Of a stretch of 64,000 nucleotides of DNA, positions 1-64,000 are shown piece after piece. Below the pieces are notes generated by a model, which made no database searches, had not been told where the DNA came from, and worked only from the letters and a program-made list of their open reading frames with translations. Source of the DNA: Firmicutes bacterium UBA5286 (GTDB lineage Bacteria > Bacillota > Proteinivoracia > UBA4975); contig DHSM01000006.1 of assembly GCA_002408465.1 (NCBI GenBank), positions 131,392-195,391 on the forward strand, given 5' to 3'. The position numbers and the translations under genes are program-made. Within the stretch, counting starts at the first letter, position 1. Every line of letters begins with the position of its first letter.

Positions 1-338
1 CAAGTAGTTGTTGCCCTCATAGGAGATAATTTCGTACTTCGTCCCGCCAGCGGCATCCTTGACCTCCCCTTGAGGCAGCAAAATTTTGCCGTTGACCTCG
101 ATGCCAGGGGCAGGTTCGCTGCCAGGCTGCCAACCGATATAGGAATCACTATTGATATACTCGTCGATGGCCACCCGCACCAGCCAGGGCTTGGCCAAAT
201 CTACCAAAGTAATAAACACCAGCAACAGGACTGCCAAAATCATCCCCCAGCGATATGGCTTGGCATAGGTCAGGAGACGCTTCATCAAACGTGCATCGTA
301 TGCCTTGCCGATTACTTCTTCTTCATGATAGTTCTGCA
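1..338 (-). CDS. ABC transporter permease/ATP-binding protein, N-terminal part (partial; continues past the window start)
   Basis: Minus-strand reading frame from an ATG at 338 (MQNYHEEEVIGKAYDARLMKRLLTYAKPYRWGMILAVLLLVF...) looks like the N-terminal TM region of an ABC exporter. Its start overlaps the stop of the upstream exporter gene, suggesting a heterodimeric pair. Not in the ORF track because it runs off the edge. Confidence 0.55.
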
Positions 339-351
339 TATGTCTCCCCCC

Positions 352-2097
352 TTATGCTTCGGATACTTTCTTTTCCAATTGCTGCTTTAAATAGAGATGC
401 TGATAGAGGCCGCCCCGCTGCACCAAGTACTCATGAGTGCCTCGCTCAGCGATGGCGCCGCCTTCCAGGACGATAATTTCATCGGCATCCTCAACGGTAG
501 ATATTCGGTGAGAGATAATAATACTGGTGCGCCCTTTCATTATGCGGCGGAGGCCTTGGAGGATCTTTTCCTCAGTCTGGGTATCCACCGCCGACAGGCA
601 GTCATCGAGAATGAGGATTTTGGGGTCCTTGATCAGGGCCCGGGCAATGGAAACTCGCTGTTTTTGCCCCCCGGACAAGGTGACGCCCCTTTCCCCGGAC
701 ATGGTTTCAAACTTGTTGGGAAACTCCACAATATTGTCGTAGACCTGGGCCAGGCGGGCGGCTTCCTCAATCTCAGACTGGCTGTAGGAGCCTGCAAAGC
801 CAATATTGTTGGCTATGGTATCGGAGAAGAGAAAATTATCCTGGGGAACATAACCAATGCTCTCCCGCAGCAGGGTGAGGGGAATCTCGTTGATATCTAT
901 GCCATCGATGAACAACTGGCCCGGGGGCGAATTGTACAGACGCAGAAGCAGGTTGACCAAAGTGGTCTTGCCGCTGCCGGTCCTGCCAATAATGGCCAGG
1001 GTCTTGCCCTGTTTCAGCTTGATATTGATATTTTTAAGAGCCTGTGTCCCGTCAGGATAAGAAAAGTTTAGGTTCCTGAACTCGATTTGTCCCCGCAGGG
1101 ATTCCACCGGTTTGACTGTGGCGGGATCGTCGTAGACTTCAGGTCTTTCGTTAAACAGGATATTAAGGCGCTCCATGGAAGCCGAACCCCGCTGGAGCAC
1201 GTTGATTACCCGGCCTACTGCCATCATGGGCCAGATGAGCATGCCCAGGTAGGCGTTAAAGGCGACAAATTCCCCCAAACTGATTCTGGCGTTGATGACC
1301 TGGATGCCTCCGTAGCCCAGGACAATCATATAGCTGATGCCGGAAATTAACTGGATCATTGGCCCCATCAGTCCCCAGATTTTCACCATGCGCAGGTTTT
1401 TGACGGCATAGCTGCGGGCAGCGGCATCGAATCTATCCAGCTCTGCCTCTTCCTGGACAAAGGATTTGACCACCCTGATGCCGGACAAGGTCTCCTGCAC
1501 CCGATCTGTAAGGGTAGAGAAGGCTTGCTGCACCGCCCGGAAGCGCACGTGGATGTGGCGGCCGAATACTGAAGCCAGGCCCGCTAAAAAGGGCAGAGGT
1601 AACAGGGCCAGCAAAGTCAGTTTCCAGTCGATTTTGGCAGCCATGGTATACACCGTAATCGTAGTCAAAAACAGCGAGTCGGTGAGCATGAGCACCCCTG
1701 GTCCCATCGCCATGCGGATGGCATTGATGTCATTGGTGGCATGGGCCATGAGGTCCCCGGTCTTATGATTGTTGAAAAAGTTCACCGACAAAGTCTCCAA
1801 ATGGGAAAACAGCCGGTTGCGCAAATAGTATTCCAGGCGCCGGGCAGAACCCATGATATATATCCGCCAAAAATAACGCCCCAGTGCCATAATTGCGGCA
1901 ATGCCCAAGATGTAACCTGCGTAGCGCATCAGTCCAGCGTTGTCAATCTGCCGGGCTTGAATGAGGTCTGTGGTTTTGCCCAGCAGGCGCGGGATTTGCA
2001 GGTTGAAAATATTAACGGCTATCAGCCAGAAAATCCCCAGAGCATACCGCCAGGCGTTGATTTTGAAAAAATCTTTGAGTGCTTTGAATGATTTCAT
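352..2097 (-). CDS. ABC exporter, fused permease + ATP-binding protein (MsbA/YheI-like)
   Basis: 581 aa. Six-TM N-terminal half, then Walker A GRTGSGKTT, ABC signature LSGGQKQRVSIARAL, Walker B ILILDD and H-loop. Confidence 0.9.
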   Translation of the reverse strand: MKSFKALKDFFKINAWRYALGIFWLIAVNIFNLQIPRLLGKTTDLIQARQIDNAGLMRYAGYILGIAAIMALGRYFWRIYIMGSARRLEYYLRNRLFSHLETLSVNFFNNHKTGDLMAHATNDINAIRMAMGPGVLMLTDSLFLTTITVYTMAAKIDWKLTLLALLPLPFLAGLASVFGRHIHVRFRAVQQAFSTLTDRVQETLSGIRVVKSFVQEEAELDRFDAAARSYAVKNLRMVKIWGLMGPMIQLISGISYMIVLGYGGIQVINARISLGEFVAFNAYLGMLIWPMMAVGRVINVLQRGSASMERLNILFNERPEVYDDPATVKPVESLRGQIEFRNLNFSYPDGTQALKNINIKLKQGKTLAIIGRTGSGKTTLVNLLLRLYNSPPGQLFIDGIDINEIPLTLLRESIGYVPQDNFLFSDTIANNIGFAGSYSQSEIEEAARLAQVYDNIVEFPNKFETMSGERGVTLSGGQKQRVSIARALIKDPKILILDDCLSAVDTQTEEKILQGLRRIMKGRTSIIISHRISTVEDADEIIVLEGGAIAERGTHEYLVQRGGLYQHLYLKQQLEKKVSEA

Positions 2098-2251
2098 CTT
2101 GTCGCCCCCGATAAAATTTCACACTGCTAATATTAACATATGAAGCTTTCTCTGACAAATCTTAATTTCCCGGGAAAAATTGCTGCATTCTTGGGCTTGC
2201 TTCGATTATCTTGTCCAGGCGAATTTATTTAGACATCCGGAATATTCACCA

Positions 2252-2290
2252 AAAAAAAAACACCCTCTCAAGAGGGTGTGGCCCATTTTT
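2252..2290 (-). terminator. Rho-independent terminator downstream of the LysM gene
   Basis: CACCCTCT-caag-AGAGGGTG hairpin flanked by an A10 run on plus, which gives a hairpin followed by a T-run on the minus strand just after the LysM stop. Confidence 0.55.
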
Positions 2291-3107
2291 AAGTGGGGAT
2301 ACAGATAACCTGACCGATTTGCAGATTGTTGGGATTGACTCCCGGATTGGCTTGCTCGATGGCGGCCACTGTCGTGCCAAAGCGCTGGGCCAGGAGAAAA
2401 TAAGTGTCCCCCGCCTGGATGGTGTAAAGGAAGCCGGGGCAGACGGTTGGCGGCGCTGCCTGGGGAATGCAGATTACCTGACCGATTTGCAGATTGTTGG
2501 GATTGACTCCCGGATTGGCTTGCTGAATGGCGGCCACTGTCGTGCCAAAGCGCTGGGCCAGGAGAAAATAAGTGTCCCCCGCCTGGATGGTGTAGAGGAA
2601 ACCTGGGCAGACGGTTGGCGCAGCCTGGGGAATGCAGATAACCTGACCAATTTGCAGGTTGTTGGGGTTTACTCCCGGATTGGCTTGCTGAATGGCGGCT
2701 ACTGTCGTGCCAAAGCGCTGGGCCAGCTGGAAATAGGTGTCCCCCGCCTGGACGGTATAGAGAAAACCGTTGGGGCAGACAGGCGGGGCCGGCGCCTGAG
2801 GAATGCAGATGACCTGCCCAATCCTGAGATTGTTGGGATCAGCAGCGGGATTGGCTTGCTCGATGGCGGCCACTGTCGTGCCAAAGCGCTGGGCCAGCTG
2901 GAAATAGGTATCCCCCGCCTGGATGGTGTACAAAAATCCGTTGGGACATAGGGCATCCGGGAAAACCACCATCTGGTTTTCCAGATCGTCAAAGACATTT
3001 TGGATGTCTGGATTGGCCTGGGCCAGCTGCCGCGTTTCCAGTCCCCGGGTTCGAGCTATAAGGTACAAGCTTTCCCCCTTCTTTGCCACATATCTGTTGT
3101 TGTCCAT
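2289..3107 (-). CDS. LysM-repeat protein (5 LysM domains; likely spore coat/cortex associated, SafA-like)
   Basis: Repeated YTIQAGDTYFQLAQRFGTTVAAIEQANP...NLQIGQVICIP modules. No signal peptide. Probable start at MDNNRY (ATG about 3107) preceded by GAGGAGGA. Confidence 0.8.
   Translation of the reverse strand: MDNNRYVAKKGESLYLIARTRGLETRQLAQANPDIQNVFDDLENQMVVFPDALCPNGFLYTIQAGDTYFQLAQRFGTTVAAIEQANPAADPNNLRIGQVICIPQAPAPPVCPNGFLYTVQAGDTYFQLAQRFGTTVAAIQQANPGVNPNNLQIGQVICIPQAAPTVCPGFLYTIQAGDTYFLLAQRFGTTVAAIQQANPGVNPNNLQIGQVICIPQAAPPTVCPGFLYTIQAGDTYFLLAQRFGTTVAAIEQANPGVNPNNLQIGQVICIPT
2299..2960. repeat. Four near-identical tandem DNA repeats of about 168 bp (one LysM module each) inside the LysM gene
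   Basis: Motif tgaccgatttgcagattgttgggattgactcccggattggcttgct recurs at 2311, 2479, 2644 and 2814 with a 165-170 bp period. Confidence 0.85.
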
Positions 3108-3185
3108 ACTTTCTATCCTCCTCACAGAATACTTGCTCCCCTAATAACCTATGTAAACTGCCCTCTGCCAGTGCCTGGGCAAATA

Positions 3186-3213
3186 GCAAAAAAAAAACGC
3201 CCTTAGGCGGAAA
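3186..3213 (-). terminator. Possible terminator after the NUDIX gene
   Basis: An A10 run then cgccc-tta-ggcgg on plus gives a short hairpin plus T-run on minus. The stem is short. Confidence 0.35.
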
Positions 3214-3748
3214 GCTTGTTTAGTGCCAGATTTAGCGCCAGGCAGTTTAAAGAATGATGAATTGCCCCTGTTTCCATGAGCTGAGCCACGTCAGCTAAAG
3301 GAACCAGCTGGACATCAATGGATTCAGTACCCTCCAAGGCCTGCTCCCCCACTCGGCGGCAGCCGGTGGCCAAAAACAGGTGGCACCAGTTATTTTGAAT
3401 TGCCGGGTTGACGCTGACTGCGGTAAGCAGCTGGATTTTTCCGGCAGCATACCCGGTCTCCTCCGCCAGCTCCCGAGCGGCAGTAAGCCTGGGTTCCTCG
3501 CCAGGGTCCACCACTCCCCCGGGAATCTCAAGATTGATTTCTTCCAGGCCGTGACGGAACTGGCGGACCAGCACTACCTGATTATCTTCGGTAATTGCCA
3601 CAATATTAACCCAGTCGGGAAATTCCAGGATAAAGAAATCATGGTTCTCAAAGCCGGGAGCAGTGCGGGTATCTTTGCGCACACTCAAGTAAGGGTGCTT
3701 ACAAAGATAAGTGGTAGCGATTGTCTTCCATCTTGCCGGCTTATCCAT
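3203..3748 (-). CDS. NUDIX hydrolase (ADP-ribose pyrophosphatase-like)
   Basis: Nudix box GGVVDPGEEPRLTAARELAEETGY (GX5EX7REUXEEXGU). Confidence 0.85.
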   Translation of the reverse strand: MDKPARWKTIATTYLCKHPYLSVRKDTRTAPGFENHDFFILEFPDWVNIVAITEDNQVVLVRQFRHGLEEINLEIPGGVVDPGEEPRLTAARELAEETGYAAGKIQLLTAVSVNPAIQNNWCHLFLATGCRRVGEQALEGTESIDVQLVPLADVAQLMETGAIHHSLNCLALNLALNKLSA

Positions 3749-3783
3749 ATTATCAACTCCTGTGCCGAAATCGCCGCGGCAAG

Positions 3784-4425
3784 CTAGAAATCCAAGTACT
3801 CAATCTCGCAGTCCTTCCGCAGTTGTGCAATATAGTCACTGCGCATAGAGTCAGCTTTCTGTTCTTTAAGAGTGTAAGCTAAATATTCTCTGAGATCTTC
3901 CTCATCGATCTCCTCATCGCCCTCATAATTCTGAAGGTATAAATCCACCGCCGCCTGAATATCTTCTTCGCCCACCTCAATTTTGCTGAGCTCAAGCTCC
4001 TGCTCAAACAGGGCCTCAATCATCAAGATATCTGTCAGCACAGACTTGTATGATTCCAGGGAAAACTCAGCGTCTGTCAAAGCCTGTTCAAAGGCGTCTT
4101 CATCGGGAAAACTGTCTTTGACAGCTGCCAGCTCTTTTTCAACATCCACTGATTCTGCTGTAATACCTGCCTTTATGGCCGCCGCTTTCAGCAAGTGGGT
4201 ATTGATCAGGCGGTCGACAGCATACTGCTTAACCTGTTTAATTTCTTCGTCAGTCAGTGTGACCCCCTGACTTTCATAAGATGCCAGGTCGTAATTCACT
4301 TCAGAATCAAAAGCCTCTCGGGAAATCTCCACTCCGTTGACAATTGCCACCGGCCCCTTTTGGGAACAGCCAGCCAGCCCCAACAACAGTGAAAATACTA
4401 TGGCAAAAACAGTTATTTTTTTCAT
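3784..4425 (-). CDS. Lipoprotein with SurA N-terminal-like chaperone domain (no PPIase domain)
   Basis: Start at MKKITVFAIVFSLLLGLAGC (lipobox LAGC) preceded by GGAGG. Acidic helical SurA_N-like body. Confidence 0.55.
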   Translation of the reverse strand: MKKITVFAIVFSLLLGLAGCSQKGPVAIVNGVEISREAFDSEVNYDLASYESQGVTLTDEEIKQVKQYAVDRLINTHLLKAAAIKAGITAESVDVEKELAAVKDSFPDEDAFEQALTDAEFSLESYKSVLTDILMIEALFEQELELSKIEVGEEDIQAAVDLYLQNYEGDEEIDEEDLREYLAYTLKEQKADSMRSDYIAQLRKDCEIEYLDF

Positions 4426-4501
4426 AGATTCCTTGCCTCCCTTGCATGGGTACAACCCTAACATCATTCCTGAGGATAAGTCAAGGGCAAATCCTGCAAG
4501 T

Positions 4502-6736
4502 TTAAGCCTTAATTTTTTTTATTTCCTGAACACTGGCTGCCTGCAGCCATTTAGTAAAAGCCTCCGCTTCCTCCAGGAGCAACTGCAGACGTTGTCGCCT
4601 GGGTCCGGCTTTAAGTTTTGTCCCGGTCCCAATGCCCAGCACCAGTTTGCCTTCAATCAGTTCATAGCCCACAATCCCTGACTCAGAGAGCAGACGCAGA
4701 GCAGCGAGGATAGTCTCCTCGGTCTGGGCCAGGGCGGCAGCCAGGGAAGCCAAGGGCGCTATACCTCCCAGCTGATTGAGGATATACTTTAGGGCGCCCA
4801 GGAATCCCGGAAGAAAATCCTCTCTTTCCCCCGGGGCAAAACCCAACACCACCAGATCCGGCTCCACCATAGCCAGGACTTGGCGCAACACAGCAGGGGA
4901 AGGAGGCGGGGTAAGGAGGACCAACACGCTGGCGGGCTCAAGACCCACCCGGGTAAAACCTGGATGATCCTGCCATTTTATCCCCTCCCGGTATACTGCC
5001 GCCTGGGAAAACTGGCGCAATACTTGGCGCCAGGGGAGCCCCCGCAAATCCTCATACTGATAGCTTCTCTTCAGGAGCAGCGGGCGCTCATGCCCCGGCC
5101 ACCAAGCTTTGAGAGTAGCCATTACCGATTGCTGCCCCCGGTAATAATCCTGGGCTACAGTGAATACAGCGCCAATGCTGCCTCCGGGCTCTGGGGCCGG
5201 GCCCCCGTCCCACAAGCCGGCGGCAAGACTGTGCCTGCGATCGCCAAGTGTGAGGATATAGCCTGTGCCTGCAGGACGAATACTCTTGACAGCCAGGCTC
5301 TGACTATACAAGAGAGGACGGGCATTGCCCTCGCCGCAAGGCGCCATGGCAGCTAGATCTTCCACCAGTTCCAAACTAATATCGCCGGCTTTGACCACCA
5401 AATCCACCGTCAATTCCGACTGGGTCCACCCTTCCATCTTCTGAGCGAGGACCTGCTGAGCAGCTAGAATAAAGCTCTCCAGCTTGTCCAGGGAAAGAGA
5501 AAAGCCGGCGGCGGCAGGGTGCCCGCCAAACTTTAGCAGGTGCTCACTGCAGAGGTCCAGCACCTGGTAGATGTCAATTCCCTCTACCGAACGAGCCGAG
5601 CCCACGATGCTCCCATCCCGGCCGTCAGTCATGAGGATGGCTGGCGCCAGGCTGCCAGAACAAACTTGGCCGGCAGCGATGCCGATTACCCCCTGATGCC
5701 AGCTGGAATTGTGGGCCACAACCGGCCTCCCCGGCTCCAGGTCCAAATCCTCTAGAATCTTCCGGCCCAATTCTTTGCGCAGAAGATTGAGCCGGTTAAG
5801 TTCACGGGCCAGGGGCTCGGCCTCGGCTCTCTCTTTGGCCAGCAGCAGATTTACTCCTAAGCTGCCACTGTCCAGGCGGCCGGCGGCATTGATGCGGGGA
5901 GCAATCTGAAAGCCCAGCTTTTCCTCATCCACCAGTCCCGGCTGTAGATTGGCAGCGGCAAAAAGCGCTGCCAGGCCGGGCCTCTCTGCCTGCTGCAGCA
6001 GGGGCAAGCCCCTGACATACAGCTGCCGGCTGTGGCCCAGCAAGGGCACCACATCGGCAATTATCCCCAGAGCGACCAGGTCCAGCAGGTCATCTGCCCC
6101 CAGATTATGCCGGTTCAGCAACTCCCGAGCGAGGACAAAAGCAGTCCCCACTCCAGGCAGGTCCCGGGACGGGTGGCCCTGGGGAAGGAGCTTAAAATTC
6201 AGCACTGCCGCCGCCTGAGGCAATTCCGGAGGCGGCGTATGGTGATCGGTTACCACTACATCCATCCCCAGCCGGCCTGCCAGCTGGATTTCCCCATGGT
6301 TGCTGATGCCGCAGTCACAGGTGATGATTAAGTTTACGCCTTCGCCGGCCAGGGCTTCTACCCGCCGGGCATCCATGCCGTAGCCTTCGCTGAAGCGGTT
6401 GGGAATATGCCAGACTGCCTGGGCCTGCAGCCTGTTTAGGGTGGTGACCAGCAAGGCGGTGGCGGTGATGCCGTCCACATCATAATCGCCGTAAACAGCA
6501 ATCTTTTCTCCCCGTTCCAGGGCGGTCTCCACCCGGGCGATTGCCTGTATCAGAGGCGGATACTTGCTGAGATCCGGCTCGGGCTGAGCCAGAGGGTTGA
6601 GAATATGCTCAATCTCTTCCTTGCTGTCAATGCCCCGGTTGTGGAAGATGGCTGCCAGGCGGGGGCTGCCGCCAGCCCACAGGACCATTTCCGGAGGCAG
6701 GAGACCTTCTGGCGGCAATTTGATGCGCACGCTCAA
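4502..6736 (-). CDS. recJ: Single-stranded-DNA-specific exonuclease RecJ
   Basis: DHH family motifs (VYGDYDVDGITATALL, CDCG, VVTDHH), DHHA1 region and a long Firmicutes-type C-terminal extension. Its start overlaps the stop of the upstream nuclease gene. Confidence 0.9.
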   Translation of the reverse strand: MSVRIKLPPEGLLPPEMVLWAGGSPRLAAIFHNRGIDSKEEIEHILNPLAQPEPDLSKYPPLIQAIARVETALERGEKIAVYGDYDVDGITATALLVTTLNRLQAQAVWHIPNRFSEGYGMDARRVEALAGEGVNLIITCDCGISNHGEIQLAGRLGMDVVVTDHHTPPPELPQAAAVLNFKLLPQGHPSRDLPGVGTAFVLARELLNRHNLGADDLLDLVALGIIADVVPLLGHSRQLYVRGLPLLQQAERPGLAALFAAANLQPGLVDEEKLGFQIAPRINAAGRLDSGSLGVNLLLAKERAEAEPLARELNRLNLLRKELGRKILEDLDLEPGRPVVAHNSSWHQGVIGIAAGQVCSGSLAPAILMTDGRDGSIVGSARSVEGIDIYQVLDLCSEHLLKFGGHPAAAGFSLSLDKLESFILAAQQVLAQKMEGWTQSELTVDLVVKAGDISLELVEDLAAMAPCGEGNARPLLYSQSLAVKSIRPAGTGYILTLGDRRHSLAAGLWDGGPAPEPGGSIGAVFTVAQDYYRGQQSVMATLKAWWPGHERPLLLKRSYQYEDLRGLPWRQVLRQFSQAAVYREGIKWQDHPGFTRVGLEPASVLVLLTPPPSPAVLRQVLAMVEPDLVVLGFAPGEREDFLPGFLGALKYILNQLGGIAPLASLAAALAQTEETILAALRLLSESGIVGYELIEGKLVLGIGTGTKLKAGPRRQRLQLLLEEAEAFTKWLQAASVQEIKKIKA

Positions 6737-7515
6737 GGCAGGTTCACCCCCTGGAGGACAATTTCCTGTACTTGCTCCCAGTCCACCTCATCAATGTCCA
6801 GCAGATCTTCCTGAACTTCCTCCAGGCCCTGGCCATGGCAGACAGGCCGGTATTCGCAAAACCGGCAATTTTTCTCGTTATTCGTGGCCGGGAAGGCTGC
6901 TGTGCTCATAATCTGATCAATAAGCCGGCGAATCCAGGCTCCGTCCTGTTCCTGCTGCTGGACAGAGTAATTTACAGTCAACGGCTCCCGGGGAAATCTG
7001 GGATTCCAGTAAACCATCTGCACATTTTCCGCTTCTACACCAAAATAGCCGGTAAGGGTCAAGAGATACAGATAAAGCCGGGTCTGAGGAGAAACTGCGA
7101 AAGCTGACCGGGGTGGCCGTTCATCGGTCTTCCAGTCGTAAATGGTAACTTTCCCCTGGCCCGCCGCCAGCAAGTCGTACTTGGCCAACAGGCGCAGATC
7201 ATTCTGAGCTGAGCGCAGCTCATATTCCGGCAAGAACTCTTCCTTAGCTGACAGAGGCAAATACTCTTGCAGCTGGTTCAGCCAAGTTGCCAGCATGGGT
7301 TCTCCCGGAGGCAGCGCCCCCACGCCGCCGCTGAAATAGCGCTGAGCCAAAAGGTGAAATCTCCGCCCCAGCTCAATATGCTCGCTGACTTTTCCGCCAG
7401 CGGCAAAAGGCCAATAGAGGCCGTCGATGTAACGATACTTAAATTTCAGGGGACAGCTCTGCCAGGCGGACAGAGAGGCCTGGCTAAACCAGAGTTTGCT
7501 CAGTTCACTTGGCAC
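6733..7515 (-). CDS. PD-(D/E)XK nuclease with 4-Cys Fe-S cluster motif (Cas4/AddB C-terminal-like)
   Basis: 260 aa. One early Cys (SCPLKFKYRY), RecB-type motif IYDWKTDE and C-terminal C-x2-C-x5-C (CRFCEYRPVCHG). Confidence 0.7.
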   Translation of the reverse strand: MPSELSKLWFSQASLSAWQSCPLKFKYRYIDGLYWPFAAGGKVSEHIELGRRFHLLAQRYFSGGVGALPPGEPMLATWLNQLQEYLPLSAKEEFLPEYELRSAQNDLRLLAKYDLLAAGQGKVTIYDWKTDERPPRSAFAVSPQTRLYLYLLTLTGYFGVEAENVQMVYWNPRFPREPLTVNYSVQQQEQDGAWIRRLIDQIMSTAAFPATNNEKNCRFCEYRPVCHGQGLEEVQEDLLDIDEVDWEQVQEIVLQGVNLP

Positions 7516-9646
7516 CTGCCTTCACCTCCATGGTTTTTTCCAGCTCTTTTATTGCCAATGCAGGCCGCTGCCGTCCGTATTTGCCCTTTTTATGCCAGGT
7601 CAGCAGTAAATTGACTTTTGCGCGGGTGATGGCCACATACAACAGGCGCAGGCGCTCACACAGGAGTTCTTCCCGGGCGGCGGCAATGGCAGCGACAGTG
7701 TCCCGGCCCTGCATTTCCGCCCGGGCCACGGCCACGGGATTGATGATTTCCTCCGGCAGCCAGCCGTACTCCGCCCTGATCTTATCTGTGGGCAGGCCGG
7801 GATAATCATTGCTTGTGACGCTGACCACATATACCGTATCCCATTCCAGGCCCTTGGCCCGATGGGCGGTGACCAGGTTTACTACCCCCGGCTGGGGGCT
7901 ATAGCCCCAGCGGTCAAAGAAAACATTGGCTGCCCCCAGGAAGCTAGTGGTCAGCCGCCGGACTTCTTCCGCTACCTGGGGCAGGCGCCAATTGGGGTAG
8001 ATAGCCAGCCACTGCTTAATGTCTACAGCGATTTTCTGGGCCAGGGCCAATTCCTGTTGCTGCAGGCCCAAGTCATTGGCGATTTCCAGCACCAAAATAT
8101 CCGGGGGCAGGTGCAGGGCCTCCAGCCAGACCTTTAGCTGCTCCAGCTGGGCCTGGACATCCACCCACAATTCAAACTCCCTCAAGCTCTGGGGCCAGCT
8201 GGGCTCAGAAAAGAGCAGCTGTTCTGCCGGCACTGTCTCCAAGTAGCCCCGGACAGGAGCAACATCAACTAGTTGGGGAACAAGCCGTTCCAGGGCGGCC
8301 ACCAGCAAACCGTTATCCCCGGGATTGGCCAGGAAGTTTAGGATTGCCTGGAGGTCATCAATGGTCTTGCGCCGCTCGGCTGGATACTGGCAAATTTCGT
8401 AAAAAGGAGCCTCCATATCCGTCAGCGCCTGTCTGAAATCAGACACCAGTTGGTTAGTAGGGGCGAGAATTGCCACTGTCTTATCAGGATTGCGCTGGAC
8501 GTAGCCGGCGGCATGTTTGCTGACCTCAAGTATTTCTTCCTCAAAGTCTTCATAGCTGCGAACAGCCAGGGTATAGCCCGGAGAGCTGGGATTGGGGAAG
8601 GGATCATCGGCGGCCACCGGCTGAATATAGTTGGGCTCCAGCGCCTGCCGGCAAGCTGGGATGGGATGCTCATTGCAGCACCAGTGGACCAGGCCGTTGG
8701 CCAGGTCGATAATGTCAGTGCTGCTGCGGTTGGACTGGAGCATGGGCAGAGCAACTACATCCGGACGCCGGGCATAATCCCGGAACAGGCCGGGATCGGA
8801 ATCGGTGAAGGTTCCCATTATTGCCTGGTTGGAATCTCCCACCCGCACCAGGTTGCCGCTGCCCTTAGCTAATTTCAGGAGCAAGGCCTGCTGCAGAGGG
8901 TTGGAATCTTGGGCTTCATCTTCAAAAATATAAGGCCAGGCTGCCGACAGCCGCAGGGCCAGTTCCGCATCATCCTCCACCATGCGCCAAGCCCGCAGCA
9001 GGAGGTCGTCAAAGTCCACCATCCCCAGCTGGGCCAGGCGCTCCTGGTATTCACGATAGAACTCCGCCGTCCAGGCATAAAAATTATCGCCGCTGCTCTG
9101 CGCTGCCGCCTCTTGGGGAGACAGACCTAAAGCTTTAAAGCGGCGGATCATCTCTTTACCCATGTCCACGGTGCGGTTCCGCCACCCTTCAAGGGTCTGC
9201 TGAAAGCGCATATGGGATTCGCTGATCTTCAGCACCGCTTGCCAGCGCTGTTGGTTGCGGTCGATCCAGCGGTCGACGATCTCCTCAACCAGCCGCTCCC
9301 GGTAACCACCGTCGAGGATGGAAAAATCATCCCGAAGCAGAGCTGAATCCGGGCGCTGGCGGATAATCTGCAAAGCCAATGAATGCAGGGTCCTGACTTC
9401 AAAGCCAACTCCCCTGGGCAGATCCCGCTTTTCCAGCCAATCGCCAATCTTGCGGGTAAAGTTTGCCACCGCCGAGTTCATGACTGTAACCACCAGGATC
9501 TTGGAACCCCGGGGCAGACCTTCACTGATTAAACGGGCTGCCAGCCAGGAAAGCACAGTGGTCTTGCCGGCGCCGGGGACGGCAGGAACGGCCAGTAGTC
9601 CCCCTTTATACTCTGCTACTTCACTTTGTCCCGGTCGAAAGCGCAT
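7505..9646 (-). CDS. UvrD/PcrA-family SF1 DNA helicase (AddA helicase-core-like, no nuclease domain)
   Basis: Walker A AVPGAGKTT, motif II FEDEAQD, motif III VGDSNQAI, motif V LVTAHRAKGLEWD, motif VI YVAITRAK. The likely start is internal (MRFRPGQ at about 9646) with GGAGAGGAGGGG upstream. The longer track ORF overlaps the upstream gene by 200 nt. Confidence 0.85.
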   Translation of the reverse strand: MRFRPGQSEVAEYKGGLLAVPAVPGAGKTTVLSWLAARLISEGLPRGSKILVVTVMNSAVANFTRKIGDWLEKRDLPRGVGFEVRTLHSLALQIIRQRPDSALLRDDFSILDGGYRERLVEEIVDRWIDRNQQRWQAVLKISESHMRFQQTLEGWRNRTVDMGKEMIRRFKALGLSPQEAAAQSSGDNFYAWTAEFYREYQERLAQLGMVDFDDLLLRAWRMVEDDAELALRLSAAWPYIFEDEAQDSNPLQQALLLKLAKGSGNLVRVGDSNQAIMGTFTDSDPGLFRDYARRPDVVALPMLQSNRSSTDIIDLANGLVHWCCNEHPIPACRQALEPNYIQPVAADDPFPNPSSPGYTLAVRSYEDFEEEILEVSKHAAGYVQRNPDKTVAILAPTNQLVSDFRQALTDMEAPFYEICQYPAERRKTIDDLQAILNFLANPGDNGLLVAALERLVPQLVDVAPVRGYLETVPAEQLLFSEPSWPQSLREFELWVDVQAQLEQLKVWLEALHLPPDILVLEIANDLGLQQQELALAQKIAVDIKQWLAIYPNWRLPQVAEEVRRLTTSFLGAANVFFDRWGYSPQPGVVNLVTAHRAKGLEWDTVYVVSVTSNDYPGLPTDKIRAEYGWLPEEIINPVAVARAEMQGRDTVAAIAAAREELLCERLRLLYVAITRAKVNLLLTWHKKGKYGRQRPALAIKELEKTMEVKAGAK

Positions 9647-11588
9647 TCTCACACCCCTCCTCTCCCGCCAGCGCCCCATACAGCGCTGCCAACAATTCCC
9701 CATCCTGCTCAAACCCCTGACTGTCAATATTGGCGGCGGCCACAAGCAAATGCCCGCCGCAGCGGCGGAGTAGCGCTCTGGCCACCCTAGCCCCATTGTG
9801 GAGGCTGACAGACTGGTTGTATTCATCGGTCCAGATTTCCCCCTGAGGCCAGCGGGCCATAAGCACGTGGGGATTAATCAGCTCTCGCACATCCTGCTGA
9901 AACCAACGCCGGCTGGTGCAATCCATCCATACCTGCACTGTCGAGCGGAGATGTCCGGAGATATAGGCATAGGGCGTAGTCAAGATGACAGCATGCTCCC
10001 GGTTTGCCGGCTCTAGCAGACTCTCGGCCGCCACAGTTCCTGCCGAAAGCATGCGGATAAAGGCGGCGCCGGGGCTTGTACCCAGGTTAATGCGCCCTGT
10101 AGTCTTAATAAATTTATGGGCAGATACCAGCAGCTGCCTGCAGACCACCAAGTCATCGCGAGCGGGAGGCAGCCGGGAAAGCAGTTCACCAAAGACCCGT
10201 TGAAAGAAGAGGTCAATTGGCTGTTCGGGCCCCTGGCGGTAACTGTCCAGCCATTGTCGCAAGAGATCATAGCCCTGGGCGGCCCGAAAGCCCACCCGCT
10301 CCCGCTGCCACAGCTCCAGGGCCGGTAAATTGCAGTCCAAGACCTGCCGGCTCAGCAACCAGGCGCGCACGGGGTCCAGCTTGAGCAGCAGCTGCAAGGA
10401 CTGGGCCAGGTCAGGCACCCCCCAATCCAGTTGCCACTGGGGATGAGCCAACAGGGCCAAGGTCATCATCGCCCGCACATAAGGCTCGTCAATAAGGCGC
10501 CGATTCTTGGTGAGCACATTGAGAGACACTCCAGCTTCCTTGAGATGAAAGGCGAGAGTATGCTCCAGGACCTTATCTGCCAGGGGAGCAATGACTGCAA
10601 TTTCAGAAGCAGGCACCCCCTGGGCAAGCAGGCGCACAACCCTTTCCCCCACCCGGTCCAGGAGCTCGCTGCGCAGATCTTCATGAATCAGCTCGATTTG
10701 CGGCCGCCGTCTGGGCAAGACGGGGACGTTGCCAGAAAGGATACTTGAATACACTGCCCTTCCCGCCCCCAGCTGCTGCTGAGAGCGCACCGGCACAATT
10801 TTGCCAATGGCGCCGAAGCGCTGCCAGGCCCCTTGGGCATCGGCCCCGAAAAAACCGGCGTGGCCGCCGTCGGTGCTGAAAGTGAGCACAGCGCTCTCCA
10901 CATGTTCCAGCAACGCTGCAATTAAATCTTGGGCGGCAGGAGACTGTTCATCCACATCGTCTGCCAGCAGATGCTTAAATTGCCGCAATTCCTGGCGGTA
11001 CCAGGGCTCAGCCAGCAGCTGGCGGTAAAGGGCCACCGCCAAACCATAATCCAGGGTTCCGGACTTTTCCGCCCCCGCAATATAACTGTCCAGCACCTGC
11101 TGGGCAGATTTATACACATTCGGGTCTTTATCGGGCATTGCCGCTGCCAGACGGCTGCCAATTTCAGAAAAAGCTATTCCGTTCAGGCTAGCCAAAACTA
11201 GACAGCTACCCAGCTGAATGGCCAGGCGTTCGGGACTGGTAACCAAGCCGGCAAAATCTGCCTGCCTGGTCTGGATATGCCGAAGCATGGCAAACTGACC
11301 GGTCTCAACGGTGAGGAATTCCGGCTCCAGCCACATCTCTCCCCAAGGATCCAGGCGCGGCCAACAGCGCCGGATTTCCCGCTGCACCCAGCCAAAATAT
11401 GTATACACATGCAAGGGACCGGCCCAGGGAAAATCCACCCGCTCACGCCAGTCCCGGACATCCCGGGCGTTCCACAGCAGCACCAGGATTGAATCAGTTC
11501 TTCCTTTTCGGGCCAAAGAACTGTAGCGCTGCCACAGCTTTTCAGTTTTCCCCGCCCCACCTGGGCCCACCAAGAGCATCCTCTCCAT
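9621..11588 (-). CDS. P-loop SF1-helicase-like protein (AddB/RexB N-terminal-like, possibly degenerate helicase)
   Basis: N-terminal Walker A LLVGPGGAGKTEK, DExx-like LLADDVDEQ and a degenerate motif V/VI region near the C-terminus. No nuclease motif. Confidence 0.55.
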   Translation of the reverse strand: MERMLLVGPGGAGKTEKLWQRYSSLARKGRTDSILVLLWNARDVRDWRERVDFPWAGPLHVYTYFGWVQREIRRCWPRLDPWGEMWLEPEFLTVETGQFAMLRHIQTRQADFAGLVTSPERLAIQLGSCLVLASLNGIAFSEIGSRLAAAMPDKDPNVYKSAQQVLDSYIAGAEKSGTLDYGLAVALYRQLLAEPWYRQELRQFKHLLADDVDEQSPAAQDLIAALLEHVESAVLTFSTDGGHAGFFGADAQGAWQRFGAIGKIVPVRSQQQLGAGRAVYSSILSGNVPVLPRRRPQIELIHEDLRSELLDRVGERVVRLLAQGVPASEIAVIAPLADKVLEHTLAFHLKEAGVSLNVLTKNRRLIDEPYVRAMMTLALLAHPQWQLDWGVPDLAQSLQLLLKLDPVRAWLLSRQVLDCNLPALELWQRERVGFRAAQGYDLLRQWLDSYRQGPEQPIDLFFQRVFGELLSRLPPARDDLVVCRQLLVSAHKFIKTTGRINLGTSPGAAFIRMLSAGTVAAESLLEPANREHAVILTTPYAYISGHLRSTVQVWMDCTSRRWFQQDVRELINPHVLMARWPQGEIWTDEYNQSVSLHNGARVARALLRRCGGHLLVAAANIDSQGFEQDGELLAALYGALAGEEGCENALSTGTK

Positions 11589-11627
11589 CCCAACCCCTCC
11601 CGTCCCTATTATATCATTGGTCCATGC

Positions 11628-11690
11628 AACAAGGGACGGTCAATTGCTTCCTGGATTGTGTAATCCCAGGTGCGGAAGCAATTAAACCGT
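11628..11690. repeat. Long imperfect palindrome (about 18-bp arms) at the GC-content break
   Basis: gggacggtcaattgcttcc ... ggaagcaattaaaccgtcccc, with a nested cctggatt/atcccagg pair in the loop. Confidence 0.6.
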
Positions 11691-11774
11691 CCCCATCCTA
11701 ACAATCATGTCGCTCTAGTTGAGCACAAACTCAATGGCCCGGAACAGCTGGGTAATATTCCCTATGAAAATGGT

Positions 11775-12446
11775 CTACGCAATCATCCCGTCCACAATGT
11801 TCAAGGTTCTATTGCAGTATTGGCTGATATTCGGATTATGAGTAACAATTATCACTGTCTTGCCTTCCCTGTTCAGTTTTTGAAGCAAGCTTAGAATTTC
11901 ATCTGAAAGCCTTGTATCCAAAGCTCCTGTTGGTTCATCCGCCAAGATAATCTCTGGCTCATTTACCATTGCCCTAGCAATAGCGACCCGCTGTTTTTCA
12001 CCACCAGAGAGATTACGGGTAAGCCGTTTGGCCAATTTACTAATCTCAAGTTTTTCCATTATTTTATAAGCACGCCTTTCCATATCGCTCCATTTAACCG
12101 ACTTATTAAATAGCAAGGGGGTGATGACATTCTCTATGGCCGTGCGATCATTTAAGATGCCGAAATCCTGAAGAACAAACCCAACCTGTTTGTTTCGAAT
12201 TTTGGCAAGCATGTTCTGTTTTAATGTGCTGACCAATTGTCCGTTAAGGAAGTACTTACCATCCGTGGGATAATCAAGACAGCCAATAATGTTCAATAAG
12301 GTTGACTTTCCAGAACCAGATGGGCCCATTATGGCTAACATTTCACCTTTATCAACAGTCAAACTGATCCCCTTTAGGGCATGTATTTGTTCTGGAGTAT
12401 TCTGATTATAGATTTTATGTAAGCCGTGAACCTGAATATAAGTCAT
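11775..12446 (-). CDS. ABC transporter ATP-binding protein (MacB/LolD/FtsE-like)
   Basis: Walker [10 protein letters not shown], signature [14 protein letters not shown], Walker [12 protein letters not shown]. Confidence 0.9.
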
Positions 12447-12452
12447 TATTTT

Positions 12453-13724
12453 TCATCCCTTTCTCATTAAGCTGGAAAGACTTCTGTCTCTGTATAAAAA
12501 TAAAACTGTAACCATTGAAACTAACATATATGCAGCACATATTCCTAAAGTGACTATTATACTCAGAGGACTATATAGCATCGTGTCAGTATTCTCTGCT
12601 GCAGATATTCCCACTTTCACAGCGCCAAGAGCAACTACTGCAGGCAGGAAGACAATTATTGCGTTACATGCCATTTCCACAAAAAACAGATGGGGCCAGT
12701 CCATTCCATGCATAAGATAAATCACGACTTCCTGCCTGTTTTTTAACATCTGCAATATATTGTAGCCACTGATTCCAATTAAGGATATTAGGGCAACTAC
12801 CAAACCAAGACTGATAAAGCTCCTATTCCCTATAATAATCTGCTTTCTTTCCCTGCTATCTATATCTTCAAAAGAAATAAATTTTCCTAACCCTTCCGCC
12901 TCAGCTTGATTGTTCCACTGGTCTACTAATAAATCTATAGGTCCATTACCTTCAAAAAAACAGATAAAACTCGGATCTTCGGCGGTAAATTGTTTAATAT
13001 TGTCATCGCCCAACCCAAAGGGCGGCAAAATACAAAAGAAATCTCTGCTATGGGAGATTCTTTTTCCCACAAGATCTGAGAGCAAAATGCTATCTATATT
13101 TCCACCGGGAAAGGTGTAATAGCAATATTTATTTTGCAAAACTCCTATTACCGTAGTTTTTACCTTATACAATTCCTCATTATGTCCGATGGTCAAATCC
13201 ATTTGAGACCCCAACCCGTACATTTTGCTTAATGGACCGCTAACTATTATAGGTACAGTCCCGTTGGTAGTTAACAAGTCTCTTAACTTACCCTCCCTTA
13301 AAGGAAGAAACAGACTTTCCAGCAACACAGTGTCATAAACCTGGAAACCAGCCAGGGCATATTCCTGTTGTTCTGTGTCCCAAACCAATCCCATTCCAGC
13401 GTGGACGGTTCCAACAGCAATTATATCCTGATACCTGGTGATACTAGTTTTCATTTCATAGTAGCTGTTGAAAATATCCTCAGAGCCATCATATATGTTG
13501 CCTGTTTTTCCCCCGATTAAATTGCAGAAGCGTTCAGCCGGCAAAAATAGCACAGCATTATCTAGCTTGGAAGTCTTTATCAGATTTCGGGACTGATTAA
13601 CATAAGCGAACTTTGCAGAAAGTATGTTAAATATCAAACACATAAGCATAATCTGAGTCATTAACACAATAATACTACCTTTGTTTTTCCACATTCCCTT
13701 GCAGATAATGTACAGATTTTTCAC
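12453..13724 (-). CDS. FtsX-family ABC permease (MacB-type, large extracytoplasmic domain)
   Basis: N-terminal TM, about 250-aa periplasmic-type domain, three C-terminal TM helices. Stop overlaps the ATPase start region. Confidence 0.7.
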   Translation of the reverse strand: MKNLYIICKGMWKNKGSIIVLMTQIMLMCLIFNILSAKFAYVNQSRNLIKTSKLDNAVLFLPAERFCNLIGGKTGNIYDGSEDIFNSYYEMKTSITRYQDIIAVGTVHAGMGLVWDTEQQEYALAGFQVYDTVLLESLFLPLREGKLRDLLTTNGTVPIIVSGPLSKMYGLGSQMDLTIGHNEELYKVKTTVIGVLQNKYCYYTFPGGNIDSILLSDLVGKRISHSRDFFCILPPFGLGDDNIKQFTAEDPSFICFFEGNGPIDLLVDQWNNQAEAEGLGKFISFEDIDSRERKQIIIGNRSFISLGLVVALISLIGISGYNILQMLKNRQEVVIYLMHGMDWPHLFFVEMACNAIIVFLPAVVALGAVKVGISAAENTDTMLYSPLSIIVTLGICAAYMLVSMVTVLFLYRDRSLSSLMRKG

Positions 13725-14863
13725 TGCCAGTTTCCCCCAATATGCCGTGCAATTTGGCGCCTCAGCGCCTGGGGCATCAGCCTAGATACCGTCCATGCTA
13801 TTGCATGGGAAAATAATAGGGTCAAGAATAGACAGCAAATATATAGAATCCAGATATTGGTTATATCTATCCTGTAGTAAAGGTACCCTAATGGTATAAG
13901 AAGCGGTGATACAGTGTGGTAAACCAACAAACCCAGTCCGAAAGATACTGATGTAATGATAATAGCTTCAAATACTATATGGGAATACAACCAGAATCTT
14001 GTGCATCCACAAATAATATAGGTGTAGTATTTTTTGGTATTATAACTAATCCAATATCTATAAAAAGAAAAGACGTTAACCAAACTAAGTCCTACTGCTA
14101 ATACGATTAATAATAACAGGAGATAGATTTCATATAAATACTTCTGATCGCTGGGAACCGGAAGTGAAAGTGACTCATGAGGAAACAGGGAATAAAATTT
14201 GTCATTAAACCGCTCTATTTGACTTTCCGTAAGTGCGGTTTCAAAATAGAAATCTACTGTTGCACAAGATCCTGCAACTTTTTTATATTCTTTGAAGGGT
14301 ATGATCGCATTTCTTTCATTAACTAATTCCGGAGACCCTTTTACAGGCGATATTACCGGAAAAACCCCTACGCCAATTACATTATACTTGTTACCCTGAA
14401 TGGCAAATTGGGCCCCGCTGATATTCATGAGTTTATCAAAGTCGAGAAGGCAACTTGAAAGCAAAACCGGCCTCTCTGTATTGATGGCTGAATTAAAGTC
14501 TCGTCCTGTTTCCAGCACATAGCCTATGGAATTGCCATAATAGCCTGTTAGAATATAGTCGCCATCCTCAATATAGGTATGGGCATAAAGTCTGCTGATT
14601 TCTGGGAGATAGTTACTGGTATAAATTTCCTGCTCAATAAATTGGAGAACGTTTTTTAGATTTGAGTTGTCAAAGTACATGGTAAAGTGGCGCAAGCTCA
14701 TATGAATACTATCCAGTTCCTTATAGCGTGCTATATTATCGGCATAGAAGTATATAAATGCTGAGAAACATGTTGTTAAGCCAAGCAACATCACAAAAAA
14801 AATCAAAGTCTTTTTTTTGATAAAATCAATGACATCATAAATGACATGAAAAATAAACTTCAT
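13721..14863 (-). CDS. FtsX-family-like ABC permease (second permease)
   Basis: Same topology (N-terminal TM, large loop, C-terminal TM bundle). Start at MKFIF preceded by AAAGGAGA. ATGA overlap with the downstream gene. Confidence 0.6.
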   Translation of the reverse strand: MKFIFHVIYDVIDFIKKKTLIFFVMLLGLTTCFSAFIYFYADNIARYKELDSIHMSLRHFTMYFDNSNLKNVLQFIEQEIYTSNYLPEISRLYAHTYIEDGDYILTGYYGNSIGYVLETGRDFNSAINTERPVLLSSCLLDFDKLMNISGAQFAIQGNKYNVIGVGVFPVISPVKGSPELVNERNAIIPFKEYKKVAGSCATVDFYFETALTESQIERFNDKFYSLFPHESLSLPVPSDQKYLYEIYLLLLLIVLAVGLSLVNVFSFYRYWISYNTKKYYTYIICGCTRFWLYSHIVFEAIIITSVSFGLGLLVYHTVSPLLIPLGYLYYRIDITNIWILYICCLFLTLLFSHAIAWTVSRLMPQALRRQIARHIGGNWQ

Positions 14864-15091
14864 AAGGGTCTCCTTTCGTAAAAGGACTGTATTTCTTGTA
14901 TACATTTCTCCTAGTTTTTTGTTATTCCATCATCTTTCCCTGTGAGGAATATACCAAATATAATATATTGAGTCAATGTTTTAGATATACCCCCTGACTG
15001 AACCGAGTAAATAGTGGATATTAATGCATGGGAGAATCATCCTCTTACTGGATACATTATAAAGACTTCTTCTGCTTCAAAAGTAAAAACG

Positions 15092-15122
15092 GCTCCCAGA
15101 GGAAGCCGTCCTATCTGCACCA
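15092..15122 (-). terminator. Terminator downstream of the ABC exporter remnant
   Basis: acggctcc-caga-ggaagccgt hairpin with a preceding A-run on plus, giving a T-run on minus. Confidence 0.45.
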
Positions 15123-15142
15123 CATAGACATTGTTTTTGTCC

Positions 15143-16124
15143 TCACGCGCTCCGGGCCGTGAGGATACCATCGGTCATCCTGTAGACCTGGTCGGCGGCG
15201 TCGGCGATGGCCAAGTCATGGGTGACCACCACGACGCAGTAGTTTTCAGCGTGGGCCAGGTGCCGGAGTATGTCCATGACCCTGTTGCCGTTGGCGGTAT
15301 CCAGATTGCCAGTGGGCTCGTCGGCCAGCAGCAATCGTGCCCCGGTGGAAAGCGCCCGGGCAATGGCCACCCGCTGCTGCTCCCCGCCCGAGAGGTTGGA
15401 CAGAAAGCGCCGCCGCTTTTCCTCGGCAATGTCGTGCCCCTGGCCCTGGCCCAGGAGCGGGCCAGGGAAATGCTGGCCGCCGAAAGTACACACTGAAATT
15501 GGCGCAACTCAAATAGTCGATACTCTCTTATATCGGCGCCGTTAATCCTGATTACACCTTTATCCGGGTCATATAGCCGCAGTAGCAGCTTTATAAGCGT
15601 TGACTTGCCCGAGCCATTCAGCCCTACCAGGGCTACCTTTTCTTGACGGTGGAGGAGAAAACTCACATCTTCCAGGGCAGGTACTTGGCCCCTGGATAAG
15701 TAAAGGAAACATGCTCAAATTCTATAGATTCGACCCTGTCAAGACGCTTAGTACCCTTATCCGCAATGCGGTTATGGAAGCTCTCCAGGGTTTTAATATT
15801 TGCGATCTTTAACTGATTGTCATAAATCTGCATGGCTGAGTGGGTAAGCAGGGAAATGGCCGCCCAAAGCTGGCTTAAGAGGCCGGTATACAGGGAATAA
15901 TCCCCCACTGTCGCCATACCGTCCAGCACCCGAAACGCAATATTGACGCCGATGAGCACAACGACGACCTCCGGCAGACAATCCAGCAGGCAGGTCAGGA
16001 TTGTACGTTTCCGGGTCATGTCCCTCCGCTTGCCAAAAAGCTCCTTCCACAGCCGGGCATAACGATCTTTTAAGCGTTCTCCCGCATTGAACACCCGAAC
16101 ATCCTGGGCATAGCCCTTGTCCAC
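15143..16124 (-). pseudogene. Frameshifted, N-terminally truncated ABC exporter (permease-ATPase fusion) remnant
   Basis: Three overlapping minus-strand ORFs in different frames. 15663-16124 holds the end of the TM domain and the start of the NBD (IEFEHVSFTYP). 15175-15666 has Walker A GLNGSGKSTLIKLL then goes out of frame. 15143-15493 has [15 protein letters not shown], Walker B LLLADEPTGNLD and the H-loop VVVVTHD. Upstream is too short for a full TMD. Confidence 0.75.
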
Positions 16125-16262
16125 AGCAATGCTCTGATAATAGCTCTTATGCGTTCCCCGTTTATCTGGGCAATGCTCAGATGGTACAGGGACTTTGTGT
16201 ATTTTGCAGCCGCAATTGAGCTAATTTATAGTCACTTTCTTCATCTAGTGGAACTCCTTTCG

Positions 16263-17594
16263 CTAGTTGCAGGCTATATCCTGTTTCTTAAAGATAACGG
16301 CGCCCACTATAAAAAGCAAGATTGTTGCTATGGACAGGGTGAGCAGGCTGCTGAGGTAGGTAGAAGCCAGGCTCCCTTCCAGTAAGGGAACGACATCGGC
16401 CTTGGAGAAGAGATCCCAGGCAGTTGTGCTTAAGTTAGGTATTATGTTGCCAAAGGCGCTACCCAATACAAAGATTCCGGCGGCGACTAGGTGGGCAATG
16501 ACCTCATTCTTAACCAGGATTGAAATCAATAATCCCAGAGCGGTGCAGAAGAGGATAAAGAGCAGTATTTGCACAGCAGCCAGGCCGAAGAACTGCCAGA
16601 GGGGAATAAAGTCATATAATTCCAGTCTGGATACATCCGCCAGAACGGGAATCTTGCTGAGTCCGGTGTCGTAAAACCCTATATTTATTCCCATATCTTT
16701 AAATACTGTAAAGCTTGACAGGACATTCTTATCAAGAAGTACGGGGTAGTTTAATCCTCGGAAGCCGTGCCTGATACCCAGAATTAGAATGGACAAGATC
16801 TGGGGAAGAACTATTACGCTGCTGCTGGCGAAAAAACTCAGGGAGAGCTTGCGCAACAAATAACGAGTCCTGCTCAAGGGAGCAGATAAACTCACCTTTA
16901 TTACGCCAGAGCTCTTATCTCTGTGCAACATATTGACAGACATTAAGAGGACGACGATTCCCAAAATGTTGGGTAAACCACGACGCAGAAAATTAAACGT
17001 GAAAGCCCAGGGGGAAGTATCGTGGGCCCCGGTTGGGGGGAGGCCGGTCTTTACCATCTCCAAGTAATAACATGCATTTATCATGATAGCTAAAACTTCA
17101 TCTGGTGCAAATGTTGCCGCTGCGGCAGGGTGTACCATAAAACTTGGGTAGTCCAACTCCTCAGTAATATTCTCCCAGTCGCCGCCAAAAAACTGTTGGG
17201 GACATGGTGAAACGTTTTTTAAAAGGTGGTCCCAAGATAGCAACCGGTCTTCTGCCCGGGACCTATGGTATTCCACCCAGTCTCGCGACATATATGATTC
17301 ATAAATTCTCCTCGCCAATAAAACACGATAGTGGTAATACTCCTGGGATTTCTCATACTCCTCGGGGGATGCACTAATTGCCCCTCCCCGCCACCAGCTC
17401 TCAACTATATCCACAACGCCCTCATTTCCACCAATACTAGCTTTTAGAGCTGCTATCTTTTGACTCTCTGCACCCTTACTTTCATGCAAGGCTTGCTGAA
17501 TAAAGACCAATTGAAACAAGAAGAGAATCAGGATGAGGATTAAAAACTTATAGCTTTTACATATGCTTTTCAGTTCAAGGAAGAAGGATTCCAT
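16263..17594 (-). CDS. ABC-2 family transporter permease
   Basis: Multi-TM membrane protein at the end of the ATPase + 2 permease operon. Large extracytoplasmic loop then a TM bundle. Confidence 0.65.
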   Translation of the reverse strand: MESFFLELKSICKSYKFLILILILFLFQLVFIQQALHESKGAESQKIAALKASIGGNEGVVDIVESWWRGGAISASPEEYEKSQEYYHYRVLLARRIYESYMSRDWVEYHRSRAEDRLLSWDHLLKNVSPCPQQFFGGDWENITEELDYPSFMVHPAAAATFAPDEVLAIMINACYYLEMVKTGLPPTGAHDTSPWAFTFNFLRRGLPNILGIVVLLMSVNMLHRDKSSGVIKVSLSAPLSRTRYLLRKLSLSFFASSSVIVLPQILSILILGIRHGFRGLNYPVLLDKNVLSSFTVFKDMGINIGFYDTGLSKIPVLADVSRLELYDFIPLWQFFGLAAVQILLFILFCTALGLLISILVKNEVIAHLVAAGIFVLGSAFGNIIPNLSTTAWDLFSKADVVPLLEGSLASTYLSSLLTLSIATILLFIVGAVIFKKQDIACN

Positions 17595-18838
17595 TATGCC
17601 GGGCCTCCCTTCAGGTCTTGTTTATTCAGGACAACCAAGCTTAGAGCCAGGAGCAGGAATGTACATCCCCCCAGCAGGGTCAGGTAGGCCAGAGCGGAAC
17701 CAATATAAAAGCCCTGAAAAACATCCTTAAAGCCCAGGGCTGCAAAGGGCCAGGCCAGGTAGAAGCTGCTGCCGGTGGGGAAGAGAATCCGGAAGCTGTA
17801 ATCCAGGAAAAGCAAGCAAATAACAGCGCTCAGGGCATTGGCCGTGCTGCCAAGCAGTAATGAAGCTGTTCCGGTAAGGGCGAGAGTAAAACAGGACATC
17901 AACAGGTAGATTGGAATCACTCCCGCAATGTATGCAGACCAGGGCACCAGGGGTAGCACAGTGTCGGCAGCGGAGGGATCCGTGACCAAACTGGTATAGG
18001 AGCCCTCCATGTAAAAGACTGGGTAGTTTATGTCTCCCAATCCACGAACCAAGGACAGAACACCAAAGGTCAGGGCGATGAGCCCTGTGACCAAAACGAT
18101 ACTGGCAGTTATGTTGAGACCAAACTTCACTACATGAATAATGCTGCGTTTATGGGGCTGGGAGTACAGGACCTTGTATGCTCCGCCTTCAATGTCTTCA
18201 GCAAATAAGTCCATGCTCAGCATCAATAGGGTAATTACTACAATTAGTATCCAGGGGAAGCTGGTGAGATGGTAGAGGAAGTTGGCTGCAGTCATTTCAT
18301 AGGGACTGTTTAGGGGGTCAATATTATCCCTGAGCAGGGCCTGATTCACTACCAGGCGCTCTTCTATTTCTAAGGGATTAGCGCTTTGGGCAAGAATACT
18401 TGTCGACTCAACAAGACCTTCTTCAAAACCGTTGAGCAAATGTTGGTCCCGGGCTATCCAGAGCTCCAGCTTTTCCTGGGCTTTGTCTTTACTGTATTCA
18501 CCGGCTAAGATTGACTGCTGGCAGCAATACACGCGCTGCCACTGTAGGAAGTTTGCCTTCTTCTCCAGTTCAGCAATCACTACTTCGGCGTTGGGTGTGG
18601 TGCCAGCTTTGGCCGCTTCCCGGGCCATCTCCAATTCTTTGTGGACATTCGTCCCCTCAATCTGAATTAAGGCCAGTTCCTGATTAAGTTCAACTTCGAG
18701 GGCAGCCCAGTAATTATTGTCTTGGATAATGTTGTAGGTAATCATGGCCAGGAGGGAAGCTAGAAACACCAGGAGAACAACTAGGTTCTTCTTAGCATAC
18801 CAGAACTTAAGACACTCAAATTGCAGTATCGCCTTCAT
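17594..18838 (-). CDS. ABC-2 family transporter permease
   Basis: N-terminal TM, large soluble loop, C-terminal 5-6 TM. Start overlaps the stop of the ATPase gene. Confidence 0.65.
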   Translation of the reverse strand: MKAILQFECLKFWYAKKNLVVLLVFLASLLAMITYNIIQDNNYWAALEVELNQELALIQIEGTNVHKELEMAREAAKAGTTPNAEVVIAELEKKANFLQWQRVYCCQQSILAGEYSKDKAQEKLELWIARDQHLLNGFEEGLVESTSILAQSANPLEIEERLVVNQALLRDNIDPLNSPYEMTAANFLYHLTSFPWILIVVITLLMLSMDLFAEDIEGGAYKVLYSQPHKRSIIHVVKFGLNITASIVLVTGLIALTFGVLSLVRGLGDINYPVFYMEGSYTSLVTDPSAADTVLPLVPWSAYIAGVIPIYLLMSCFTLALTGTASLLLGSTANALSAVICLLFLDYSFRILFPTGSSFYLAWPFAALGFKDVFQGFYIGSALAYLTLLGGCTFLLLALSLVVLNKQDLKGGPA

Positions 18839-19779
18839 CAGAGGACTTCCTTCTCATAGATGTGGCTGTATAGGTTTTCAATATTCGCGGTCTGGGGCAC
18901 AATTCCCCTGAGCTCCCGGCCATCGGCCAGGATGGTGGTTATGACTCGGGTGCAATGCGTAATATCTGATAAAGATATCAGAAGCTCGCTTTCCCCGGCC
19001 AGGAAGTCCTGGAGCAGGCCCTCAGTCTTCAGCTTGCTCAGCATGGCCAGGTCCTGCTCCTGACGATCGACATAAAGCTTGTAACTGAGGACTGCCACGT
19101 CAGCCTGGGCCTTTTCCTGGGAGACAATCTCCCCGTCCTTAATAAAGATGTTGCGGGAGGATATCTTCTCCATCTCTATGAGTTGGTGGGAGGAGAACAG
19201 GATTCCGCAGCCCTCCCGGGCAAGCCCCTTTATCATACTCCGCAACTCAAAAACGCCCTGGGGATCCAAACCGTTAAAGGGCTCGTCCAGAATTAAGAAA
19301 GTAGGCTTGGGCAGGATGGCCACCGCCAGTGCCAGGCGCTGTTTCATCCCCATGGAGTAGGCTCCAGCCTTTTTCTTCAGGGCATGGCCCAGCCCGGTAA
19401 ACTCAATGACCTCTTCTAAGCGCTTCCGGGGGATTTGCCTGAGGCTGGCGAAGACCTTCAGGTTTTCTATCCCCGTCAAGTTGAAATACAGCCCCGGAGC
19501 CTCAATTAGGGCGGAAAGGTGACTGAGAGCCTGGCTGCGCTCCTTATACAGATCGTGCCCGGCAATCTCGACCTTGCCGCTTTCTGGGAAAACCAAGTTG
19601 GCGATGCACTTCATGGTAGTGCTCTTGCCTGAGCCGTTTGGGCCGATAAAGCCCAGAATCTCGCCGGTTTCCAGTGTAAAGGAAACGTTTTTTAAAACAT
19701 GCAGCTTGCCGAAAGACTTATTAAGGTTTTCAACAGACAAAATTCCCACTGCGTTACCTCCCATTGTCATTAGTAGCAT
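18838..19779 (-). CDS. ABC transporter ATP-binding protein (ABC-2 type)
   Basis: Walker A GPNGSGKST, signature SMGMKQRLALA, Walker B LILDEPFNGLD. Confidence 0.9.
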   Translation of the reverse strand: MLLMTMGGNAVGILSVENLNKSFGKLHVLKNVSFTLETGEILGFIGPNGSGKSTTMKCIANLVFPESGKVEIAGHDLYKERSQALSHLSALIEAPGLYFNLTGIENLKVFASLRQIPRKRLEEVIEFTGLGHALKKKAGAYSMGMKQRLALAVAILPKPTFLILDEPFNGLDPQGVFELRSMIKGLAREGCGILFSSHQLIEMEKISSRNIFIKDGEIVSQEKAQADVAVLSYKLYVDRQEQDLAMLSKLKTEGLLQDFLAGESELLISLSDITHCTRVITTILADGRELRGIVPQTANIENLYSHIYEKEVL

Positions 19780-19871
19780 GTAGTAAAAGATCTATATAGT
19801 GTAATGCGGCTAAATTGAATGAAGAAAACAATGCACCTTCACGGTATCATCCGGGCTGTTGCAAGCTAAAA

Positions 19872-20237
19872 TCAAGATTGGCTAAATAATGCTAGTAGGG
19901 CTGATGCTGACCTACGCCGGTCATCGAAGGCCACGTACTGACTTTGGGAAACCAACTCAGCCCCTTCTTCCATTTTGTTTTCCCCTGATTTTTCCTGTAG
20001 CTCAATAAGAGCTTCCCACGTGAAAGAAGATATATATGTCGGATTTTTCTTGTCCATGATGCCGATGCTACGGTAATAGCCAGCCAGCCTGTCCGTCTCC
20101 CGCTCCACCACCAGGTATTCCACCGCTCGGGAGATAAAGGCAAAGGAGATAAGTCCCTCCAGAAGGAGCAAAAACAGTGTGCGCACCCGCTGGCGCAGGG
20201 TGGACTGCAGGCAGATATTCCTAATGTTTCTTTTCAC
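19872..20237 (-). CDS. Small hypothetical protein with one hydrophobic segment
   Basis: The track ORF begins with a TTG only about 25 nt from the predicted -10. A GTG at about 20237 preceded by AGGTGAG is a more plausible start. Confidence 0.3.
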   Translation of the reverse strand: MKRNIRNICLQSTLRQRVRTLFLLLLEGLISFAFISRAVEYLVVERETDRLAGYYRSIGIMDKKNPTYISSFTWEALIELQEKSGENKMEEGAELVSQSQYVAFDDRRRSASALLALFSQS

Positions 20238-20292
20238 TTGCTCACCTGCTTTTCTGAGCAATTTTCAGAATCCGCTTTTTTAATTATAAATG

Positions 20293-20320
20293 ATTAAAAA
20301 AAAACGTCAATTGAACTGGG
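20293..20320 (-). promoter_or_regulatory. Sigma-A-type promoter (TTGACG, 16-nt spacer, TATAAT) reading into the small gene and ABC-2 operon
   Basis: Plus-strand cgtcaa at 20315-20320 and attata at 20293-20298 are a near-consensus -35/-10 on the minus strand. Confidence 0.5.
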
Positions 20321-20374
20321 TTTATAACTCAAATGTTAATCTTTACCCAAATTAGCCCTAGATAAAATATAAAT

Positions 20375-20422
20375 ACCCCAAAAACCCAGGATGTCTATCT
20401 GGATTCTTGGGGTTTACATATG
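20375..20422 (-). terminator. Terminator after the pepF/hyp/Mrr-like operon
   Basis: ccccaa...ccagg/ctgg...ttgggg hairpin. On minus it is followed by tatttatatttt. Confidence 0.4.
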
Positions 20423-20539
20423 TGCCTAACTTTTTTCTCATTCACTTAGTTTTGCAATCTAAACTAGCTCCAACAATCGTAAGGACCGGCAGCAAAGGGT
20501 GACTGGCGATCCTTAGATTGTAGAGAATCTAGAGGCACA

Positions 20540-21064
20540 TTAACTGCGGGTTTTGGCAGCGGCGGCGGTTTTCATTCCCTCGGGTATTCCGTCGGCCAAG
20601 CGCTCCAGCTCAGCTTCCAAGCGATTGAATTGCCACAGCCAGACACCAGTTTCCAGGGCCAGGCGGCGGGCTTTTCTGGTAAAGCCCTCTTGGCTGACGA
20701 GAATGGCAAACTCGCAGTTCAGCCTGCTCCGGGCTTCGCTTACAGCAATGACGGGTCTCTCATTGATGGGCTTGCGCCACCATTTGATGTGGACATAGGT
20801 TCTTGCTCCCAGCCTGGACAGTATATACTCCGCCCCCATGCGCCCCTGGTAGAGGACGTCTTCCACCTCATAACCATGGCAAAAAAAGTAGTCCAAAGCG
20901 GCGGCATTGCTGCCGGGAACGATTGAAACCTTCCGCCGGTGAAGCAACATGGCGGCCAGGTACACCAGGACAAGGCCGGCCAGCACCGGCCAGTAAGGTG
21001 AGGCAAAGCGGACAAATTCTTTAAGGGTGTGCCAGGCCAGCTTCAGCGCCTTTTCCATCAACAT
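20540..21064 (-). CDS. Membrane-anchored restriction-endonuclease-like (Mrr_cat/NERD-like PD-(D/E)XK fold) protein
   Basis: N-terminal TM (YWPVLAGLVLVYLAAMLL), then HGYEVEDVLYQGRMGAEYIL...YVHIKWWRKP...VIAVSEARS...ILVSQEGFTRKARRLALETGVWLW, which resembles the Mrr catalytic-core layout. Divergent, so family assignment is tentative. Confidence 0.4.
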   Translation of the reverse strand: MLMEKALKLAWHTLKEFVRFASPYWPVLAGLVLVYLAAMLLHRRKVSIVPGSNAAALDYFFCHGYEVEDVLYQGRMGAEYILSRLGARTYVHIKWWRKPINERPVIAVSEARSRLNCEFAILVSQEGFTRKARRLALETGVWLWQFNRLEAELERLADGIPEGMKTAAAAKTRS

Positions 21065-21085
21065 CCCCCTCGTTTCCGATGAATA

Positions 21086-21496
21086 CTACTGGGGCTCGGC
21101 CCCGGCCTCTCGGCTGCCCAGTTTCTTTAAGAGGCGAAGCAGATATTCGTAATGGGGTTTCAATTCATTGTCCTTTTCCAGCTCTCTTTTTATCCTGATC
21201 ACCATCTGGTTGAGCACAAACGGGTTTTTCTGGTGGAAGACCATGATCATCCTTAAAGCAAGAGTGGTGTTGGTAAATGCCTTCTTAGCCCGGAGTTTTT
21301 GCATAAAGGCCCAAAAGCCTCTGTCCCGGGACATCAGGGTTGCATAGCATTCCTGCACCCGGCTGAGATGCAGTTCCAGGTAGTCCATAGCCCCTTCATA
21401 CACCTGCAGATCAAGACGAGGCTCCAGGAGTTTCTGGGCCGCCTCGATCCCGGGCAGAGGGCCATAGCGTATTTCAGGATTTTCCAGCAGTTTCAA
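21086..21496 (-). CDS. Hypothetical protein (136 aa), co-operonic with pepF
   Basis: ORF spaced about 21 nt from both neighbours. No recognisable motif. Confidence 0.4.
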   Translation of the reverse strand: MKLLENPEIRYGPLPGIEAAQKLLEPRLDLQVYEGAMDYLELHLSRVQECYATLMSRDRGFWAFMQKLRAKKAFTNTTLALRMIMVFHQKNPFVLNQMVIRIKRELEKDNELKPHYEYLLRLLKKLGSREAGAEPQ

Positions 21497-21517
21497 GATG
21501 CAGTCTCCTCTCTAAAA

Positions 21518-23320
21518 TTATAATAGCTGTTCTAATTCCGCCAGCAATTTTGAGAAGACCTGGAGGGTGGTTACAAGAGGTTTAGGCTCGGTCATATCCA
21601 CACCGGCGGCCTTTAAAATATTTAGGGGGTAATCTGAACCGCCGCTCTTGAGGAATTGCAGATAGCGCCCGGTTGCCTTCTGGTCCCCCGCCAGGACATT
21701 TTGCGCCAGGCAGGTGGCGGCGGCAAAGCCGGTGACATATTTGTAGACATAGAAATTGTAGTAGAAATGAGGAATCCTTGCCCATTCCATGCCGATGAGG
21801 TCATCCACTTCCATTTCCGGGCCGTAGTACTTCTTGTTGAGCTCAAGCCACAGGGCGCTGAAATCTTCATTGGTCATGGGCTTGCCGGCTTCACTGCGGG
21901 CGTAGATTTCCTTCTCGAACTCGGCAAACAGGGTCTGGCGATAGACCGTGCCCCTAATTGTCTCTAAATACTCATTGATGATATACAAGCGCTTTTGCTT
22001 GTCCGTAGTAACCTTCAGCAAGTGGTCGTTGAGCAGGGCTTCGTTCAGGGTCGAAGCCACTTCTGCCAAAAAGATGGGGTATTCGGACATAGAGGGGGGC
22101 AGAGTTGATCTGCTGTAATAGCTGTGCATGGAATGGCCCAGTTCATGGGCGAGAGTAGAAGCTGAATTCAGGGTGTCGTCATAGTTCAGGAGCATAAAGG
22201 GTTTAGTTGAGTAACTGCCCCAAGAGTAAGCGCCGCTGCGCTTGCCCTTGTTCTCATATACATCAATCCAGCCCTGGGTAAAAGCCTTGCTGGCATCCCT
22301 GACATACTCCGGACCCAAAGGTGCAAGAGCGGTAAGGACCATGTCCTTGCCGGTTTCGAAGGGCACTTCCAGCTTGGCCTCGGTCACCAGGGGGGCGTAG
22401 ATATCGTGCATACTGATTTGCTCAAGCCCCAGAACCCGCTTTTTCAGGCTTACATATCTGTGCAAGGGTTCCAGGTTGGCGTTGATGGTGTCGATAACAT
22501 TGTCGTAGACACTGACAGGAATATTGTCTTCAAAGAGGGCGGCCTCCCGGGAACTGGCAAAGTTCCGGGCCCGGGCAAAGAACATGCCTCCCTTGATTTT
22601 GCTGTTGAGGCTGGTGGCTAGGGTGTTAATAACCTTGCCATAAGTAGTGTACATGGCCTCGTAAGCTTCCCGGCGCACTTGTCTGTCCTGGGACTGCATG
22701 TACTTGATAAAGCGGCCATGGGAAAGCTCAACCTTTTCTCCGCTTTCGTCGCTGATTTCGGGAAAACGCATATCGGCGTTATTGAGCATTGAGAAAATAT
22801 TGTAGGGAGCATCGTCCATTTCTCCGGCCATGGCCAGCAGCTGCTCTTCCCGGGGGCTCAAGGTATGAGGTTTGCGGCGAAGGACATTATTCAGGAACTG
22901 CCGGTATTCATCCAGACCCGGCTCTTCACTTAAGAATCCGCTGACACGGCCATCCTCCAGGCTCAGAAGTTCAGGCTCGATAAAGGATACAGCCGTTTGC
23001 AGCTCAACTCCCAGAGAACCTGCCCGGTCGGCCATACCCTGATGTTTCGAGTGAGCAGTGTCTTCGTCCCGACGTAAATTGGCAAAGACAATAACCTGAG
23101 CTCCCAGGACCATGATTTCATCCCGGAGTTTAAGACACTCCAGCAGCGTCTTGGCCCCTTCTCCTAAACGGCCGGAATACCCCTTAATCTTTTCAGAGAG
23201 CTCTTTAACTTTGGCAAAATCCTTTTCCCAGCCGGCATCATCGGCATAGACAGATTCCAAATCCCACTTGTACTTCTGCTGGATCTCTTGTCTGGCGGGG
23301 ACCCCGCCTTTTTTTACTTC
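21518..23320 (-). CDS. pepF: Oligoendopeptidase F (M3B family)
   Basis: HEXXH zinc motif HELGHSMHS and M3 fold. Likely GTG start (VTEVKKGG) preceded by AGGAGGG; the longer track ORF is an extension. Confidence 0.9.
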   Translation of the reverse strand, partial: EVKKGGVPARQEIQQKYKWDLESVYADDAGWEKDFAKVKELSEKIKGYSGRLGEGAKTLLECLKLRDEIMVLGAQVIVFANLRRDEDTAHSKHQGMADRAGSLGVELQTAVSFIEPELLSLEDGRVSGFLSEEPGLDEYRQFLNNVLRRKPHTLSPREEQLLAMAGEMDDAPYNIFSMLNNADMRFPEISDESGEKVELSHGRFIKYMQSQDRQVRREAYEAMYTTYGKVINTLATSLNSKIKGGMFFARARNFASSREAALFEDNIPVSVYDNVIDTINANLEPLHRYVSLKKRVLGLEQISMHDIYAPLVTEAKLEVPFETGKDMVLTALAPLGPEYVRDASKAFTQGWIDVYENKGKRSGAYSWGSYSTKPFMLLNYDDTLNSASTLAHELGHSMHSYYSRSTLPPSMSEYPIFLAEVASTLNEALLNDHLLKVTTDKQKRLYIINEYLETIRGTVYRQTLFAEFEKEIYARSEAGKPMTNEDFSALWLELNKKYYGPEMEVDDLIGMEWARIPHFYYNFYVYKYVTGFAAATCLAQNVLAGDQKATGRYLQFLKSGGSDYPLNILKAAGVDMTEPKPLVTTLQVFSKLLAELEQLL

Positions 23321-23488
23321 TGTCACTATATTCCCTCCTGCTTTATTTCTAACTTTTCTCACCTTAAGTATTCTGCTGCCTAGTAAAAAAAACCTTCCTA
23401 AATAAACAATAAAAATGATATACTGGCCAGACAAGAGAGAGAAAGCGCCTTTTCCAAGGCGCTTAATTCTTTTTGCTCCCACCTGCTC

Positions 23489-24718
23489 TTATTTACAGAG
23501 GACATGATGATGCACCTTTTTCCCTTTGCGTACGAAAATCTTATCATCTTTCAGCCAACTGGGGTCGATGATTAGCTCAAAATCGTCTATCTTCTGTTCA
23601 TTAATCGTGAGCCCTCCCTGCTGGATGAGGCGACGGCCTTCGCTCTTGCTAGATGTAAGCCCGCACTCAATGAGCAGGTCCAGGATGGGGATGCCTGGCT
23701 GCAACCGCCCCTTTTCTATTTGGGTTGTGGGGATTGCCCCTGCCTCTTTGCCCCCGGCAAACAACGCCCGGGCGGCTTGGCGGGACTTGACCGCTTCTTC
23801 TTCACCATGGACCAGTTTTGTAACTTCAAAGGCCAGCAGTTCCTTGGCTGCATTTATTTCCTGGCCCTGAATGGCGGTAGCGGCATCAATTTGTTCCACC
23901 GGCAGGAAAGTATAGAGCTTGAGGAAGCGATTGACGTCCCGGTCATGAGTGTTGCGCCAGTACTGGAAGAAATCATAGGGGCTGGTGAGCCGGGGATCAA
24001 GCCAGACGGCGCCGGCCTCGGTCTTGCCCATCTTCTTGCCGTCGGCAGTCTCCAGGAGGGGAATGGTCAGGCCGTAAGCTTCCTCTTGTTCCAGGCGCCG
24101 GATGAGGTCGATGCCGGAGATGATATTTGACCACTGATCGTCGCCGCCGATCTGCAAGCGGCAACCATGGCGGCGAAAAAGGGTTAGGAAGTCGTAGGAC
24201 TGGAGAAGCATGTAGTTAAACTCAATGAAGGACAGCCCCTTCTCCATCCTGGACTTGAAACATTCGTAGGTGAGCATGCGGTTGACGGAAAAATGCACGC
24301 CAATCTCCCTCAAGACTTCGATGTAGTTTAGCTTCAGCAACCAGTCGGCATTGTTTACCACCCTTAGTTCGGGGCCCTGGACACAGTCCAGGATTTTTTG
24401 GACCTGGGCGCCAATAGCCTGGGCATAAGAGGAAATAGTGCCGGGGTCAAGCATCTGCCGCATTTCTGTCTTGCCGCTGGGATCACCGATCATGGTGGTG
24501 CCGCCGCCAATCAGGGCGATAGGATGATGACCCGCCTTGCGCAGATGGGCCATAACCATCATGGGCAGCAGGTGGCCGATGTGGAGGCTGTCAGCAGTGG
24601 CATCAAAACCAGCATAAAAAACCGTAGGCTTTTGCAGCTGCTCTGCCAAGGGGTCCTCATGGGTTACCTGTTTGACCAGGCCCCTTTCGGTCAGGGTCTT
24701 TAATACATCTGTGGTCAT
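23489..24718 (-). CDS. tyrS: Tyrosine--tRNA ligase
   Basis: HIGH motif (FDATADSLHIGHLLP), KMSKS-type KMGKT and C-terminal S4 domain. Start at MTTDVLK; the track ORF extends into the T-box leader. Confidence 0.95.
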   Translation of the reverse strand: MTTDVLKTLTERGLVKQVTHEDPLAEQLQKPTVFYAGFDATADSLHIGHLLPMMVMAHLRKAGHHPIALIGGGTTMIGDPSGKTEMRQMLDPGTISSYAQAIGAQVQKILDCVQGPELRVVNNADWLLKLNYIEVLREIGVHFSVNRMLTYECFKSRMEKGLSFIEFNYMLLQSYDFLTLFRRHGCRLQIGGDDQWSNIISGIDLIRRLEQEEAYGLTIPLLETADGKKMGKTEAGAVWLDPRLTSPYDFFQYWRNTHDRDVNRFLKLYTFLPVEQIDAATAIQGQEINAAKELLAFEVTKLVHGEEEAVKSRQAARALFAGGKEAGAIPTTQIEKGRLQPGIPILDLLIECGLTSSKSEGRRLIQQGGLTINEQKIDDFELIIDPSWLKDDKIFVRKGKKVHHHVLCK

Positions 24719-24724
24719 ACTTTT

Positions 24725-25000
24725 TCCCTCCAAAATTACATTCAAAATAAAACAAACCCGCCCCCCAAAAAGGGACGAGTTGATAGCCCGCGGTACCACC
24801 CTGCTTGACTGCCCCAGGGGGCAGCCCGCTTTATTGGCCGATAACGGGGCCGCCGCCGCAGCCTACTGAGCATAGCCTTTGGGTGCGGAGCTCCGGGGTG
24901 TACGCGTCCCCCTTTGTTGCCGGTTTCCACTGCCACCGGCTCTCTGTAAACAAAGACTGGGTCTGCTCTCCCCTTCAACGCTTAAATTATTGATTGCTAT
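24725..25000 (-). promoter_or_regulatory. T-box riboswitch leader of tyrS
   Basis: Minus-strand AGGGTGGTACCGCGGG (plus 24787-24802) is the conserved T-box sequence. A GC-rich structured leader with a T-rich tract lies before the RBS. Exact 5' end not determined. Confidence 0.75.
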
Positions 25001-25042
25001 TATATCACCGTGGAGATAAAAAGACAATCAGGAGTTGACGGA

Positions 25043-25462
25043 TTAATCAGTGATTCCGTAGACCTTCCAGCGCCGGCCCTCCCGGTGCAAGAGAAAGTCG
25101 TCAGCCTGAATGAGGCCTGGACCATAATAGACAGTGACCACAGCCTGGTCACCAGAAATTACTACCTCACCGATTCTGTAGTGTTCAAAGAGCTGAGAAC
25201 CATCCTGCCAAAACAGTTGCCAGCGAGACTCATTCACTGTCAGGGTTGTCGCCTGCAAATTCTCCAGGACAGGGCTGCTGACAAACTTCTCCATAGCCTG
25301 GACATCTTTGCGGGCAAGGCTGTTGAGCATGTCACTGACCACATTTTCCGGAGCCGGTGGCGACAGAGCCGCCACTAAGACAATGAGGGCCAAAACCAGC
25401 ACAACTGCACCTGTGGAAATATAGGTCAGGAGTTTGGTCCGGGAGTTATCAGGTTTAGTCAC
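25043..25462 (-). CDS. Hypothetical membrane-anchored protein (N-terminal TM + small extracytoplasmic domain)
   Basis: TM helix LLTYISTGAVVLVLALIVLVAAL then a soluble domain. Confidence 0.45.
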   Translation of the reverse strand: MTKPDNSRTKLLTYISTGAVVLVLALIVLVAALSPPAPENVVSDMLNSLARKDVQAMEKFVSSPVLENLQATTLTVNESRWQLFWQDGSQLFEHYRIGEVVISGDQAVVTVYYGPGLIQADDFLLHREGRRWKVYGITD

Positions 25463-25550
25463 CAGTCATTCCCCCTTTGCCTATTAAAATACCACTTTTT
25501 TTTCTCGGGGGCAAATTTTCACTCTGAACTAAACGCCGAGGCCATAACTT

Positions 25551-26297
25551 TTAGTCTATTCCTGTCTCCAGAGCAATTTGCTGCCAACCCTCTTCCACCA
25601 TTTCCCTGACCATTTTAGCCACCCTGCTGGTCCCCATTTCCTCATAATCCCCGGGCATGATGGGTGGACTCACCAGCAAAGAAATCTGAGCCGGCCCGAT
25701 TCTATAGCCGTTGCCTTCATAAATATTACGGGTGCCCTGAATGCGGACTGGGACAATAGGCACATGGGCCTTCATAGCCAGCTTCATGCTCCCGCTCTTA
25801 AACTCGGCCATTTCGCCAGTCTGACTGCGGGTGCCTTCAGGGAAAATTACCATCGATAAGCCCTTGCGAACTTGCTCTGCAGCCAGATTAATGATTTCAA
25901 CTGCCTGGCGTATATCCTGGCGGTCAAGATACAGGCAGCCCACATGGCGCATGAGGCTGTTGACCACCGGCACACGGGCCAGTTCTTTTTTAGCTACAAA
26001 AGCTACGGATTTATCTATATATCCCAGCAGCAGCATAGTATCAAAGATACTGAGATGGTTGGCCATAAAGACAACAGGTCCCGGGGGAATATGCTTAATT
26101 CCCTTGACTGTCACCTTGCTGCCGGTGGCAACCAAGACTGTCCTTCCCCACCAATGAGCATATCTGCTTGCTAGTTTCTGGCGCTGGCTTTTGCGTCCTG
26201 TTATATTTAAAAACCAAAAAACAGGCAGGCAAAAAGCCCCCAGGAGTGTAGCAAGAAATGCAATAATTATCCAATAAAGTGTTCGCAATAACTTCAT
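25551..26297 (-). CDS. plsC: 1-acyl-sn-glycerol-3-phosphate acyltransferase
   Basis: HX4D motif (ANHLSIFD) and FPEGTRS motif. N-terminal TM. Confidence 0.85.
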   Translation of the reverse strand: MKLLRTLYWIIIAFLATLLGAFCLPVFWFLNITGRKSQRQKLASRYAHWWGRTVLVATGSKVTVKGIKHIPPGPVVFMANHLSIFDTMLLLGYIDKSVAFVAKKELARVPVVNSLMRHVGCLYLDRQDIRQAVEIINLAAEQVRKGLSMVIFPEGTRSQTGEMAEFKSGSMKLAMKAHVPIVPVRIQGTRNIYEGNGYRIGPAQISLLVSPPIMPGDYEEMGTSRVAKMVREMVEEGWQQIALETGID

Positions 26298-26478
26298 CCT
26301 CCACCACCGCCTGCAACTTTCTCCGCCTATTATAGCATAATGCAGTTGTATACGGAAAGAAAAACCACCTCAGTTCACTTTCCCTTGCCAAAAAAGCATT
26401 TAGTCTTATATCACACTAAATTGAATAGAATTATAATGCATATCCGCTATTACAAAATTTGGTAAGGAGGATAACCTG

Positions 26479-27612
26479 ATGACAAAGAGATTGGTTGCTT
26501 TGGTCCTGTGTGTCCTGATGTTAACGGCCTTGGCAGCTTGTCGGACGGATCCCGCCACCTCAGATGAGCCTGAATATAAGATTGGGATTATCACAGGCAC
26601 AGTATCTCAGGGAGAGGAGGAGTATCAGGCGGCCCATAACATGGCTGCCAAATATGGCGCTAAAATTGTCACTGCCACTTATCCTGACAACTTCTCTTCG
26701 GAAACTGAGACGACAATCGCCAACACAGTTGCCCTCGCTTCTGACCCCGACGTCAAGGCGATTGTCTTTGTGCAGGCAGTCCCGGGAACAGCTGCTGCCA
26801 TTGACAAGGTTCGTGAAACCCGTCCCGACATGCTCTTTATTGCCGGTGTAGCAGCCGAAGATCCAGCTACCATCGCCAGCAAGGCCGATATTGTCCTGCT
26901 GGTGGATGAAATCTCCATGGGCACAGCCATGCCGAAAAAGGCGGCGGAAATGGGAGCAAAGACCTTTATCCACTACTCCTTTGCCCGTCACCTCTCCTAT
27001 GCGACCATTGCCACCCGGCGCAACCTGATTATGAATACCTGTGAAGAGCTTGGCATTGCCTATTATGATGTCACCGCCCCAGATCCCCTCGGCGATGCAG
27101 GCGTATCCGGAGCCCAGCAATTCATCCTCGAGGATGTTCCCAGACAAATTGAACAGTACGGAAAGGATACCGCTTTCTTCTCCACCAACTGTTCCATGCA
27201 GGAGCCCCTCATTCGCTCAGTCTTGGAAGGGGGCGCCATCTATCCCCAGCAGTGCTGCCCCAGCCCCTACCATGGCTACCCGGCTGCCTTGAATATCGAT
27301 GTCAGCGGCCATGAAGGCGATATTCAATACATGCTGAACTCCGTTGGCACTGTGCTCAAAGAATATGGCCAGGAGTCGAGAATGTCCACCTGGGGCGTCG
27401 CCGTCAACATGCTGATGATTGAGGCCGGCGTCAAATACGCCATCGAATTCCTGGAAGGCAATACAGAGGGCCGAGTGGATGAAGACGTGCTCTTCCCCAT
27501 TATCGATAAAATTGCCAAGGGGGGAACAGTAGTAAGCACATATGAAGAGAATGGCGTGCCCATAGACAATTTCTACCTCATTCTCTGTGATTACTACGAC
27601 TTCAGTAAATAG
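26479..27612 (+). CDS. Lipoprotein, putative ABC substrate-binding protein (DUF3798-like)
   Basis: Signal peptide with lipobox LAAC. Sits directly upstream of the ATPase and two permeases. AAGGAGG RBS. Confidence 0.6.
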   Translation: MTKRLVALVLCVLMLTALAACRTDPATSDEPEYKIGIITGTVSQGEEEYQAAHNMAAKYGAKIVTATYPDNFSSETETTIANTVALASDPDVKAIVFVQAVPGTAAAIDKVRETRPDMLFIAGVAAEDPATIASKADIVLLVDEISMGTAMPKKAAEMGAKTFIHYSFARHLSYATIATRRNLIMNTCEELGIAYYDVTAPDPLGDAGVSGAQQFILEDVPRQIEQYGKDTAFFSTNCSMQEPLIRSVLEGGAIYPQQCCPSPYHGYPAALNIDVSGHEGDIQYMLNSVGTVLKEYGQESRMSTWGVAVNMLMIEAGVKYAIEFLEGNTEGRVDEDVLFPIIDKIAKGGTVVSTYEENGVPIDNFYLILCDYYDFSK

Positions 27613-27624
27613 ATAATCCTGTGA

Positions 27625-27660
27625 ATTCGCCGGCCTGCTCGGCAAGCTGGCGAATTTGTT
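27625..27660 (+). terminator. Intra-operon stem-loop / partial terminator after the binding-protein gene
   Basis: aattcgcc-ggcctgctcggcaagct-ggcgaatt then tgttt. Confidence 0.4.
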
Positions 27661-27696
27661 TACCCATTCCGAAATCCGAAATCGGGGGATGAGAAT

Positions 27697-29268
27697 TTGA
27701 AAACCCAATTCCTCTTGAATATGAAAGATATCTCAAAAGAATACTTCGGCAACCGTGTGCTCAAAAATGTGACCTTACAGGTAAAACCCGGCGAAATCCA
27801 TGCCTTGGTCGGTGAAAACGGCGCCGGCAAATCCACTTTAATGAACATCCTCTTTGGCATGCCCGTCATTGGTGGCACCGGCGGTTTTGAGGGAGAGGTG
27901 GAAATTAACGGTGAACCTGTCACTATCGATGCCCCCCATAAGGCCATTGACTTTGGCATTGGCATGGTGCATCAGGAATTCATGCTCATTCCCGGATTCA
28001 CCGTCACCGAAAATATCAAGGTAGGGAGAGAGACCAGCCGCCCATCCCTGTTAAGCCAAATTCTCAGCAAAGAATTGGAGACCCTTGACCTCGAGCAGAT
28101 GGCGGCGGATGCCCGCAAAGCCCTCAATGAAATTGGCCTCAATATAGAAGAATACGTCCTGGTGGCCGGCCTGCCAGTAGGTTACAAGCAGTTCGTTGAA
28201 ATTGCCCGGGAAATCGATAAAACGGGGATTAAGCTGCTGGTATTTGACGAACCCACAGCTGTTCTCACCGAAAGTGAAGCAGAAAGGCTGCTAAAGATCA
28301 TGAAGCTCATAGCCCAAAAGGACATCGCCATAATCTTTATTACCCACCGCCTAGGCGAAGTCATGCGGTATGCCGACAGCGTCTCTGTCCTCAGAGATGG
28401 AGAGCTGATAATGCGCACAGCAGTCAAAGATACTAGCATGGTGAAGATTGCCGAGCTGATGATTGGGCGCAAGGCACAGAAGTATGTAGATTCAGTTCCA
28501 GGCCGGCTGGAATCTGAGGAAATTGCCCTGTCTTTACAAGACTTCCATGTGGATATGCCAGGAGAGATGGTGCGGGGTATTGACCTGGACATACGGCAGG
28601 GAGAAATATTTGGCATCGGCGGCCTTTCCGGCCAAGGCAAACTGGGTATAGCCAACGGCATTATGGGCCTGTATAGTTCCCAGGGCAAGGTCAGTGTCTT
28701 TGGCCGGGAACTGGATCTGGGCAAGCTAGGAGCCGCTCTCGCCAACGGCATCGCTTTTGTTTCCGAAGACCGCAGAGGTGTCGGCCTCTTGTTGGACCAG
28801 TCCATTGAGCATAACCTGGTCTTTTCTGCCATACACATCCAAGAAGAATTCCTCATCAACCTAAAACTGCTCAAACTATATCATCGCAGCAAGGCGAGAA
28901 AGCATGCCCAGAAAATGATCAAGCTCCTCGATATCCGCTGTACCGGTCCCGCCCAAAAATTGGGCAGCCTCTCGGGAGGCAACCAGCAGAAAGTCTGTCT
29001 GGCCAGGGCCCTGACCCTCAACCCCAAAATACTCATAGTCTCTGAGCCCACCCGGGGCATTGACATCGGCGCCAAAAAACTGGTGCTGGAATACCTCCTT
29101 AATCTTAACAGCCAGCAGGGAATGACGATAATTATCATCAGCTCGGAATTGGTTGAGCTCCGTTCTCTCTGCCATCGCATCGCCATCATCGCCGATGGCA
29201 AAGTGGCGAGAATTATGGAGCCAGATGCCCCTGACGCTGAATTTGGCCTGGCCATGTCAGGAAACTGA
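27697..29268 (+). CDS. ABC transporter ATP-binding protein with two fused ATPase domains (sugar/CUT2-type)
   Basis: Two Walker A-like sites (GENGAGKST; second degenerate GLSGQGK) and two signature regions. TTG start preceded by GGGGGA. Confidence 0.85.
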   Translation: MKTQFLLNMKDISKEYFGNRVLKNVTLQVKPGEIHALVGENGAGKSTLMNILFGMPVIGGTGGFEGEVEINGEPVTIDAPHKAIDFGIGMVHQEFMLIPGFTVTENIKVGRETSRPSLLSQILSKELETLDLEQMAADARKALNEIGLNIEEYVLVAGLPVGYKQFVEIAREIDKTGIKLLVFDEPTAVLTESEAERLLKIMKLIAQKDIAIIFITHRLGEVMRYADSVSVLRDGELIMRTAVKDTSMVKIAELMIGRKAQKYVDSVPGRLESEEIALSLQDFHVDMPGEMVRGIDLDIRQGEIFGIGGLSGQGKLGIANGIMGLYSSQGKVSVFGRELDLGKLGAALANGIAFVSEDRRGVGLLLDQSIEHNLVFSAIHIQEEFLINLKLLKLYHRSKARKHAQKMIKLLDIRCTGPAQKLGSLSGGNQQKVCLARALTLNPKILIVSEPTRGIDIGAKKLVLEYLLNLNSQQGMTIIIISSELVELRSLCHRIAIIADGKVARIMEPDAPDAEFGLAMSGN

Positions 29269-29300
29269 AGAGCCATGAAATTACCAACTAACTGGGCTGA

Positions 29301-30410
29301 ATGCAAATTAACACTGGTATTGGGAGGGAGGTAAGAACATTGCAGACTAGAATAAAAAAACTCTATGCCAAAATCGGCTTGCCCCATATTATTATCGTCG
29401 CCTTTTTTCTGTTTCTGCTGACCGCTGCCGCCCCTCTGGGCCTCAGCGTTCGCAGCCTCATGGGAGATACCCTGAGAAGATGGGCGATGTACGGCATTCT
29501 TGTCCTAGCCATGGTCCCGGCAATTCAAAGCGGCATCGGTCCCAATTTCGGCATTTGCCTGGGCATCGTCGGCGGCCTTTTAGGGGCAACTGTCAGTATT
29601 GAGCTGGGCCTGGCCAATCCCTGGATTGCCATAATTGTTGCCATGCTGATTGGGGCATCTATTGCCAGCATTCTGGGCATTCTTTATGGGTCACTCTTAA
29701 ACAGGGTAAAGGGTTCAGAAATGACTGTTTCTACATATGTAGGTTTTTCAATAATAGCCTTTATGAATATTATGTGGCTGTCCCTGCCCTTTTCCAGCGG
29801 CACCCTGATCTGGCCTTTGGCCGGAATGGGCATGCGCAATAATATAAGCTTAGCTGGCAGTTTTGGCCATGTCTTCAATAACTGGCTTTCCTATTATCTC
29901 TTGGGAGACAAAACAACAGGCATCTTCATCCCCACAGGTTTGATTCTTGTCTTCCTGGCTGCCTGCCTGGCCATGTGGCTCTTTCTCAGGAGCAAGACGG
30001 GCATAGCTATGAGCGCAGCCGGAGAAAATCCCCATTTCGCCAGGGCAGCAGGCATCAATGTCCACAAGATGCGGATCATTGGCACGGCAGTATCTACTGC
30101 CCTAGGCGCCATCGGCATAATTGTCTATGCCCAAAGCTACGGCTTTCTGCAGCTATACAACGCCCCGCTGATGATGGGCTTTCACAGCGTCGCCGCCATT
30201 CTCATCGGCGGCGCCAGCACCAAAAAGGCTACCATATCAAATGTAATCGTTGGCGCTTTTCTCTTTCAGGGCATTCTGGCAGTTGCTTTGCCTGTGGTCA
30301 ACAAGGTGCTGCCCGAAAGCAACTTGCCTGACGTCATCCGAATTATCATCTCCAATGGAATTATCCTCTTCGCCCTGAGCAAGGCCAAAGGAGGCGCGGC
30401 CAATGCATAA
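29301..30410 (+). CDS. ABC transporter permease (branched-chain/ribose-type, BPD family)
   Basis: Multi-TM. A TTG at about 29340 after GGGAGGGAGG is a likely alternative start. Confidence 0.75.
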   Translation: MQINTGIGREVRTLQTRIKKLYAKIGLPHIIIVAFFLFLLTAAAPLGLSVRSLMGDTLRRWAMYGILVLAMVPAIQSGIGPNFGICLGIVGGLLGATVSIELGLANPWIAIIVAMLIGASIASILGILYGSLLNRVKGSEMTVSTYVGFSIIAFMNIMWLSLPFSSGTLIWPLAGMGMRNNISLAGSFGHVFNNWLSYYLLGDKTTGIFIPTGLILVFLAACLAMWLFLRSKTGIAMSAAGENPHFARAAGINVHKMRIIGTAVSTALGAIGIIVYAQSYGFLQLYNAPLMMGFHSVAAILIGGASTKKATISNVIVGAFLFQGILAVALPVVNKVLPESNLPDVIRIIISNGIILFALSKAKGGAANA

Positions 30411-31833
30411 GCTTAAAGAACTGGTATTAAACAACAAGGTGGTTCTACTATTTGGACTCCTCTGCATTGCGGCAATTTATACAGCCCAAAACCCCCTGAC
30501 TTTTGTTGCCGGGGAACTCTTTACCCGCATTGGCCGCAATGGCTTCATGGTCTTGGCCCTGCTCATTCCTGTCCTAGCGGGCATGGGCCTCAATTTCGGC
30601 ATCGTCATCGGCGCCATTGCCGCCCAAATTGCAGTATTCTGGACCGTTTACTGGGGCTATACCGGCAGCGAAGGCTTTCTCCTCTGCCTGCTCCTCTCCA
30701 CGCCCATTGCCATTTTTTTCGGCTGGCTGGTGGGCAGGATGTTCAACAAGATGAAAGGCGCCGAGATGATAGCCGGCTTGGTCCTGGGCTATTTTGCCGA
30801 TGGCTTATACCAGCTTTTTTTCCTCTATATCATCGGCGGGATAATTCCCGTCTACAATGAAAGACTCATTATCTCCGGGGGCATCGGCGTCAAAAACACC
30901 ATCGACTTGACAGGCAATCTCAAATATTCTCTGGACAATGTGCCCATGCTGCATATTGTGAAAATTGTCCTGGCTGTCCTGGCAGTTGTTTCCTTGATAA
31001 AAATAATCCTTGGAGTTGTGAAAAAAAATCCGCTCGGCCACAGGAGCTGGATTGTGTTGGGGGCGGCCCCAATAGCCTATGCTCTGACCTTTGTCCCGGC
31101 CATTAAGGAGTATCTCTCATCAGACCGGCTGCTGCTTCTCCATGCCGTACTATCTGGCCTGGGGGCGGTGATTGTCTGGCAGTCCTGGCTCATCGTCTCT
31201 AACAAAATCAGGCGGCGCAAAGAATACTCCCTGATTCGCCCCCTGGTCTACATGGCCATAGCCGTTGGAGGCTGTCTGTTGACTTATATCAAGCCTGTAG
31301 AAAAAATACTCTTGTATGTAAAAATCCCCGTCACCACTTATCTATGCATTGTTGCCCTCTGTTTGTTTAATGCTGCCCTGCTAAGGACTCGACTGGGCCA
31401 GAATATGCGCACTGTGGGACAGAGTCAGACTGTCGCCAACGCCGCCGGCATCAATGTGGACACAACCAGGATAATCGCCATGATTATCTCTACCACTCTG
31501 GCCTGCTGGGGACAACTGATTTACCTGCAGAATATCGGCACCTTTTCCACCTATGGCGCCCATACCCAGGTTGGCCAGTATGCCATTGCCGCGCTGCTGG
31601 TGGGCGGGGCTTCGGTGAAAAAAGCTTCCAGCAAACAGGCTGTCATAGGCGTAATCCTCTTCCACACCCTCTTCATTGTCGCGCCTCAGGCCGGCAAACA
31701 GCTGTTTAATAACGCCCAGCTGGGCGAGTATTTCCGTGTCTTCGTGGCCTATGGCGTCATCGCCGTTTCCTTGGCCATGCATGCCTGGAAAGATAGAGGT
31801 AAAACCAAAGAGCCCAATAGAAACAGAGTTTAA
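30403..31833 (+). CDS. ABC transporter permease (second permease)
   Basis: Multi-TM. Start overlaps the previous stop by 8 nt. Confidence 0.75.
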   Translation: MHKLKELVLNNKVVLLFGLLCIAAIYTAQNPLTFVAGELFTRIGRNGFMVLALLIPVLAGMGLNFGIVIGAIAAQIAVFWTVYWGYTGSEGFLLCLLLSTPIAIFFGWLVGRMFNKMKGAEMIAGLVLGYFADGLYQLFFLYIIGGIIPVYNERLIISGGIGVKNTIDLTGNLKYSLDNVPMLHIVKIVLAVLAVVSLIKIILGVVKKNPLGHRSWIVLGAAPIAYALTFVPAIKEYLSSDRLLLLHAVLSGLGAVIVWQSWLIVSNKIRRRKEYSLIRPLVYMAIAVGGCLLTYIKPVEKILLYVKIPVTTYLCIVALCLFNAALLRTRLGQNMRTVGQSQTVANAAGINVDTTRIIAMIISTTLACWGQLIYLQNIGTFSTYGAHTQVGQYAIAALLVGGASVKKASSKQAVIGVILFHTLFIVAPQAGKQLFNNAQLGEYFRVFVAYGVIAVSLAMHAWKDRGKTKEPNRNRV

Positions 31834-31837
31834 AAGT

Positions 31838-31870
31838 TAGGAAGGCATTCAGATGCCTTTCTTTTTTTTC
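31838..31870 (+). terminator. Rho-independent terminator of the ABC operon
   Basis: ggaaggcat-tcag-atgccttcc followed by T9. Confidence 0.75.
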
Positions 31871-31957
31871 TCTGAGCTTTTAGACATCCGCCCAGACGGA
31901 CAAAATCTCCTCTATGGTCATATGCTGTAAGGCATATTTCTTGAAGGGGGCCTGTTG

Positions 31958-32788
31958 ATGTCTGAAAACTCTGTTCTGTTGGCAGCCTGCCTGACCCTGT
32001 TCGCCGGTCTCACCACCACCCTTGGGGGGGCCGTCGCCTTTTATGCTAAGCGGGCAAATACCAAATTCTTGGCCATTGCCCTTGGATTTTCAGCAGGGGT
32101 GATGATTTACGTTTCCATGCTGGAAATTATGAGCAAGGCAAAAAATATACTCATTGAAGCCATGGGGGAAAAAGCAGGCAACTGGGCTGCGGTGCTGGCG
32201 TTCTTTGGCGGGATGCTCTTTATTGCCGTCATTGACAAGTTTATTCCCTCCTTTGAGGAAAGTCCCGGCGCTCCCCAGACAATCCCTCAAGCCAAGGAAA
32301 GGGGCACCACCGGCGCCAGTTCTTATAATCGCAAGCTGTTGCGCATGGGCCTGTTCACAGCTCTCGCTGTGGGCATCCACAATTTCCCCGAAGGGCTGAT
32401 TACCTTTTTTTCCACCTTGCAGAATCCGGTGATGGGTCTCAGCATCGCCGCCGCTATCGCCATTCACAACATTCCTGAGGGAATTGCCGTGGCTGCTCCC
32501 ATCTACTATGCAACCGGCAGCCGCCGGCAGGCATTCCTGTGGGCTTTTTTATCGGGAATCGCCGAACCCATTGGCGCCCTGGCCGGTTATCTGGTTCTGG
32601 CCCCCTTTCTCAGCAGCACAGTCTACGGCGTAATATTTGCCGCAGTTGCGGGAATTATGGTTTATATCTCCTTCGACCAGCTGCTGCCGGCAGCGAGAGA
32701 ATACGGTGATCATCACCTATCCGTGCTGGGCTTGATTGGCGGCATGGCGATAATGGCTTTAAGCCTGCTCTTGTTTATGAAATGTTAA
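31958..32788 (+). CDS. zupT: ZIP-family zinc transporter
   Basis: HNFPEGL and HNIPEGIAVA motifs, 8 TM. ATG at 31958 after GAAGGGGG. Confidence 0.85.
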   Translation: MSENSVLLAACLTLFAGLTTTLGGAVAFYAKRANTKFLAIALGFSAGVMIYVSMLEIMSKAKNILIEAMGEKAGNWAAVLAFFGGMLFIAVIDKFIPSFEESPGAPQTIPQAKERGTTGASSYNRKLLRMGLFTALAVGIHNFPEGLITFFSTLQNPVMGLSIAAAIAIHNIPEGIAVAAPIYYATGSRRQAFLWAFLSGIAEPIGALAGYLVLAPFLSSTVYGVIFAAVAGIMVYISFDQLLPAAREYGDHHLSVLGLIGGMAIMALSLLLFMKC

Positions 32789-32871
32789 ATATTGGCTGGG
32801 GAAATATTGGCGAAAACAAAGACTATAAGCTAAAATAGTACAAGCAATATGAAGCATAAGGGGCAAAGAAT

Positions 32872-34212
32872 ATGAAATTTAAGCACAAAAATATTATTAT
32901 TGCAGTCCTTGTCATAATCTGCTTTCTTCCCGGTCTTGCTGGGGCAAAGGCTCAAGAGCCTCAGACAGAAGCCCAGGCTGCAATTCTCATTGAGCAGGTC
33001 TCGGGAACAGTCCTCTACGCCAAGGACGCCTACCGCAGAATGTATCCCGCCAGCACCACCAAAATTCTCACTGCCTTGCTGGCAGTGGAAACAGCCGATA
33101 TGGATGCCCTGGTAACTGTTGGCCCGGAAATCAATTTAGTGTCAAAAGGCAGCAGCCTTGCCCGCCTCAGCGTCGGCGACACAATCACCCTCCGGGATTT
33201 GATCTATGGCCTCATGCTGCCCTCAGGCAATGACGCTGCTTATACCATTGCCGCCTACCTTGCCCGTCGCCAGTCTGGAAATCCTGATTTGTCAGCGCCT
33301 GAAGCCATTAAAGTCTTTGTTGACATGATGAATGCAAGAGCCCGGAAACTGGGAGCAAAGGATACACATTTTACCGGGCCTGATGGCTTTCATGCAGCCG
33401 ACCACTATACTACCGCCTATGATCTTAGTCTCCTGGCCAGAGAGGCGATGAGGCATCCTTTTATCCGCACAGTGGTTTCCACCGCTGATTACACCCCTGA
33501 TTCCTGGAAGGGCAGCAACACATGCAGCTGGAAAAACAACAATCTGCTCATTCACTCCCTCAATGATTTTTATTATCCCGCTGCCACCGGCCTGAAAACA
33601 GGATATACCGGGCAAGCAGGATTTTGCCTGATAAGCTCCGGCAGCAGCAATGCTTTGGACCTTATTGCCGTGTGCTTAAAGACTTCCGAAGCCGGGCGCT
33701 GGTCAGACGCCAAGGCATTGCTCGATTATGGGTTTGCCAATTATACCTGGCTGCAGCTGGTCAAGGCCAAGGAAGCAATACACACTGTCAGCATCACTAA
33801 CGGCGACTACGGCCAACCCGACGCGGTAATGCTCACCGCCGCAGAAGGTTTTGCCGGAGTCTTTGCCCAAGAAGATGCCGGACGCATAAAAAAAGAAATA
33901 GTCATTGACAATAACCTGCTGGAAACAAAGAATTCCTTGGGAGAAGCGGCAGCAGCTGCCCAAGGAGAGTATGCGCTGCGGGCGCCACTGTCTAAAGGCC
34001 AGGTTGTCGGTCAGGTAAAATTCACCCTGGGGGGCAGAGAATTGTTTTCTGCTGATTTGATTGTCACGGCCGATGTGGCCCCCCGGCCCTGGTGGCGGAC
34101 TACGCCTGCCCTGACTATTATTGTCTGTGGACTTATTTTTGTGGCTGCCATCACCGCTCTCAGCATAAGGCGCCGCCGCAAGACAGAATTGGCGCCTGGG
34201 AACAGCCACTAA
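32872..34212 (+). CDS. D-alanyl-D-alanine carboxypeptidase (PBP5/6 family, with C-terminal TM anchor)
   Basis: Signal peptide, SXXK (ASTTKIL), SXN (LPSGND), KTG (LKTGYT). Confidence 0.85.
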   Translation: MKFKHKNIIIAVLVIICFLPGLAGAKAQEPQTEAQAAILIEQVSGTVLYAKDAYRRMYPASTTKILTALLAVETADMDALVTVGPEINLVSKGSSLARLSVGDTITLRDLIYGLMLPSGNDAAYTIAAYLARRQSGNPDLSAPEAIKVFVDMMNARARKLGAKDTHFTGPDGFHAADHYTTAYDLSLLAREAMRHPFIRTVVSTADYTPDSWKGSNTCSWKNNNLLIHSLNDFYYPAATGLKTGYTGQAGFCLISSGSSNALDLIAVCLKTSEAGRWSDAKALLDYGFANYTWLQLVKAKEAIHTVSITNGDYGQPDAVMLTAAEGFAGVFAQEDAGRIKKEIVIDNNLLETKNSLGEAAAAAQGEYALRAPLSKGQVVGQVKFTLGGRELFSADLIVTADVAPRPWWRTTPALTIIVCGLIFVAAITALSIRRRRKTELAPGNSH

Positions 34213-34280
34213 TTTCATCGTCTTTTCAGCTACAGGAAGGATTTCCCGGAGCCAACGGCGAATAAATTATACAAGCCCAG

Positions 34281-34306
34281 TATCCCGGTGCTATTGCCCC
34301 GGGTTT
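34281..34306 (+). terminator. Weak possible terminator after the carboxypeptidase gene
   Basis: cccgg-tgctattgc-cccggg then tttatacttctt. Confidence 0.3.
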
Positions 34307-34313
34307 ATACTTC

Positions 34314-35321
34314 TTGAGGAGGAGTAAAATGGAACATATAATTGCAATCATAAAAAAACTCTTTAGGGATATTTATACTACTCTCGACTTTTCTACGGAT
34401 TTACTCCTCTATATTGGCTTGGGAGTGCTCTTGCTCCTGCTGATCATCCTGATGATTGCCAGGAAGAAACCTCGCAAACAAAAAAGCCAAAGTCCTAAGG
34501 ACAACGAGTCCGATTTTTTAGAGGTAGGACCGGAGCCGGTGATTGTCTATGGCAGAAACAAGACACAGGAAGCCCCCCAGCCAGAACCAGTGCCGGAATT
34601 CCAACTAGAGCTGACTCCGGAACCTGAACCGGAACCTACGCCTCAGTTTAATTTGACTCCAGAACCAGAGCCGGAACCCATGCCTCAGTTTGATTTGACA
34701 CCAGAACCGGAGCAGGAACCCGTTCCTCAGTTCAACATAACTCCCCAGCCTAAGCGGCAACCCCTGGCCCAAGCGGATTTCCCGCCGGAACCTGAACCGG
34801 AACCTGTTTCACAGTTAAAACCGGAGCCTTTGGACCTCTCTTCCTTGCCTCCGGCTCCTGAAACTTCCCCATTTCAACGTTTCATGAATGCTGGCCCCGG
34901 GCAGGAGGCGGCAGCAGCTTTTATGCCGGCCCTGGCTCAAGATCCCTTGCCACTTCTGGAATCCGATTTTGCCAGCGAAATCCTGCTGTTATTCAGCAAG
35001 CAGGGCTTCACCATTGAAAAAGTCGCCTATCACGGGACCTACGGCGCAGATTTTATCGTAGCCGCCGAAGGCATGAGGGCTTATGTCCAGGTTAAAGACT
35101 GGAAGAAAAAAGCGACCCCCCGCACTGTTCAGGAAGCTCGCTATTATTCCAATACTAATGGCTGCCACAAAACCATCCTCATCCCCGTGGCTGGGTATAC
35201 CAGCGCCGCCAACCGCGAAGCCGCCCAGCGGGCAGTCTCCCTTTGGAACGCTAAGACTTTGAAAAAAATCAGAAACGGTGAGCTCTCCCTGGAAGAGTGG
35301 ATAGCAGCCTCAAGTTTTTAA
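34314..35321 (+). CDS. Membrane-anchored protein with PEPEP repeats and a C-terminal restriction-endonuclease-like (Mrr_cat) domain
   Basis: N-terminal TM (LLLYIGLGVLLLLLIILMIA), PEPEPxPQF(N/D)LTPEPE repeats, then a C-terminal YHGTYGADFIV...AYVQVKDWKK...VQEARYY...ILIPVAGYTSAANREA region, which matches the Mrr_cat D...QxK layout. Confidence 0.55.
   Translation: MRRSKMEHIIAIIKKLFRDIYTTLDFSTDLLLYIGLGVLLLLLIILMIARKKPRKQKSQSPKDNESDFLEVGPEPVIVYGRNKTQEAPQPEPVPEFQLELTPEPEPEPTPQFNLTPEPEPEPMPQFDLTPEPEQEPVPQFNITPQPKRQPLAQADFPPEPEPEPVSQLKPEPLDLSSLPPAPETSPFQRFMNAGPGQEAAAAFMPALAQDPLPLLESDFASEILLLFSKQGFTIEKVAYHGTYGADFIVAAEGMRAYVQVKDWKKKATPRTVQEARYYSNTNGCHKTILIPVAGYTSAANREAAQRAVSLWNAKTLKKIRNGELSLEEWIAASSF
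34600..34800. repeat. About 63-bp (21 codon) tandem repeats encoding the PEPEP linker
   Basis: Three successive ccggaacc...cctcagtt(t/c)aa(t/c)...actcc(a/g)gaacc units. Confidence 0.6.
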
Positions 35322-35352
35322 GCCGGCAATGCCGGCTTTATTTTTTTGACTA
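35322..35352. terminator. Terminator between convergent genes
   Basis: gccggca-atg-ccggc followed by tttattttttt. Confidence 0.6.
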
Positions 35353-35353
35353 T

Positions 35354-36268
35354 TTAAAGGCTCAGGAATAAGTTGACGAATACCGGCACCGCCAGTGAAA
35401 GCACTGCGCCGGAAAAAAAAGCCAGGGGCGCATACTCCCGCCCCGCCCCCCGAGAGATTATCGGCAGGAGGACATCCATGGCGGTAGCTCCCGCGGGGGC
35501 AACAGCCGGCACAGGTCCCAGCCAGCGTGCCACCAAAGGGGTGATGATGACGGCAATCAGTTCTCGAAAGACATTAGACAGAAACGCAAGCGCCCCTAAC
35601 AGGGGACTGTGAATCTCAGAAATCAGCACAGAGGACAGACTATACCAACCGAAGCCGGAAGCCACAGCCGCTCCCTCCTGCCAGGGCAGGTCCCAGATGA
35701 GAGCAGTGAAAACCCCGCCCAATATGCTGCCTGCCACAATGCCAATGGGGATAAAAATGATTGCCAGCCCAAGCTTGCGCAAACTGGCGAAGACCTGACT
35801 TGCCCCTCCTAAATCAAGACCCACCCCCAGCAGGAGCAGTCCCAGCACCCAGGTGGCCGCATCGGTCAGAATGGGCAGCATTCCCTTGGCGACAGTCAGG
35901 CCGAGAACAAAACCTGCCACTACAGCGCCTAGCAAAATTAGGGTCAGTCGATAGCCTGCAGGGCCTTTTGCCAGCTGCCTGCTGTTCTCTTCTGCTTCAA
36001 TCCGGAATTTTGGCAGCGCTAAGCCCAGCAAACACAAGACAAAAATGCTGCCCAGGACCGTGGCGCCGGCCATAAAAAGGGCCCTGCCTCCTAGACTGCC
36101 TAACTGGCTGACCACTTGCGAATCAGCTCCCAGCCTGGCGCCCATCACCATAAGGAGCAAGATCAGACTAACATTGGATAGAGCCGCCACTGGCAGCTTT
36201 TCTGCCCAATCAGGCCTTTTTGCCGCCAAAATGTAACCGCCCACCAGGGGAATAATTATCATCCACAT
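35354..36268 (-). CDS. LysO/YbjE-like (DUF340) membrane protein
   Basis: Two repeated hydrophobic halves and a GFGWYSLS motif typical of the lysine-exporter LysO family. Confidence 0.55.
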   Translation of the reverse strand: MWMIIIPLVGGYILAAKRPDWAEKLPVAALSNVSLILLLMVMGARLGADSQVVSQLGSLGGRALFMAGATVLGSIFVLCLLGLALPKFRIEAEENSRQLAKGPAGYRLTLILLGAVVAGFVLGLTVAKGMLPILTDAATWVLGLLLLGVGLDLGGASQVFASLRKLGLAIIFIPIGIVAGSILGGVFTALIWDLPWQEGAAVASGFGWYSLSSVLISEIHSPLLGALAFLSNVFRELIAVIITPLVARWLGPVPAVAPAGATAMDVLLPIISRGAGREYAPLAFFSGAVLSLAVPVFVNLFLSL

Positions 36269-36334
36269 TTTTCAGCCCTCCTCGCAACGCCTATATCTTA
36301 CCCTAACAGGGTGCATCCCGCCAGCTCCCAGAAT

Positions 36335-36366
36335 CAAAAAGCGCGGGGCATGCCCACGCCTTTTAT
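36335..36366 (-). terminator. Terminator after the hybrid histidine kinase
   Basis: Near-palindromic gcgcggggcatgcccacgc, A-run before on plus and T-run after on minus. Confidence 0.55.
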
Positions 36367-36371
36367 ACTTT

Positions 36372-38456
36372 TTACTTGCCGTTTATCAGATTTTGTAAGC
36401 TTTGAATGAGTTCATTGATTTTAAACGGTTTAGGGAAAGCTGCATCAAAGCCGTATTCTTGCCAATTGGCCATGACAGGATCATTGGAATAGCCGCTGAT
36501 CACCACAGCCTTGACAGTTGGATCCAGCTTCCGCAGCTGGCCAATGGCTTCCTTGCCCCCCATGCCCCCGGGAATGACCAAGTCCATTATTACCGCATCG
36601 AATTTATAATTGTCAATGCTTTTTTGATAGAGCTTCAGCCCCTCAAGCCCATCCTTTGCCCAATCAACTCTGTAGCCATGCATTTCTAGCAGCTCCGACA
36701 GGGTCTGGGCGATAATTCTATTGTCTTCAATGATCAGAATATACCCGTCAGTTGGCTGGACAGTCCTTTCCGCTTCTTCTGGGAGAGACCCCGCCTTTGA
36801 AGCAGGCAGATAGACATTAAAGGTTGCGCCCGTCCCTTTCTGCGATTCAACTGCAATCACGCCCCCATGATTCTTGACTATAGAGAATGCCGTGGCCAGT
36901 CCAAGGCCGTTTCCCAGTTCTTTGGTGGTAAAAAAGGGATCGAATATATTATTGAGGTTTTCCGGGGCAATTCCCACCCCAGTATCTGTAACAGAGAAAC
37001 GGACATATGCGCCCTGGGGCAAAAGAAGGCTGCTGTCCTCATCGATTTCCACATTGCCGGCTTCAATTAGGATGGCGCCTCCCTCAGTCATAGCCTGCTG
37101 AGCGTTGAGGATCAGGTTGGCGATCACCTGTTTAATTTGACCTTGATCTATTTCGACGGCAGCCAACCCAAGCGCGATCTGAAATTTGGCCATGACTGCC
37201 GAGTCTTCCAGAACAAAAAGGACTGTATCCCGAAGGAGCGGGCCAAGCGCAGTTACTTTTTTTGCCGGTCTTCCGCCCTTGGCAAAGGTAAGAAGTTTCT
37301 TGGTCAGATCCTGAGCCTCAAAACAGGCGTCTTCTGCCAATTTTAAGTTTCTGACCACGCCTTCTTCATAAGTGGACATTATCTTTGCAACCTGAATGTG
37401 GCCTAAAATTGCGGTGAGGGCATTGTTAAAATTGTGGGCAATACCCCCGGCAAGGATCCCCAGAGATTCAAGTCTCTGGACATTCAAGAGCTCTGTTCTG
37501 GTTTCTTTCAGTTTTGCCGTCCGTTCTTCCACCAGCTCTTCCAGGTGCTTTTCATTCTTATTGAGCGCGCCGAACAAAAGAATATTTTCATAGGCCAGGG
37601 CTGAATAGGCGCTTAGCGTCATAATCAGTTCCCGGTCTTTGTCTGTATAAGCCGCAGTTTTATCCTCATCCCAGACGCAATGCCAGCCATAAGCACAGCC
37701 CGAGGTGGTAAAGGGCACCGCCAAACCGTAACCCCAGGAACCTGCTATCGGCCCCCAGCTCACAGGTGCAAGATCTCTCATAACCTGCTCCCCAATTGCC
37801 TCCGGCACTGACAGAGAAGATTCGCAGTTGCAGTTCTCACTTCTTCCCCAATAATAACGCTTTCCCCCATCGTCCAGGCAAATAGTTAAAAGGGAGTTGC
37901 AGTTTAAAAACTCACCTGCTGCACGGCTGGCACAGCTAAGGAGCTGCTCCGGGTTGCGTTGCGAAATTAGGCTGAAGCTCAAGTCCGCTAGGGTAGCCAG
38001 CTGCAAACCTGCTGTTAGAGAACTTGCCCCGAAAGGGGAATCGTATGGGGAAGAAGTATGCATAACTTTAGGGCTAACTTCTTTGCCGTTTTTGGCCAAG
38101 AGATCATTGACTGTAGCTAGGATATACTGGGGATCCGATGGCTTAGGGATTACCTGACAGGTCCCGCATTTCTGGCCCAAACTCAGCTCCCCCTGGAGGC
38201 GGCAGGTGGCGGAATAAAAGATAATTGGTGTATCTTCCTTGCCTGGCAGCGAACGCAATTGGCGAGCAAACTCAATGCCGTCTATAGTTGGCAGCAAAAT
38301 ATCGCTGATTATTAAATCTGGATGATTGGCTTGAACCAAGCTTAAAGCAGCCGTGCCGTCAGTAGCTTCTAACACCCGGTGCCCCAAACTGGTGAACAAA
38401 TTTGTTAAGACCTGGCGACTCAGGGCATGGTCTTCAACAATCATAATTTCAGCCAA
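36372..38456 (-). CDS. Hybrid sensor histidine kinase (REC-GAF-HisKA-HATPase-REC)
   Basis: N-terminal REC (IMIVEDHALSRQVLTNLF...DLIISDILLP), HisKA box HNFNNALTAILG, HATPase G-boxes and C-terminal REC (ILIIEDNRIIAQTL...DAVIMDLVIP). Confidence 0.85.
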   Translation of the reverse strand: MAEIMIVEDHALSRQVLTNLFTSLGHRVLEATDGTAALSLVQANHPDLIISDILLPTIDGIEFARQLRSLPGKEDTPIIFYSATCRLQGELSLGQKCGTCQVIPKPSDPQYILATVNDLLAKNGKEVSPKVMHTSSPYDSPFGASSLTAGLQLATLADLSFSLISQRNPEQLLSCASRAAGEFLNCNSLLTICLDDGGKRYYWGRSENCNCESSLSVPEAIGEQVMRDLAPVSWGPIAGSWGYGLAVPFTTSGCAYGWHCVWDEDKTAAYTDKDRELIMTLSAYSALAYENILLFGALNKNEKHLEELVEERTAKLKETRTELLNVQRLESLGILAGGIAHNFNNALTAILGHIQVAKIMSTYEEGVVRNLKLAEDACFEAQDLTKKLLTFAKGGRPAKKVTALGPLLRDTVLFVLEDSAVMAKFQIALGLAAVEIDQGQIKQVIANLILNAQQAMTEGGAILIEAGNVEIDEDSSLLLPQGAYVRFSVTDTGVGIAPENLNNIFDPFFTTKELGNGLGLATAFSIVKNHGGVIAVESQKGTGATFNVYLPASKAGSLPEEAERTVQPTDGYILIIEDNRIIAQTLSELLEMHGYRVDWAKDGLEGLKLYQKSIDNYKFDAVIMDLVIPGGMGGKEAIGQLRKLDPTVKAVVISGYSNDPVMANWQEYGFDAAFPKPFKINELIQSLQNLINGK

Positions 38457-38460
38457 TTTT

Positions 38461-38838
38461 TCATCCCCTTACTCTTTCTACCAGAGCCGTAATCTGCGAG
38501 GCAAAAGTCTCCGGTTCAATGGGTTTGCTGATATAAAAATCAAAGCCTCCCTTGAGCAGTTTTTCCCGGTCTCCCACCATTGCAAGAGCAGTTACCGCCA
38601 CCAGGGGTGTTTCAGCCATGGCAGGTTGGGCCTTTAAAGCTGCGGCGACCTGATAACCATCTACCCCCGGCAAGTGTACATCACAGATAATCAAATCCGG
38701 CTTCTTCCCGGCTAATTCCAGGCCCTCTTGACCATCAAGGGCAGAGAAAATACTGAAACCAGCAGTTTCGAGAAGGTAGGTCATCAGCTGAAGACTTATG
38801 AGATTATCCTCGATAATCAGAACTTTTTTTGGCATCAT
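38461..38838 (-). CDS. Single-domain response regulator (CheY-like REC)
   Basis: VLIIEDNLISLQLMTYLL...DLIICDVHLPGVDG...K motif set. Confidence 0.85.
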   Translation of the reverse strand: MMPKKVLIIEDNLISLQLMTYLLETAGFSIFSALDGQEGLELAGKKPDLIICDVHLPGVDGYQVAAALKAQPAMAETPLVAVTALAMVGDREKLLKGGFDFYISKPIEPETFASQITALVERVRG

Positions 38839-40220
38839 TATTGTTCACTTATGCCTTTTAGAATGAGAGTAAACTCGGAGCCTTTGCCAAGCTCGCTGCT
38901 AACGGCAATCTGGCCGCCTATAGATTCGGCCAACATATTGCTAAGATACAGTCCCAAGCCAGCGCCATCGCTGCGGGGAGGACCGACCCGGGTAAAGGCT
39001 TGAAACAGCTTGTCCAAATCCCCAGGCTTAATGCCAATTCCGGTATCGACAACGCTTAGCTCTAGCGCCTCATCGCCATTAGATTTGACAATAATATTAA
39101 TTTCTCCGTTTTCGGTATTCTTAATGGCATTATCAATAAGGTTTATCAGTATCTGGCTTAAGATCCGGCGATCAGTGCAGATGGGCAGGTCTGGGTTTGG
39201 AACACTGATCTTCAGGGCCAAGCCCTTATTTTCTGCCATTAAAGCCATAGTTGAGGCGATTTTCTTGACAAATTCCCCGCAGGAAAATAACTCCCGCTTG
39301 ATCTCTATTTCTCCCGACTCAATCTTGGATAAATCCAGGAGATCGTTGATTAGCGACAACAGGTGCTTGGCGCTGACCGAAATATTATTCAGCTGCCTCT
39401 CCTGGTCCCGGGTGAGGGGACCAGGCAGCCGCATCAGCAGCGTCCCGGTAAACCCAATTATTGCGTTGAGAGGGGTGCGCAGTTCGTGGCTCATCCTGGC
39501 CAGGAAATTATCCTTGGCATCGCAGGCCTTTTTTAACTGCTGATTAATTTCCTGCAATTTATCTTCCGCCAAATGGCGGTGTTTTATTTCATCAATGAGC
39601 TGAATATTGGCGGACCGCAAAGCAGCTGTCCGCTGTTCGACTCTTGTCTCCAAAGAGGCGTAAGCCTTGCGCACTTCCTCCTCTGCCTTCTCTCGCTCTG
39701 TGACATCCCGGATGACCAAAATGCTGCCAGCTGCCTGGCCCTGGTCATTAAAGATAGTTTCAGCGTTAAAATCAATGGGAATCTCTCTGCCATCACGGGA
39801 TACCATTACACCCCGGTTTACAACTTTGGCCCCCTCTTCCGGCAGTGCTGGCCTTGGGTCCTCAGCCGGCCCACCTGAATCCTTAAGGGCAAAAACCTCC
39901 TCCAGCTTTTTTGTGGAGGCATCTGCAACCTTACAGCCAGTCAAGTGTTCCGCCACCGGGTTCATAAAAATCACCCGGTTGCCTGCATCGGCTGCAATCA
40001 CCCCATCTCCGATACTGCGCAAAATCGTCAAAAACCAGCTCTCCCCCAACCTGTGCCTAATCTTAGAGGCATCTGTGCCTTTTTCTAGGTCAACCAATTC
40101 TTTACTTGCGGTCAAAACTCTCCCCCCAAAATTAATAACTTGGCGCCGATTTAGCCCTGCCTGGAGTCCTGTGAGCCCCCGCTCTGGCCCCCTTTGAATA
40201 TATAACCTGAATGTATCCAA
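38838..40220 (-). CDS. PAS-domain sensor histidine kinase
   Basis: PAS (ILRSIGDGVIAAD...), HisKA H-box SHELRTPLNAI and HATPase (DTGIGI, GLGL). The start codon is uncertain: the track start is TTG without SD. Confidence 0.8.
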   Translation of the reverse strand: MDTFRLYIQRGPERGLTGLQAGLNRRQVINFGGRVLTASKELVDLEKGTDASKIRHRLGESWFLTILRSIGDGVIAADAGNRVIFMNPVAEHLTGCKVADASTKKLEEVFALKDSGGPAEDPRPALPEEGAKVVNRGVMVSRDGREIPIDFNAETIFNDQGQAAGSILVIRDVTEREKAEEEVRKAYASLETRVEQRTAALRSANIQLIDEIKHRHLAEDKLQEINQQLKKACDAKDNFLARMSHELRTPLNAIIGFTGTLLMRLPGPLTRDQERQLNNISVSAKHLLSLINDLLDLSKIESGEIEIKRELFSCGEFVKKIASTMALMAENKGLALKISVPNPDLPICTDRRILSQILINLIDNAIKNTENGEINIIVKSNGDEALELSVVDTGIGIKPGDLDKLFQAFTRVGPPRSDGAGLGLYLSNMLAESIGGQIAVSSELGKGSEFTLILKGISEQ

Positions 40221-40353
40221 ATACTACAATTAGAAAAAGGCTTCCAGGGCAATCCCCACTAGAAAATACGAGCAAAAGAAAGAAAAACGCTAGAAATATC
40301 AGGGCAAAGGGATAAAGCTTATTAAAAAACTCCGTTTTAGACCTTTACTGACT

Positions 40354-40382
40354 TTGACCATTCCTGACCATGGTGATAGATT
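40354..40382 (+). promoter_or_regulatory. Candidate promoter of hsp20 (TTGACC, 17-nt spacer, TAGATT)
   Basis: Sequence pattern only. No CIRCE element seen. Confidence 0.3.
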
Positions 40383-40447
40383 ATAGATGAAGCAACAGGT
40401 AATAAAGGCCTGTAATCAAGGAAATAAAAATACTGGAGGTGCTACTT

Positions 40448-40861
40448 ATGTTTGAATTGACTCCCTACTCCCGCAGTCGCATGTTGCCCGGTTCCTGGCT
40501 CCGCGACTTCTTTACTGATGACTTTTTCGGTGGCCTCTCTACTATTAAAGCTGATATCTTTGCAGAAGGGGACAACCTGGTCATCGAGGCAGAATTGCCT
40601 GGGTTCAACAAAGATGACGTCAAGGTCAAAGTCAATGATAAGCAGCTGACCATTTCCGCTCAGCGCAAGGATGCAAACGAAGAAAGGTCAGAAGACTATA
40701 TCCGCAGAGAGCGCAGCGTCAGCCAGGTCTGCAGAACTTTCATCGTCGAAAATCTTGATGCAGACCAAATTCAAGCGAAATTTGAAAACGGCTTGCTGCG
40801 GCTGACAATGCCAAAACCTCAAGAACTGCAGCCGAAAGTCAAGGAAATTCACATCAAATAA
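40448..40861 (+). CDS. Hsp20/alpha-crystallin small heat-shock protein
   Basis: Alpha-crystallin domain (DIFAEGDNLVIEAELPGFNKDDVKVKV...LLRLTMPK). ATG after GGAGGTG. Confidence 0.9.
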   Translation: MFELTPYSRSRMLPGSWLRDFFTDDFFGGLSTIKADIFAEGDNLVIEAELPGFNKDDVKVKVNDKQLTISAQRKDANEERSEDYIRRERSVSQVCRTFIVENLDADQIQAKFENGLLRLTMPKPQELQPKVKEIHIK

Positions 40862-40877
40862 ACTATCCCCTCCTTAT

Positions 40878-40908
40878 CCCGCCCCCTGGGCGGGAGTATT
40901 TTTTCTCA
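40878..40908 (+). terminator. Rho-independent terminator of hsp20
   Basis: cccgcccc-ctgg-gcggg then agtatttttt. Confidence 0.7.
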
Positions 40909-40997
40909 TGTATAAACCTTAATCACTATAACATGAAGCATATAAAAAAAATGTCGAATTCTGTCTCCTGTTCACAGAAATCCTGATAAAGTACAAT

Positions 40998-41036
40998 TTA
41001 AAAAAGACCCCCCTTGCTCTCGGTAAGCGGGGGCCA
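40998..41036 (-). terminator. Terminator after the racemase gene (end of the ECF operon)
   Basis: gaccccccttgc...gcgggggcc hairpin, A6 before on plus and T-run after on minus. Confidence 0.6.
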
Positions 41037-41043
41037 ATTGATA

Positions 41044-41733
41044 TCACATATACAAGCCGGTTTTACAGACGGATAATTTAGCGTCAAGAATGGCGTTTAG
41101 TGTTACGATACCAGTTTTTATTGGGTCAATCACAGGGATGCCTACCTGGGCTTCAATCTCATCGCCAATCATTGTCATTCCCGCGCAACCCAGCAACAAA
41201 ACTTCTGCACCTTTTGCTTTCGCTGCTTTTGATGAGTTCAAAATACTGTTTCTGAGAACTTCTTTATCGTTGACAAAGTCTGCAATCGGCAAATTAAAGG
41301 TTTCCACTGAAGCAATTCGCGCTTCAAGACCATATGCTTTTACCGTAGCTTCCATCATTGGTTTGGCCTTCGTTGAAGAAGCAAGAATAGAAAACTTAAA
41401 CCCTAAGAGCAAGGCTATGGACATTGCACATTCGGCAATGCCGATTACGGGGACCGGGCAGATTTCCTTTAACGCATATAGACAGGGGTCGCCGAAACAT
41501 GCAAGCAACACGCCATCATATTGTTTCCCCGTCGCCTGCAACTGATTCAGATATTTTATAACCTCAGTTCCAGCTACTGTATAATCAACGAAACTCTCCA
41601 GAACCTCAGGCGCGTCAGGCATCTTGACAACAGTAACGGCAAGATCCGGAATGTTGAGCCTGGAAACGGTGTCTTGGATATCAGAAGTCATTTTTTCGGA
41701 GCTGTTAGGATTGATTAATAGTATTTGTTTCAT
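41044..41733 (-). CDS. Asp/Glu/hydantoin racemase family protein
   Basis: About 230 aa with paired Cys-containing motifs (LLACFGDPCL, LLLGCAGMT) typical of PF01177 racemases. Confidence 0.75.
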   Translation of the reverse strand: MKQILLINPNSSEKMTSDIQDTVSRLNIPDLAVTVVKMPDAPEVLESFVDYTVAGTEVIKYLNQLQATGKQYDGVLLACFGDPCLYALKEICPVPVIGIAECAMSIALLLGFKFSILASSTKAKPMMEATVKAYGLEARIASVETFNLPIADFVNDKEVLRNSILNSSKAAKAKGAEVLLLGCAGMTMIGDEIEAQVGIPVIDPIKTGIVTLNAILDAKLSVCKTGLYM

Positions 41734-41750
41734 ATTAACCTCCCCAGGGG

Positions 41751-42611
41751 TTATTTGCCAACGGGCTGCTTAGCAAGTTGGCGCCACTGCTCAAACATCT
41801 TTTCTGGAGAAATAATGTTATTGTCAAAGCCGACAGATTCTAAACGCTGAGCCAGCCTTGTAACTTGAGGTGGCTTAATATTGGCTTTTTCCAGCAGTTC
41901 AGTCTGGGCAAACACTTCCTGGACGCTGCCCTCTGAAAGCACGCGCCCGCCGGTCATGACTACCACACGTTTGGCATACTCGGCTACAATATCCATTTCA
42001 TGAGTAATAATGATAATTGTATGGCCATGCTTTTCGTTGAGCATTTTCAGGAATTCCATTACTTCGATAGACTGTTTGTAGTCCTGTCCCGTGGTTGGTT
42101 CATCAACAATAATTACTTTTGGACGCAAAGATAAAATGGAGGCGATGGCAATCCGCTGGCGAATACCCTTTACTTGAAAAAAAGGATGCTCTTCAAATAC
42201 TTCAGGAGTAACTCCTGCAATCGCTGCAGCCTCTGTAACCCGCTGTTTGACTTCATCTTCAGGAATCCGCAAATTGCGGGGGGCATAGGCGATTTCGTCA
42301 TAGATATTGTTATTAAACAACTGATGGTCAGGGTTTTGGAAGACATAGCCAATATTTTTGACCAGTTCCGTACAATCCTTGGTATGAACTACGTCAATGC
42401 CATTAACCTTGATTGTTCCGCTGGTAGCTTTCAGAATCCCGTTGAGGCATTTGGAAAAAGTTGTTTTGCCACAGCCGTTGGTGCCGATAAACGCAATAAA
42501 CTCTCCATCATAAAAATCAATGGATATATCTTCAATTGCTTTAGTGCCATCGGGATAGCAAAAAACTAAATCCTTGACTTCAATTATTTTGCTCTTCTCC
42601 ACATTACTCAT
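41751..42611 (-). CDS. ECF transporter ATPase, EcfA2-type
   Basis: Walker A GTNGCGKTT, Q-loop, signature, Walker B IIVDEPTTGQD. 8-nt overlap with the upstream EcfA gene. Confidence 0.85.
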   Translation of the reverse strand: MSNVEKSKIIEVKDLVFCYPDGTKAIEDISIDFYDGEFIAFIGTNGCGKTTFSKCLNGILKATSGTIKVNGIDVVHTKDCTELVKNIGYVFQNPDHQLFNNNIYDEIAYAPRNLRIPEDEVKQRVTEAAAIAGVTPEVFEEHPFFQVKGIRQRIAIASILSLRPKVIIVDEPTTGQDYKQSIEVMEFLKMLNEKHGHTIIIITHEMDIVAEYAKRVVVMTGGRVLSEGSVQEVFAQTELLEKANIKPPQVTRLAQRLESVGFDNNIISPEKMFEQWRQLAKQPVGK

Positions 42612-43458
42612 CTCCCTTCAGATAACCTTTAACAGTCTTTTCGATTTCTTCCAATTGAATGGGAGAGTGTTCGCCTTTGTTGCGGCTGGCGTTGACCATA
42701 TGCATAAATTTAATGGCGCCGGGAACGCGAATGCTCTTCTCGCTGATGAAATCCAAATCATCAAAGAATGTCTCTGTGGCGCCATATTTTTCAATCTGGC
42801 CGTCATGGACCAAAATCAGTTTATCAGCCAGTTCCACAAGCTTTTCAACATTGTGTTCGACAACAATTACAGTGAGGTTAAGCTGTTCTTTCATAATCCG
42901 CAAGAGATCGAAAACCATATCCTTGGAGATAGGATCCAACATTGAAGTTGGTTCGTCCAATATTATAATCTTAGGCTTCATAGCAATAATCGAGGCTATA
43001 GCTACTCGTTGCTTTTGCCCGCCGGAAAGGTCATAAGGAGGCTTTTCCAATAAACCTTCAATATTGGTGAGTTTGCATACCCACTCCAGACGTTTGCCAA
43101 TTTCTTCTACATCGCAGCCGATGTTTTCCAAGCCAAAGGAAATTTCCTCTTCGACGCTCATAGAAGTAAACTGGGCATCTGGGTCTGCGAAGACCATGCC
43201 AACAGTGCGTGCCAGTTCACGTGGGCTGGAATCACGGTTTAATTTTCCAAAAAGCTTGACGTCGCCCTTGTAAATACCATTATAATTTTCCGGAATAATA
43301 CCTTTTATGGCGGCAACAAGTGATGTTTTACCTGCTTCATTGGGTCCGATTACGCCGATAAATTGATTCTCTTCAATTTCCAGGTTAATTCCCTTTAATG
43401 CAGGTGTTTCTCGACCTTCATAACGCCAAATTAGATCTTTTATTTCAATTGCGTTCAT
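42604..43458 (-). CDS. ECF transporter ATPase, EcfA1-type
   Basis: Walker A GPNEAGKTS, signature LSGGQKQRVAIASI, Walker B IILDEPTSMLD. Confidence 0.85.
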   Translation of the reverse strand: MNAIEIKDLIWRYEGRETPALKGINLEIEENQFIGVIGPNEAGKTSLVAAIKGIIPENYNGIYKGDVKLFGKLNRDSSPRELARTVGMVFADPDAQFTSMSVEEEISFGLENIGCDVEEIGKRLEWVCKLTNIEGLLEKPPYDLSGGQKQRVAIASIIAMKPKIIILDEPTSMLDPISKDMVFDLLRIMKEQLNLTVIVVEHNVEKLVELADKLILVHDGQIEKYGATETFFDDLDFISEKSIRVPGAIKFMHMVNASRNKGEHSPIQLEEIEKTVKGYLKGDE

Positions 43459-43470
43459 TAGATTTCCCCC

Positions 43471-44355
43471 TTACAGATTGAACCAAGTATGGCGTAAAGT
43501 GCGATAGAGCCAAGCATTTTCAAGAGAGAAGGAATCCACCACCAGATCAAAGTACACTACTGCAAGAGAAGCGGCAATAATTGTGGCAATAATCCATTTA
43601 TCAGTACGCTGGAGTTTCATTTTATGCTTTAGATAATCCGGACGCTTTTTGCCGTCAACTTTGCCAGATAATTCTGTGCCCTTTGAAAAAAGCCCAATGC
43701 TGATATCTTCACATTTACGAATGGACAGAGTAAACAGAGGCACAAGGTACATAGAAAAATGTTTTACCTTGCCGCCAAAGGAAAGGTTTCTTACATCTAG
43801 GCCACGGGCTTGTTCCGCTTCCCTGATGATAGCGTAGTCCTCCAAAAAAATGCCGGCGGAACGCAAAATCAAGCCAAAAAAGTAAGATACGATGAAGGGA
43901 AATCCTAATGTCCGGAAACCTACAAGGATGTCCCGTTCCCTGTTAGTCGAAAAATAAAAAATCGATGCAAGCAAGAGAGCAATGATGCGAATATAGATAC
44001 TCATTGCCCACATAAATGAATGGAAATGAGCGTTAAATCTGCCGATGGAAAAGATGATTAGACCTTCTTCTGTATTAATGGGGAAGAAGAAATAAGTCAG
44101 ATTGATAATTATTCCGACAGTGATCATCATCGGCAAAAAGATTTTCAGGCGGCTCAAATTAACATGAGAATATTTGAGCATAAAGAAGATAATTATAATA
44201 AACAAAACATTATATTCAGGAGCTTCGATAAAAAGCGGGAGAAGACCAGTAGCTAAAAACAAGATTAGACGAGCAACTGGATGCAAAGCATACATTGGCG
44301 ATTCAGCAGGAATATAGCCGATAATTGTTCTTTGCATTTTCCTGGTTTGTTCCAT
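43471..44355 (-). CDS. ECF transporter transmembrane T component (EcfT/CbiQ family)
   Basis: 5-6 TM. Start at MEQTRKMQ preceded by GGAGGA. Confidence 0.8.
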   Translation of the reverse strand: MEQTRKMQRTIIGYIPAESPMYALHPVARLILFLATGLLPLFIEAPEYNVLFIIIIFFMLKYSHVNLSRLKIFLPMMITVGIIINLTYFFFPINTEEGLIIFSIGRFNAHFHSFMWAMSIYIRIIALLLASIFYFSTNRERDILVGFRTLGFPFIVSYFFGLILRSAGIFLEDYAIIREAEQARGLDVRNLSFGGKVKHFSMYLVPLFTLSIRKCEDISIGLFSKGTELSGKVDGKKRPDYLKHKMKLQRTDKWIIATIIAASLAVVYFDLVVDSFSLENAWLYRTLRHTWFNL

Positions 44356-44396
44356 ATCTATCCTCCGATCGTTGATGCAAATTTTTATGAAGAAAG

Positions 44397-44437
44397 CCAC
44401 AAATATTGTTGTGTGATTGATTGGGAATTCCCTATCA
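44397..44437 (-). promoter_or_regulatory. 13-bp perfect-stem hairpin between the S-component and EcfT genes
   Basis: ttgtgtgattgat-tgggaattcccta-tcaatcacacaac, with no T-run after it on the coding strand. Confidence 0.5.
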
Positions 44438-44512
44438 ATCACACAACTTTTTAGATTAAATTATTTGACGATTAGATCACTCTATTAACAGCAAATTGAT
44501 AAATGCTGTAAC

Positions 44513-45121
44513 CTATGCCCAGTATCCTTTGCAAAAAGTCTTTGTTCTGATAACAATCGGTGAGATGAACTTCAGCATGACTACACCCAAAACCCAGGAT
44601 GCGATTGAATTGCCAACGAACCAGCCGATGAAAACAGTGAGATGTGCACCTGGAGCGATTAAGCCGAACCATTTTAAGACAAAACTTCCCCAACCAGCGC
44701 CAAGAATATTCGAAACGATAATACCCCATACTGTAAAAATAATCCAGTCTTTTGCTGACTTCAGACGCGGGTCAGCCTTGAACTGGCGGAATGCCCAGCC
44801 AGCAATAATAGATTGGGCCAGGTTTCCGGGAATGTAGGCCAGTGATACAGGAAGCGGAGCTGAGCCAGAGATCATATTGGAAATAATGGGGAAAATGAAA
44901 CCTGCAATGCCTCCCCAGGCACCATACCAAATAGAACCAACGCTTTGAATAGCTTGGCCTGGCCAAAAAGCAGTAACATAGCCAAGGGGGACAGCAAGGC
45001 TACCAAAAGTACCCACGACAACGCCAATCCCTGCAAACAGCGCCATCATAACAAAATGCGCTAAACCAGGTTTGCGAACCTCGCCCTCTTGCAGTTGCCA
45101 GACACTTCCGACGTTTGCCAT
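44513..45121 (-). CDS. ECF transporter substrate-specific S component (substrate unknown)
   Basis: 202 aa, about 6 TM and Gly/Trp-rich, placed first in an S-T-A-A operon. AGGAGG RBS 9 nt upstream. Confidence 0.55.
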   Translation of the reverse strand: MANVGSVWQLQEGEVRKPGLAHFVMMALFAGIGVVVGTFGSLAVPLGYVTAFWPGQAIQSVGSIWYGAWGGIAGFIFPIISNMISGSAPLPVSLAYIPGNLAQSIIAGWAFRQFKADPRLKSAKDWIIFTVWGIIVSNILGAGWGSFVLKWFGLIAPGAHLTVFIGWFVGNSIASWVLGVVMLKFISPIVIRTKTFCKGYWA

Positions 45122-45386
45122 TTTTCGTGGCCTCCTAATTAGTATTTAGCCAAACAAATTTTTTTTGGCTTGGCTAAGAATACCATAATATTTTTTAGTT
45201 GTAAACACCTTTTTTTTGGTAAGAAAAGAGCCGCTTCCTGAAAAAACATGATAACCCTTCAGGATAGACCATTCTCTTACAGGTGCAATTTTATAATGCC
45301 CAAGATATTCAGTTCTTATATCTAAATTAGAAAACCATTGACATAAAAAATAAATAAGCAGCATCAAAAATATGTATGAAAATCTG

Positions 45387-45414
45387 TTGACTGTCCTCTA
45401 AAATATGTTATTAT
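45387..45414 (+). promoter_or_regulatory. Promoter of the ygeX-ygeY-ygeW operon (TTGACT, 16-nt spacer, TATTAT)
   Basis: Near-consensus hexamers about 70 nt upstream of the first ATG. Confidence 0.5.
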
Positions 45415-45425
45415 GGGTTTAGAGT

Positions 45426-45442
45426 CCTAAAAATGTTTTAGG
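45426..45442 (+). promoter_or_regulatory. Operator-like 7-3-7 palindrome just downstream of the -10
   Basis: CCTAAAA-atg-TTTTAGG. Confidence 0.4.
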
Positions 45443-45484
45443 GTAACGCAATTATTTTTAGCAGATTAGACTTTAGAAAGGAGC

Positions 45485-46702
45485 ATGGTTTACGTGGAGA
45501 AAATTAAATGGACTACTAATCAATTGCCGAAATCTAAGGACCGCAACCTGGAGATCATGTCGCTGGAGAATGTTAAACATGCCAGAGCTTTTCACCAAAG
45601 CTTTCCTCAGTATTCAGTTACTCCATTGGCACAGCTAAATAATATGGCAAGTTATTTGGGTGTCAACGGTATATATGTCAAGGATGAATCCTACCGCTTC
45701 GGATTAAATGCCTTTAAAGTCTTGGGCGGTTCTTTTGCAATGGGGCGCTATATTGCTCAGCAGCTAGGGAAAGATATTTCCGAGATGACTTACGATTACC
45801 TTACTTCCAAGCAACTCCGTGACGAATTCGGTCAGGCGACTTTTTTTACCGCCACTGATGGCAACCACGGCCGCGGCGTAACATGGGCCGCCAGCAAGCT
45901 GGGGCAAAAATCTGTCGTGCATATGCCCAAAGGTACCTGCAAACCTCGATTTGACAATATTGCAAAAGAGGGAGCAAAGGTAACGATAGAGAATGTTAAC
46001 TATGATGAATGTGTTCGCTTAGCAGCCGAGGACGCAGCTGCCACCCCCCATGGGGTAATTGTCCAGGACACTGCCTGGGAAGGTTATGAAGAAATCCCTG
46101 CCTGGATCATGCAGGGTTATGGCACAATGGCATTGGAAGCAGTGGAACAACTGAAAGCAGCTGGGGTTAAGCGTCCCACTCATGTCTTTGTCCAGGCTGG
46201 CGTTGGGTCCCTGGCAGGCGCAGTTCAAGGATTTATTGCCAATATGTATCCAGACAATCCCCCCACCACGGTAATCATGGAAGCCCAGGCTGCCAACTGC
46301 CTGTATCAATCTGCCGTAGCTGCCGACGGACAAGCGAGAGCTGTAGGCGGAGATTTGCAGACAATAATGGCCGGACTGGCATGCGGCGAAGCTAACACTA
46401 TTTCCTGGGACATTCTTAAAAATCACAGCAGCATCTTCGTCTCCTGCCCTGACTGGGTAGCAACTAAAGGCATGAGAATGCTGGCAGCCCCCTTCAAAGG
46501 CGATTCTCAGGTTGTCTCCGGTGAAAGCGGCGCTGTAGGCATGGGCTTACTGGCAACCTTAATGCAGGATGAAAACTATAAAGATTTGCGGGATGCAATC
46601 GGACTAAACAAAGACAGTATTATCTTATTATTTTCCACCGAAGGCGACACCGATCCAGAAAGCTACAAAAAAATCGTCTGGGGAAATACTGAATCTTGTT
46701 AA
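45485..46702 (+). CDS. dpaL: Diaminopropionate ammonia-lyase (YgeX/DpaL, PLP-dependent)
   Basis: PLP fold with the YgeX-type N-terminus (FHQSFPQYSVTPL...VKDESYRFGLNAFKVLGG) and a TDGNHGRGV glycine loop. The true start may be the internal MSLENV (about 45557). Confidence 0.8.
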   Translation: MVYVEKIKWTTNQLPKSKDRNLEIMSLENVKHARAFHQSFPQYSVTPLAQLNNMASYLGVNGIYVKDESYRFGLNAFKVLGGSFAMGRYIAQQLGKDISEMTYDYLTSKQLRDEFGQATFFTATDGNHGRGVTWAASKLGQKSVVHMPKGTCKPRFDNIAKEGAKVTIENVNYDECVRLAAEDAAATPHGVIVQDTAWEGYEEIPAWIMQGYGTMALEAVEQLKAAGVKRPTHVFVQAGVGSLAGAVQGFIANMYPDNPPTTVIMEAQAANCLYQSAVAADGQARAVGGDLQTIMAGLACGEANTISWDILKNHSSIFVSCPDWVATKGMRMLAAPFKGDSQVVSGESGAVGMGLLATLMQDENYKDLRDAIGLNKDSIILLFSTEGDTDPESYKKIVWGNTESC

Positions 46703-46746
46703 GTCTGATTTAAATAAAAATTATAAAAATCAAGGAGGTTACGTTA

Positions 46747-47940
46747 ATGGATTTCAAGAAAATCAAAGCAGCTGCAGAAGGTTATCAGGAAGATATGATA
46801 AAATTTCTGCGGGATTTAGTTGCGATTCCCGGCGAAAGCTGCGGCGAAGAAGGCGTCATCAAGCGCGTTGAAGCCGAAATGAAAAAGGTTGGTTTTGACA
46901 AGGTAGAAATCGACCTCATGGGCAATGTCCTGGGCTATATGGGCACAGGCAAAACCCTGATTGCTTATGACGCCCACGTGGACACCGTTGGCATTGGCAA
47001 TATCGATACTTGGGAATTTGATCCCTATAAAGGCTTTGAAACCGAAACTGAAATCGGCGGCCGCGGCACTTCTGACCAGTTAGGCGGCATTGTCTCCTCT
47101 GTTTATGGCGCAAGGATCATGAAAGATCTTGGCCTTCTTTCCGACAAATACACCGTCCTGGTAACAGGCACTGTGCAGGAAGAAGACTGTGACGGCCTGT
47201 GCTGGCAGTACATTATTAACGAAGATAAAGTAAAACCTGAGTTTGTCGTAGTTACTGAACCTACTGATGGCAATATTTATCGCGGCCAGCGGGGCAGAAT
47301 GGAAATCCGTGTTGATGTCAAGGGCGTTTCCTGCCATGGTTCCGCTCCCGAACGGGGCGATAACGCTATTTACAAGATAGCCGACATACTTCAGGAAATC
47401 CGCGCCTTAAACGACAAACTCCATTACGATCCTTTCCTTGGCAAGGGCACAGTCACCACCTCACAGATTTTCTATACATCCCCCTCCCGCTGTGCAGTAG
47501 CCGACTCCTGTGCAGTAAGTTTGGACCGCCGCCTCACCCATGGCGAAACTTATGAGATGGCGTTAGATGAAGTCCGCAATCTGCCTTCCTGCAAAAAATA
47601 CGGCGCAGTCGTCAGCATGTACAAGTATGATCGTCCCTCCTGGACCAACCTGGTCTACCCCACCGACTGCTACTTCCCCAGCTGGGTAATTCCTGAAGAT
47701 CATCCTGCCACCCAGGCGATGGTAGAAGCCTACAAAGGCATGTATGGCGAACCGAAGGTTGACAAGTGGACCTTCTCTACCAATGGTGTTTCCATCATGG
47801 GACGCTACGGTATTCCCGTAATCGGTTTCGGCCCCGGCAAAGAAGCTCAGGCACATGCTCCAAATGAAAAGACCTGGAAAGAAGACCTGGTACGCTGCGC
47901 AGCCGTTTACGCTGCAATGCCCCCTCTGTACTGCAAATAA
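46747..47940 (+). CDS. ygeY: YgeY-type M20-family peptidase/amidohydrolase
   Basis: M20/DapE-like metal-binding residues (H...D...E). AAGGAGG RBS. Conserved ygeW-ygeX-ygeY-type neighbourhood. Confidence 0.8.
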
Positions 47941-47976
47941 ATTTACTGTAAATTAATAGTAAAGGAGTCGACTGAT

Positions 47977-49173
47977 TTGGATCCAAAATTACATGGGTTT
48001 ATTGACAGATTAAATGCACTAAATTTCAAAGACATGTACAACAACGATTTTTTCCTAACCTGGGAGAAAACTGATGATGAGCTGGAAGCGGTTTTTACTA
48101 TAGCTGACGCCCTGCGCTATATGCGTGTAAACAATATCTCCGTGAAAATTTTTGAAAGCGGCCTGGGCATCTCATTGTTCCGGGACAACTCCACCAGGAC
48201 CCGGTTTAGCTTTGCCTCCGCCTGCAACTTGCTGGGATTGGAGGTACAGGATCTGGAGGAAGGAAAATCCCAGATTGCTCATGGCGAAACTGTAAGAGAA
48301 ACCGCCAACATGGTTTCCTTTATGGCTGATGTCATCGGTATCCGTGATGACATGTACATCGGCAAAGGGAACGCGTACATGCGTGAAGTTTCCAAGTCGA
48401 TTCGTGAAGGCCACAAAGATGGCGTTTTGGAACAGACTCCCACTTTAGTCAATTTGCAATGCGATATCGACCATCCCACCCAGTGCATGGCCGATATGCT
48501 CCACATTATTCATCAGTTTGGCGGCGCGGAAAACCTCAAGGGTAAAAAAATCGCCATGACTTGGGCCTATTCTCCCTCTTATGGCAAGCCCCTTTCAGTT
48601 CCTCAGGGTGTCATTGGCCTGATGACCCGTTTTGGCATGGATGTTGTCCTGGCCCATCCTGAAGGCTATGAAATAATGCCTGACGTTGAAGAAGTCGCCA
48701 AGAAACATGCTCAGGCCACCGGCGGCACCTTTACCAAGACCAATAGCATGGCGGAAGCCTTTAAGGATGCTGATATCGTTTATCCCAAGAGCTGGGCTTC
48801 TTTTGCCGCTATGGAAAAGAGAACTAATTTGTATGCTGCAGGCGATACCGACGGCATCAATGCCCTGGAAAAAGAATTGCTGGCCCAGAACGCTCAGCAC
48901 AAAGATTGGTGCTGTACTGAAGAACTGATAAAGACCACCAAAGATGGCAAGGCCCTTTACCTCCACTGTCTGCCTGCAGATATCAATGATATCTCCTGCA
49001 AGAATGGCGAAGTTGAAGCCTCTGTCTTTGACCGGTATCGCACCCCTCTGTACAAAGAAGCTTCTTTCAAGCCCTATATCATTGCAGCTATGATTTTCCT
49101 GGCCAAATGCAAAGATCCTCAGGCAATATTGAAGGCATTGGCTGAGCGCGGCACCCAGCGCTGGATGAAATAA
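47977..49173 (+). CDS. ygeW: YgeW-type knotted carbamoyltransferase
   Basis: STRTRFSF carbamoyl-phosphate-binding motif and an HCLPA-type motif (LHCLPAD). Confidence 0.85.
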   Translation: MDPKLHGFIDRLNALNFKDMYNNDFFLTWEKTDDELEAVFTIADALRYMRVNNISVKIFESGLGISLFRDNSTRTRFSFASACNLLGLEVQDLEEGKSQIAHGETVRETANMVSFMADVIGIRDDMYIGKGNAYMREVSKSIREGHKDGVLEQTPTLVNLQCDIDHPTQCMADMLHIIHQFGGAENLKGKKIAMTWAYSPSYGKPLSVPQGVIGLMTRFGMDVVLAHPEGYEIMPDVEEVAKKHAQATGGTFTKTNSMAEAFKDADIVYPKSWASFAAMEKRTNLYAAGDTDGINALEKELLAQNAQHKDWCCTEELIKTTKDGKALYLHCLPADINDISCKNGEVEASVFDRYRTPLYKEASFKPYIIAAMIFLAKCKDPQAILKALAERGTQRWMK

Positions 49174-49189
49174 TTGTCACAGATCATTA

Positions 49190-49230
49190 TTTTAGCGAAG
49201 CTCACCTGCAAATGCCGGTGAGCCTCGCTA
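49190..49230 (+). terminator. Stem-loop / possible attenuator between ygeW and the carbamate kinase gene
   Basis: agcgaagctcacc-tgcaaatgcc-ggtgagcctcgct, a 13-bp stem with one mismatch and a weak U-tract. Confidence 0.4.
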
Positions 49231-49259
49231 ATTTCATAACTCAAATGGAAATAAGGTGA

Positions 49260-50201
49260 TTGATAATGGGAAAAAGACTAGTAATCGCACTGGGAGGCAA
49301 CGCTCTGGGCAACACAGCGGCAGAACAGCTGGTGCTTGTAGCCCAGACAGCAAAGCCGATTGTTGACCTGATTCAGCAAGGGAACGAAGTAATCATTGCC
49401 CATGGCAACGGCCCCCAGGTGGGCATGATCAATCTTGGCATGAGCACCGCTCATGCTGCAGGCGCCATCAAAGCTGAGATGCCTTTCCCCGAGTGTGGAG
49501 CCATGAGCCAGGGCTATATCGGCTATCATCTTCAAAACAGCATCAGCAATGAGCTGGCAGCAAGAGCCATCAAGAAAAGCGTCGCCACAATAGTCACACA
49601 AGTGCTGGTGGACGAAAATGATTCGGCTTTCCAAAACCCGACAAAGCCAATTGGCGCATTCTACACTAAGGAACAGGCTGAAAAAATAGCCGCGGACAAA
49701 GGCTATACCATGGTAGAAGATGCAGGCCGCGGCTACCGCCAGGTAGTCCCCTCCCCCAAGCCGGTAGCGGTTGTAGAAAAGGATGTGGTGGCCGCCCTGG
49801 TAAACGCCGGCGTGGTTGTAATTACTGCCGGGGGAGGCGGAATCCCTGTCATTCAAAAGGATAATCGCCTAGTGGGCGTTCCCGCTGTCATCGACAAAGA
49901 CTTCGCTTCCGCTAAGGTCGCTGAACTGCTGGATGCAGATGCCCTCATAATCTTGACTGCTGTAGACCGGGTCGCCATCAATTGGGGCAAACCCAACCAG
50001 AGATCTTTGGCAGAAATGACCGTTGCCCAAGCCGAACAATACTGCAGAGAAGGTCATTTTGCCCCTGGCAGCATGTTGCCAAAGGTGAAAGCTGCCATCG
50101 GCTTTGCCCAATCGAAAGCAGGACGCAGGGCAATTATTGCCTCTCTGGAAAATGCCTCCCTCGCCCTTCGCGGCGAAAGCGGGACGATAATTCAGCAGTA
50201 A
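49260..50201 (+). CDS. arcC: Carbamate kinase
   Basis: N-terminal KRLVIALGGNAL and an amino-acid-kinase fold. Confidence 0.9.
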   Translation: MIMGKRLVIALGGNALGNTAAEQLVLVAQTAKPIVDLIQQGNEVIIAHGNGPQVGMINLGMSTAHAAGAIKAEMPFPECGAMSQGYIGYHLQNSISNELAARAIKKSVATIVTQVLVDENDSAFQNPTKPIGAFYTKEQAEKIAADKGYTMVEDAGRGYRQVVPSPKPVAVVEKDVVAALVNAGVVVITAGGGGIPVIQKDNRLVGVPAVIDKDFASAKVAELLDADALIILTAVDRVAINWGKPNQRSLAEMTVAQAEQYCREGHFAPGSMLPKVKAAIGFAQSKAGRRAIIASLENASLALRGESGTIIQQ

Positions 50202-50235
50202 TGGCAAGCGAAATTATTTTTCCGGAGGTTATCTG

Positions 50236-51075
50236 ATGCGCCAAGTGACATTAGGCCTAATCCAAATGGAAAGCTTTCTCGGCGATAAAGAAAGGAATTT
50301 GGCCCTGGCAATTCAGCTAGTAAGGGATGCGGCCAGCCAAGGGGCAAAGTTAATTTGCCTGCCGGAAATGTTTGTAACCGGCTACCATTTAGACAGTCTT
50401 GGCGATTCTCTTTACAGCCTGAGTGAAGAATTAAACGGGCCCACTATTGCCGCGTTGGGAAAACTGGCCAAAAAAATAAACGCTTATATCATTGCCCCCT
50501 TGGCCATAAAGAATCCTGACCATGGCCTCCTCCTCAACGTCGCTGTCCTCATTGACGATTGCGGCGAGGTGCAAGGAGTATATTCAAAAAATCATCTCTT
50601 TGGGGATGATGATAAATATTTTACCACCAGCGGCGAATATCCCGTCTTTAAGACCAAGTATGGAACCATCGGCATCATGATCTGCTGTGACAACAACTAT
50701 CCCGAACCAGCAAGAATTCTTGCTCTCCAAGGCGCTGAAATTATATTTACAACTGCTGCCTGGAGACTCCAGGAGGCAGACCTCTGGCGCCTGTACAACT
50801 GCTGCCGGGCGGCAGAAAACAACGTATTTGTCGCCGGCATCAACGCCTTTGGCCGCCTGGAAGGATTGTTTTTATTCGGCCACAGCATGCTGGTTAATCC
50901 CAGGGGCCAGATCCTTGAGGAAGTCAATGAAGACGGCAGCAGCGTCCTGGTCCGGACCATCGACTTAGACGAAATAGCGGCAATTCGCCAACACTCCCCC
51001 GGCCTCAAAGACCGTCACCCCCAAGAATATGGCGCTCTTTGTCAGCCTGCAGACCTGAATGGCATTCTCAAGTAA
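50236..51075 (+). CDS. Carbon-nitrogen hydrolase (nitrilase-superfamily amidohydrolase)
   Basis: E-K-C triad context (LICLPEMF, ...K..., GIMICCDNNYPE). Confidence 0.85.
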   Translation: MRQVTLGLIQMESFLGDKERNLALAIQLVRDAASQGAKLICLPEMFVTGYHLDSLGDSLYSLSEELNGPTIAALGKLAKKINAYIIAPLAIKNPDHGLLLNVAVLIDDCGEVQGVYSKNHLFGDDDKYFTTSGEYPVFKTKYGTIGIMICCDNNYPEPARILALQGAEIIFTTAAWRLQEADLWRLYNCCRAAENNVFVAGINAFGRLEGLFLFGHSMLVNPRGQILEEVNEDGSSVLVRTIDLDEIAAIRQHSPGLKDRHPQEYGALCQPADLNGILK

Positions 51076-51115
51076 ATTATTTGCCGGGTGAATTGCAGCA
51101 GGTATTTTTTCAATA

Positions 51116-51160
51116 ATAAACGACCTGCTTTCACAAATGTGAAGGGCAGGTCGTTTAATC
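51116..51160. terminator. Strong hairpin between the convergent nitrilase and yheO-like genes
   Basis: aaacgacctgc-tttcacaaatgtgaagg-gcaggtcgttt (11-bp perfect stem). No clear U-tract on either strand. Confidence 0.45.
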
Positions 51161-51173
51161 CTTGTTGAAGGGT

Positions 51174-51809
51174 TTACTTCTTAACATCGATATAATTATA
51201 CAGAGTATACTTGGAAATACCGAAATACCTTGAAATTTTATCGCCGCTCTTGCTGATTAACAGCGCGCCGGAGTCATACAAGTACTGCAAAGCTTTGATC
51301 TTGTCATCTTTGTTCATCAGGGGCACCGGCTTGCCAACCAGGCGAACGCTTTGTTCAAGCAGTTCGTCCAAGAGATCATTGACATTTTGCACAATCGGCT
51401 CAGGTTCTTTGTCGCCATTCTCTGTCTTGGTCAGGTTAGTCAGAGTATGCGCTGCCATTAACAGGGCAGTCATATCATAGTTGATCGACAGTATATTGGC
51501 CGCTTGCCCATTTTCGTCATAAACATAAATTGTGCTGGATTTGATTATCTTTTGGTCCTTAGTAGTCATTAAGTAATTGAGATGGTCCTCAAGCACAGCA
51601 TCCTTATTGCGCAGGGCCTCCAGCACCACATGGGAAGGGCCATCTCCCACCCTCCGTGAAGTTACATGCCCGTTTTCAATTGCTACAATGGAGCTTTCAA
51701 TATTGCCTTTGGTTAAATCGTGAACTACCACTTCACAATTATCCCCGAAATGCGCGGCGATCCCTTTGGCCAGGCGCTTTAAAAAATCTATTGTCAACTG
51801 GTTGCTCAT
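51174..51809 (-). CDS. YheO/DauR-like transcriptional regulator (PAS-like sensor + C-terminal HTH)
   Basis: N-terminal FLKRLAKGIAAHFGDNCEVVVHDL (YheO-type PAS_6) and C-terminal ISKYTLYNYI HTH. Start at MSNQL preceded by AAGGAG. Confidence 0.7.
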   Translation of the reverse strand: MSNQLTIDFLKRLAKGIAAHFGDNCEVVVHDLTKGNIESSIVAIENGHVTSRRVGDGPSHVVLEALRNKDAVLEDHLNYLMTTKDQKIIKSSTIYVYDENGQAANILSINYDMTALLMAAHTLTNLTKTENGDKEPEPIVQNVNDLLDELLEQSVRLVGKPVPLMNKDDKIKALQYLYDSGALLISKSGDKISRYFGISKYTLYNYIDVKK

Positions 51810-51860
51810 ATCCCCACTCCTTTTCAATTAACATGTCGCAAATATGAATTTTAGTGTAAA

Positions 51861-51875
51861 CTACCCATAGGGTAG
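51861..51875. promoter_or_regulatory. 6-3-6 palindrome in the divergent yheO/hydantoinase control region
   Basis: CTACCC-ata-GGGTAG. Confidence 0.4.
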
Positions 51876-51930
51876 ATTGTTTGCACCCTAATTATAAAGT
51901 AATCACATAAAATTATCTAAGGATGATTAG

Positions 51931-53319
51931 ATGAAAAAGCTAATAAAAAACGGAACCATTGTTACTCCAAGTTTATCATATCAAAGTAACATACTGATTG
52001 AAAATGGCATTATCGCCGCCATCCAGCCTGGGCTGGAAACGTCTGATACAGAAATTTATGATGCCAGGGGCTGCCGGCTGTTTCCCGGGTTTATTGATGC
52101 CCACACACATTTAGATATGGCTATGGGCCCCACTGTCACCGCAGACGACTTTCGGACTGGCACAAGGGCGGCTCTTGCTGGCGGCACTACATCAATCATT
52201 GATTTCGCCACCCAAGATAAAGGCGACACCCTGACCCATGCCCTGGGAAAATGGCATCGCAAGGCTGATGGCATTTCTGCCTGCGATTATGGCTTCCATA
52301 TGGCAATTATAGATTGGAATCCTGAAATATGCAACGAAATCCAATCAATTGCAGATGCAGGAGTAACTTCCTTTAAAGTCTATCTCGCCTATGACAACCT
52401 GCACGTCAGCGACAGCGCAATCTATGAAATCCTGCGCCGCGTAGGCCAGGTCCATGGAATTGTCGGCGCTCACTGCGAAAACGGAGACATCATCAGCAAG
52501 CTGATAGATACTAACCTTCGCCGCAACAATACCCAGCCTTGCTTTCACGCCCAGTCCCGGCCGGACCTGGCAGAAGCAGAAGCCATCTCCCGCTTCACTT
52601 ACATTGCGCAAATGGCAGAAGTTCCTGTCAACATCGTTCATCTCAGTAGCGAGGCCGGCTTAATGGCAGCTAAGAGCGCTCGCCAGCGGGGAGCAGATAT
52701 CTATATCGAATCCTGCCCCCAGTATTTTATTCTTGATGACAGCTGCTATTACCTGCCGGGATTTGAAGGGGCGAAATTTGTCTGTTCGCCGCCAGTACGT
52801 TCAAAACACAGTCAGACTGCTCTCTGGAACGCTCTTTCTGCAGGCAGCATTGATACCATCTCTACAGATCATTGCAGTTTTAACTGGAAAGGGCAAAAAG
52901 AACTGGGCCGCAATGATTTCAGTCAAATTCCTAATGGCCTGCCGGGAATTGAACACCGTCCCGTACTCCTGTACACCTACGGAGTTGCGGCAGGCCGCAT
53001 TAGCGAAAATCAATTTGTCGCCAGTTTATCTGAGAACACCGCCCGCCTTTTTGGCATGTTTCCGCAAAAAGGGCAAATAGCAGTTGGCAGCGATGCAGAT
53101 ATTGTCGTCTGGAATCCCAGCTGTCAGGGCACGCTCACGGCTCAAAACCAGGTGCAAAATGTCGACTATACCCCCTACGAAGGCCTGAAGATTCAAGGTG
53201 GAGCTAAGGCTGTTTTCTTGCGCGGAGAGCTGGCAGCCGAAAACGGCAAAGTGCTCTTCGAAAATCAGGGGAAATATATACATCGCCATAGCTGCGACTA
53301 TTACCATAAAAATTCGTAA
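51931..53319 (+). CDS. Cyclic amidohydrolase (D-hydantoinase/dihydropyrimidinase family)
   Basis: Metal-binding motifs FIDAHTHLD, carbamylated-Lys region FKVYLAY, and HxH...D. Confidence 0.85.
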   Translation: MKKLIKNGTIVTPSLSYQSNILIENGIIAAIQPGLETSDTEIYDARGCRLFPGFIDAHTHLDMAMGPTVTADDFRTGTRAALAGGTTSIIDFATQDKGDTLTHALGKWHRKADGISACDYGFHMAIIDWNPEICNEIQSIADAGVTSFKVYLAYDNLHVSDSAIYEILRRVGQVHGIVGAHCENGDIISKLIDTNLRRNNTQPCFHAQSRPDLAEAEAISRFTYIAQMAEVPVNIVHLSSEAGLMAAKSARQRGADIYIESCPQYFILDDSCYYLPGFEGAKFVCSPPVRSKHSQTALWNALSAGSIDTISTDHCSFNWKGQKELGRNDFSQIPNGLPGIEHRPVLLYTYGVAAGRISENQFVASLSENTARLFGMFPQKGQIAVGSDADIVVWNPSCQGTLTAQNQVQNVDYTPYEGLKIQGGAKAVFLRGELAAENGKVLFENQGKYIHRHSCDYYHKNS

Positions 53320-53334
53320 GCTTGCCAGAAAGAG

Positions 53335-53393
53335 ACCACCGCTCACTACCGGACCCCTCCGGCGTGAGCGGTGGCTTTTTTTTAGCAAAGTCT
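53335..53393 (+). terminator. Rho-independent terminator of the hydantoinase gene
   Basis: ccaccgctcac-taccggacccctccggc-gtgagcggtgg followed by T8. Confidence 0.8.
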
Positions 53394-53407
53394 ATCTGTG
53401 CACAAAT

Positions 53408-54823
53408 TTACTTCGTTAACTTTCTGTGCAAAAACTGTCCTGAACCTTTTTCCCCCAAGAATTTGCCGTCTTCAACCAAGATATCGCCACGGCGAATAGT
53501 CATAACCGGCCATCCCTTCGGGGTGATTCCTTGATAAATTGTATAGCCAATGCCGTAATGAAGGGTTTCATCAGACAAAGTTACTTCCTTTTCAGGATCG
53601 ACTATGACCATGTCCGCATCAAAACCAACCTGGATAGCTCCCTTCTGAGGATATAGGCCAAATGTTTTCGCAGGATTCAATGAAGTCATCTTCACTAGCT
53701 GATTCCAGGTGATGCGGCCTTTATTAATTCCTTCGGAAATAAGCAGGGCCAGCCGCTCTTCCACTCCACAGGAACCGCTGATGACCTTGGTAAAGTCGGG
53801 CTTCACCGAACCGTCTTCATTGACCTCCAGGTTCTGTTCCTTGATTTCCCGGGTAAAGGTGCAATTGTCAGAGCCAATAATGGTCAGAGTTCCGTCAGCC
53901 AGGCCTTCCCAGAGCTTATTCAGGTCCTTTTCGCTGCGCAATGGCGGGCTCATCATATTCAGGTGGCCATCTGCAGTCTGATATACTTCATCAGTAAGAG
54001 TCAGATAATGGGGGCAAGTTTCAGCAGTTACTTTGATGCCGGCCTTCTGGGCGTTATAAACAGCGTCCATGGCTTCGCCGGTGGAAAGGTGGAAAATATA
54101 AATTGGGCAATCCATGAACTTGGCGTAGGCGATAATGCGGTTAACTGCTTCCAGCTCGCAGATATTCGGTCTAGACAGGGGGAAGGCACTCCAGGCACGA
54201 TTGCCTTCCTGGAACAGTTTCTCGGTGCAGTATTCTACCAAGGCGTTGCTTTCGCAATGAAATCCCGGCATCGCGCCCTGGGCCCGGGCTTCGGCCATAA
54301 CTTTCAAAATATCGTCGTCCTCAATCATAACTCCAGATTTGCGGTAAGTCATAAAGAGTTTAAATGTAGGACAGCCATAGGCGACAATATCCTTGATCTC
54401 GTCAATAATCTTGTCATTGGCTTCGACGAATTTGGCATGGATGCCGTAATCAACTGCGCAAGCCTTCATTTCTTCACGCCGCTCTTTGATTGCTTCCAGT
54501 ACTGACTTGCCTTTTTTGGACTCAGAGAAATCCAGCAATGTAGTGACCCCGCCAAAGGCTGCACAGCGGCTGGCGGTATAGAAATCTAAGGTGTCATAGA
54601 TGCCGTTTACACCGGCATGAATATGACAGTGGGGATCGATAATGCCTGGGAGCACATATTTCCCAGCAGCGTCAATAACCCGTTTGGCGCTATCAAAAAT
54701 ACCCGTTTCCGAGATGGCAACAATTTTGGAATCCTTGATCGCTATGTCAGCTAAGTAAGACGAATCAGCGGAAACGACAGTGCCTCTTCGGATGATTAAA
54801 TCAAACATCGACTTGACCTCCAT
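53408..54823 (-). CDS. Dihydropyrimidinase/D-hydantoinase (second paralogue)
   Basis: GIIDPHCHIH, FKLFMTY (carbamylated Lys), AHAE-type signatures, about 470 aa. Confidence 0.85.
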   Translation of the reverse strand: MEVKSMFDLIIRRGTVVSADSSYLADIAIKDSKIVAISETGIFDSAKRVIDAAGKYVLPGIIDPHCHIHAGVNGIYDTLDFYTASRCAAFGGVTTLLDFSESKKGKSVLEAIKERREEMKACAVDYGIHAKFVEANDKIIDEIKDIVAYGCPTFKLFMTYRKSGVMIEDDDILKVMAEARAQGAMPGFHCESNALVEYCTEKLFQEGNRAWSAFPLSRPNICELEAVNRIIAYAKFMDCPIYIFHLSTGEAMDAVYNAQKAGIKVTAETCPHYLTLTDEVYQTADGHLNMMSPPLRSEKDLNKLWEGLADGTLTIIGSDNCTFTREIKEQNLEVNEDGSVKPDFTKVISGSCGVEERLALLISEGINKGRITWNQLVKMTSLNPAKTFGLYPQKGAIQVGFDADMVIVDPEKEVTLSDETLHYGIGYTIYQGITPKGWPVMTIRRGDILVEDGKFLGEKGSGQFLHRKLTK

Positions 54824-54907
54824 ATTAGATATAATGTTGTAGCTGAAACTGGCCTTAGGATTAAATAAGGTCTATCACCTTCCGGCAAGTTCTTTATTTA
54901 CAACAAT

Positions 54908-54936
54908 ATTTTAAAGCCAAATCAAAAATTTGTCAA
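54908..54936 (-). promoter_or_regulatory. Sigma-A promoter of the second hydantoinase gene (TTGACA, 17-nt spacer, TAAAAT)
   Basis: Plus-strand tgtcaa at 54931-54936 and atttta at 54908-54913 give consensus hexamers on minus. A 7-bp inverted repeat (attgtct/agacaat, 54954-54976) lies about 20 bp upstream. Confidence 0.55.
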
Positions 54937-55039
54937 GGTAGCCGCCTCATTCTATTGTCTGCGGCCCCAAGACAATTCATGTATGAAATTCTTGCCCGCT
55001 ATAATATTTTCCCCGGAAAGGGAAAATAGTTTTTGCCAT

Positions 55040-55070
55040 AAAAAAACACCACACTGTGGTGTTTTAAATA
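55040..55070 (-). terminator. Terminator after the YabE-like gene (bidirectional-looking)
   Basis: A7-caccacactgtggtg-TTTT. Confidence 0.65.
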
Positions 55071-55090
55071 GCATGGGCCGTCAACTAGTT

Positions 55091-56062
55091 TTACTGAATG
55101 ATCTCAATCCTCACCTTGCCTACTCCGTCGGCGTACAGGCCGATTTCCTTGGCCGCTGCCGCCGAAAGGTCGATAATCCTGCCGGGAGTAAAAGGCCCCC
55201 TGTCGTTAATCTCAACCACCACAGTCTTTCCTGTGGCCAGGTAGGTTACTTTTACTCTCGTGCCAAAGGGCAGTGTCTTGTGGGCGGCTGTCAACGCATA
55301 CATGTCAAAGGGAACGCCGCTGGCCGTTCTGCTGCCGTGGAGTTCCGCCCCGTAGTATGAGGCGACACCTACCACGGCTTCCCCGGTTGTGCCTCTGGAG
55401 ACTGTTCGAGTCCCCTTGAGGATGACCCCCGCCACCGGTTGAGCAAGTATGCTCTCACTGACTATGCGCCTGGACACTTCTGCACCGTCATGGAATATGA
55501 CTTCATAGGTTATCAGCTTGCTGCCGTCCTTAGCCTGGGTCTGCACCTTTTTCTTGCCCTGGCCCAAGGTGGGATCGCTTTTATACACTGTCTTAGCCGC
55601 TATAGCCACTTCTTCACTGACCAGCTGGCGGTCCACCCGGATGATTTCCACTGTCAGCCCTTCAGTCAGCCTTTGCTCCAGCGGGCAGCTGAGCAAATCG
55701 CCCTCAACACTGATACCTTGTTCCGCCAACAGTCCTTCAACGGTCCCTGCCCAGGAAATGACTGACAGTCCCCGGCCATCCCCCTTAATGACAACTTTTG
55801 TCCCCTTCTCAATAATAATGCAGTTGGATTGAGTTTCCTTGTCCAACCCAGGAAAGACCCGCTCATAATCAGCATCCAGGGTTATATTAGCTTCAGCCAG
55901 AATATCCGCCACCAGAGTCTTGGTTGTAAGAACCTCCAGCCTCCCAGCTCCCGACAGAATTGTTACCAGCCGCGGTTGAACCTGAACCGGATTGATGAAG
56001 ACAAGGGCTAAGATGGCCGCAAAAACAGCAGCCTTAATCAAATATTTTTTCTTGTCCTTCAT
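55091..56062 (-). CDS. DUF348-G5-3D (RlpA-like) domain protein, YabE-like
   Basis: N-terminal TM, repeated DUF348-like segments, a G5 domain, and a C-terminal 3D/DPBB region ([22 protein letters not shown]...). Start at MKDKK after GGGGGTGA. Confidence 0.75.
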
Positions 56063-56285
56063 CTTAATCACCCCCAAATTGGTAAACTTTGGCTTACCGT
56101 AATCCTAAAATCCCTTATATAGAATTATATACTATAGACGCAGGTTTTGAAGTTGGTAATTTTTGGCTGCGAGAGAACTTGCCCTGAACCAGGGGGATTC
56201 TCCGGTTTTTCTTCCCATAGGTTGATATTTATGGTAGCTTGTTCAATACCAGTAAGTATATCCCTAGCTGGAGGAAATAAACCTG

Positions 56286-56312
56286 CCGCTGATTCCGGCA
56301 GGTTGATATTAT
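56286..56312 (-). terminator. Possible terminator after the CoADR-rhodanese gene
   Basis: cctgccg-ctgattc-cggcagg with T-rich sequence following on minus. Confidence 0.4.
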
Positions 56313-56313
56313 T

Positions 56314-57951
56314 TTAGCCGATAATACTCATAGTGTAGCCTAAATAGCCGCCGGTGAGATTGTAGGCATCAAATCCCTTTTGGATGAGGAAGCGGAAGCC
56401 CACATTTGCCCGATAGCCCACACGGCAATAGATGACAACCTTTTTGTGCGGGTCAAGCTCCAGATAGCGCTTTCTCAACTCGTCCACAGGAATCAGAATT
56501 GCCCCCTCAACATGGCCTCTGTCATACTCTTCCTGGGTGCGGCAGTCAAGGATTGTTATATCTTCGCCTGTGCGCAATTCATCCAGCTGCCGGGGGGTAA
56601 TAATCCGCCCTTCCTGCCTGATAACATTGCTGGCGATCATCCCAGCCATGATCACGGGGTCCCTGGCGGAACCAAAGGGAGGGGCGTAAGCCAAGTCGAG
56701 ATTTTCCAGGTCGAAAACTGTCAGATTGGCATAGATGGCTGTAGACAATACGTCGATTCGCTTGTCGACACCTTCCCAGCCCACGATCTCCGCTCCGAGA
56801 ATCAGTCCGGTAAATTCCTCCACAACCAGTTTGCAAATCATCCACTTAGCCCCGGGATAATAGCCTGCATGATGAAGTGAGGGGCTGTAGCAGACGAAGT
56901 ATTTTCTTCCCAGTTCCTTTGCCTGTCCCTCAGTGAGTCCTGTGCGGGCAAGGGTAATGTCACAAGCCTTGATAATACTTGTACCCTGGACACCCTTAAA
57001 CAGCAATTTGCCGCCGGCAGCGTTGGCGCCGGCAACCCGGCCCTGCTTGTTGGCGCTGCCTGCCAGGGGAATGCGGATCATTTTTTTGGATACCAAATGC
57101 AAAGATTCTACGATATCGCCGGCGGCGTAAATGTCGGGATAACTTGTTTGCATGGTGGCATCGACCATCAGACCGCCACTTTCCCCGATTTGCAGCCCGG
57201 CTTTTTTCGCCAAATCCAGCTGGGGCTTGCTGCCAATAGCCACCACAACCAGATCAGCTTGAATTTTAGCGCCGTTAGAAAGCTCGACTTCTTCCACCCT
57301 AGCATTCCCTTTGATTGCAGTTAGCGCTGCTCCAAGGATTACGTGCATCCCTTTTTCCTGCAAATGCCTCTCTAGAGGAATTGAAAATTCGGGATCAAAG
57401 CCCCCAGCCAGCTGGGGCGCCAGTTCGACAATAGTTGTTTCAATCCCCTGGCTCAACAAGGCTTCAGCGGTTTCCAGGCCGATAAAACCGCCCCCTACCA
57501 CAATAGCAGATTTTACACCATCTAAGCCTTGTTTGACATTTACAGCTTCATCAACAGTAAACAAGTTATAGACACCCGGTAGATCGATTCCAGGGAGCGC
57601 AGGACTCACCGGCTTGCTGCCGGGAGCCAAAATCAGCTTGTCATAGTCTACCTTTTTTACGCCCTCTTCGCTTTGCACCTCAATGGCTTTTTCTTCGGGT
57701 AGAATCCTTAGCACTTCATGCTTCAATCTGACGTCTATATTAAATCTGTCTTTAAATAACTGAGCCGTAACCAGCAGGAGATTTTTCTTTTCCTTGATAT
57801 CTCCGCCCACATAATAGGGGAGACCACAGTTTGCAAAGGATACATACGGGCCTTTTTCAAAGATGATTATTTCTGCCTTCTCATTAACCCGCCTTGCCTT
57901 CACTGCTGCAGACGCCCCTGCAGCTACTCCGCCTACAACTATAATTTTCAT
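56314..57951 (-). CDS. CoA-disulfide reductase / NADH oxidase-family flavoprotein with C-terminal rhodanese domain
   Basis: FAD-binding GGVAAGAS, redox Cys in SFANCGLPY, NAD-binding GGGFIGLE, and a C-terminal rhodanese with active Cys (IYCRVGYRA). Start at MKIIVVGG. Confidence 0.85.
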   Translation of the reverse strand: MKIIVVGGVAAGASAAVKARRVNEKAEIIIFEKGPYVSFANCGLPYYVGGDIKEKKNLLLVTAQLFKDRFNIDVRLKHEVLRILPEEKAIEVQSEEGVKKVDYDKLILAPGSKPVSPALPGIDLPGVYNLFTVDEAVNVKQGLDGVKSAIVVGGGFIGLETAEALLSQGIETTIVELAPQLAGGFDPEFSIPLERHLQEKGMHVILGAALTAIKGNARVEEVELSNGAKIQADLVVVAIGSKPQLDLAKKAGLQIGESGGLMVDATMQTSYPDIYAAGDIVESLHLVSKKMIRIPLAGSANKQGRVAGANAAGGKLLFKGVQGTSIIKACDITLARTGLTEGQAKELGRKYFVCYSPSLHHAGYYPGAKWMICKLVVEEFTGLILGAEIVGWEGVDKRIDVLSTAIYANLTVFDLENLDLAYAPPFGSARDPVIMAGMIASNVIRQEGRIITPRQLDELRTGEDITILDCRTQEEYDRGHVEGAILIPVDELRKRYLELDPHKKVVIYCRVGYRANVGFRFLIQKGFDAYNLTGGYLGYTMSIIG

Positions 57952-57974
57952 AAATTTCCCTCCTTGCCCGGATA

Positions 57975-58012
57975 TTAAAAAAAAGATGGGGGGTCCTTTA
58001 AGGCCCCCCAAG
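57975..58012 (-). terminator. Terminator after the GntP permease gene
   Basis: ggggggtc-ctttaa-ggcccccc with A8 before on plus and T8 after on minus. Confidence 0.6.
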
Positions 58013-58114
58013 AAATACGTTTTTCCTGACCAGCCAACCGTCCCGGCTCACTTCCTGCCTGAACCCTTAAAAACAATGAAGAGTGCCGGCAACTAAGGTG
58101 CGATTGTACCGGTA

Positions 58115-59461
58115 TTACAAACCAAAGGGTGTGGCCCAAACTAAGGATAACAGATAGGTTACGATTAACGAGACTACCGACATGATACCACACACTGCAG
58201 AATAAGTTTTAAATCCGCCAGAGAGTGTAAGATTGGGCACCAAGGTAGATACCCAGAAACCGCTGTCATTCATCCACCTGATAGCCATGGCGCCGCCAAA
58301 GGCTGCGCAGGCAAGATACAGAGGAGAAACGCCAAGGGATGAAATATTAGGGGCAATCAAGCTGGCAGCTGTAATCATGCCGACAGTTCCTGATCCCTGT
58401 ACTGCGCCGATAATCGCGGCCACAACCCAGACAAAGAGAATGGGGCTGATGTTCCAGTTGGTCATCATTGCCGTTATGGACGCTCCGCTGCCACTGGCAT
58501 TGATAACTGCTGCAAAAGAGCCACCAGCGCCAGTAATCAAAAGGATTGTTCCCAGCACTGCCAGAGAGTCGGTCAAAGACTTGTTAGTCTTATCTCTGCC
58601 GATGACACCCCAGGAAATGATAATGGCAACAATCGCGCCAGCCAAGAGAGCAATTACCCTGTTGGACAGGAATTGCACATATGCAGGTATTTCCTCGGCA
58701 AAGGCGTTATAAACAGTTCCGAACAGAATCATGATAATGGGGAGGATGATTGGAATTATTGAAAGAATAAAGCTTGGAAGTTTGACGTTTTCTTCTTTCT
58801 TTACTTCTTCTTGTACAGCTTGCTCTTCATCTTTTTCAGGATCCCACTTGATAACCTTTTTGTCCAGCAGCACTTTATAGATGTAATAAGTGAGAACTGC
58901 GGAAACAGCTCCAATAACCACCCCGATGACAAACATCTGACCAATCGGGATTCCTAAAATTTCAGCGCCGGCTAAGGGGCCAGGGGTAGGCAAAATAAAG
59001 CAGTGGGCAATCCCTGCGCCAGCAACCAATGCTCCTAGATAATAGGGCAAGGGATGCCGGGTTACTTTGCTTAATCCTTTAGCGATGGGGGAAACGATGA
59101 CAAAGACGACGTCATAGAATACAGGAATAGAAGCCAGGAAACCTGTTGCAGCCATTGCCCAAGGAGTATTTTCCTTCTTCTTGATTCCCTTGAGGAAGCC
59201 ATTGGCGATTGATTCGACACCGCCGTAATCAGCTACCAGCTTGCCAATCATGATGCCGAAGGCGATAGGCAAGCCAATGCCTGTCATCAGACCGCCAAAG
59301 CCTGAAGAAATTGTGGACACAGTTTCAACAAGACCCAAACCGGAAGCGATTCCCAGATATAAGGAGCCGACTACTAATCCTATGGCAGCATTTAGTTTGA
59401 GATATGCCATGAGAAAAACCATTATTACTACTGCAATAAGCAGATGCACCAAAACTCCCAT
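58115..59461 (-). CDS. GntP-family permease (gluconate/organic-acid:H+ symporter family)
   Basis: 448 aa, about 12 TM. N-terminal LIAVVIMVFLMAYLKLNAAIGLV is typical of GntP/CitMHS-like permeases. Confidence 0.75.
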   Translation of the reverse strand: MGVLVHLLIAVVIMVFLMAYLKLNAAIGLVVGSLYLGIASGLGLVETVSTISSGFGGLMTGIGLPIAFGIMIGKLVADYGGVESIANGFLKGIKKKENTPWAMAATGFLASIPVFYDVVFVIVSPIAKGLSKVTRHPLPYYLGALVAGAGIAHCFILPTPGPLAGAEILGIPIGQMFVIGVVIGAVSAVLTYYIYKVLLDKKVIKWDPEKDEEQAVQEEVKKEENVKLPSFILSIIPIILPIIMILFGTVYNAFAEEIPAYVQFLSNRVIALLAGAIVAIIISWGVIGRDKTNKSLTDSLAVLGTILLITGAGGSFAAVINASGSGASITAMMTNWNISPILFVWVVAAIIGAVQGSGTVGMITAASLIAPNISSLGVSPLYLACAAFGGAMAIRWMNDSGFWVSTLVPNLTLSGGFKTYSAVCGIMSVVSLIVTYLLSLVWATPFGL

Positions 59462-59729
59462 TTTTTAAAACCTCCCTTAGAATTAGATCCTTTATTTAAC
59501 CTGTAAAACAACCAAAATCATTGAGTTTACATCCTACAGGATACAAGTTTCAAAGTATGGCCCCCTAACCCCTCTTGCGCGGTGTAAATATAGTTTTTAT
59601 CATTACAGTTGTTGAAGAGTAATGGGGCCAAGCCATCTAAGTTTACTTACAATCGGTGACCGCCAAGGGCGGCTGTCAAGGTCAGGAATGTTTTGTATCT
59701 TGATGCCTTGAGGCATCATTATCAAAGAC

Positions 59730-60338
59730 CTAGACTAAATTGTGGTCTTTTTGGATTTGCTCTAGTGTCCTCGGATTCTCTAACATGTCAAGAATGAAAC
59801 CTACGGCGAGACCAGCTGTCTTTGAAATTGTGCATTTTCCCGGAGCCAGGCAGCCTCTTTCCTTTTCTTCTTTGGAAAAATCAGCTTTTGCGACGGGGTT
59901 CCATGAATTCCACCATTTGCCAAAGCGTTTCCAGGTTACACTTCTGCAAGTTACGCCGCCGTATTCTTCCAGGAACTTCTGGCCAACAGTCTTGGCCACA
60001 TTATCAAAAGCGATCCAGCGGTAATCTTTGTTTTCCAGCTGTTTTTGCCGGTCTACGCCTGAGGCCAGGCTGATAGCAAAAGCCGCTCCTGTCAAGGCCC
60101 CGCAGTTGCCATCGCCCATGTTGGCATGTCCCCCGGAAAGGCCTACAAGACATTTGAAGATTGCTTCTTCAGATTCTTTATCTGTAAGCTCAACTCCATA
60201 TTCCCTTAATGTGTCAACAACAGCAACGAAAGTTGACTGTGCACAACCCCAATATTTAGTTGTATTCTCATACCCCAGTTGTACAGCCCTGTCAATGCAT
60301 TCCTGTTTGCATCCTGTACAATCATGCTTGCATCCCAT
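59730..60338 (-). CDS. C_GCAxxG_C_C family protein (putative redox-active)
   Basis: C...GCAQSTF...GGHANMGDGNCGALTGAAF... matches the C-GCAxxG-C-C cysteine pattern. Confidence 0.7.
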   Translation of the reverse strand: MGCKHDCTGCKQECIDRAVQLGYENTTKYWGCAQSTFVAVVDTLREYGVELTDKESEEAIFKCLVGLSGGHANMGDGNCGALTGAAFAISLASGVDRQKQLENKDYRWIAFDNVAKTVGQKFLEEYGGVTCRSVTWKRFGKWWNSWNPVAKADFSKEEKERGCLAPGKCTISKTAGLAVGFILDMLENPRTLEQIQKDHNLV

Positions 60339-60362
60339 CTGTATAACCTCCTTTATAATTTG

Positions 60363-60965
60363 TTATTTAAGATCCATCTCGGGTTCATGTTCTTTCCATA
60401 CCCAGGATTGGTCTTCAGGATTATTGATCAGATCCCAGATTGTCTCGACAGCCCAGCCGGCAGCCTTGGAGATGATACAGCCGTTGGCATGTCTGCACCC
60501 GACTTTTTCCGCTTGAGCGAACAATTCTTTGTTCCGGCCGGGGAACTGAGAGTCAAAGGCCATGCCGAATCTCTTCATGAGAATATTACGGCAGATAATG
60601 GAACCGTATTCCTTGACGAATTTGTCGCCAACGCCTTCTTTGACATTGTAATAGGAAATCCAGCGCTGCCACTTGCCGTTTTTCTCTTGTTCTTCTCTGC
60701 CGATTCCTACCGCCAGGCTGATGGCGGCGCTGGAACCCAAAACCGCGCCGCAAGTGCCAATGTGCATATTGCCGCAACCGCCGGTTAGACCAATGAGTGC
60801 CTTGAAGATTTCATTTTGCACTTCGGGAGAAACAAGCTCAATGCCTTCCTCTCTCAGTGCATCCAGGGCTGCGGAAAATGAACAGTGCGCGCAACCGACG
60901 AGAGTTCCCTGATACTGGAATGCAAGCTCTTTAGCCCTCTGAATACATCTCTCTTTGTTTTCCAC
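60363..60965 (-). CDS. C_GCAxxG_C_C family protein (tandem paralogue)
   Basis: Same Cys pattern (GCAHCSF...GGCGNMHIGTCGAVLG). Confidence 0.7.
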   Translation of the reverse strand: MENKERCIQRAKELAFQYQGTLVGCAHCSFSAALDALREEGIELVSPEVQNEIFKALIGLTGGCGNMHIGTCGAVLGSSAAISLAVGIGREEQEKNGKWQRWISYYNVKEGVGDKFVKEYGSIICRNILMKRFGMAFDSQFPGRNKELFAQAEKVGCRHANGCIISKAAGWAVETIWDLINNPEDQSWVWKEHEPEMDLK

Positions 60966-61006
60966 CTATTAGACCTCCTTATTTTTGCAGCCAAATAGCG
61001 GGATGT

Positions 61007-62668
61007 TTATTTTTTAAACACTGCTCCCTTGCTAGCTGACGATGCAAGTTTGGAATAATGGTACAAATAGCCTTTTTCTACTTTGGGTTTCGGGGGACAC
61101 CAGTTCAACTTTCTCTGTTCCAGCTCCTCCTGCGATAAATGCACCTCCAGTTTCTTAGCATTGATATCTATTTCTATGATATCTCCGTCTTGCAACAGAG
61201 CAATCGGACCACCCTCTGCCGCCTCAGGTGAAATGTGACCAATGGCCGGTCCTCTGGTTGCGCCGGAAAAGCGACCGTCTGTAATGATTGCAACATTCTT
61301 GTCCAGGCCCATGCCTACCAGGGCGGAGGTCGCGATCAGCATTTCCCGCATTCCCGGACCGCCTTTGGGTCCCTCATACCTGATTACAACGACATCTCCT
61401 TCTTTAATAGCTCCAGAGTATATCGCTTTCTGAGCATCTTCTTCCAAATCGAACACTCTAGCCGGGCCCACATGTTTCCACATTTCCGGTGCAACTGCTG
61501 TCCGCTTTACTGCAGCCCCTTCCGGCGCCAGGTTCCCTGCCAGTATGGCGATTCCACCGGTAGAATGCCAGGGGTTGTCCACAGTCCTGATTACATCATC
61601 CCGCTCAATGCAGGCGTTCTCAATTACTTGGCCAACAGTCTTTAAACCTACTGTCATGACACCTGTATTGATTAGTTTCTTCCGGGCCAGCTCCTTCATT
61701 ACTGCACTGACGCCGCCAGCTTCATAAAGATCCTGCAGGTGATGGGGGCCAGCGGGACTCATATTGCACAAATGGGGAGTCTTATCGCTGATTTCATTAA
61801 AGATCTCAAGATCGATTTCCATACCTGCCTCATAGGCAATCGCCGGCAGGTGCAAGACAGTATTTGTAGATCCGCCCAAAGCCACATCGACGACGATGGC
61901 ATTCCTCAAGCTCTCCATGGTAATAATGTCCAGGGGCCGTATATTCTGTTCCACCAGCTGGACAATCTGCCGGCCTGTTTGTTTTGCAAGGCGAATTCTT
62001 GCGGCATATACTGCAGGAATCGTTCCGTTGCCTGGCAGCGCCATCCCCATTGCTTCAGTCAGGCAGTTCATAGTGTTCGCCGTAAACATCCCAGAACATG
62101 AGCCACAGGTGGGGCAACCGCTATCTTCAATCTTGCTAAGTTCTTCAAGCCCCATTTTACCGGCAGCGTAACTGCCCTGGCATTCGCCTACATAGCTGAC
62201 ATCAATGTCCTTGCCTTTGTATCTTCCCGCCAGCATGGGACCGCCGCTGACAACTATCGCCGGGATATTCATCCTAACTGCGGCCATAAGCATTCCGGGA
62301 ACAATCTTGTCGCAGTTTGGCACCAAGACTAGCCCGTCGAATCTGTGGGCCTCAGTCATTATCTCTACCGAATCGGCAATATGCTCGCGGCTGGCCAGGG
62401 GATATCTCATGCCGGCATGCCCCATGGCAATGCCGTCACAGACCCCTATGGTTGGGAACTCAACTGGCATGCCGCCGGCGGCCCAAATACCTGCTTTTAC
62501 AGCTTCGGTAATGCTATCCAGGTTGGTATGACCGGGAACTATTTCGTTTTGGGAATTGGCAATGCCAATTATCGGTCGTGCTAAATCTTCATCTGAGTAG
62601 CCTGCTGCTTTAAGGAGTGATCTGTGCCATGCTCTGAAAGGGCCTTTTTTAATTTCATCGCTTCGCAA
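61007..62668 (-). CDS. ilvD: Dihydroxy-acid dehydratase
   Basis: IlvD/EDD family signatures ([17 protein letters not shown], Cys ligands for the Fe-S cluster). Confidence 0.9.
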
Positions 62669-62691
62669 AATTCTCGCCTCCTTTTTCTGAT

Positions 62692-63705
62692 TTAGTTTTC
62701 CTTCTGTTTCTGTTGAAAAAGTTTATAGGCCACATCGATAATCATATCTTCCTGGCCGCCAACCATTTTTCTTTTGCCAAGTTCCGCCAGAATATCTCTG
62801 GGATCAAGCTTAAACCTCTTTGCCGCCCGCTCGGTATGAATCAAAAAGCTTGAATAGACACCGGCGTATCCCAGCATCAAGGCGGATTTATCAATAATTT
62901 GCGGTCTGGTGGCTATGGGGGCGAGGATATCTTCTGCTGCATCAACTATTTTGTAGAAATCTATTTTTGTGGGCTGATTGTACTTTTCCAATACCCCTAT
63001 TAGTACCTCAGTTTGAGCATTACCTGCTCCAGCCCCCAGACCGCGAAGTGAACCATCAAGATACGTTGCCCCGGCCTTAACCGCTGCCAAGGCATTGGCT
63101 ATGGCCAGTCCTAAATTGTTGTGGGCATGAAATCCCACAGGCACATGGAGATTGCTTTTCAGCTCGGCAATCTTTTCTCCGACTTCCTCCGGTAACATCG
63201 CTCCGGCGGAATCGGCCATGTAAACAACATCAGAGCCATAGGACTCAAGCAACTTTGCCTGTTCCAAGATCTTTGCCTTTGACTCCATATGGGACATCAT
63301 CAGAAAGCCAAAGGTTGTCAAACCTAGTTTTTTGCTGAACTTAATGTGCTGTTCGGCAATATCTGCTTCGGTAACATGAGTGGCAATACGTGCAGCTTTG
63401 GCGCCGTTTGCTTTTGCCATTTCCAAATCTTCAATAGTGCCAATGCCGGGAATGAGCAAAACGGTAAGATTGGCGTTTTTAATAACATTAGAAGCAACAG
63501 CTAACCTATCCTTATCACTGGTAAGCGCCCAGCCATAGTTTTGGGAAGAACCGCTGAGGCCATCACCATGACTAATTTCGATATAATCCACTCCTGCTTG
63601 ATCCAACCCTGCCGCCACATCTTTCACCTGGTCCAGGGTAAATTTATGAGATACTGCATGACTTCCGTCTCTAAGAGTGGTATCGACAATATTTATTTTT
63701 TGCAT
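62692..63705 (-). CDS. 4-hydroxy-2-oxovalerate aldolase (DmpG/BphI family)
   Basis: [21 protein letters not shown] and [13 protein letters not shown] match DmpG closely. Start at MQKINIVD. Confidence 0.8.
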
Positions 63706-63707
63706 TT

Positions 63708-64000
63708 CTAGCGCCCCACCTTTCCAGACATTGCAGCCACAAGTCTTTCGGCAGCAGCGACTGCGGCACAATTCATGATGTCAAGGTTGCCGGAATACTT
63801 TGGCAGGAAATCACCTTTGCCCTCAACTTCGACAATTACGGTAACCACACCATCTTCCAGCAGCGGCGGCACCCTAAGCCTGTATCCAGGCACATACGAT
63901 CCAACCTGCTTAACCATATCCATTACCGATTTTTCGATTGCCTGACAATCAGGTTTTTCAACTTTTACATAGATAGTATTGGTCATAATAATGGGAGGTT
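63708..64000 (-). CDS. Acetaldehyde dehydrogenase (acylating), DmpF-like, C-terminal part (partial; gene continues past the window end)
   Basis: ...VPGYRLRV...[35 protein letters not shown] matches the DmpF C-terminal dimerisation region. There is no SD before the internal Met, so the frame presumably continues upstream. Confidence 0.65.

Follow-up and report, generated by a model that had tools for sequence, protein, structure and literature searches.

A conserved cluster of recJ with a split helicase-nuclease gene set: a candidate AddAB/AdnAB-like machine for DNA end resection

The window, the 64,000-nucleotide stretch of Firmicutes bacterium UBA5286 DNA analysed here, contains four co-oriented genes, referred to as A, B, C and recJ (Table 1). 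A preliminary description of this DNA had reported overlaps of 26 nt (A/B) and 4 nt (C/recJ). Both are found in the ORF coordinates, along with an additional overlap of 11 nt between B and C. The start of gene B was placed at the sequence MRFRP; the mechanical ORF extends to position 9826, and public gene callers likewise give the shorter product. A GGAGG sequence can be read 7 nt before the ATG of gene A and, together with the extended -10 sequence TGATATAAT, forms by consensus match a candidate promoter and ribosome-binding site for the operon. Further upstream lies a long hairpin (RNA fold of -33.9 kcal/mol, z = -6.5; equally stable structures in 0 of 200 shuffled sequences), which probably serves as the terminator of the preceding transcription unit or as an operator. 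Cheo/LexA boxes are absent from the 64-kb window and are not enriched upstream of gene A (6 of 68 loci, against 13 of 192 controls); hence, there is no sign of SOS control through this motif. The GC content of the module (0.56-0.58) is higher than that of its flanks, and the window holds no ORF of more than 700 aa besides those of the operon. Database matches of the window are to uncultured Bacillota recovered from fermentation and digester metagenomes.

Table 1. Coordinates of the four genes and of the neighbouring upstream elements in the window
Feature	Position	Strand	Description
gene A	9621-11588	minus	655 aa, ATG start; degenerate "motor-like" SF1A UvrD-fold protein, without nuclease domain
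gene B	7505-9646	minus	713 aa; complete UvrD/PcrA-type SF1A helicase, without nuclease domain
gene C	6733-7515	minus	260 aa, GTG start; stand-alone RecB-family PD-(D/E)XK nuclease, 1+3 Cys Fe-S signature
recJ	4502-6736	minus	744 aa, TTG start; DHH, DHHA1, OB and C-terminal domains
candidate promoter and ribosome-binding site	11596-11616	minus	extended -10 TGATATAAT (11616-11608), GGAGG (11600-11596)
long hairpin	11633-11694	minus	between the stop of the upstream ABC-ATPase gene (11775) and the operon promoter

The last gene of the cluster had been named recJ from the outset, and its product passes the RecJ equivalog model TIGR00644 with 443 bits (cutoff, 397). The protein matches the Pfam families DHH, DHHA1 and RecJ_OB as well as the RecJ structures 8y30 (2.7e-80), 2zxo and 5f54, and the profile alignment extends to about residue 620-635, into the C-terminal domain of the solved RecJ proteins. 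By these profile criteria, it is the single-stranded-DNA-specific 5'-3' exonuclease RecJ.

Protein B matches the Pfam families UvrD-helicase (8e-42) and UvrD_C (2e-23). In the alignment of its family, every helicase motif is invariant: Q, I, Ia, II (EDEAQD), III, IV, V and VI. The protein ends with motif VI and the nuclease domain is missing, so that Pfam and alignment agree with its initial description as a nuclease-less UvrD-type helicase with a complete set of motifs. Assignments to known families were rejected both for AddA (TIGR02785: 67 bits, cutoff 708; TIGR02784: 69 bits, cutoff 861) and for PcrA, UvrD or Rep (118-131 bits against equivalog cutoffs of 911-1144). Halanaerobium carries a separate PcrA gene (with Tudor domain) and LigA close to the module, indicating that gene B is distinct from the housekeeping pcrA.

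Protein A is a paralogue of protein B (hhalign probability 97.7%), and its match to the UvrD-helicase family in Pfam/NCBIfam searches falls short of the threshold (E = 1e-3; 19 bits, cutoff 23). Walker A residues G8 and G13-K14-T15 and the motif II aspartate, D210, are invariant in its family; the catalytic glutamate is replaced by Asp or Asn, and the glutamine of motif III by Gly. The structural model predicts a full UvrD-like fold of four subdomains. No nuclease domain was found in the best 150 representatives of the family, all of 774 aa or less. The AddB protein similarly retains helicase motif I and a single aspartate, D208, having lost the other motifs (PMC3321194). Judging from motifs and model, protein A would thus be like AddB in kind, with an affinity that is not specific to AddB: its profile matches UvrD/PcrA (3e-9) and AdnA (6e-8) ahead of AddB (9e-3), its model matches PcrA, Rep, AdnB, AddA and AdnA before AddB, and no AddB-specific model recognizes it. 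The original reading of this protein as a degenerate SF1 P-loop protein resembling the AddB/RexB N-terminus therefore holds in its first part, on the strength of motifs and fold, and in its second as a likeness in kind, UvrD/PcrA and AdnA being the better matches. A free-standing role for a degenerate helicase paralogue seems improbable; a role as a subunit, such as those of AddB, RecC and AdnA, would be sensible.

Protein C matches PDDEXK_1 (1e-30) and, weakly, Cas_Cas4. Residues D114, D127-x-K129, Q144xxxY148, C21 and C217xxC220x5C226 are invariant in the family alignment, identifying the protein, as far as sequence can, as a RecB-family nuclease that is intact and bears the 1+3 Cys signature. 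This much had been proposed initially along with a Cas4/AddB-type affiliation; the closest structural match is the nuclease domain of AdnA rather than AddB or Cas4. The best PDB profile match among resection enzymes is AdnB (1e-3), and the Argonaute-associated nuclease ACE1 is a structural neighbour. Classification as Cas4 was rejected (TIGR00372, 29.6 bits, cutoff 65), and no cas-related Pfam families occur among the genes called in the surroundings of the module, nor in the ten larger ORFs that were scanned in other parts of the window. The C-terminal tail of protein C is disordered and acidic and carries a conserved [LI]D[FW][DE]x[IV]xEIxF motif. The C-terminal peptide of SSB docks into RecJ's C-terminal domain; the tail resembles this peptide and could possibly contact RecJ. 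According to Pfam/NCBIfam, the PD-(D/E)XK domain of protein C is the only one among the four proteins; the second, AddA-type nuclease is missing, as originally perceived.

The A-B-C-recJ order, with similar gene sizes and usually with overlapping or abutting genes, is common to three phyla. It recurs beyond the Bacillota, in Anaerolineae and Rhodothermales. Since it does so at 25-39% protein identity, the arrangement is not due to chance; the module is both conserved and widespread. On the Bacillota side it is carried by Halanaerobium hydrogeniformans, Anoxybacter fermentans and a Desulfotomaculum sp., and in Rhodothermales by one MAG and by plasmid pSR56 of Salinibacter ruber. A scan of the genome collection detected the module in 80 species-level Anaerolineae genomes. 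Full A-B-C-recJ clusters, among them that of Pelolinea submarina, make up 23 of the 45 informative Anaerolineae loci; the others comprise A-B-C without recJ within 10 kb (5 loci), A and B only (11 loci) or A alone (6 loci). Linkage of recJ to A-B-C is therefore not universal. In Anaerolinea thermolimosa, recJ lies a few kb further downstream of A-B-C, and Desulfolucanica has B and C only, adjoining uvrC/uvrA. In some Anaerolineales the cluster is broken up by insertions of PIN, transposase or PDDEXK_3 genes. The neighbours of the module are housekeeping genes that differ between taxa. The pSR56 cluster, complete with its own recJ, lies downstream of an XRE regulator, in the company of toxin-antitoxin and recombinase genes; it is the only full copy among 72,556 plasmids. 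The other copies seen lie on long chromosomal contigs or complete chromosomes, and none was found among 50,697 phage records.

AddAB (RexAB) enzymes occur in Bacillota, Bacteroidota and Alphaproteobacteria, and their two subunits measure about 1100-1250 aa each. The module resembles them in its predicted single active SF1A 3'-5' motor, in a UvrD-fold subunit that keeps Walker A and one aspartate (D208 in AddB, D210 in protein A), in the 1+3 Cys Fe-S cluster of a RecB-family nuclease, and in the order of the degenerate subunit gene and the motor gene, as in addB-addA. It differs in being divided into polypeptides of 655, 713 and 260 aa, in having recJ inside the operon, and in that the Fe-S nuclease is a separate gene two positions downstream of the degenerate subunit, not fused to it as in AddB. 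Moreover, the nuclease of the motor subunit (that of AddA, which cuts the 3' strand) is missing, leaving one nuclease active site where AddAB has two, one per strand. Chi is recognized in AddAB by the inactivated helicase domain. Likeness to AdnAB, reported from Actinobacteria only (PMC6452273), is also apparent. Both systems comprise a paralogous UvrD-like pair, a lagging "motor-like" subunit followed by the lead motor; the first subunit's ATPase is dispensable in AdnAB, and in protein A it is degenerate. AdnA is the best PDB profile match of protein A among resection enzymes (6e-8), and the AdnA-type Fe-S nuclease the best structural match of protein C. However, each of the two subunits of AdnAB carries a fused nuclease, in place of a single free-standing one; AdnA keeps its Walker B motif whereas protein A is without the catalytic glutamate, and AdnAB shows no linkage to recJ.

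No published description of the A-B-C-recJ module was found in the literature. The passages compared from Hudaiberdiev et al. (2017) describe a two-gene operon, "mostly Clostridiales", in which an unfused UvrD-like helicase gene is followed by one for a Cas4-like (pfam12705/PDDEXK_1) nuclease; the operon was found in a non-defence context and a repair role was suggested. It probably corresponds to the B+C core of the module. RecJ occurs nowhere in the text of that paper (0 occurrences), and the passages compared mention neither a degenerate helicase paralogue nor an occurrence outside Bacillota. Functional parallels come from E. coli, where RecJ stands in for the RecBCD nuclease in nuclease-deficient mutants (work cited in PMC5314763), and from Deinococcus, where RecQ/UvrD act with RecJ in resection (PMC4846377). 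As these sources present RecBC(D-)+RecJ and RecQ/UvrD+RecJ, a 3'-5' helicase opens the end and RecJ strips the 5' strand, leaving a 3' tail. In those species, however, linkage of the genes is lacking and they are partners in a conditional or genetic sense, whereas in the module recJ shares an operon with the genes of a degenerate helicase subunit and of an Fe-S nuclease.

Taken together, architecture, conservation and context make a role in resection the most likely one. That the four genes specify a double-strand-break end-resection machine of AddAB/AdnAB type, split into separate polypeptides and endowed with a single nuclease, appears somewhat better than an even bet (probability about 0.55). 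Starting from the observed gene anatomy, motif status, predicted folds and cross-phylum gene order, we infer a complex, an assignment of strands and a biological role as follows. Protein B would be the sole active 3'-5' motor, unwinding from the DNA end. Protein A, presumably nucleotide-binding and catalytically degenerate, would sit behind it along the 3' strand, occupying the place of AddB-N, AdnA-N or RecC. In AdnA and AddB, the Fe-S nuclease is positioned at the fork, where it deals with the displaced 5' strand; protein C, as its counterpart, may act on the same strand. RecJ, presumably made from the same transcript, would then take over the 5' strand and degrade it processively. Because a 3'-strand nuclease of AddA/AdnB type is not encoded in the module, the predicted product, a 3' single-stranded tail for RecA loading, could form with no 3'-strand cutting that would have to be switched off.

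It is conceivable, though unlikely, that the operon serves repair through products acting separately, in gap, excision or RecF-type pathways with the Cas4-like nuclease trimming ends, and that no stable AddAB-like holoenzyme forms. RecQ/UvrD are known to operate with RecJ without a stable complex, no direct RecJ-RecQ contact having been found in Deinococcus (PMC4846377), and the many loci in which recJ is separable from A-B-C, the B-C pair standing alone beside uvrC/uvrA in Desulfolucanica, and the repair role suggested in the passages from Hudaiberdiev et al. (2017) for the unfused pair would all be accommodated. Yet the start/stop overlaps among A, B and C are kept across phyla, which suggests stoichiometric co-production, as for the subunits of a complex, and a degenerate helicase paralogue makes sense as a subunit and little as a free enzyme.

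The preliminary description had also entertained a helicase-nuclease defence module that had recruited recJ. As a system against phages or plasmids in which a RecJ copy would help to destroy foreign DNA, this idea found little support and is improbable to a greater degree. Proteins B and C do match PADLOC models (GajB, Cas4, DruK and pAgo-associated Cas4-like nucleases), B resembling GajB-type UvrD proteins and C, weakly, Cas4; but these matches remain at the level of generic domains, protein A is matched weakly (E about 0.01) and RecJ not at all. Neither the GajA OLD/TOPRIM nuclease that would define a Gabija system nor any other system-defining partner was found among the genes called in the neighbourhood of the module. 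UvrD-Cas4 fusions have been tied to defence contexts (PMC5704561), and the structural proximity of protein C to ACE1, the elevated GC content and the toxin-antitoxin surroundings of the pSR56 copy point the same way. Against this stand the housekeeping neighbours in place of defence islands, the presence in 80 Anaerolineae species, the lack of phage copies, the single plasmid copy, and a RecJ that scores above the housekeeping equivalog threshold. The remaining alternative is a transferable recombination cassette at the service of mobile elements (for instance in recombination-dependent replication or repair of plasmids), which would have moved from phylum to phylum as one block and be inessential to the host. 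It would suit the similar divergence among three distant phyla, the insertions that split the cluster in some Anaerolineales and the complete pSR56 copy, a finding compatible with an accessory, transferable function and with a core one alike, but it is very doubtful given one plasmid in 72,556, no phage, and otherwise chromosomal copies among unrelated, stable neighbours.

If the resection reading is correct, the module might even represent a fourth class beside RecBCD, AddAB and AdnAB: a single-motor complex of three polypeptides, coupled to RecJ (possibly via the tail of protein C), that has dispensed with the 3'-strand nuclease, so that Chi-type attenuation would be needless, and on which lineages such as Anaerolineae and Halanaerobiales would chiefly rely for resection. 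This extension is tentative. In textbook accounts, breaks in bacteria are resected by RecBCD, AddAB or AdnAB, with RecJ as a back-up. All three enzymes are missing from about 12% of genomes (PMC6452273). The module may be the missing resection pathway of sizeable, little-studied groups, for example Anaerolineae, Halanaerobiales and Rhodothermales, and, with cultured hosts and a plasmid-borne copy, it is experimentally approachable. Its naturally split subunits would allow the separate contributions of an inactive helicase domain and an Fe-S nuclease to be dissected, and it would show how resection machines are assembled from modules and evolve.

The four genes of the module, A (a degenerate UvrD-fold protein), B (an SF1A helicase), C (an Fe-S nuclease) and recJ, overlap successively by 26, 11 and 4 nt; the preliminary description had the first and last of these overlaps, to which the middle one is now added. 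Public gene calls on the exact same sequence, from fermentation and digester metagenomes, give the identical four genes with identical lengths, and the relatives of the sequence in public records are labelled as uncultured Bacillota. A longer reading of B, from an ATG at 9826 (60 additional codons and a 206-nt overlap with A), was discarded since both homologues and public calls favour the 713-aa form. No ORF of more than 700 aa was found beyond the operon in the 64-kb window. On the 5' side of gene A, a GGAGG ribosome-binding site and a candidate extended -10 element, TGATATAAT, can be read from the sequence. Between the latter and the stop codon of the upstream ABC-ATPase gene lies a hairpin that is probably a terminator, shielding the operon from the ABC-transporter genes that precede it, or possibly an operator. 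The adjoining segment (11775-16124), which codes for an ABC ATPase and for a pair of large permease-like proteins that match no Pfam family, has a GC content of 0.39-0.45, compared to 0.56-0.58 in the module and about 0.49 in the window, and looks compositionally foreign beside the module.

Coordinates of the operon genes and associated features in the window
Feature	Position	Strand	Remarks
gene A	9621-11588	minus	655 aa
gene B	7505-9646	minus	713 aa, from MRFRP start
longest mechanical ORF of B	7505-9826	minus	start 60 codons upstream of called start
gene C	6733-7515	minus	260 aa, GTG start
C-terminal tail of C	6733-6810	minus	end of 260-aa nuclease
recJ	4502-6736	minus	744 aa, TTG start
hairpin	11633-11694	minus	stem of ~20 bp, -33.9 kcal/mol, z = -6.5

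Protein B matches the UvrD-helicase and UvrD_C Pfam models strongly and, against the PcrA, UvrD, Rep and AddA equivalogs, stays far under the cutoff in each case. Across 14 aligned orthologues, drawn from four lineages, there is no variation in the Q motif or in motifs I, Ia, II (EDEAQD), III, IV, V and VI. Motif VI is followed immediately by the end of the protein, so B is a complete SF1A motor that lacks a nuclease, as the preliminary description had it. Protein A is a paralogue of B (hhalign probability 97.7%, E 2.4e-12). It scores below threshold against the UvrD Pfam model (19 bits, cutoff 23) and, used as a single sequence, returned no matches among PDB sequences, so that a family profile was needed. 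Built from 20 members, this profile matched UvrD/PcrA (3e-9), AdnA (6e-8), AdnB (4e-3) and AddB (9e-3), the last match being colinear across residues 15-361. Invariant in the family alignment are the Walker A motif (G8, G13-K14-T15) and the motif II aspartate, D210; next to D210, D or N replaces the catalytic Glu, in motif III the Gln has become Gly, and the Arg of 'RGA' is gone. The same pattern of retained motifs is described for AddB, in which only motif I and one Asp (D208) survive (PMC3321194). The likeness of A to the AddB N-terminus proposed earlier thus holds for the motif pattern, while by profile E-value A is closer to UvrD/PcrA and AdnA than to AddB. An exhaustive profile search collected 666 cluster representatives of the A family at E<=1e-30; the best 150 of these 666 are all of 774 aa or less, suggesting that the family has no nuclease domain. 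A lone A homologue (24% identity, 90% coverage) was seen at positions 902741-904714 of pILYOP01, a 962-kb secondary replicon of Ilyobacter polytropus (Fusobacteriota), with B, C and recJ absent nearby; with this orphan, a fourth phylum has a member of the A family.

Protein C matches PDDEXK_1 at 1e-30 and the Cas4 models weakly, scoring 29.6 on the Cas4 equivalog (cutoff 65). By sequence profile, its top PDB match is the AdnB nuclease domain (1e-3). The PDB entries 9iab and 9iac turned out to be the Argonaute-associated Cas4-like ACE1, a family neighbour belonging to a different system. In two independent alignments D114, D127-x-K129, Q144xxxY148 and the cysteines C21 and C217xxC220x5C226 are invariant, so that C is predicted to have an intact RecB-type active site and a 1+3 Cys Fe-S signature, in agreement with its initial assignment as a PD-(D/E)XK nuclease. 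Members of the C family share a conserved, acidic C-terminal tail, [LI]D[FW][DE]x[IV]xEIxF-COOH (e.g., LDFDQIAEIEF or LDWESIEEIQF), seen in variant form in the window, and in loci L028, L036, L069, L086, L088 and others elsewhere. In the window's own clade the tail reads DWEQVQEIVL followed by QGVNLP, the terminal Phe not being kept, and the C protein of Desulfolucanica lacks it. In the predicted structure the tail is disordered, with pLDDT values under 50. It is similar to the C-terminal peptide of SSB (DDDIPF, EDDLPF), a peptide that RecJ accommodates in its C-terminal domain (PMC4846377).

The 744-aa product of the last gene passes the RecJ equivalog cutoff (443 vs 397 bits) and matches solved RecJs, bearing out the recJ call. 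The idea that it carries a module-specific C-terminal domain was abandoned, as a RecJ profile compared with the PDB showed that part of its C-terminal region, at the least, is the C-terminal domain usual in RecJs. No LexA/Cheo box (GAACN4GTTC) is present in the window, nor is this motif enriched in the regions preceding gene A at 68 loci. In a Rhodothermales MAG (L005, 17656-18078), a gene for a 140-aa Peptidase_S24 (LexA/UmuD-like) protein directly follows recJ, the sole hint of a damage response among the loci seen.

The A-B-C-recJ arrangement recurs beyond the window and is not peculiar to its sequence. A scan of genome collections with an A-family subset alignment (A2), which skews the loci to Anaerolineae, gave 80 species-level loci, nearly all from this class of Chloroflexota; cultured hosts include Anaerolinea thermolimosa, Pelolinea submarina (AP018437) and Caldilinea. 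In 45 loci the sequence extends at least 7.5 kb past the downstream end of A: 23 of these have the complete ordered set A, B, C, RecJ, while 5 have A-B-C, 11 have A and B only and 6 have A alone. Starts and stops in the intact loci overlap or abut as in the window. Following up homologues of C revealed this four-gene cluster also in Halanaerobium hydrogeniformans (CP002304), Anoxybacter fermentans (CP016379) and a Desulfotomaculum sp., and a Rhodothermales MAG encodes proteins of 697, 762, 279 and 764 aa (the last being RecJ), in the same order and with 28-34% identity. The gene-neighbourhood comparison advised at the outset found the order in Anaerolineae, in Halanaerobium, Anoxybacter and Desulfotomaculum, and in Rhodothermales. 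In Desulfofalx, A-B-C is followed by RecJ at a distance of 5 kb, and Desulfolucanica has only the B+C pair, adjoining uvrC/uvrA. In some Anaerolineales (L006, 12794-15582; L015, 13153-13629) A and B are forced apart by inserted genes (spermine-synthase-like, PDDEXK_3 and PIN, with a transposase nearby). These gaps contain insertions and no substitute nuclease, and neither C nor recJ was found within 10 kb of the two loci; in one subclade, then, the operon has either decayed or undergone rearrangement. A complete module including its own recJ is found on pSR56, a 56.5-kb plasmid of Salinibacter ruber M8 (NC_014028.1, 10001-17884), where it follows the gene of an XRE-family regulator and has toxin-antitoxin and recombinase genes close by. 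This copy keeps alive the notion that the module is a transferable cassette; it was the only full plasmid copy in 72,556 records, and no copies were found in 50,697 phage records.

The module might also be a loose repair operon whose products form no stable complex, a possibility raised by the separability of RecJ and C in some lineages; however, the co-translation of a degenerate helicase paralogue with the motor argues that A is a subunit. A defence system, the alternative first suggested, is poorly supported: PADLOC returned only generic GajB and Cas4-type domain matches with no defining partner and left RecJ unmatched, and the neighbours, which vary between taxa, are transporters, PrsA/SurA-like, NUDIX and LysM genes here and PcrA-LigA, HSP33 and SpoIID elsewhere.

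One of RecBCD, AddAB or AdnAB is reported from 88% of genomes, AdnAB being confined to Actinobacteria (Bernheim et al. 2019, PMC6452273). AddAB and AdnAB each have one active motor, which moves 3'-5' along the 3' strand; behind it on that strand comes a second UvrD-like domain, degenerate or dispensable. The subunit with this second domain carries an Fe-S nuclease, which is positioned at the fork and cleaves the 5' strand that has been displaced, and the nuclease of the motor subunit cuts the 3' strand (PMC3321194, PMC5314763, PMC13000450). Following the same logic, the module has B as motor, A as degenerate paralogue and C as its one Fe-S nuclease, and adds RecJ; nothing in it corresponds to the 3'-strand nuclease, in accord with the missing AddA nuclease of the preliminary description. 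Judged by fusions, the presence of two nucleases and equivalog scores, it belongs to neither AddAB nor AdnAB. Thermus AddAB (AddA of 857 aa), considered as a compact precedent, continues to be described as an addAB locus of two genes. Literature searches found no paper on the four-gene module; Hudaiberdiev et al. (2017, PMC5704561) describe an operon of unfused UvrD and Cas4-like genes, 'mostly Clostridiales' and probably involved in repair; their paper makes no mention of RecJ, and the passages concerned say nothing of a degenerate paralogue.

The module is real and conserved; its function, including complex formation, strand assignment and biological role, we infer. The simplest reading is that it would be a resection machine acting on the 5' strand only. 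B would serve as the sole motor, A as its degenerate partner and C as the one Fe-S nuclease, and RecJ, a processive 5'-3' single-strand exonuclease, would join them in removing the 5' strand and leaving a 3' tail. Such a machine would represent, in a natural and hard-wired form, the routes that pair RecBC(D-) or RecQ/UvrD with RecJ (PMC5314763, PMC4846377).

Follow-up and report, generated by a model that had tools for sequence, protein, structure and literature searches.

The low-GC island at 11698-15087 in the 64-kb stretch of DNA analysed here (the window) is a horizontally acquired cassette, located where the intergenic DNA separating an Mrr-like gene from the p655 repair-gene cluster is hypervariable. 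On the evidence of gene order and alignment with related loci, this island descends from a four-gene locus composed of a small protein, permease 1, permease 2 and an ATPase, in which a deletion of ~445 bp removed the small gene and left its promoter, ribosome-binding site and start codon to drive the transporter genes. The remaining transporter is under purifying selection. We propose, at what we judge to be about even chances, that this acquired LolCDE-like machine is the orphan self-immunity pump of a bacteriocin-like system from which the small gene has been lost.

An acquired cassette at a variable intergenic spot

We examined the base composition of the region, for which the original prediction had described a drop in GC at 11.70-15.09 kb from a background of 55-58%. 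The drop is real: GC fell to 0.30-0.43 in 300-bp windows from ~11.75 to 15.1 kb, the segment 11698-15087 (borders taken from comparison with relatives) has a GC of 0.381, and among 3390-bp windows across the 64 kb (mean 0.495, sd 0.040) the minimum begins at 11699. The background, however, is nearer 50%, with values of 58-60% confined to the left flank (the RecJ/PDDEXK/UvrD/p655 cluster at 5-11.5 kb), while the right flank (15.5-20.5 kb) lies at 48%. The island's composition is atypical with sharp borders, and these compositional borders are the same as those found by comparison. Rather than a uniform profile, both GC and GC3 were outliers, with GC3 at 0.38-0.43 in the three island genes compared to 0.561 +/- 0.076 in 42 other window genes (z = -1.7 to -2.3). 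As predicted, the gene content is limited to an ABC ATPase and two permeases, all on the minus strand:

11698..15087, minus strand: island proper, with promoter region, small-gene relic, both permease genes, the ATPase gene and a 78-nt 3' UTR
11775..12446, minus strand: ABC ATPase, 223 aa, of the LolD/MacB/FtsE/Lcn972-ABC group
12453..13724, minus strand: permease 2, 423 aa, FtsX/MacB-type half-transporter, even more divergent than permease 1
13721..14863, minus strand: permease 1, 380 aa, divergent FtsX/MacB-type half-transporter
14880..14905, minus strand: 5' relic of the small gene (ATGTAT...), seen when the window was aligned three ways with L034, which has the gene, and L012, which shares the deletion
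14948..14976, minus strand: sigma-70-type promoter, TTGACT-17 nt-TATATT with upstream TG, top-ranked in the promoter scan with 10 of 12 positions matching

Comparison with sister genomes, which had been suggested as a check, revealed presence/absence polymorphism at this syntenic site and bore out the view of a foreign, acquired cassette. The Mrr-p655 junction is empty in three relatives (L017, L019 and L020), a different, high-GC ABC cassette occupies the island's site in L016 (UBA5496), and the island itself is found there in L012-L015, L034, L036 and L037. Leftwards of 15087 the window and L012 are colinear; L016, which has no island, is homologous to the window down to 15152 and again from 11697, such that the DNA inserted relative to L016 extends to 15151 and includes a 60-bp stop/terminator segment. 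The closest relatives of the island genes lie on metagenome contigs with 40-44% GC, and the host lineage is uncultured anaerobic-digester Bacillota.

It is very improbable that the genes are instead native and owe their low GC to the AT-rich codons of hydrophobic membrane proteins. An abundance of I, F, L, Y, N and K in membrane proteins does reduce GC1 and GC2, and the island's ATPase, a cytoplasmic protein, deviates slightly less (GC3 0.43); yet this soluble protein's gene is low in GC too, the GC3 shift is as large as those in GC1 and GC2, and other membrane permeases in the window (ABC-2) have GC3 values of 0.53-0.58. Furthermore, four relatives lack the genes at this site, the L036 flank is 98% identical to that of L016 although the island is present in L036 and absent from L016, and the operon also occurs in unrelated contexts (L011 and L021).

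In agreement with the earlier statement that no integrase or tRNA is visible, we found no tRNA in the whole 64-kb window and no integrase or transposase domains in the Pfam lists of flanking genes. No direct repeats flank the island beyond homologous ABC motifs, and the site is thus free of mobility genes and att-type repeats among the features searched. Compared with L012, the window shows a synonymous divergence (dS) of 0.22-0.33 within the island and of 0.45-0.81 across its flanks, and a high-identity tract reaches ~700 bp into p655, with identity of 0.87-0.95 from the island to ~10.9 kb and 0.78-0.90 further on. Because the island's dS is lower than that of its flanks and the high-identity tract continues into p655, these data suggest that the island spread by recombination after the window and L012 lineages split, in a pattern that fits homologous recombination through p655.

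The island is bordered by several elements that lie outside it:

9621..11588, minus strand: p655, a conserved 655-aa gene of the p655-UvrD-PDDEXK-RecJ cluster, adjoining Mrr in every relative
11632..11697, minus strand: long imperfect hairpin, centroid fold with helices of 8, 11 and 4 bp
15086..15112, minus strand: intrinsic-terminator hairpin, 12-bp stem then T run, 3' of the relic ATPase gene
15143..15493, minus strand: relic ATPase, 3' third, high-GC LolD/MacB-type, from a UBA5496-type cassette
15175-16124, minus strand: MsbA-type exporter fragments (Pfam and NCBIfam matches)
15481..20042, minus strand: separate replacement segment, not part of the island (absent from L012, which has 81 bp instead)
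16263-17594, 17594-18838 and 18838-19779, minus strand: ABC-2 operon (Pfam and NCBIfam matches)
19872-20261, minus strand: 129-aa ORF, mostly inside the replacement segment

On its right-hand side the variable spot always adjoins p655. At this end, the original prediction had placed a 60-bp palindrome as the left boundary of the island; a long imperfect hairpin does exist at 11632-11697, in a single copy in the window, but comparison with relatives shows it to be native to the DNA immediately before the p655 promoter and to lie outside the island. It is kept in L016, which has no island, and is duplicated together with a -10 box in L018, where the upstream genes differ. We therefore rejected it as a boundary or acquisition scar, given that it accompanies the p655 promoter in both of these island-free relatives. 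The hairpin probably terminates or insulates upstream DNA.

The right edge required a similar revision, as the terminator-like hairpin and decayed ABC gene proposed to mark it both exist but belong to another, older cassette. The terminator is the outer edge of the DNA inserted relative to L016; it is also found in L034, L036 and L037 and is replaced by the Mrr terminator in L012. The decayed gene, rejected as an island edge, is a relic of the resident UBA5496-type ATPase: it has a GC of 0.658, and its product shares 95% amino-acid identity with the C-terminal end of the 222-aa ATPase that L016 has intact. By blastn, window 15152-15433 matches L016 with 93.6% identity, followed by an inverted match at 15434-15480. 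This 47-bp inverted duplication lies at the break of the relic, and ABC gene fragments cover 15143-16124. The replacement segment, to which the MsbA-type fragments and the ABC-2 operon belong, takes the place of L016 6228-9528, and the upstream end of the 129-aa ORF (20043-20261, beyond the segment) is homologous to the start of the gene for the 1060-aa FtsX permease of L016, the ORF being 61% identical to the start of the 1060-aa ORF. On these alignments, the resident UBA5496-type cassette was gutted by the ABC-2 operon, which left the relic ATPase behind.

Loss of the small gene and retention of the transporter

Distant complete loci share one gene order, in which a small secreted Cys-rich protein is followed by permease 1, permease 2 and the ATPase. 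A homologous small gene lies directly upstream of permease 1 in L024, L025/26, L027-29/L033, L030 and L035, and in L011 the homologue is an uncalled open frame cut by the contig end. Linkage to the transporter was thus seen in 6/6 independent distant loci with enough upstream sequence, and the small gene was always first in the operon in the loci inspected. The precursors are 133-141 aa long, or ~110-116 aa without the predicted signal peptide. In five full-length proteins, Cys is the first residue after a signal-peptide end of the form [SA]FA, and an odd number of Cys follows the predicted cleavage site. Searches with the small proteins of related loci gave no match to any Pfam, NCBIfam or PDB family, the Lactococcin_972 model included. 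Complete loci usually adjoin LytTR/Agr-like regulators, with LytTR, AgrC-like and AgrB genes next to L024, L027, L030 and L031.

The origin of the window copy was revealed by L034, which occupies the same chromosomal site and has a permease 1 gene identical to that of the window at all 1143 of 1143 nt, but retains the small gene. The stretch missing from the window corresponds to L034 498-960. The deletion, with its junction between 14880 and 14879, left the small gene's start codon and not the rest; it is common to the window, L012, L036 and L037. The relic start codon is in frame with permease 1, giving a mechanical ORF of 394 aa that starts at 14905. By eye, the promoter hexamers are also found in L012, L036 and L037, with TTGACT/TATAAT in L034. 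The window holds no small-protein gene and no regulator, and no adaptor or two-component system accompanies the island there, as anticipated by the earlier remark that the island contains no cognate peptide, sensor kinase or regulator.

Selection on the transporter was assessed against L012, with both lineages devoid of the small gene. The dN/dS ratios were 0.29 for permease 1, 0.21 for permease 2 and 0.13 for the ATPase, the three ORFs were intact in 10/10 same-species places examined, and 43 indexed blocks of the collection contain the exact ATPase. Such purifying selection, acting on a transporter that has become an orphan, also fits general detoxification unrelated to the small protein.

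Architecture of the transporter and its likeness to known systems

We next consider the proteins themselves, which had been assigned to a MacB/FtsX-type ABC system with two FtsX-family permeases. This assignment was upheld directly for the ATPase and through relatives for the permeases. The ATPase matches Pfam ABC_tran (6e-35) and has all catalytic motifs intact (Walker A, Q-loop, signature, Walker B and H-loop, THN among them). Its best NCBIfam matches were LolD (TIGR02211; 221.4 bits, equivalog cutoff 307.75) and L_ocin_972_ABC (TIGR03608; 215.6 bits, cutoff 254.85), followed by the MacB NBD and FtsE, all below equivalog cutoffs, with DarD also among the top matches; both motifs and subgroup similarity identify it as a MacB/LolD/FtsE-type ATPase.

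Both permeases score below the Pfam FtsX (PF02687) gathering cutoff of 25.5 bits, and their FtsX-family membership holds via relatives. Permease 1 reaches 23.2 bits and has only 4 close relatives in 5.8e9 proteins, while its orthologues in L024 and L025 pass the cutoff at 26.6 and 33.2 bits. Permease 2, which had no Pfam or NCBIfam match at default thresholds, reaches 17.2 bits (E 0.005, residues 305-411). A profile search of 1.84e9 representatives with permease 2 returned 112 matches, and among the 35 remote homologues sampled, FtsX was found in 20 and MacB_PCD in 18; MacB_PCD had no match in the window permeases themselves. Against the PDB, the permease-2 family profile matched the YknZ extracytoplasmic domain (8e-5) and, non-significantly (E 0.017-0.24), LolF (0.017), 5xu1 (0.064) and MacB. 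Placement of both permeases in the MacB/FtsX family would thus be by transitive rather than direct homology.

Kyte-Doolittle analysis placed transmembrane segments at residues 11-29, 246-264, 296-314 and 337-355 of permease 1 and at 17-35, 296-314, 355-373 and 389-407 of permease 2. Both show TM1, a large extracytoplasmic domain (~215 aa in permease 1) and TM2-TM4, with which AF2 secondary structure agrees. As the AF2 models are of low confidence (pLDDT 48.5 and 36.7) and too poor for fold comparison, the predicted MacB fold derives from weak sequence homology and topology. Permease 1 and permease 2 have no detectable similarity to one another, and we infer a heterodimer because their genes are paired. 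Together with two copies of the ATPase, permease 1 and permease 2 probably form a heterodimeric, LolCDE-like ABC machine of type VII (MacB-fold).

The likeness to LolCDE appears to be one of architecture only. Both systems pair two different ~400-aa FtsX/MacB-type permeases, each with four TM segments of which the first two are separated by a large extracytoplasmic domain, with a separate ~225-aa ATPase, and both are expected to work outside the membrane by mechanotransmission, the mechanism of the MacB-type family (PMC5985334). However, the island's host belongs to the Bacillota and is presumably monoderm, without a Lol pathway; the ATPase stays under the LolD cutoff, neither permease has any NCBIfam match to LolC or LolE, and the low-GC locus belongs to the mobile, accessory genes rather than to an essential core.

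Gene order in the complete loci resembles the Lcn972 cluster, which encodes a secreted, unmodified protein toxin and, after it, a membrane permease and an ATPase thought to confer immunity (PMC4055356). The Lcn972 ATPase model is the second-best NCBIfam match of the island ATPase, although its score does not reach the cutoff, and the small protein has no match to the toxin model. The Lcn972 cluster has a single large integral membrane protein, whereas the island locus has two 4-TM permeases.

Pumps of the YknXYZ/Spr0693-0695/MacB kind share an FtsX-type permease with a MacB-like extracytoplasmic core domain, and a role in resisting extracellular antimicrobial peptides has been proposed for the YknXYZ/Spr0693-0695 type (PMC5985334). 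In those systems the permease is a homodimer and is accompanied by a membrane-fusion adaptor (YknX or Spr0693); the island has no adaptor gene and pairs two unrelated-looking permeases. BceAB modules, which resist cell-envelope-active peptides (PMC5985334), likewise join a Firmicutes FtsX-domain permease to a MacB-family ATPase and are accessory and often horizontally mobile. BceB, however, is a single 10-TM protein co-evolved with the BceRS two-component system, in contrast to the island's two 4-TM proteins and the LytTR/Agr-type regulators of complete loci. The neighbouring UBA5496-type permease of 1060 aa is closer to the BceB design.

Candidate functions of the orphan transporter

Type VII machines convert ATP hydrolysis into mechanical work at the membrane's outer face, and in the proposed mechanism the transporter would remove or repel the secreted protein, or an associated toxic product, from the cell envelope. 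It would then act as the self-immunity pump of a bacteriocin-like system, with the window copy representing an orphan, 'immune non-producer' version that may protect against producers in the same reactors. The label bacteriocin-like refers to gene context, as the small protein has no known activity or family match. The earlier suggestion of a role in exporting, or conferring immunity to, peptides or bacteriocins is strengthened by the distant complete loci with their small secreted Cys-rich protein and LytTR/Agr-type regulators, and loss of the cargo with the pump retained is what one would expect of immunity rather than of export. Bacteriocin non-producers can carry orphan ABC immunity transporters (PMC10598978); as in those cases, the island's transporter is kept without the toxin gene and spreads among related populations, but it is of the type VII ABC class whereas theirs are of the AS-48/MR10 type, and the toxin here is putative.

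Two other functions deserve consideration. We regard as somewhat unlikely a general detoxification pump for envelope stress or antimicrobial peptides, of the YknYZ, BceAB, VraFG or HrtAB kind, in which case the small protein would be a dispensable accessory or sensor rather than a substrate. Such a pump would be consistent with YknZ as the best PDB profile match of the permease-2 family, with retention of the transporter without the small gene, with the gathering of other ABC efflux cassettes at the same spot (a UBA5496-type FtsX permease plus ATPase, and the ABC-2 operon) and with the known action of Gram-positive MacB-type pumps against antimicrobial peptides, bacitracin and haem (PMC5985334). 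Against this stand the linkage of the small gene in every distant locus where it could be assessed, the quorum-sensing-type rather than BceRS-type regulators beside complete loci, and an island lacking adaptor and two-component system. It is likewise somewhat unlikely that the transporter is instead a dedicated LolCDE-like export or release machine, one that extracts a small protein with an N-terminal Cys from the membrane or aids its release after Sec, of which the window copy would be a cargo-less leftover, decaying or re-used. A cargo-less exporter should decay, yet the three ORFs are intact with dN/dS of 0.13-0.29 over dS of 0.22-0.33. The Cys following [SA]FA and the odd Cys count would fit one lipidated or special N-terminal Cys, but Phe at -2, as read from the small-protein sequences, makes the lipobox non-canonical against the consensus. 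The LolC+LolE+LolD architecture of two different 4-TM FtsX-type permeases and a separate ATPase, the top rank of LolD for the ATPase, the presence of LolF, at a non-significant E, in the PDB profile list and the invariable first position of the small gene all favor export.

Extending the self-immunity proposal, we tentatively suggest, with less confidence than in the proposal itself, that L034, L011, L024, L025, L027 and L030 may represent an undescribed class of quorum-sensing-controlled, Sec-secreted, Cys-rich protein toxins, with self-immunity conferred by a heterodimeric type VII transporter of LolCDE architecture in monoderms. The window would then record a transition from producer to immune cheater by a clean 445-bp deletion of the toxin gene, circulating by recombination among digester Bacillota. 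L025 and L034, which carry the small gene, come from fermentation/digester metagenomes, and L025 shares its ERZ7240xx accession series with window-type contigs.

The low-GC island and its transporter genes

From comparison with relatives, we set the limits of the low-GC island at 11698-15087. In a 300-bp sliding profile, GC stays at 0.56-0.62 until ~11.6 kb, is 0.30-0.43 over ~11.75-15.1 kb and returns to 0.52-0.66 directly beyond. At 0.381, the 3390-bp island compares with a mean of 0.495 (sd 0.040) for all windows of the same length, and the lowest-GC window of that length in all 64 kb begins at 11699. The original prediction had reported a real drop against a background, 55-58%, that was too high: the whole window has 49.5%, the left flank alone (5-11.5 kb) 58-60%, and the right flank past 15.5 kb ~48%. 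GC3 of the three island genes is 0.38-0.43 vs 0.561 ± 0.076 in 42 other genes, and since the GC of the soluble ATPase is low too, the shift is not merely a codon effect of membrane proteins. A second low-GC stretch, at 41044-44442 (GC 0.39-0.44, GC3 0.42-0.44), codes for an Asp/Glu racemase, two ABC ATPases and a CbiQ/EcfT-type protein, an ECF-transporter module that may be another acquired cassette.

Genes of the island, which overlap or almost abut
11775-12446, minus strand: ATPase, 223 aa
12453-13724, minus strand: permease 2, 423 aa
13721-14863, minus strand: permease 1, 380 aa

As an NBD the ATPase is complete and falls in the LolD/MacB/FtsE/Lcn972-ABC group, with scores under all equivalog cutoffs. 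Pfam and NCBIfam models cover neither permease, both being far from known models: permease 1 has only a sub-threshold FtsX match, and permease 2 has no match at default settings. Each had only four relatives in a word-indexed search of 5.8 billion proteins, all within the same three-gene operon. An exhaustive HMMER search of 1.84 billion representatives with a permease-2 profile gave 112 matches, and among 35 sampled remote homologues Pfam FtsX was present in 20 and MacB_PCD in 18. Among PDB sequences, the permease-2 family profile matched the extracytoplasmic domain of YknZ (8e-5), the next matches (LolF, 5xu1 and MacB) being non-significant at E 0.017-0.24, and the permease-1 family profile matched nothing; orthologues of permease 1 from more remote loci score above the FtsX cutoff. 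Both permeases have the topology TM1, large outside domain, TM2-4, and neither BLASTP nor hhalign found significant similarity between them. Their AF2 models, for which only 4-5 homologues were supplied, were of low confidence (pLDDT 48.5 and 36.7), so that the fold is deduced rather than seen.

Transitive homology and topology place the predicted transporter in the broad MacB/FtsX type VII superfamily; the earlier label of an ABC ATPase with two FtsX-family permeases was right, although through remote homology only. In architecture, the island matches LolCDE, which consists of two different 4-TM half-permeases and a separate ATPase (PMC5985334). We do not assign it to LolCDE or to Lcn972, because scores lay under the cutoffs of both and an Lcn972-type peptide is absent. 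We infer that permeases 1 and 2 pair as a MacB-fold heterodimer and, together with two copies of the ATPase, make up a machine that would act by mechanotransmission at the outer face of the membrane, a feature of the MacB-type family (PMC5985334).

Acquisition at the Mrr-p655 spot

An ATPase identical to that of the island is found on many fermentation and anaerobic-digester metagenome contigs and MAGs, all with the synteny of the window. The variable spot that holds the island is bracketed by an Mrr-like gene and the conserved 655-aa gene p655, and its arrangements were surveyed with p655 as query on species-representative genomes; the relatives, given L numbers here, are metagenome contigs or MAGs throughout. 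An Mrr_cat restriction-endonuclease-like gene with a 136-aa ORF (20540-21496 in the window) is the fixed left neighbour in all relatives, and the resemblance of this ORF to a type I R-M specificity domain is non-significant (E 0.13).

Contents of the spot in relatives, with p655 identity
L019, 86%: empty site, p655 directly beside the Mrr-like gene
L020, 73%: empty site
L017, 67%: empty site
L018, 87%: toxin-antitoxin-like genes
L016 (UBA5496), 93%: Mrr, 1060-aa FtsX/MacB_PCD permease, intact 222-aa high-GC ATPase, p655; without the low-GC island
L012-L015, 90%: low-GC island immediately flanked by Mrr and p655, ~85% nucleotide identity to the window
L036: flank matching L016 at 98% identity, the intact 222-aa ATPase among it, and after it the island

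Between L016 and L036, the island is absent in one and present in the other in a near-identical background. The comparison with sister genomes that the original prediction had proposed did not find the same genes at this locus in all relatives (L016, L017, L019 and L020 are without the island), which supports acquisition. We conclude that the island was acquired at a hotspot, and we all but exclude a native origin without HGT. Between the window and L012, dS is 0.22-0.33 in the island and 0.45-0.81 in eight flanking genes, and a high-identity tract (0.87-0.95) reaches ~700 bp into p655, beyond which identity is 0.78-0.90; with this tract and the low island dS, the spread of the island looks recombinational. 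No tRNA, integrase or flanking repeats were found for the island, the first two as already noted from the sequence. The sole long candidate pair of direct or inverted repeats (11971-12014 and 15354-15397) reflects the Walker-B/signature region, which is homologous in the two ATPase genes.

At the right edge, we compared window 15088-20539 with L016 5720-9870 and L012 9716-9796.

Features at the right edge of the island
15112-15086: terminator
15143-15493: 116-aa ORF, GC 0.66, 3' third of a UBA5496-type ATPase gene (95% amino-acid identity)
15434-15480: 47-bp inverted duplication at the break of the ATPase relic
15481-20042: MsbA-type fragments and ABC-2 operon, standing in for the interior of the older cassette
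19872-20261: 129-aa ORF, N-terminal relic of the 1060-aa UBA5496-type permease

The terminator and decayed ABC gene originally proposed as the right boundary are both present, but because the ATPase and permease relics are of UBA5496 type, this boundary is what remains of another, older ABC cassette. The block 15088-20539 is wholly missing from L012. An Rfam scan of 11.0-16.5 kb found no riboswitch or leader RNA, its sole match being a sub-threshold ctRNA on the terminator hairpin (24 bits vs 50). The spot gathers ABC efflux cassettes: UBA5496 holds the 1060-aa double-FtsX/MacB_PCD permease with its ATPase, and in the window a cassette of this type has been gutted by the ABC-2 operon and MsbA-type fragments.

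Loss of the first gene of a four-gene locus

Relatives of the ATPase form a graded identity series. At 81% identity, L011 has the same operon in unrelated context; at 79%, L021 carries it in decayed form within a defence-like island. Intact operons stand at 62-67% (L024, L025/26, L027-29, L030 and L031) and, wherever upstream sequence exists, are preceded by a gene for a 133-136-aa protein with a signal peptide ending in [SA]FA|C, at least five cysteines and the conserved motifs SAERYSYP, DGDDAYA and YHTNYC. An open frame upstream of the L011 operon is homologous to this small protein, which has no match in Pfam, NCBIfam or PDB; since it and the permeases fall outside Pfam and NCBIfam models, annotation pipelines call them hypothetical proteins. 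LytTR response regulators and AgrC-like (HATPase_c_5) kinases adjoin intact loci, with AgrB in L031 and an ECF sigma/anti-sigma pair in place of the LytTR/Agr regulators in L025. The complete loci have the look of a secreted-protein/pump family not described before, and our literature search found no paper joining FtsX, LytTR, bacteriocin and immunity.

In L025, the DUF4367 anti-sigma and ECF sigma factor genes lie upstream of the small-protein/pump operon, and 4074-4508 codes for a second, unrelated secreted protein of 144 aa. In L021 (ENA ERZ724039 NODE_194, 7332-8678), what is left is the ATPase and the last 147 aa of permease 2, among the defence-type genes GmrSD_N, HEPN_AbiV and NERD.

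Scanning metagenome contigs with the small-protein alignment recovered L034, which shares its chromosomal site with the window and has the same ATPase relic (93% identical) and the same terminator, followed by a promoter, a 141-aa small-protein gene, permease 1 (identical to the window over 1143/1143 nt) and permease 2 (97.6%). In a three-way alignment with L034, the window and L012 have in common a ~445-bp deletion, found also in L036 and L037, that starts ~26 nt inside the small gene and ends shortly before the ribosome-binding site of permease 1 (junction 14880|14879); the ATG left at 14905 gives a mechanical 394-aa ORF. The window operon thus descends from a four-gene locus and has lost its first gene. 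The promoter region (14900-15085) is 79% identical to L034 (321-497) and ~86% to L012, and for permease 1 the identities are 100% to L034 and ~90% to L012; these affinities make the island a mosaic and imply that a recombination breakpoint lies close to, or at, the deletion of the small gene. Queries with small proteins, LytTR, AgrC-like and AgrB proteins (tblastn) found nothing at E < 0.01 in the 64-kb window, which has neither a small-protein gene nor a LytTR/Agr gene; the original prediction had seen no cognate peptide, sensor kinase or regulator inside the island. A 21-aa ORF at 14911-14976 overlaps the promoter and corresponds to the end of a 53-aa ORF of L013 with a non-conserved start; it was rejected as a peptide gene.

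The orphan transporter is under purifying selection (dN/dS 0.13-0.29 between the window and L012, both without the small gene), and the promoter and ORFs of the window operon are intact. We infer that its original task concerned the co-encoded secreted protein. Deletion of a toxin-like gene with retention of the pump would have left an immunity-only version of a producer locus, and conservation of a pump whose secreted protein has been lost is expected for immunity. The island resembles two known systems in logic, the Lcn972 cluster, which combines a bacteriocin with a putative ABC immunity transporter (PMC4055356), and the orphan ABC immunity transporters of non-producers (PMC10598978). The pump-without-protein pattern and these precedents favour a putative orphan immunity or resistance pump, a reading we hold with middling confidence. 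A Lol-like release machine, now without its cargo, is unlikely: the architecture is that of LolCDE, but an export-only pump is not expected to be conserved after its secreted protein is gone. A general peptide or envelope detoxifier, which we also consider improbable, would reduce the finding to an ordinary accessory efflux cassette.

If it is an immunity pump, the locus would belong to a new toxin/immunity family whose immunity part is a heterodimeric MacB-fold pump, an architecture so far mainly from Gram-negative lipoprotein release, and would offer a defined protein substrate for studies of mechanotransmission on an extracellular protein. It would also document at nucleotide resolution how a producer locus became an immunity-only locus, one that moves among related populations at a recombination hotspot collecting ABC efflux cassettes.

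The resident p655 side of the spot

A strongly folding hairpin at 11632-11697 had been proposed as the left boundary of the island. Both this hairpin and the p655 promoter TGnTATAAT are kept in island-free L016, and L018 has the hairpin in tandem duplicate behind unrelated genes; it therefore belongs to the resident upstream region of p655, where it is probably a terminator or insulator, and the island is inserted just outside it. As a repeated or att-like element it was rejected, being single copy within the window and showing no attC-like core sites on inspection. The L018 duplication (~480-660, upstream of p655) comprises two ~84-bp copies of the hairpin and p655 -10 box. The right hairpin arm in the window, ACCGTCCC, is complementary as well to GGGACGG, which shortly precedes the p655 ribosome-binding site; alternative pairing of the two could mask that site in read-through transcripts. 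The gene p655 itself has a P-loop-like motif at its start and no Pfam or NCBIfam match. At 4502-11588 (GC 58-60% vs a mean of 50%), it is clustered with genes for a UvrD-type helicase, a PDDEXK/Cas4-like nuclease and RecJ, together a possible repair/defence module, AddAB-like or novel.

Follow-up and report, generated by a model that had tools for sequence, protein, structure and literature searches.

The window examined here, 64,000 nucleotides from Firmicutes bacterium UBA5286 (contig DHSM01000006.1), raises the question of what a nuclease-fold domain does when it is fastened to the membrane. Two ORFs pose it, both reported in the earlier note and both found: one of 174 aa at 20540-21064 (minus strand; gene A) and one of 335 aa at 34314-35321 (plus strand; gene B), the latter with TTG 34314 as first codon. 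Homologues starting with MEH.../MEK... and strong ribosome-binding sites put the true starts at ATG 21058 for gene A (20540..21058, 172 aa; GAGGGGG) and at ATG 34329 for gene B (34329..35321, 330 aa; GGAGGAG), the latter methionine being the start in 23/23 homologues. The reading tentatively preferred below is that A and B are paralogous core-gene membrane proteins whose Mrr-type PD-(D/E)XK domain is held on the cytoplasmic side and may act on DNA reaching the membrane.

Each protein contains a single N-terminal hydrophobic segment, in agreement with the earlier note; the transmembrane call is based on hydropathy and flanking charge only. In gene A, the anchor PYWPVLAGLVLVYLAAMLL (20942..20998, minus strand) is followed by HRRK, has a mean Kyte-Doolittle hydropathy of 1.87 over 19 residues and lies, in the AlphaFold model, within one long helix (residues 2-45). 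A connector of about 12 residues separates it from the Mrr_cat domain (20615..20893, minus strand; residues 58-150). In gene B, the transmembrane helix (34398..34460, plus strand; ORF residues 29-49, AlphaFold helix 28-50) has a mean hydropathy of 3.16 over 19 residues. Directly after it comes a basic cluster, RKKPRKQKSQSPK (34461..34499; net +7), which, judged by its charge, is the main positive-inside signal of gene B.

In the gene B family, the C flank of the helix is richer in K/R than the N flank in 24/24 members (5-9 vs. 0-2 K/R in most of them), with a cluster of +6 to +8 after the helix and a neutral or acidic N flank; the segment ahead of the hydrophobic helix (24 residues) is net-negative. 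In the gene A family, the bias is weak or reversed in distant members (P0009, P0039), and the N-out orientation, predicted by the positive-inside rule only, is less clear in A than in B. The flanking charges predict an N-out/C-in single-pass topology for both proteins, so that the Mrr_cat domain would lie at the cytoplasmic face. The side of the membrane had been left open earlier; a cytoplasmic location is what the positive-inside rule predicts, and this argues against an extracellular nuclease for DNA uptake. A cleavable signal peptide was considered and ruled out by the 20-24 residues before the hydrophobic segment and by the basic cluster after it.

The family assignment is clear in both proteins. 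Against a curated gathering threshold of 21 bits, Pfam Mrr_cat (PF04471) matches gene A with 42.8 bits (E 6.4e-11) and gene B with 59.7 bits (E 3.8e-16; 34965..35267, plus strand; residues 218-318). The two are paralogs, with 39% identity over 88 aa (E 7e-15). In the AlphaFold models (mean pLDDT 83.5 for gene A, above 90 in the domains), the core secondary structure is H-E-E-E-H-E-H-E and contains the alpha-beta-beta-beta-alpha-beta core fold of restriction endonucleases. Foldseek gives a probability of 1.00 to 1y88, 7e8r, 4f0p and 5gke; 1y88 is the best match for gene A, and 7e8r, 1y88, 5gke and 4f0p are matched by the domain of gene B. The best fold matches are AF1548, EcoT38I, MspJI, EndoMS and FokI, and RPB5, a non-catalytic protein with the PD-(D/E)XK fold, is also among them. 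Profile, model and fold comparison thus agree on the Mrr/PD-(D/E)XK fold claimed earlier for both proteins.

Other families contribute little. The inactive restriction endonuclease family NA-iREase1 (PF22722) scores 24.4 bits with B and 12.2 bits with A, under its gathering threshold of 27 bits, and overlaps the stronger Mrr_cat match. NERD (PF08378), raised earlier as a candidate, gave no Pfam match for A or B at E <= 1, nor did the Mrr_N winged-helix recognition domain; no holin family was matched in Pfam and nothing meaningful in NCBIfam. A PDB sequence search with a profile of both families gave no match at E <= 0.01 and only spurious ones up to E 10.

The active site is incomplete. Residues E172/D199/D203/Q219/K221 of E. 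coli Mrr align with A220/T243/D246/Q259/K261 in gene B (3/5 kept) and with N53/R75/E79/H92/K94 in gene A (one identical, two conservative). The core of the long protein had been described as clean; D246, Q259 and K261 are indeed kept, but Ala220 and Thr243 replace Glu and Asp. In the short protein, the Glu reported in place of Asp is E79, where the long protein has D246. Among the 143 nearest relatives, the five Mrr positions are conserved in 126, 130, 140, 137 and 142, respectively. The full set is absent from both A and B, which have neither the helix-1 Glu nor the first Asp of GDxGxD, both near-invariant in the relatives; with Glu for Asp and His/Gln for Gln in A as well, catalysis is uncertain. 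The absence of catalytic residues, which the earlier note held would count against its reading, is therefore partial: two of the five clade-conserved residues are missing in both proteins. The D/E-(Q/H)xK core is kept in nearly all members of the A and B families. Gene B strictly keeps D-QxK across its family, and the A family has His or Gln at the position of Q219. The residue aligned with D246 of gene B is the one replaced in the catalytic mutant D203A of E. coli Mrr (PMC5435990). The remaining basic surface, KDWKKKATPRT, is invariant, the domain is basic in A and B (pI about 9), and both paralogs end in conserved Ala-rich tails. Residue D262 of gene B (in KDW) was considered as a "migrated" catalytic acid and rejected, since strand alternation should turn it away from Q259 and K261; that position is Arg in 114/143 relatives.

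Between anchor and domain, gene B carries two further elements. A short linear motif, FLEVGPEPVIVY (34515..34550, plus strand), is present in 23/23 orthologues and also in P0042-P0049 and P0053, with a mean column identity of 94% vs. 45% in the linker; second copies occur in P0017, P0018, P0032 and P0049. It is followed by a disordered, acidic and Pro-rich tether (34551..34925, plus strand), recognized from its composition and low pLDDT (<50 across most of residues 54-207). The tether has a net charge of -17 over the scored stretch of 123 residues and, as an orthologue average, 22% Pro and 21% Asp+Glu. The repetitive P/E-rich spacer noticed before is therefore real, but its unit is 42 bp (2.9 copies, 34612..34732, plus strand; Tandem Repeats Finder score 158, 86% matches) and not about 63 bp; it encodes 14 aa, xLTPEPEPEPxPQF. 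The suggestion that the tether varies in length holds as well: orthologues have tethers of 94-187 residues, and near-identical strains were seen to differ by indels only here, including an in-frame indel of 18 bp at the repeat array relative to a strain about 98% identical (L022).

A peptidase gene precedes each paralog. Next to gene A, on its upstream side and on the same strand, comes a conserved protein of 136 aa (hyp136; 21086..21496, minus strand), of unassigned family and with no Pfam, PADLOC or PHROG match. It adjoins gene A also in three related loci (L010, L011 and L012; 65-79% identity across these) and is probably cotranscribed with it. The gene for oligoendopeptidase F, pepF (M3 family by Pfam; 21518..23482, minus strand), would head a probable pepF-hyp136-A unit. 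Its translation probably begins some 52 codons into the listed ORF, the relatives at the same three loci having 602 aa; a hairpin follows tyrS at 23443-23464. In those relatives, gene A stands directly upstream of a hypothetical/UvrD-like/PDDEXK_1/RecJ block. A DUF1657 spore-associated gene adjoins gene A in L011. Gene B is immediately preceded, on its own strand, by a D-Ala-D-Ala carboxypeptidase gene, dac (Peptidase_S11 + PBP5_C by Pfam; 32872..34212, plus strand). These two genes adjoin each other also in L001-L008, L014-L017, L020 and L022-L023 but no longer do so in L009 and L018. Promoter scans between dac and gene B gave nothing convincing, so that operon status rests on strand, spacing and synteny. 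An intrinsic-terminator-like hairpin (35320..35348, plus strand; 8 pairs, 6 of them G-C, with a T run) occurs at the stop codon of gene B.

The wider neighborhood consists of pepF, tyrS, ABC transporters, dac, ZIP, LysO and two-component genes, and the synteny of both loci is kept among relatives down to 30-45% identity. The domain of gene B is 79-97% identical where the adjoining Dac is 59-78% identical and, by this comparison, is under strong purifying selection. As judged from these loci, A and B have been inherited vertically and belong to the core genes of a small lineage of uncultured Bacillota. Mobile and defense links are not apparent. No methyltransferase or specificity gene was found in the annotated neighborhood or in related loci, nor any zorABC neighbors or helicase domain at the A and B loci. 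PADLOC recognized no system, only weak domain-level matches to the Mrr-like region of ZorD and to PDC-S02, and PHROGs matched none of A, B, hyp136 and a 655-aa ORF. With the domain of gene B, tblastn against 50,697 phage records gave nothing, and against plasmids only six weak generic Mrr_cat matches (27-33% identity). No defense-island, phage or plasmid association was found, and stable synteny beside peptidase and housekeeping genes makes A and B unlike typical defense genes.

The combination of anchor and domain is not peculiar to this lineage. A word-indexed search with the joint domain profile returned only more members of the A family; an exhaustive search gave 11,221 profile matches, of which the nearest 143 listed after the A and B families are taken as the wider clade. 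All 143 match Mrr_cat, and 104 of them (about 73%) have an N-terminal hydrophobic anchor. The charge asymmetry recurs in 58/65 distant relatives with a single transmembrane segment (3.45 vs. 0.77 K/R). In the closest relatives the catalytic set is complete, and cytoplasmic DNA-binding modules occur among the 143 (Zn_ribbon_Top1 in four, FtsK_gamma in two). Transmembrane segment plus Mrr_cat is a common architecture in sequence databases, where some homologues are named "restriction endonuclease". This commonness, the A/B paralogy and the invariant linear motif of B had escaped the earlier note.

Gene A and gene B share with E. coli Mrr (EcoKMrr) and with AF1548 (PDB 1y88) the catalytic-domain family PF04471 and its fold. 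However, E. coli Mrr has an N-terminal winged-helix recognition domain where A and B have a membrane anchor, to which B adds a tether. Its E172 and D199 correspond to Ala and Thr in B and to Asn and Arg in A, and its D203 and Q219 to Glu and His in A. In overall layout, gene B resembles bitopic proteins of the ZipA or TonB type, which have an N-terminal anchor, a charged or Pro-rich flexible tether and a C-terminal globular domain. The orientation of ZipA is N-out/C-in, as predicted for gene B. The likeness extends over the anchor, the basic cluster, the Pro-rich unstructured tether and the globular C-terminal domain, but that last domain binds FtsZ or receptors in ZipA and TonB and has a nuclease fold in gene B; there is neither sequence nor fold kinship.

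Closer in possible function is SNIPE (PD-lambda-1), a membrane-bound nuclease that cuts phage DNA during injection, in which the anchor prevents self-cleavage and the N-out/TM/cytoplasmic-nuclease layout was tested (PMC13190303). A single N-terminal transmembrane segment with the N terminus outside is thus established in SNIPE and predicted for A and B; in all of them, the C-terminal nuclease-type domain is the best-conserved part and the region upstream is variable. However, SNIPE combines a GIY-YIG nuclease with DUF4041, a domain that binds DNA and the tape-measure protein (PMC13190303), whereas Pfam recognizes only Mrr_cat in A and B; gene B also has its disordered P/E tether and short invariant peptide. 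SNIPE is also patchily distributed like a defense gene, and A and B are syntenic core genes. Epona, a cassette of the Vibrio cholerae chromosomal integron with anti-phage activity, fuses a Mrr_cat domain to a holin-like domain with two transmembrane segments (bioRxiv 10.1101/2024.07.02.601686). As in A and B, Mrr_cat and transmembrane segment(s) occur in a single protein, a likeness drawn from the description of Epona; A and B differ from it in having one transmembrane segment, no holin-family match and a housekeeping context. The best PADLOC match, restricted to the Mrr-like domain, is ZorD of type I Zorya (E 8.8e-06 for B, 0.016 for A). For Zorya, too, the membrane is the place of action on DNA (PMC11946911, PMC12904381), but ZorD is soluble, an SNF2 helicase-nuclease that ZorAB recruits, and A and B have neither a helicase domain nor ZorA, ZorB or ZorC genes.

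A housekeeping, non-catalytic role is a possible though less probable account of the same observations: the degenerate domain would only bind DNA or a DNA structure and tie the chromosome to membrane or septum, acting in division or sporulation and coexpressed with the carboxypeptidase (B) or with pepF (A). The two clade-invariant acidic residues lost in both paralogs, beside a basic surface still invariant, point that way, as do vertical inheritance, the dac synteny kept in most clades examined and a gene B domain that evolves more slowly than its housekeeping neighbors; the invariant peptide suggests a fixed host partner, and the DUF1657 gene and the RecJ-containing block are compatible neighbors. 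However, strict retention of D-QxK in B, including the equivalent of Mrr D203, is unexpected in a pure binding domain, both NA-iREase1 scores stay below the cut-off, and the dac adjacency is lost at two loci. A reuse of the nuclease fold beyond DNA, perhaps for protein interaction or ligand sensing within a membrane complex, with FLEVGPEPVIVY and the Ala-rich C-terminal tail mediating assembly or turnover, is improbable. The incomplete active site, the weak overlap with the NA-iREase1 profile, the fold match to RPB5 and the conserved tails of both paralogs would suit it; the basic domain, the retained D/E-(Q/H)xK core and closest relatives with full catalytic sets, some of them with DNA-binding fusions, would not.

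Two further readings are very unlikely. Pro/Glu-rich repeats are a typical feature of spacers that span the wall or periplasm, and the gene adjoining B acts on peptidoglycan, so that an extracellular nuclease for DNA uptake or degradation can be imagined, its repeats crossing the peptidoglycan like those of TonB or of wall-spanning regions in Gram-positive bacteria. Against it stand the strongly basic cluster after a neutral or acidic N flank in the B family, the net-negative segment before the helix in place of a cleavable signal peptide, the same charge bias in most distant relatives, and the cytoplasmic DNA-binding modules of others. Just as remote is the idea that these are classical restriction enzymes, of type II or of the Mrr-like type IV, whose hydrophobic N-termini are incidental. 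Pfam family membership and the names given to some homologues favor it, but A and B show no Mrr_N or other recognition domain, no adjoining methyltransferase or specificity gene in the annotated neighborhood, core-like syntenic inheritance and an incomplete active site; the earlier view that these are not classical restriction enzymes stands.

The preferred reading, action of a cytoplasmic-face domain on membrane-reaching DNA, would work as follows. The anchor would keep the nuclease-fold domain off the bulk nucleoid, and the domain would bind, and possibly cut, only DNA that reaches the membrane, be it foreign DNA on its way in or the chromosome at a division or sporulation septum. Fold, family, paralogy, synteny, the hydrophobic anchor with its charge asymmetry, the conserved motif and the variable tether are observed; topology, DNA as the ligand, catalysis and the biological role are inferred. 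In gene B, the tether of about 170 residues would comprise the basic cluster, FLEVGPEPVIVY and the acidic Pro-rich disordered repeat region, its length drifting through repeat indels, and the FLEVGPEPVIVY peptide probably docks onto a partner. Such spatial logic was demonstrated experimentally for SNIPE and is implied for Epona; by analogy with both, A and B would most likely confine DNA binding or cleavage to the membrane. A more specific version for the gene B family, a "nuclease on a leash", is doubtful. There, the evolvable, repeat-encoded tether would set the reach, and docking of FLEVGPEPVIVY onto a membrane or envelope partner would control position or activation; the action of the domain would thus be limited to DNA that crosses or contacts the membrane, during phage or conjugative entry or during passage of the chromosome through the division or sporulation septum.

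Only recently has spatial restriction at the membrane been shown to allow a nuclease to discriminate between invading and chromosomal DNA (SNIPE, 2026; Zorya, Kiwa). If the leash version were true, the large N-out/C-in TM + Mrr_cat clade would be a widespread set of nucleases gated by their location, comparable to SNIPE but with another nuclease fold. If its members are membrane-restricted nucleases or DNA tethers, many "restriction endonuclease" entries in databases would need reinterpretation. Should the domain be inactive, A and B would represent a nuclease fold reused at the membrane in a core-genome role. With its putative docking peptide, tunable tether and compact domain, the gene B family may offer a tractable model.

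The two reading frames described in the earlier note are present at 20540–21064 (minus strand, 174 aa; the short membrane-anchored protein, A) and 34314–35321 (plus strand, 335 aa; the long one, B). The homologues of both start a few codons inside these frames, and strong ribosome-binding sites precede the inner starts (GAGGGGG before ATG 21058 in A, GGAGGAG before ATG 34329 in B); the true products therefore have 172 aa (A) and 330 aa (B). Residue numbers refer here to the ORFs as first listed, not to the corrected starts. With a curated cut-off of 21 bits, Pfam Mrr_cat (PF04471) scores 42.8 bits with A (E 6.4e-11, residues 58–150) and 59.7 bits with B (E 3.8e-16, residues 218–318), and the Mrr-type domain proposed for both proteins stands. 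In the same Pfam scan, NERD, also named in the earlier note, matches neither protein, and a NERD identity is rejected; both score under the threshold of NA-iREase1. AlphaFold models built from family alignments have a mean pLDDT of 83.5 for A and a pLDDT >90 over about residues 210–330 of B. In both, the order helix, three strands, helix, strand is that of the restriction-endonuclease fold. Foldseek against the PDB returns AF1548 (1y88; the structural representative of Mrr_cat), EcoT38I, MspJI, EndoMS/NucS, and FokI with probability 1.00, while a sequence search of the PDB detects no related solved structure. By score and by fold, A and B belong to Pfam Mrr_cat.

As judged from their alignment, A and B are paralogs, with 39% identity over 88 domain residues (E 7e-15) and, beyond the generic family, a common YxG..GA(D/E) motif, a conserved Cys, and an Ala-rich C-terminal tail. 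The tail ends in TAAAAKTRS in A (window 20540–20575, minus strand) and in IAASSF in B (35300–35318, plus strand; AAAGE in distant members); both look like non-polar C-terminal degradation tags. Word-indexed searches gave 23 B-type and about 18 A-type clusters, every one from uncultured Bacillota metagenome-assembled genomes, and the GTDB species representatives scanned contain no more than 7 loci, each with the title "Firmicutes/Bacillota bacterium." Searched exhaustively with HMMER, 1.84 billion representatives yield 11,221 matches at E ≤ 1e-3 but just 13 at E ≤ 1e-30. The two families are tight subfamilies within the very large Mrr_cat family. Among the 143 relatives listed next after them, all contain Mrr_cat, and in 104 one or more hydrophobic segments (Kyte–Doolittle mean ≥ 1.6 over 19 residues) precede it, so that an N-terminal anchor with Mrr_cat is a common, largely unstudied architecture and is not peculiar to this genome. 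Extra domains among the 143 are a topoisomerase-type zinc ribbon (n = 4) and an FtsK-gamma DNA-binding domain (n = 2). Among the matches of the exhaustive search, P0050 (329 aa) seems intermediate, with an A-like KWWKKK core and a long B-like linker without the FLEVGPEPVIVY motif of B; in P0051 (1163 aa), three tandem Mrr_cat-like stretches come after two hydrophobic segments.

In B, an amphipathic N-terminus of 23 residues precedes the TM helix. The helix is followed by the basic cluster RKKPRKQKSQSPK (net +7) and by a short acidic segment with the peptide FLEVGPEPVIVY at its end; then come ∼125 disordered residues (net charge −17 over the 123 scored), a conserved lead-in PLPxLES(D/E)(F/L)A, and the basic domain (pI 9.06). 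The tethers of orthologues average 22% Pro and 21% Asp + Glu. Outside the domain, the peptide is the best-conserved element, with a mean column identity in the B family alignment of 94% (domain 79%, linker 45%). It is recognisable in all B-type sequences, the most diverged included (e.g., FFEVDHRPVIVYRR), and four orthologues (P0017, P0018, P0032, P0049) have a second copy of the docking-like peptide, (E)PVIVY, farther along the tether. Such invariance within a tether that is disordered and drifts fast marks the peptide as a putative docking motif. The repeat within the tether (34612–34732, 2.9 copies) has a unit of 42 bp, encoding the 14 aa xLTPEPEPEPxPQF, and not of ∼63 bp as previously thought. 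Between orthologues, the tether varies from 94 to 187 residues. When the DNA of the window is compared with that of L022 (a strain ∼98% identical) and of L014 (a strain 79% identical at the protein level), every indel falls in the tether region; one is an in-frame indel of 18 bp at the repeat array. The range and the indels support the idea of a length-variable tether, with modest variation (6 aa) between close strains.

Lys and Arg are more frequent in the 15 residues after the helix than in the 15 before it in 24/24 B-family members (typically 5–9 vs. 0–2), and all but one of the 24 have a neutral or net acidic N flank. With the positive-inside rule, B is therefore predicted to be N-out/C-in, with tether and domain cytoplasmic. 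The bias is weaker in A (+3 to +4 vs. −2 to +3 in close relatives) and missing or reversed in some distant A-type relatives. The Lys/Arg count is higher after the helix than before it in 58 of 65 more distant relatives with a single anchor (mean 3.45 vs. 0.77). In the 65, helix and domain are a median of 31 residues apart (range 15–296); the spacing in A is thus typical, and that in B (∼170 residues) is on the long side.

The active-site alignment comprises the same 143 relatives and E. coli Mrr. The helix-1 Glu (Mrr E172) is conserved in 126/143, the two Asp of GDxGxD (D199, D203) in 130/143 and 140/143, and the Q-x-K residues (Q219, K221) in 137/143 and 142/143. At these positions, B has Ala220, Thr243, Asp246, Gln259, and Lys261 and A has Asn53, Arg75, Glu79, His92, and Lys94, with substitutions fixed per family (A220 in B and R75 in A invariant, N53 in A nearly so). 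Two accessory acidic residues are absent from both proteins, and neither has the full conserved set. Contrary to the "clean" core claimed earlier for B, Ala220 and Thr243 replace a nearly invariant Glu and Asp; the divergence reported for A, Glu for Asp, is seen in the alignment (Glu79 vs. Asp246 in B). The position mutated in the catalytic mutant of E. coli Mrr, D203A (PMC5435990), is Asp in B and Glu in A, and a minimal D/E...(Q/H)xK signature therefore persists. Judged by their sequences, A and B may or may not still cut DNA.

Upstream of B, on the same strand and after a 116-bp gap, is the gene of a membrane-anchored D-Ala-D-Ala carboxypeptidase (dac; Peptidase_S11 + PBP5_C), and a strong terminator-like hairpin (35320–35338) is found at the end of B. 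The gap contains a weak hairpin (34284–34315, plus strand; CCCGG/CCGGG, 10-nt loop, T-rich tail), below terminator-scan detection, that may modulate read-through into B. The dac–B pair is retained in relatives down to 30–45% identity with different other neighbors (L004–L008, L020) and is absent in L009 and L018. The domain of B (79–97% identity) is more conserved than the neighboring Dac (59–78%) and LysO (72–77%). The window also has a two-receiver hybrid histidine kinase clustered with a stand-alone receiver and a PAS histidine kinase (36372–40220, minus strand); the cluster is kept downstream of LysO in L001–L003. Near the locus, IS content differs between strains: L001 (14015–15106) and L003 (13885–15170) contain a Transposase_mut (MULE) insertion that L002 lacks and that was not seen at the equivalent position of the window.

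A is the last gene of a string with pepF (oligoendopeptidase F) and a 136-aa hypothetical protein (21-27-nt gaps), retained in L010–L013. The 136-aa protein (21086–21496, minus strand; 65–79% identity in L010–L012) adjoins A, has no Pfam, PADLOC, or PHROG match, and is a candidate partner of A. A T-box leader (24768–24987, minus strand; Rfam RF00230, 121.8 bits) is upstream of tyrS (23489–24799), and a 9-bp hairpin directly after tyrS (23443–23464) probably separates it from the pepF string. In relatives, A is followed by genes for a ∼650-aa hypothetical protein, a UvrD-like protein, PDDEXK_1, and RecJ, directly in L010 and L012 and with a small DUF1657 gene between in L011. In the window, two ABC-transporter gene sets (11775–19779) separate A from this DNA-processing block (4502–11588, minus strand), made of a 655-aa ORF without Pfam match, a UvrD-like helicase, a PDDEXK_1/Cas4-like nuclease, and RecJ; a functional link with A is possible. 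Mechanical ORF starts are placed too far upstream (7505–9826 and 9621–11588, and 21518–23482; all minus strand): the UvrD-like ORF has 773 aa (713–715 in relatives) and overlaps the preceding ORF by ∼200 nt, and that of pepF (21518–23482) has 654 aa (602 in relatives). In L016 and L017, pepF–tyrS–acyltransferase genes directly adjoin dac–B, so that the two paralogs bracket one compact conserved block.

Beyond the family, fold, paralogy, anchor, charge asymmetry, motif, tether, and synteny, which are directly observed, the membrane would display the basic nuclease-fold domain on its cytoplasmic side, where the domain would act on arriving DNA. Such membrane-restricted binding or cleavage of DNA is our tentative preference, put at somewhat less than an even chance. 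Both genes are vertically inherited core genes of the lineage under purifying selection, and searches of PHROGs, PADLOC, phage genomes, and plasmids gave nothing past weak generic Mrr-domain similarity. Because the core-gene behavior and the missing acidic residues count against defense, a plain defense role is disfavored and the preference is kept low. A non-catalytic tether between DNA and membrane, tied to envelope, division, or sporulation, is somewhat less probable. A role other than on DNA is improbable. The DNA uptake suggested earlier, if carried out by an extracellular nuclease, is very unlikely, the predicted N-out/C-in topology and the DNA-binding fusions of relatives pointing the other way. 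Equally slight is the chance of classical restriction enzymes, which the earlier note also set aside: neither gene is in a restriction-modification or defense context, and both proteins are without a recognition domain, for which reason an Mrr-type type IV enzyme is rejected.

For membrane-restricted action on DNA, the best experimental precedent is SNIPE, with an N-out single TM, a cytoplasmic DNA-binding domain, and a nuclease; the wild type cuts phage DNA during injection, and SNIPE without its TM is toxic because the chromosome is then cut (PMC13190303). In A and B, the N-out single TM and cytoplasmic nuclease are predictions, and the nuclease and middle domain of SNIPE are not theirs, so that identity with SNIPE is rejected. 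Epona, which is protective against phages, fuses an Mrr_cat domain to a 2-TM holin-like domain (bioRxiv 10.1101/2024.07.02.601686), whereas A and B have one TM and no holin domain, and this identity is also rejected. Zorya, to which A and B do not belong either, brings an Mrr-like nuclease to the membrane (PMC11946911, PMC12904381). Databases already contain many Mrr_cat domains and many proteins with the anchored architecture. In the literature searched, we did not find a description of what the B family combines, a putative docking peptide with a repeat tether and a reduced active site, in a core-genome setting.
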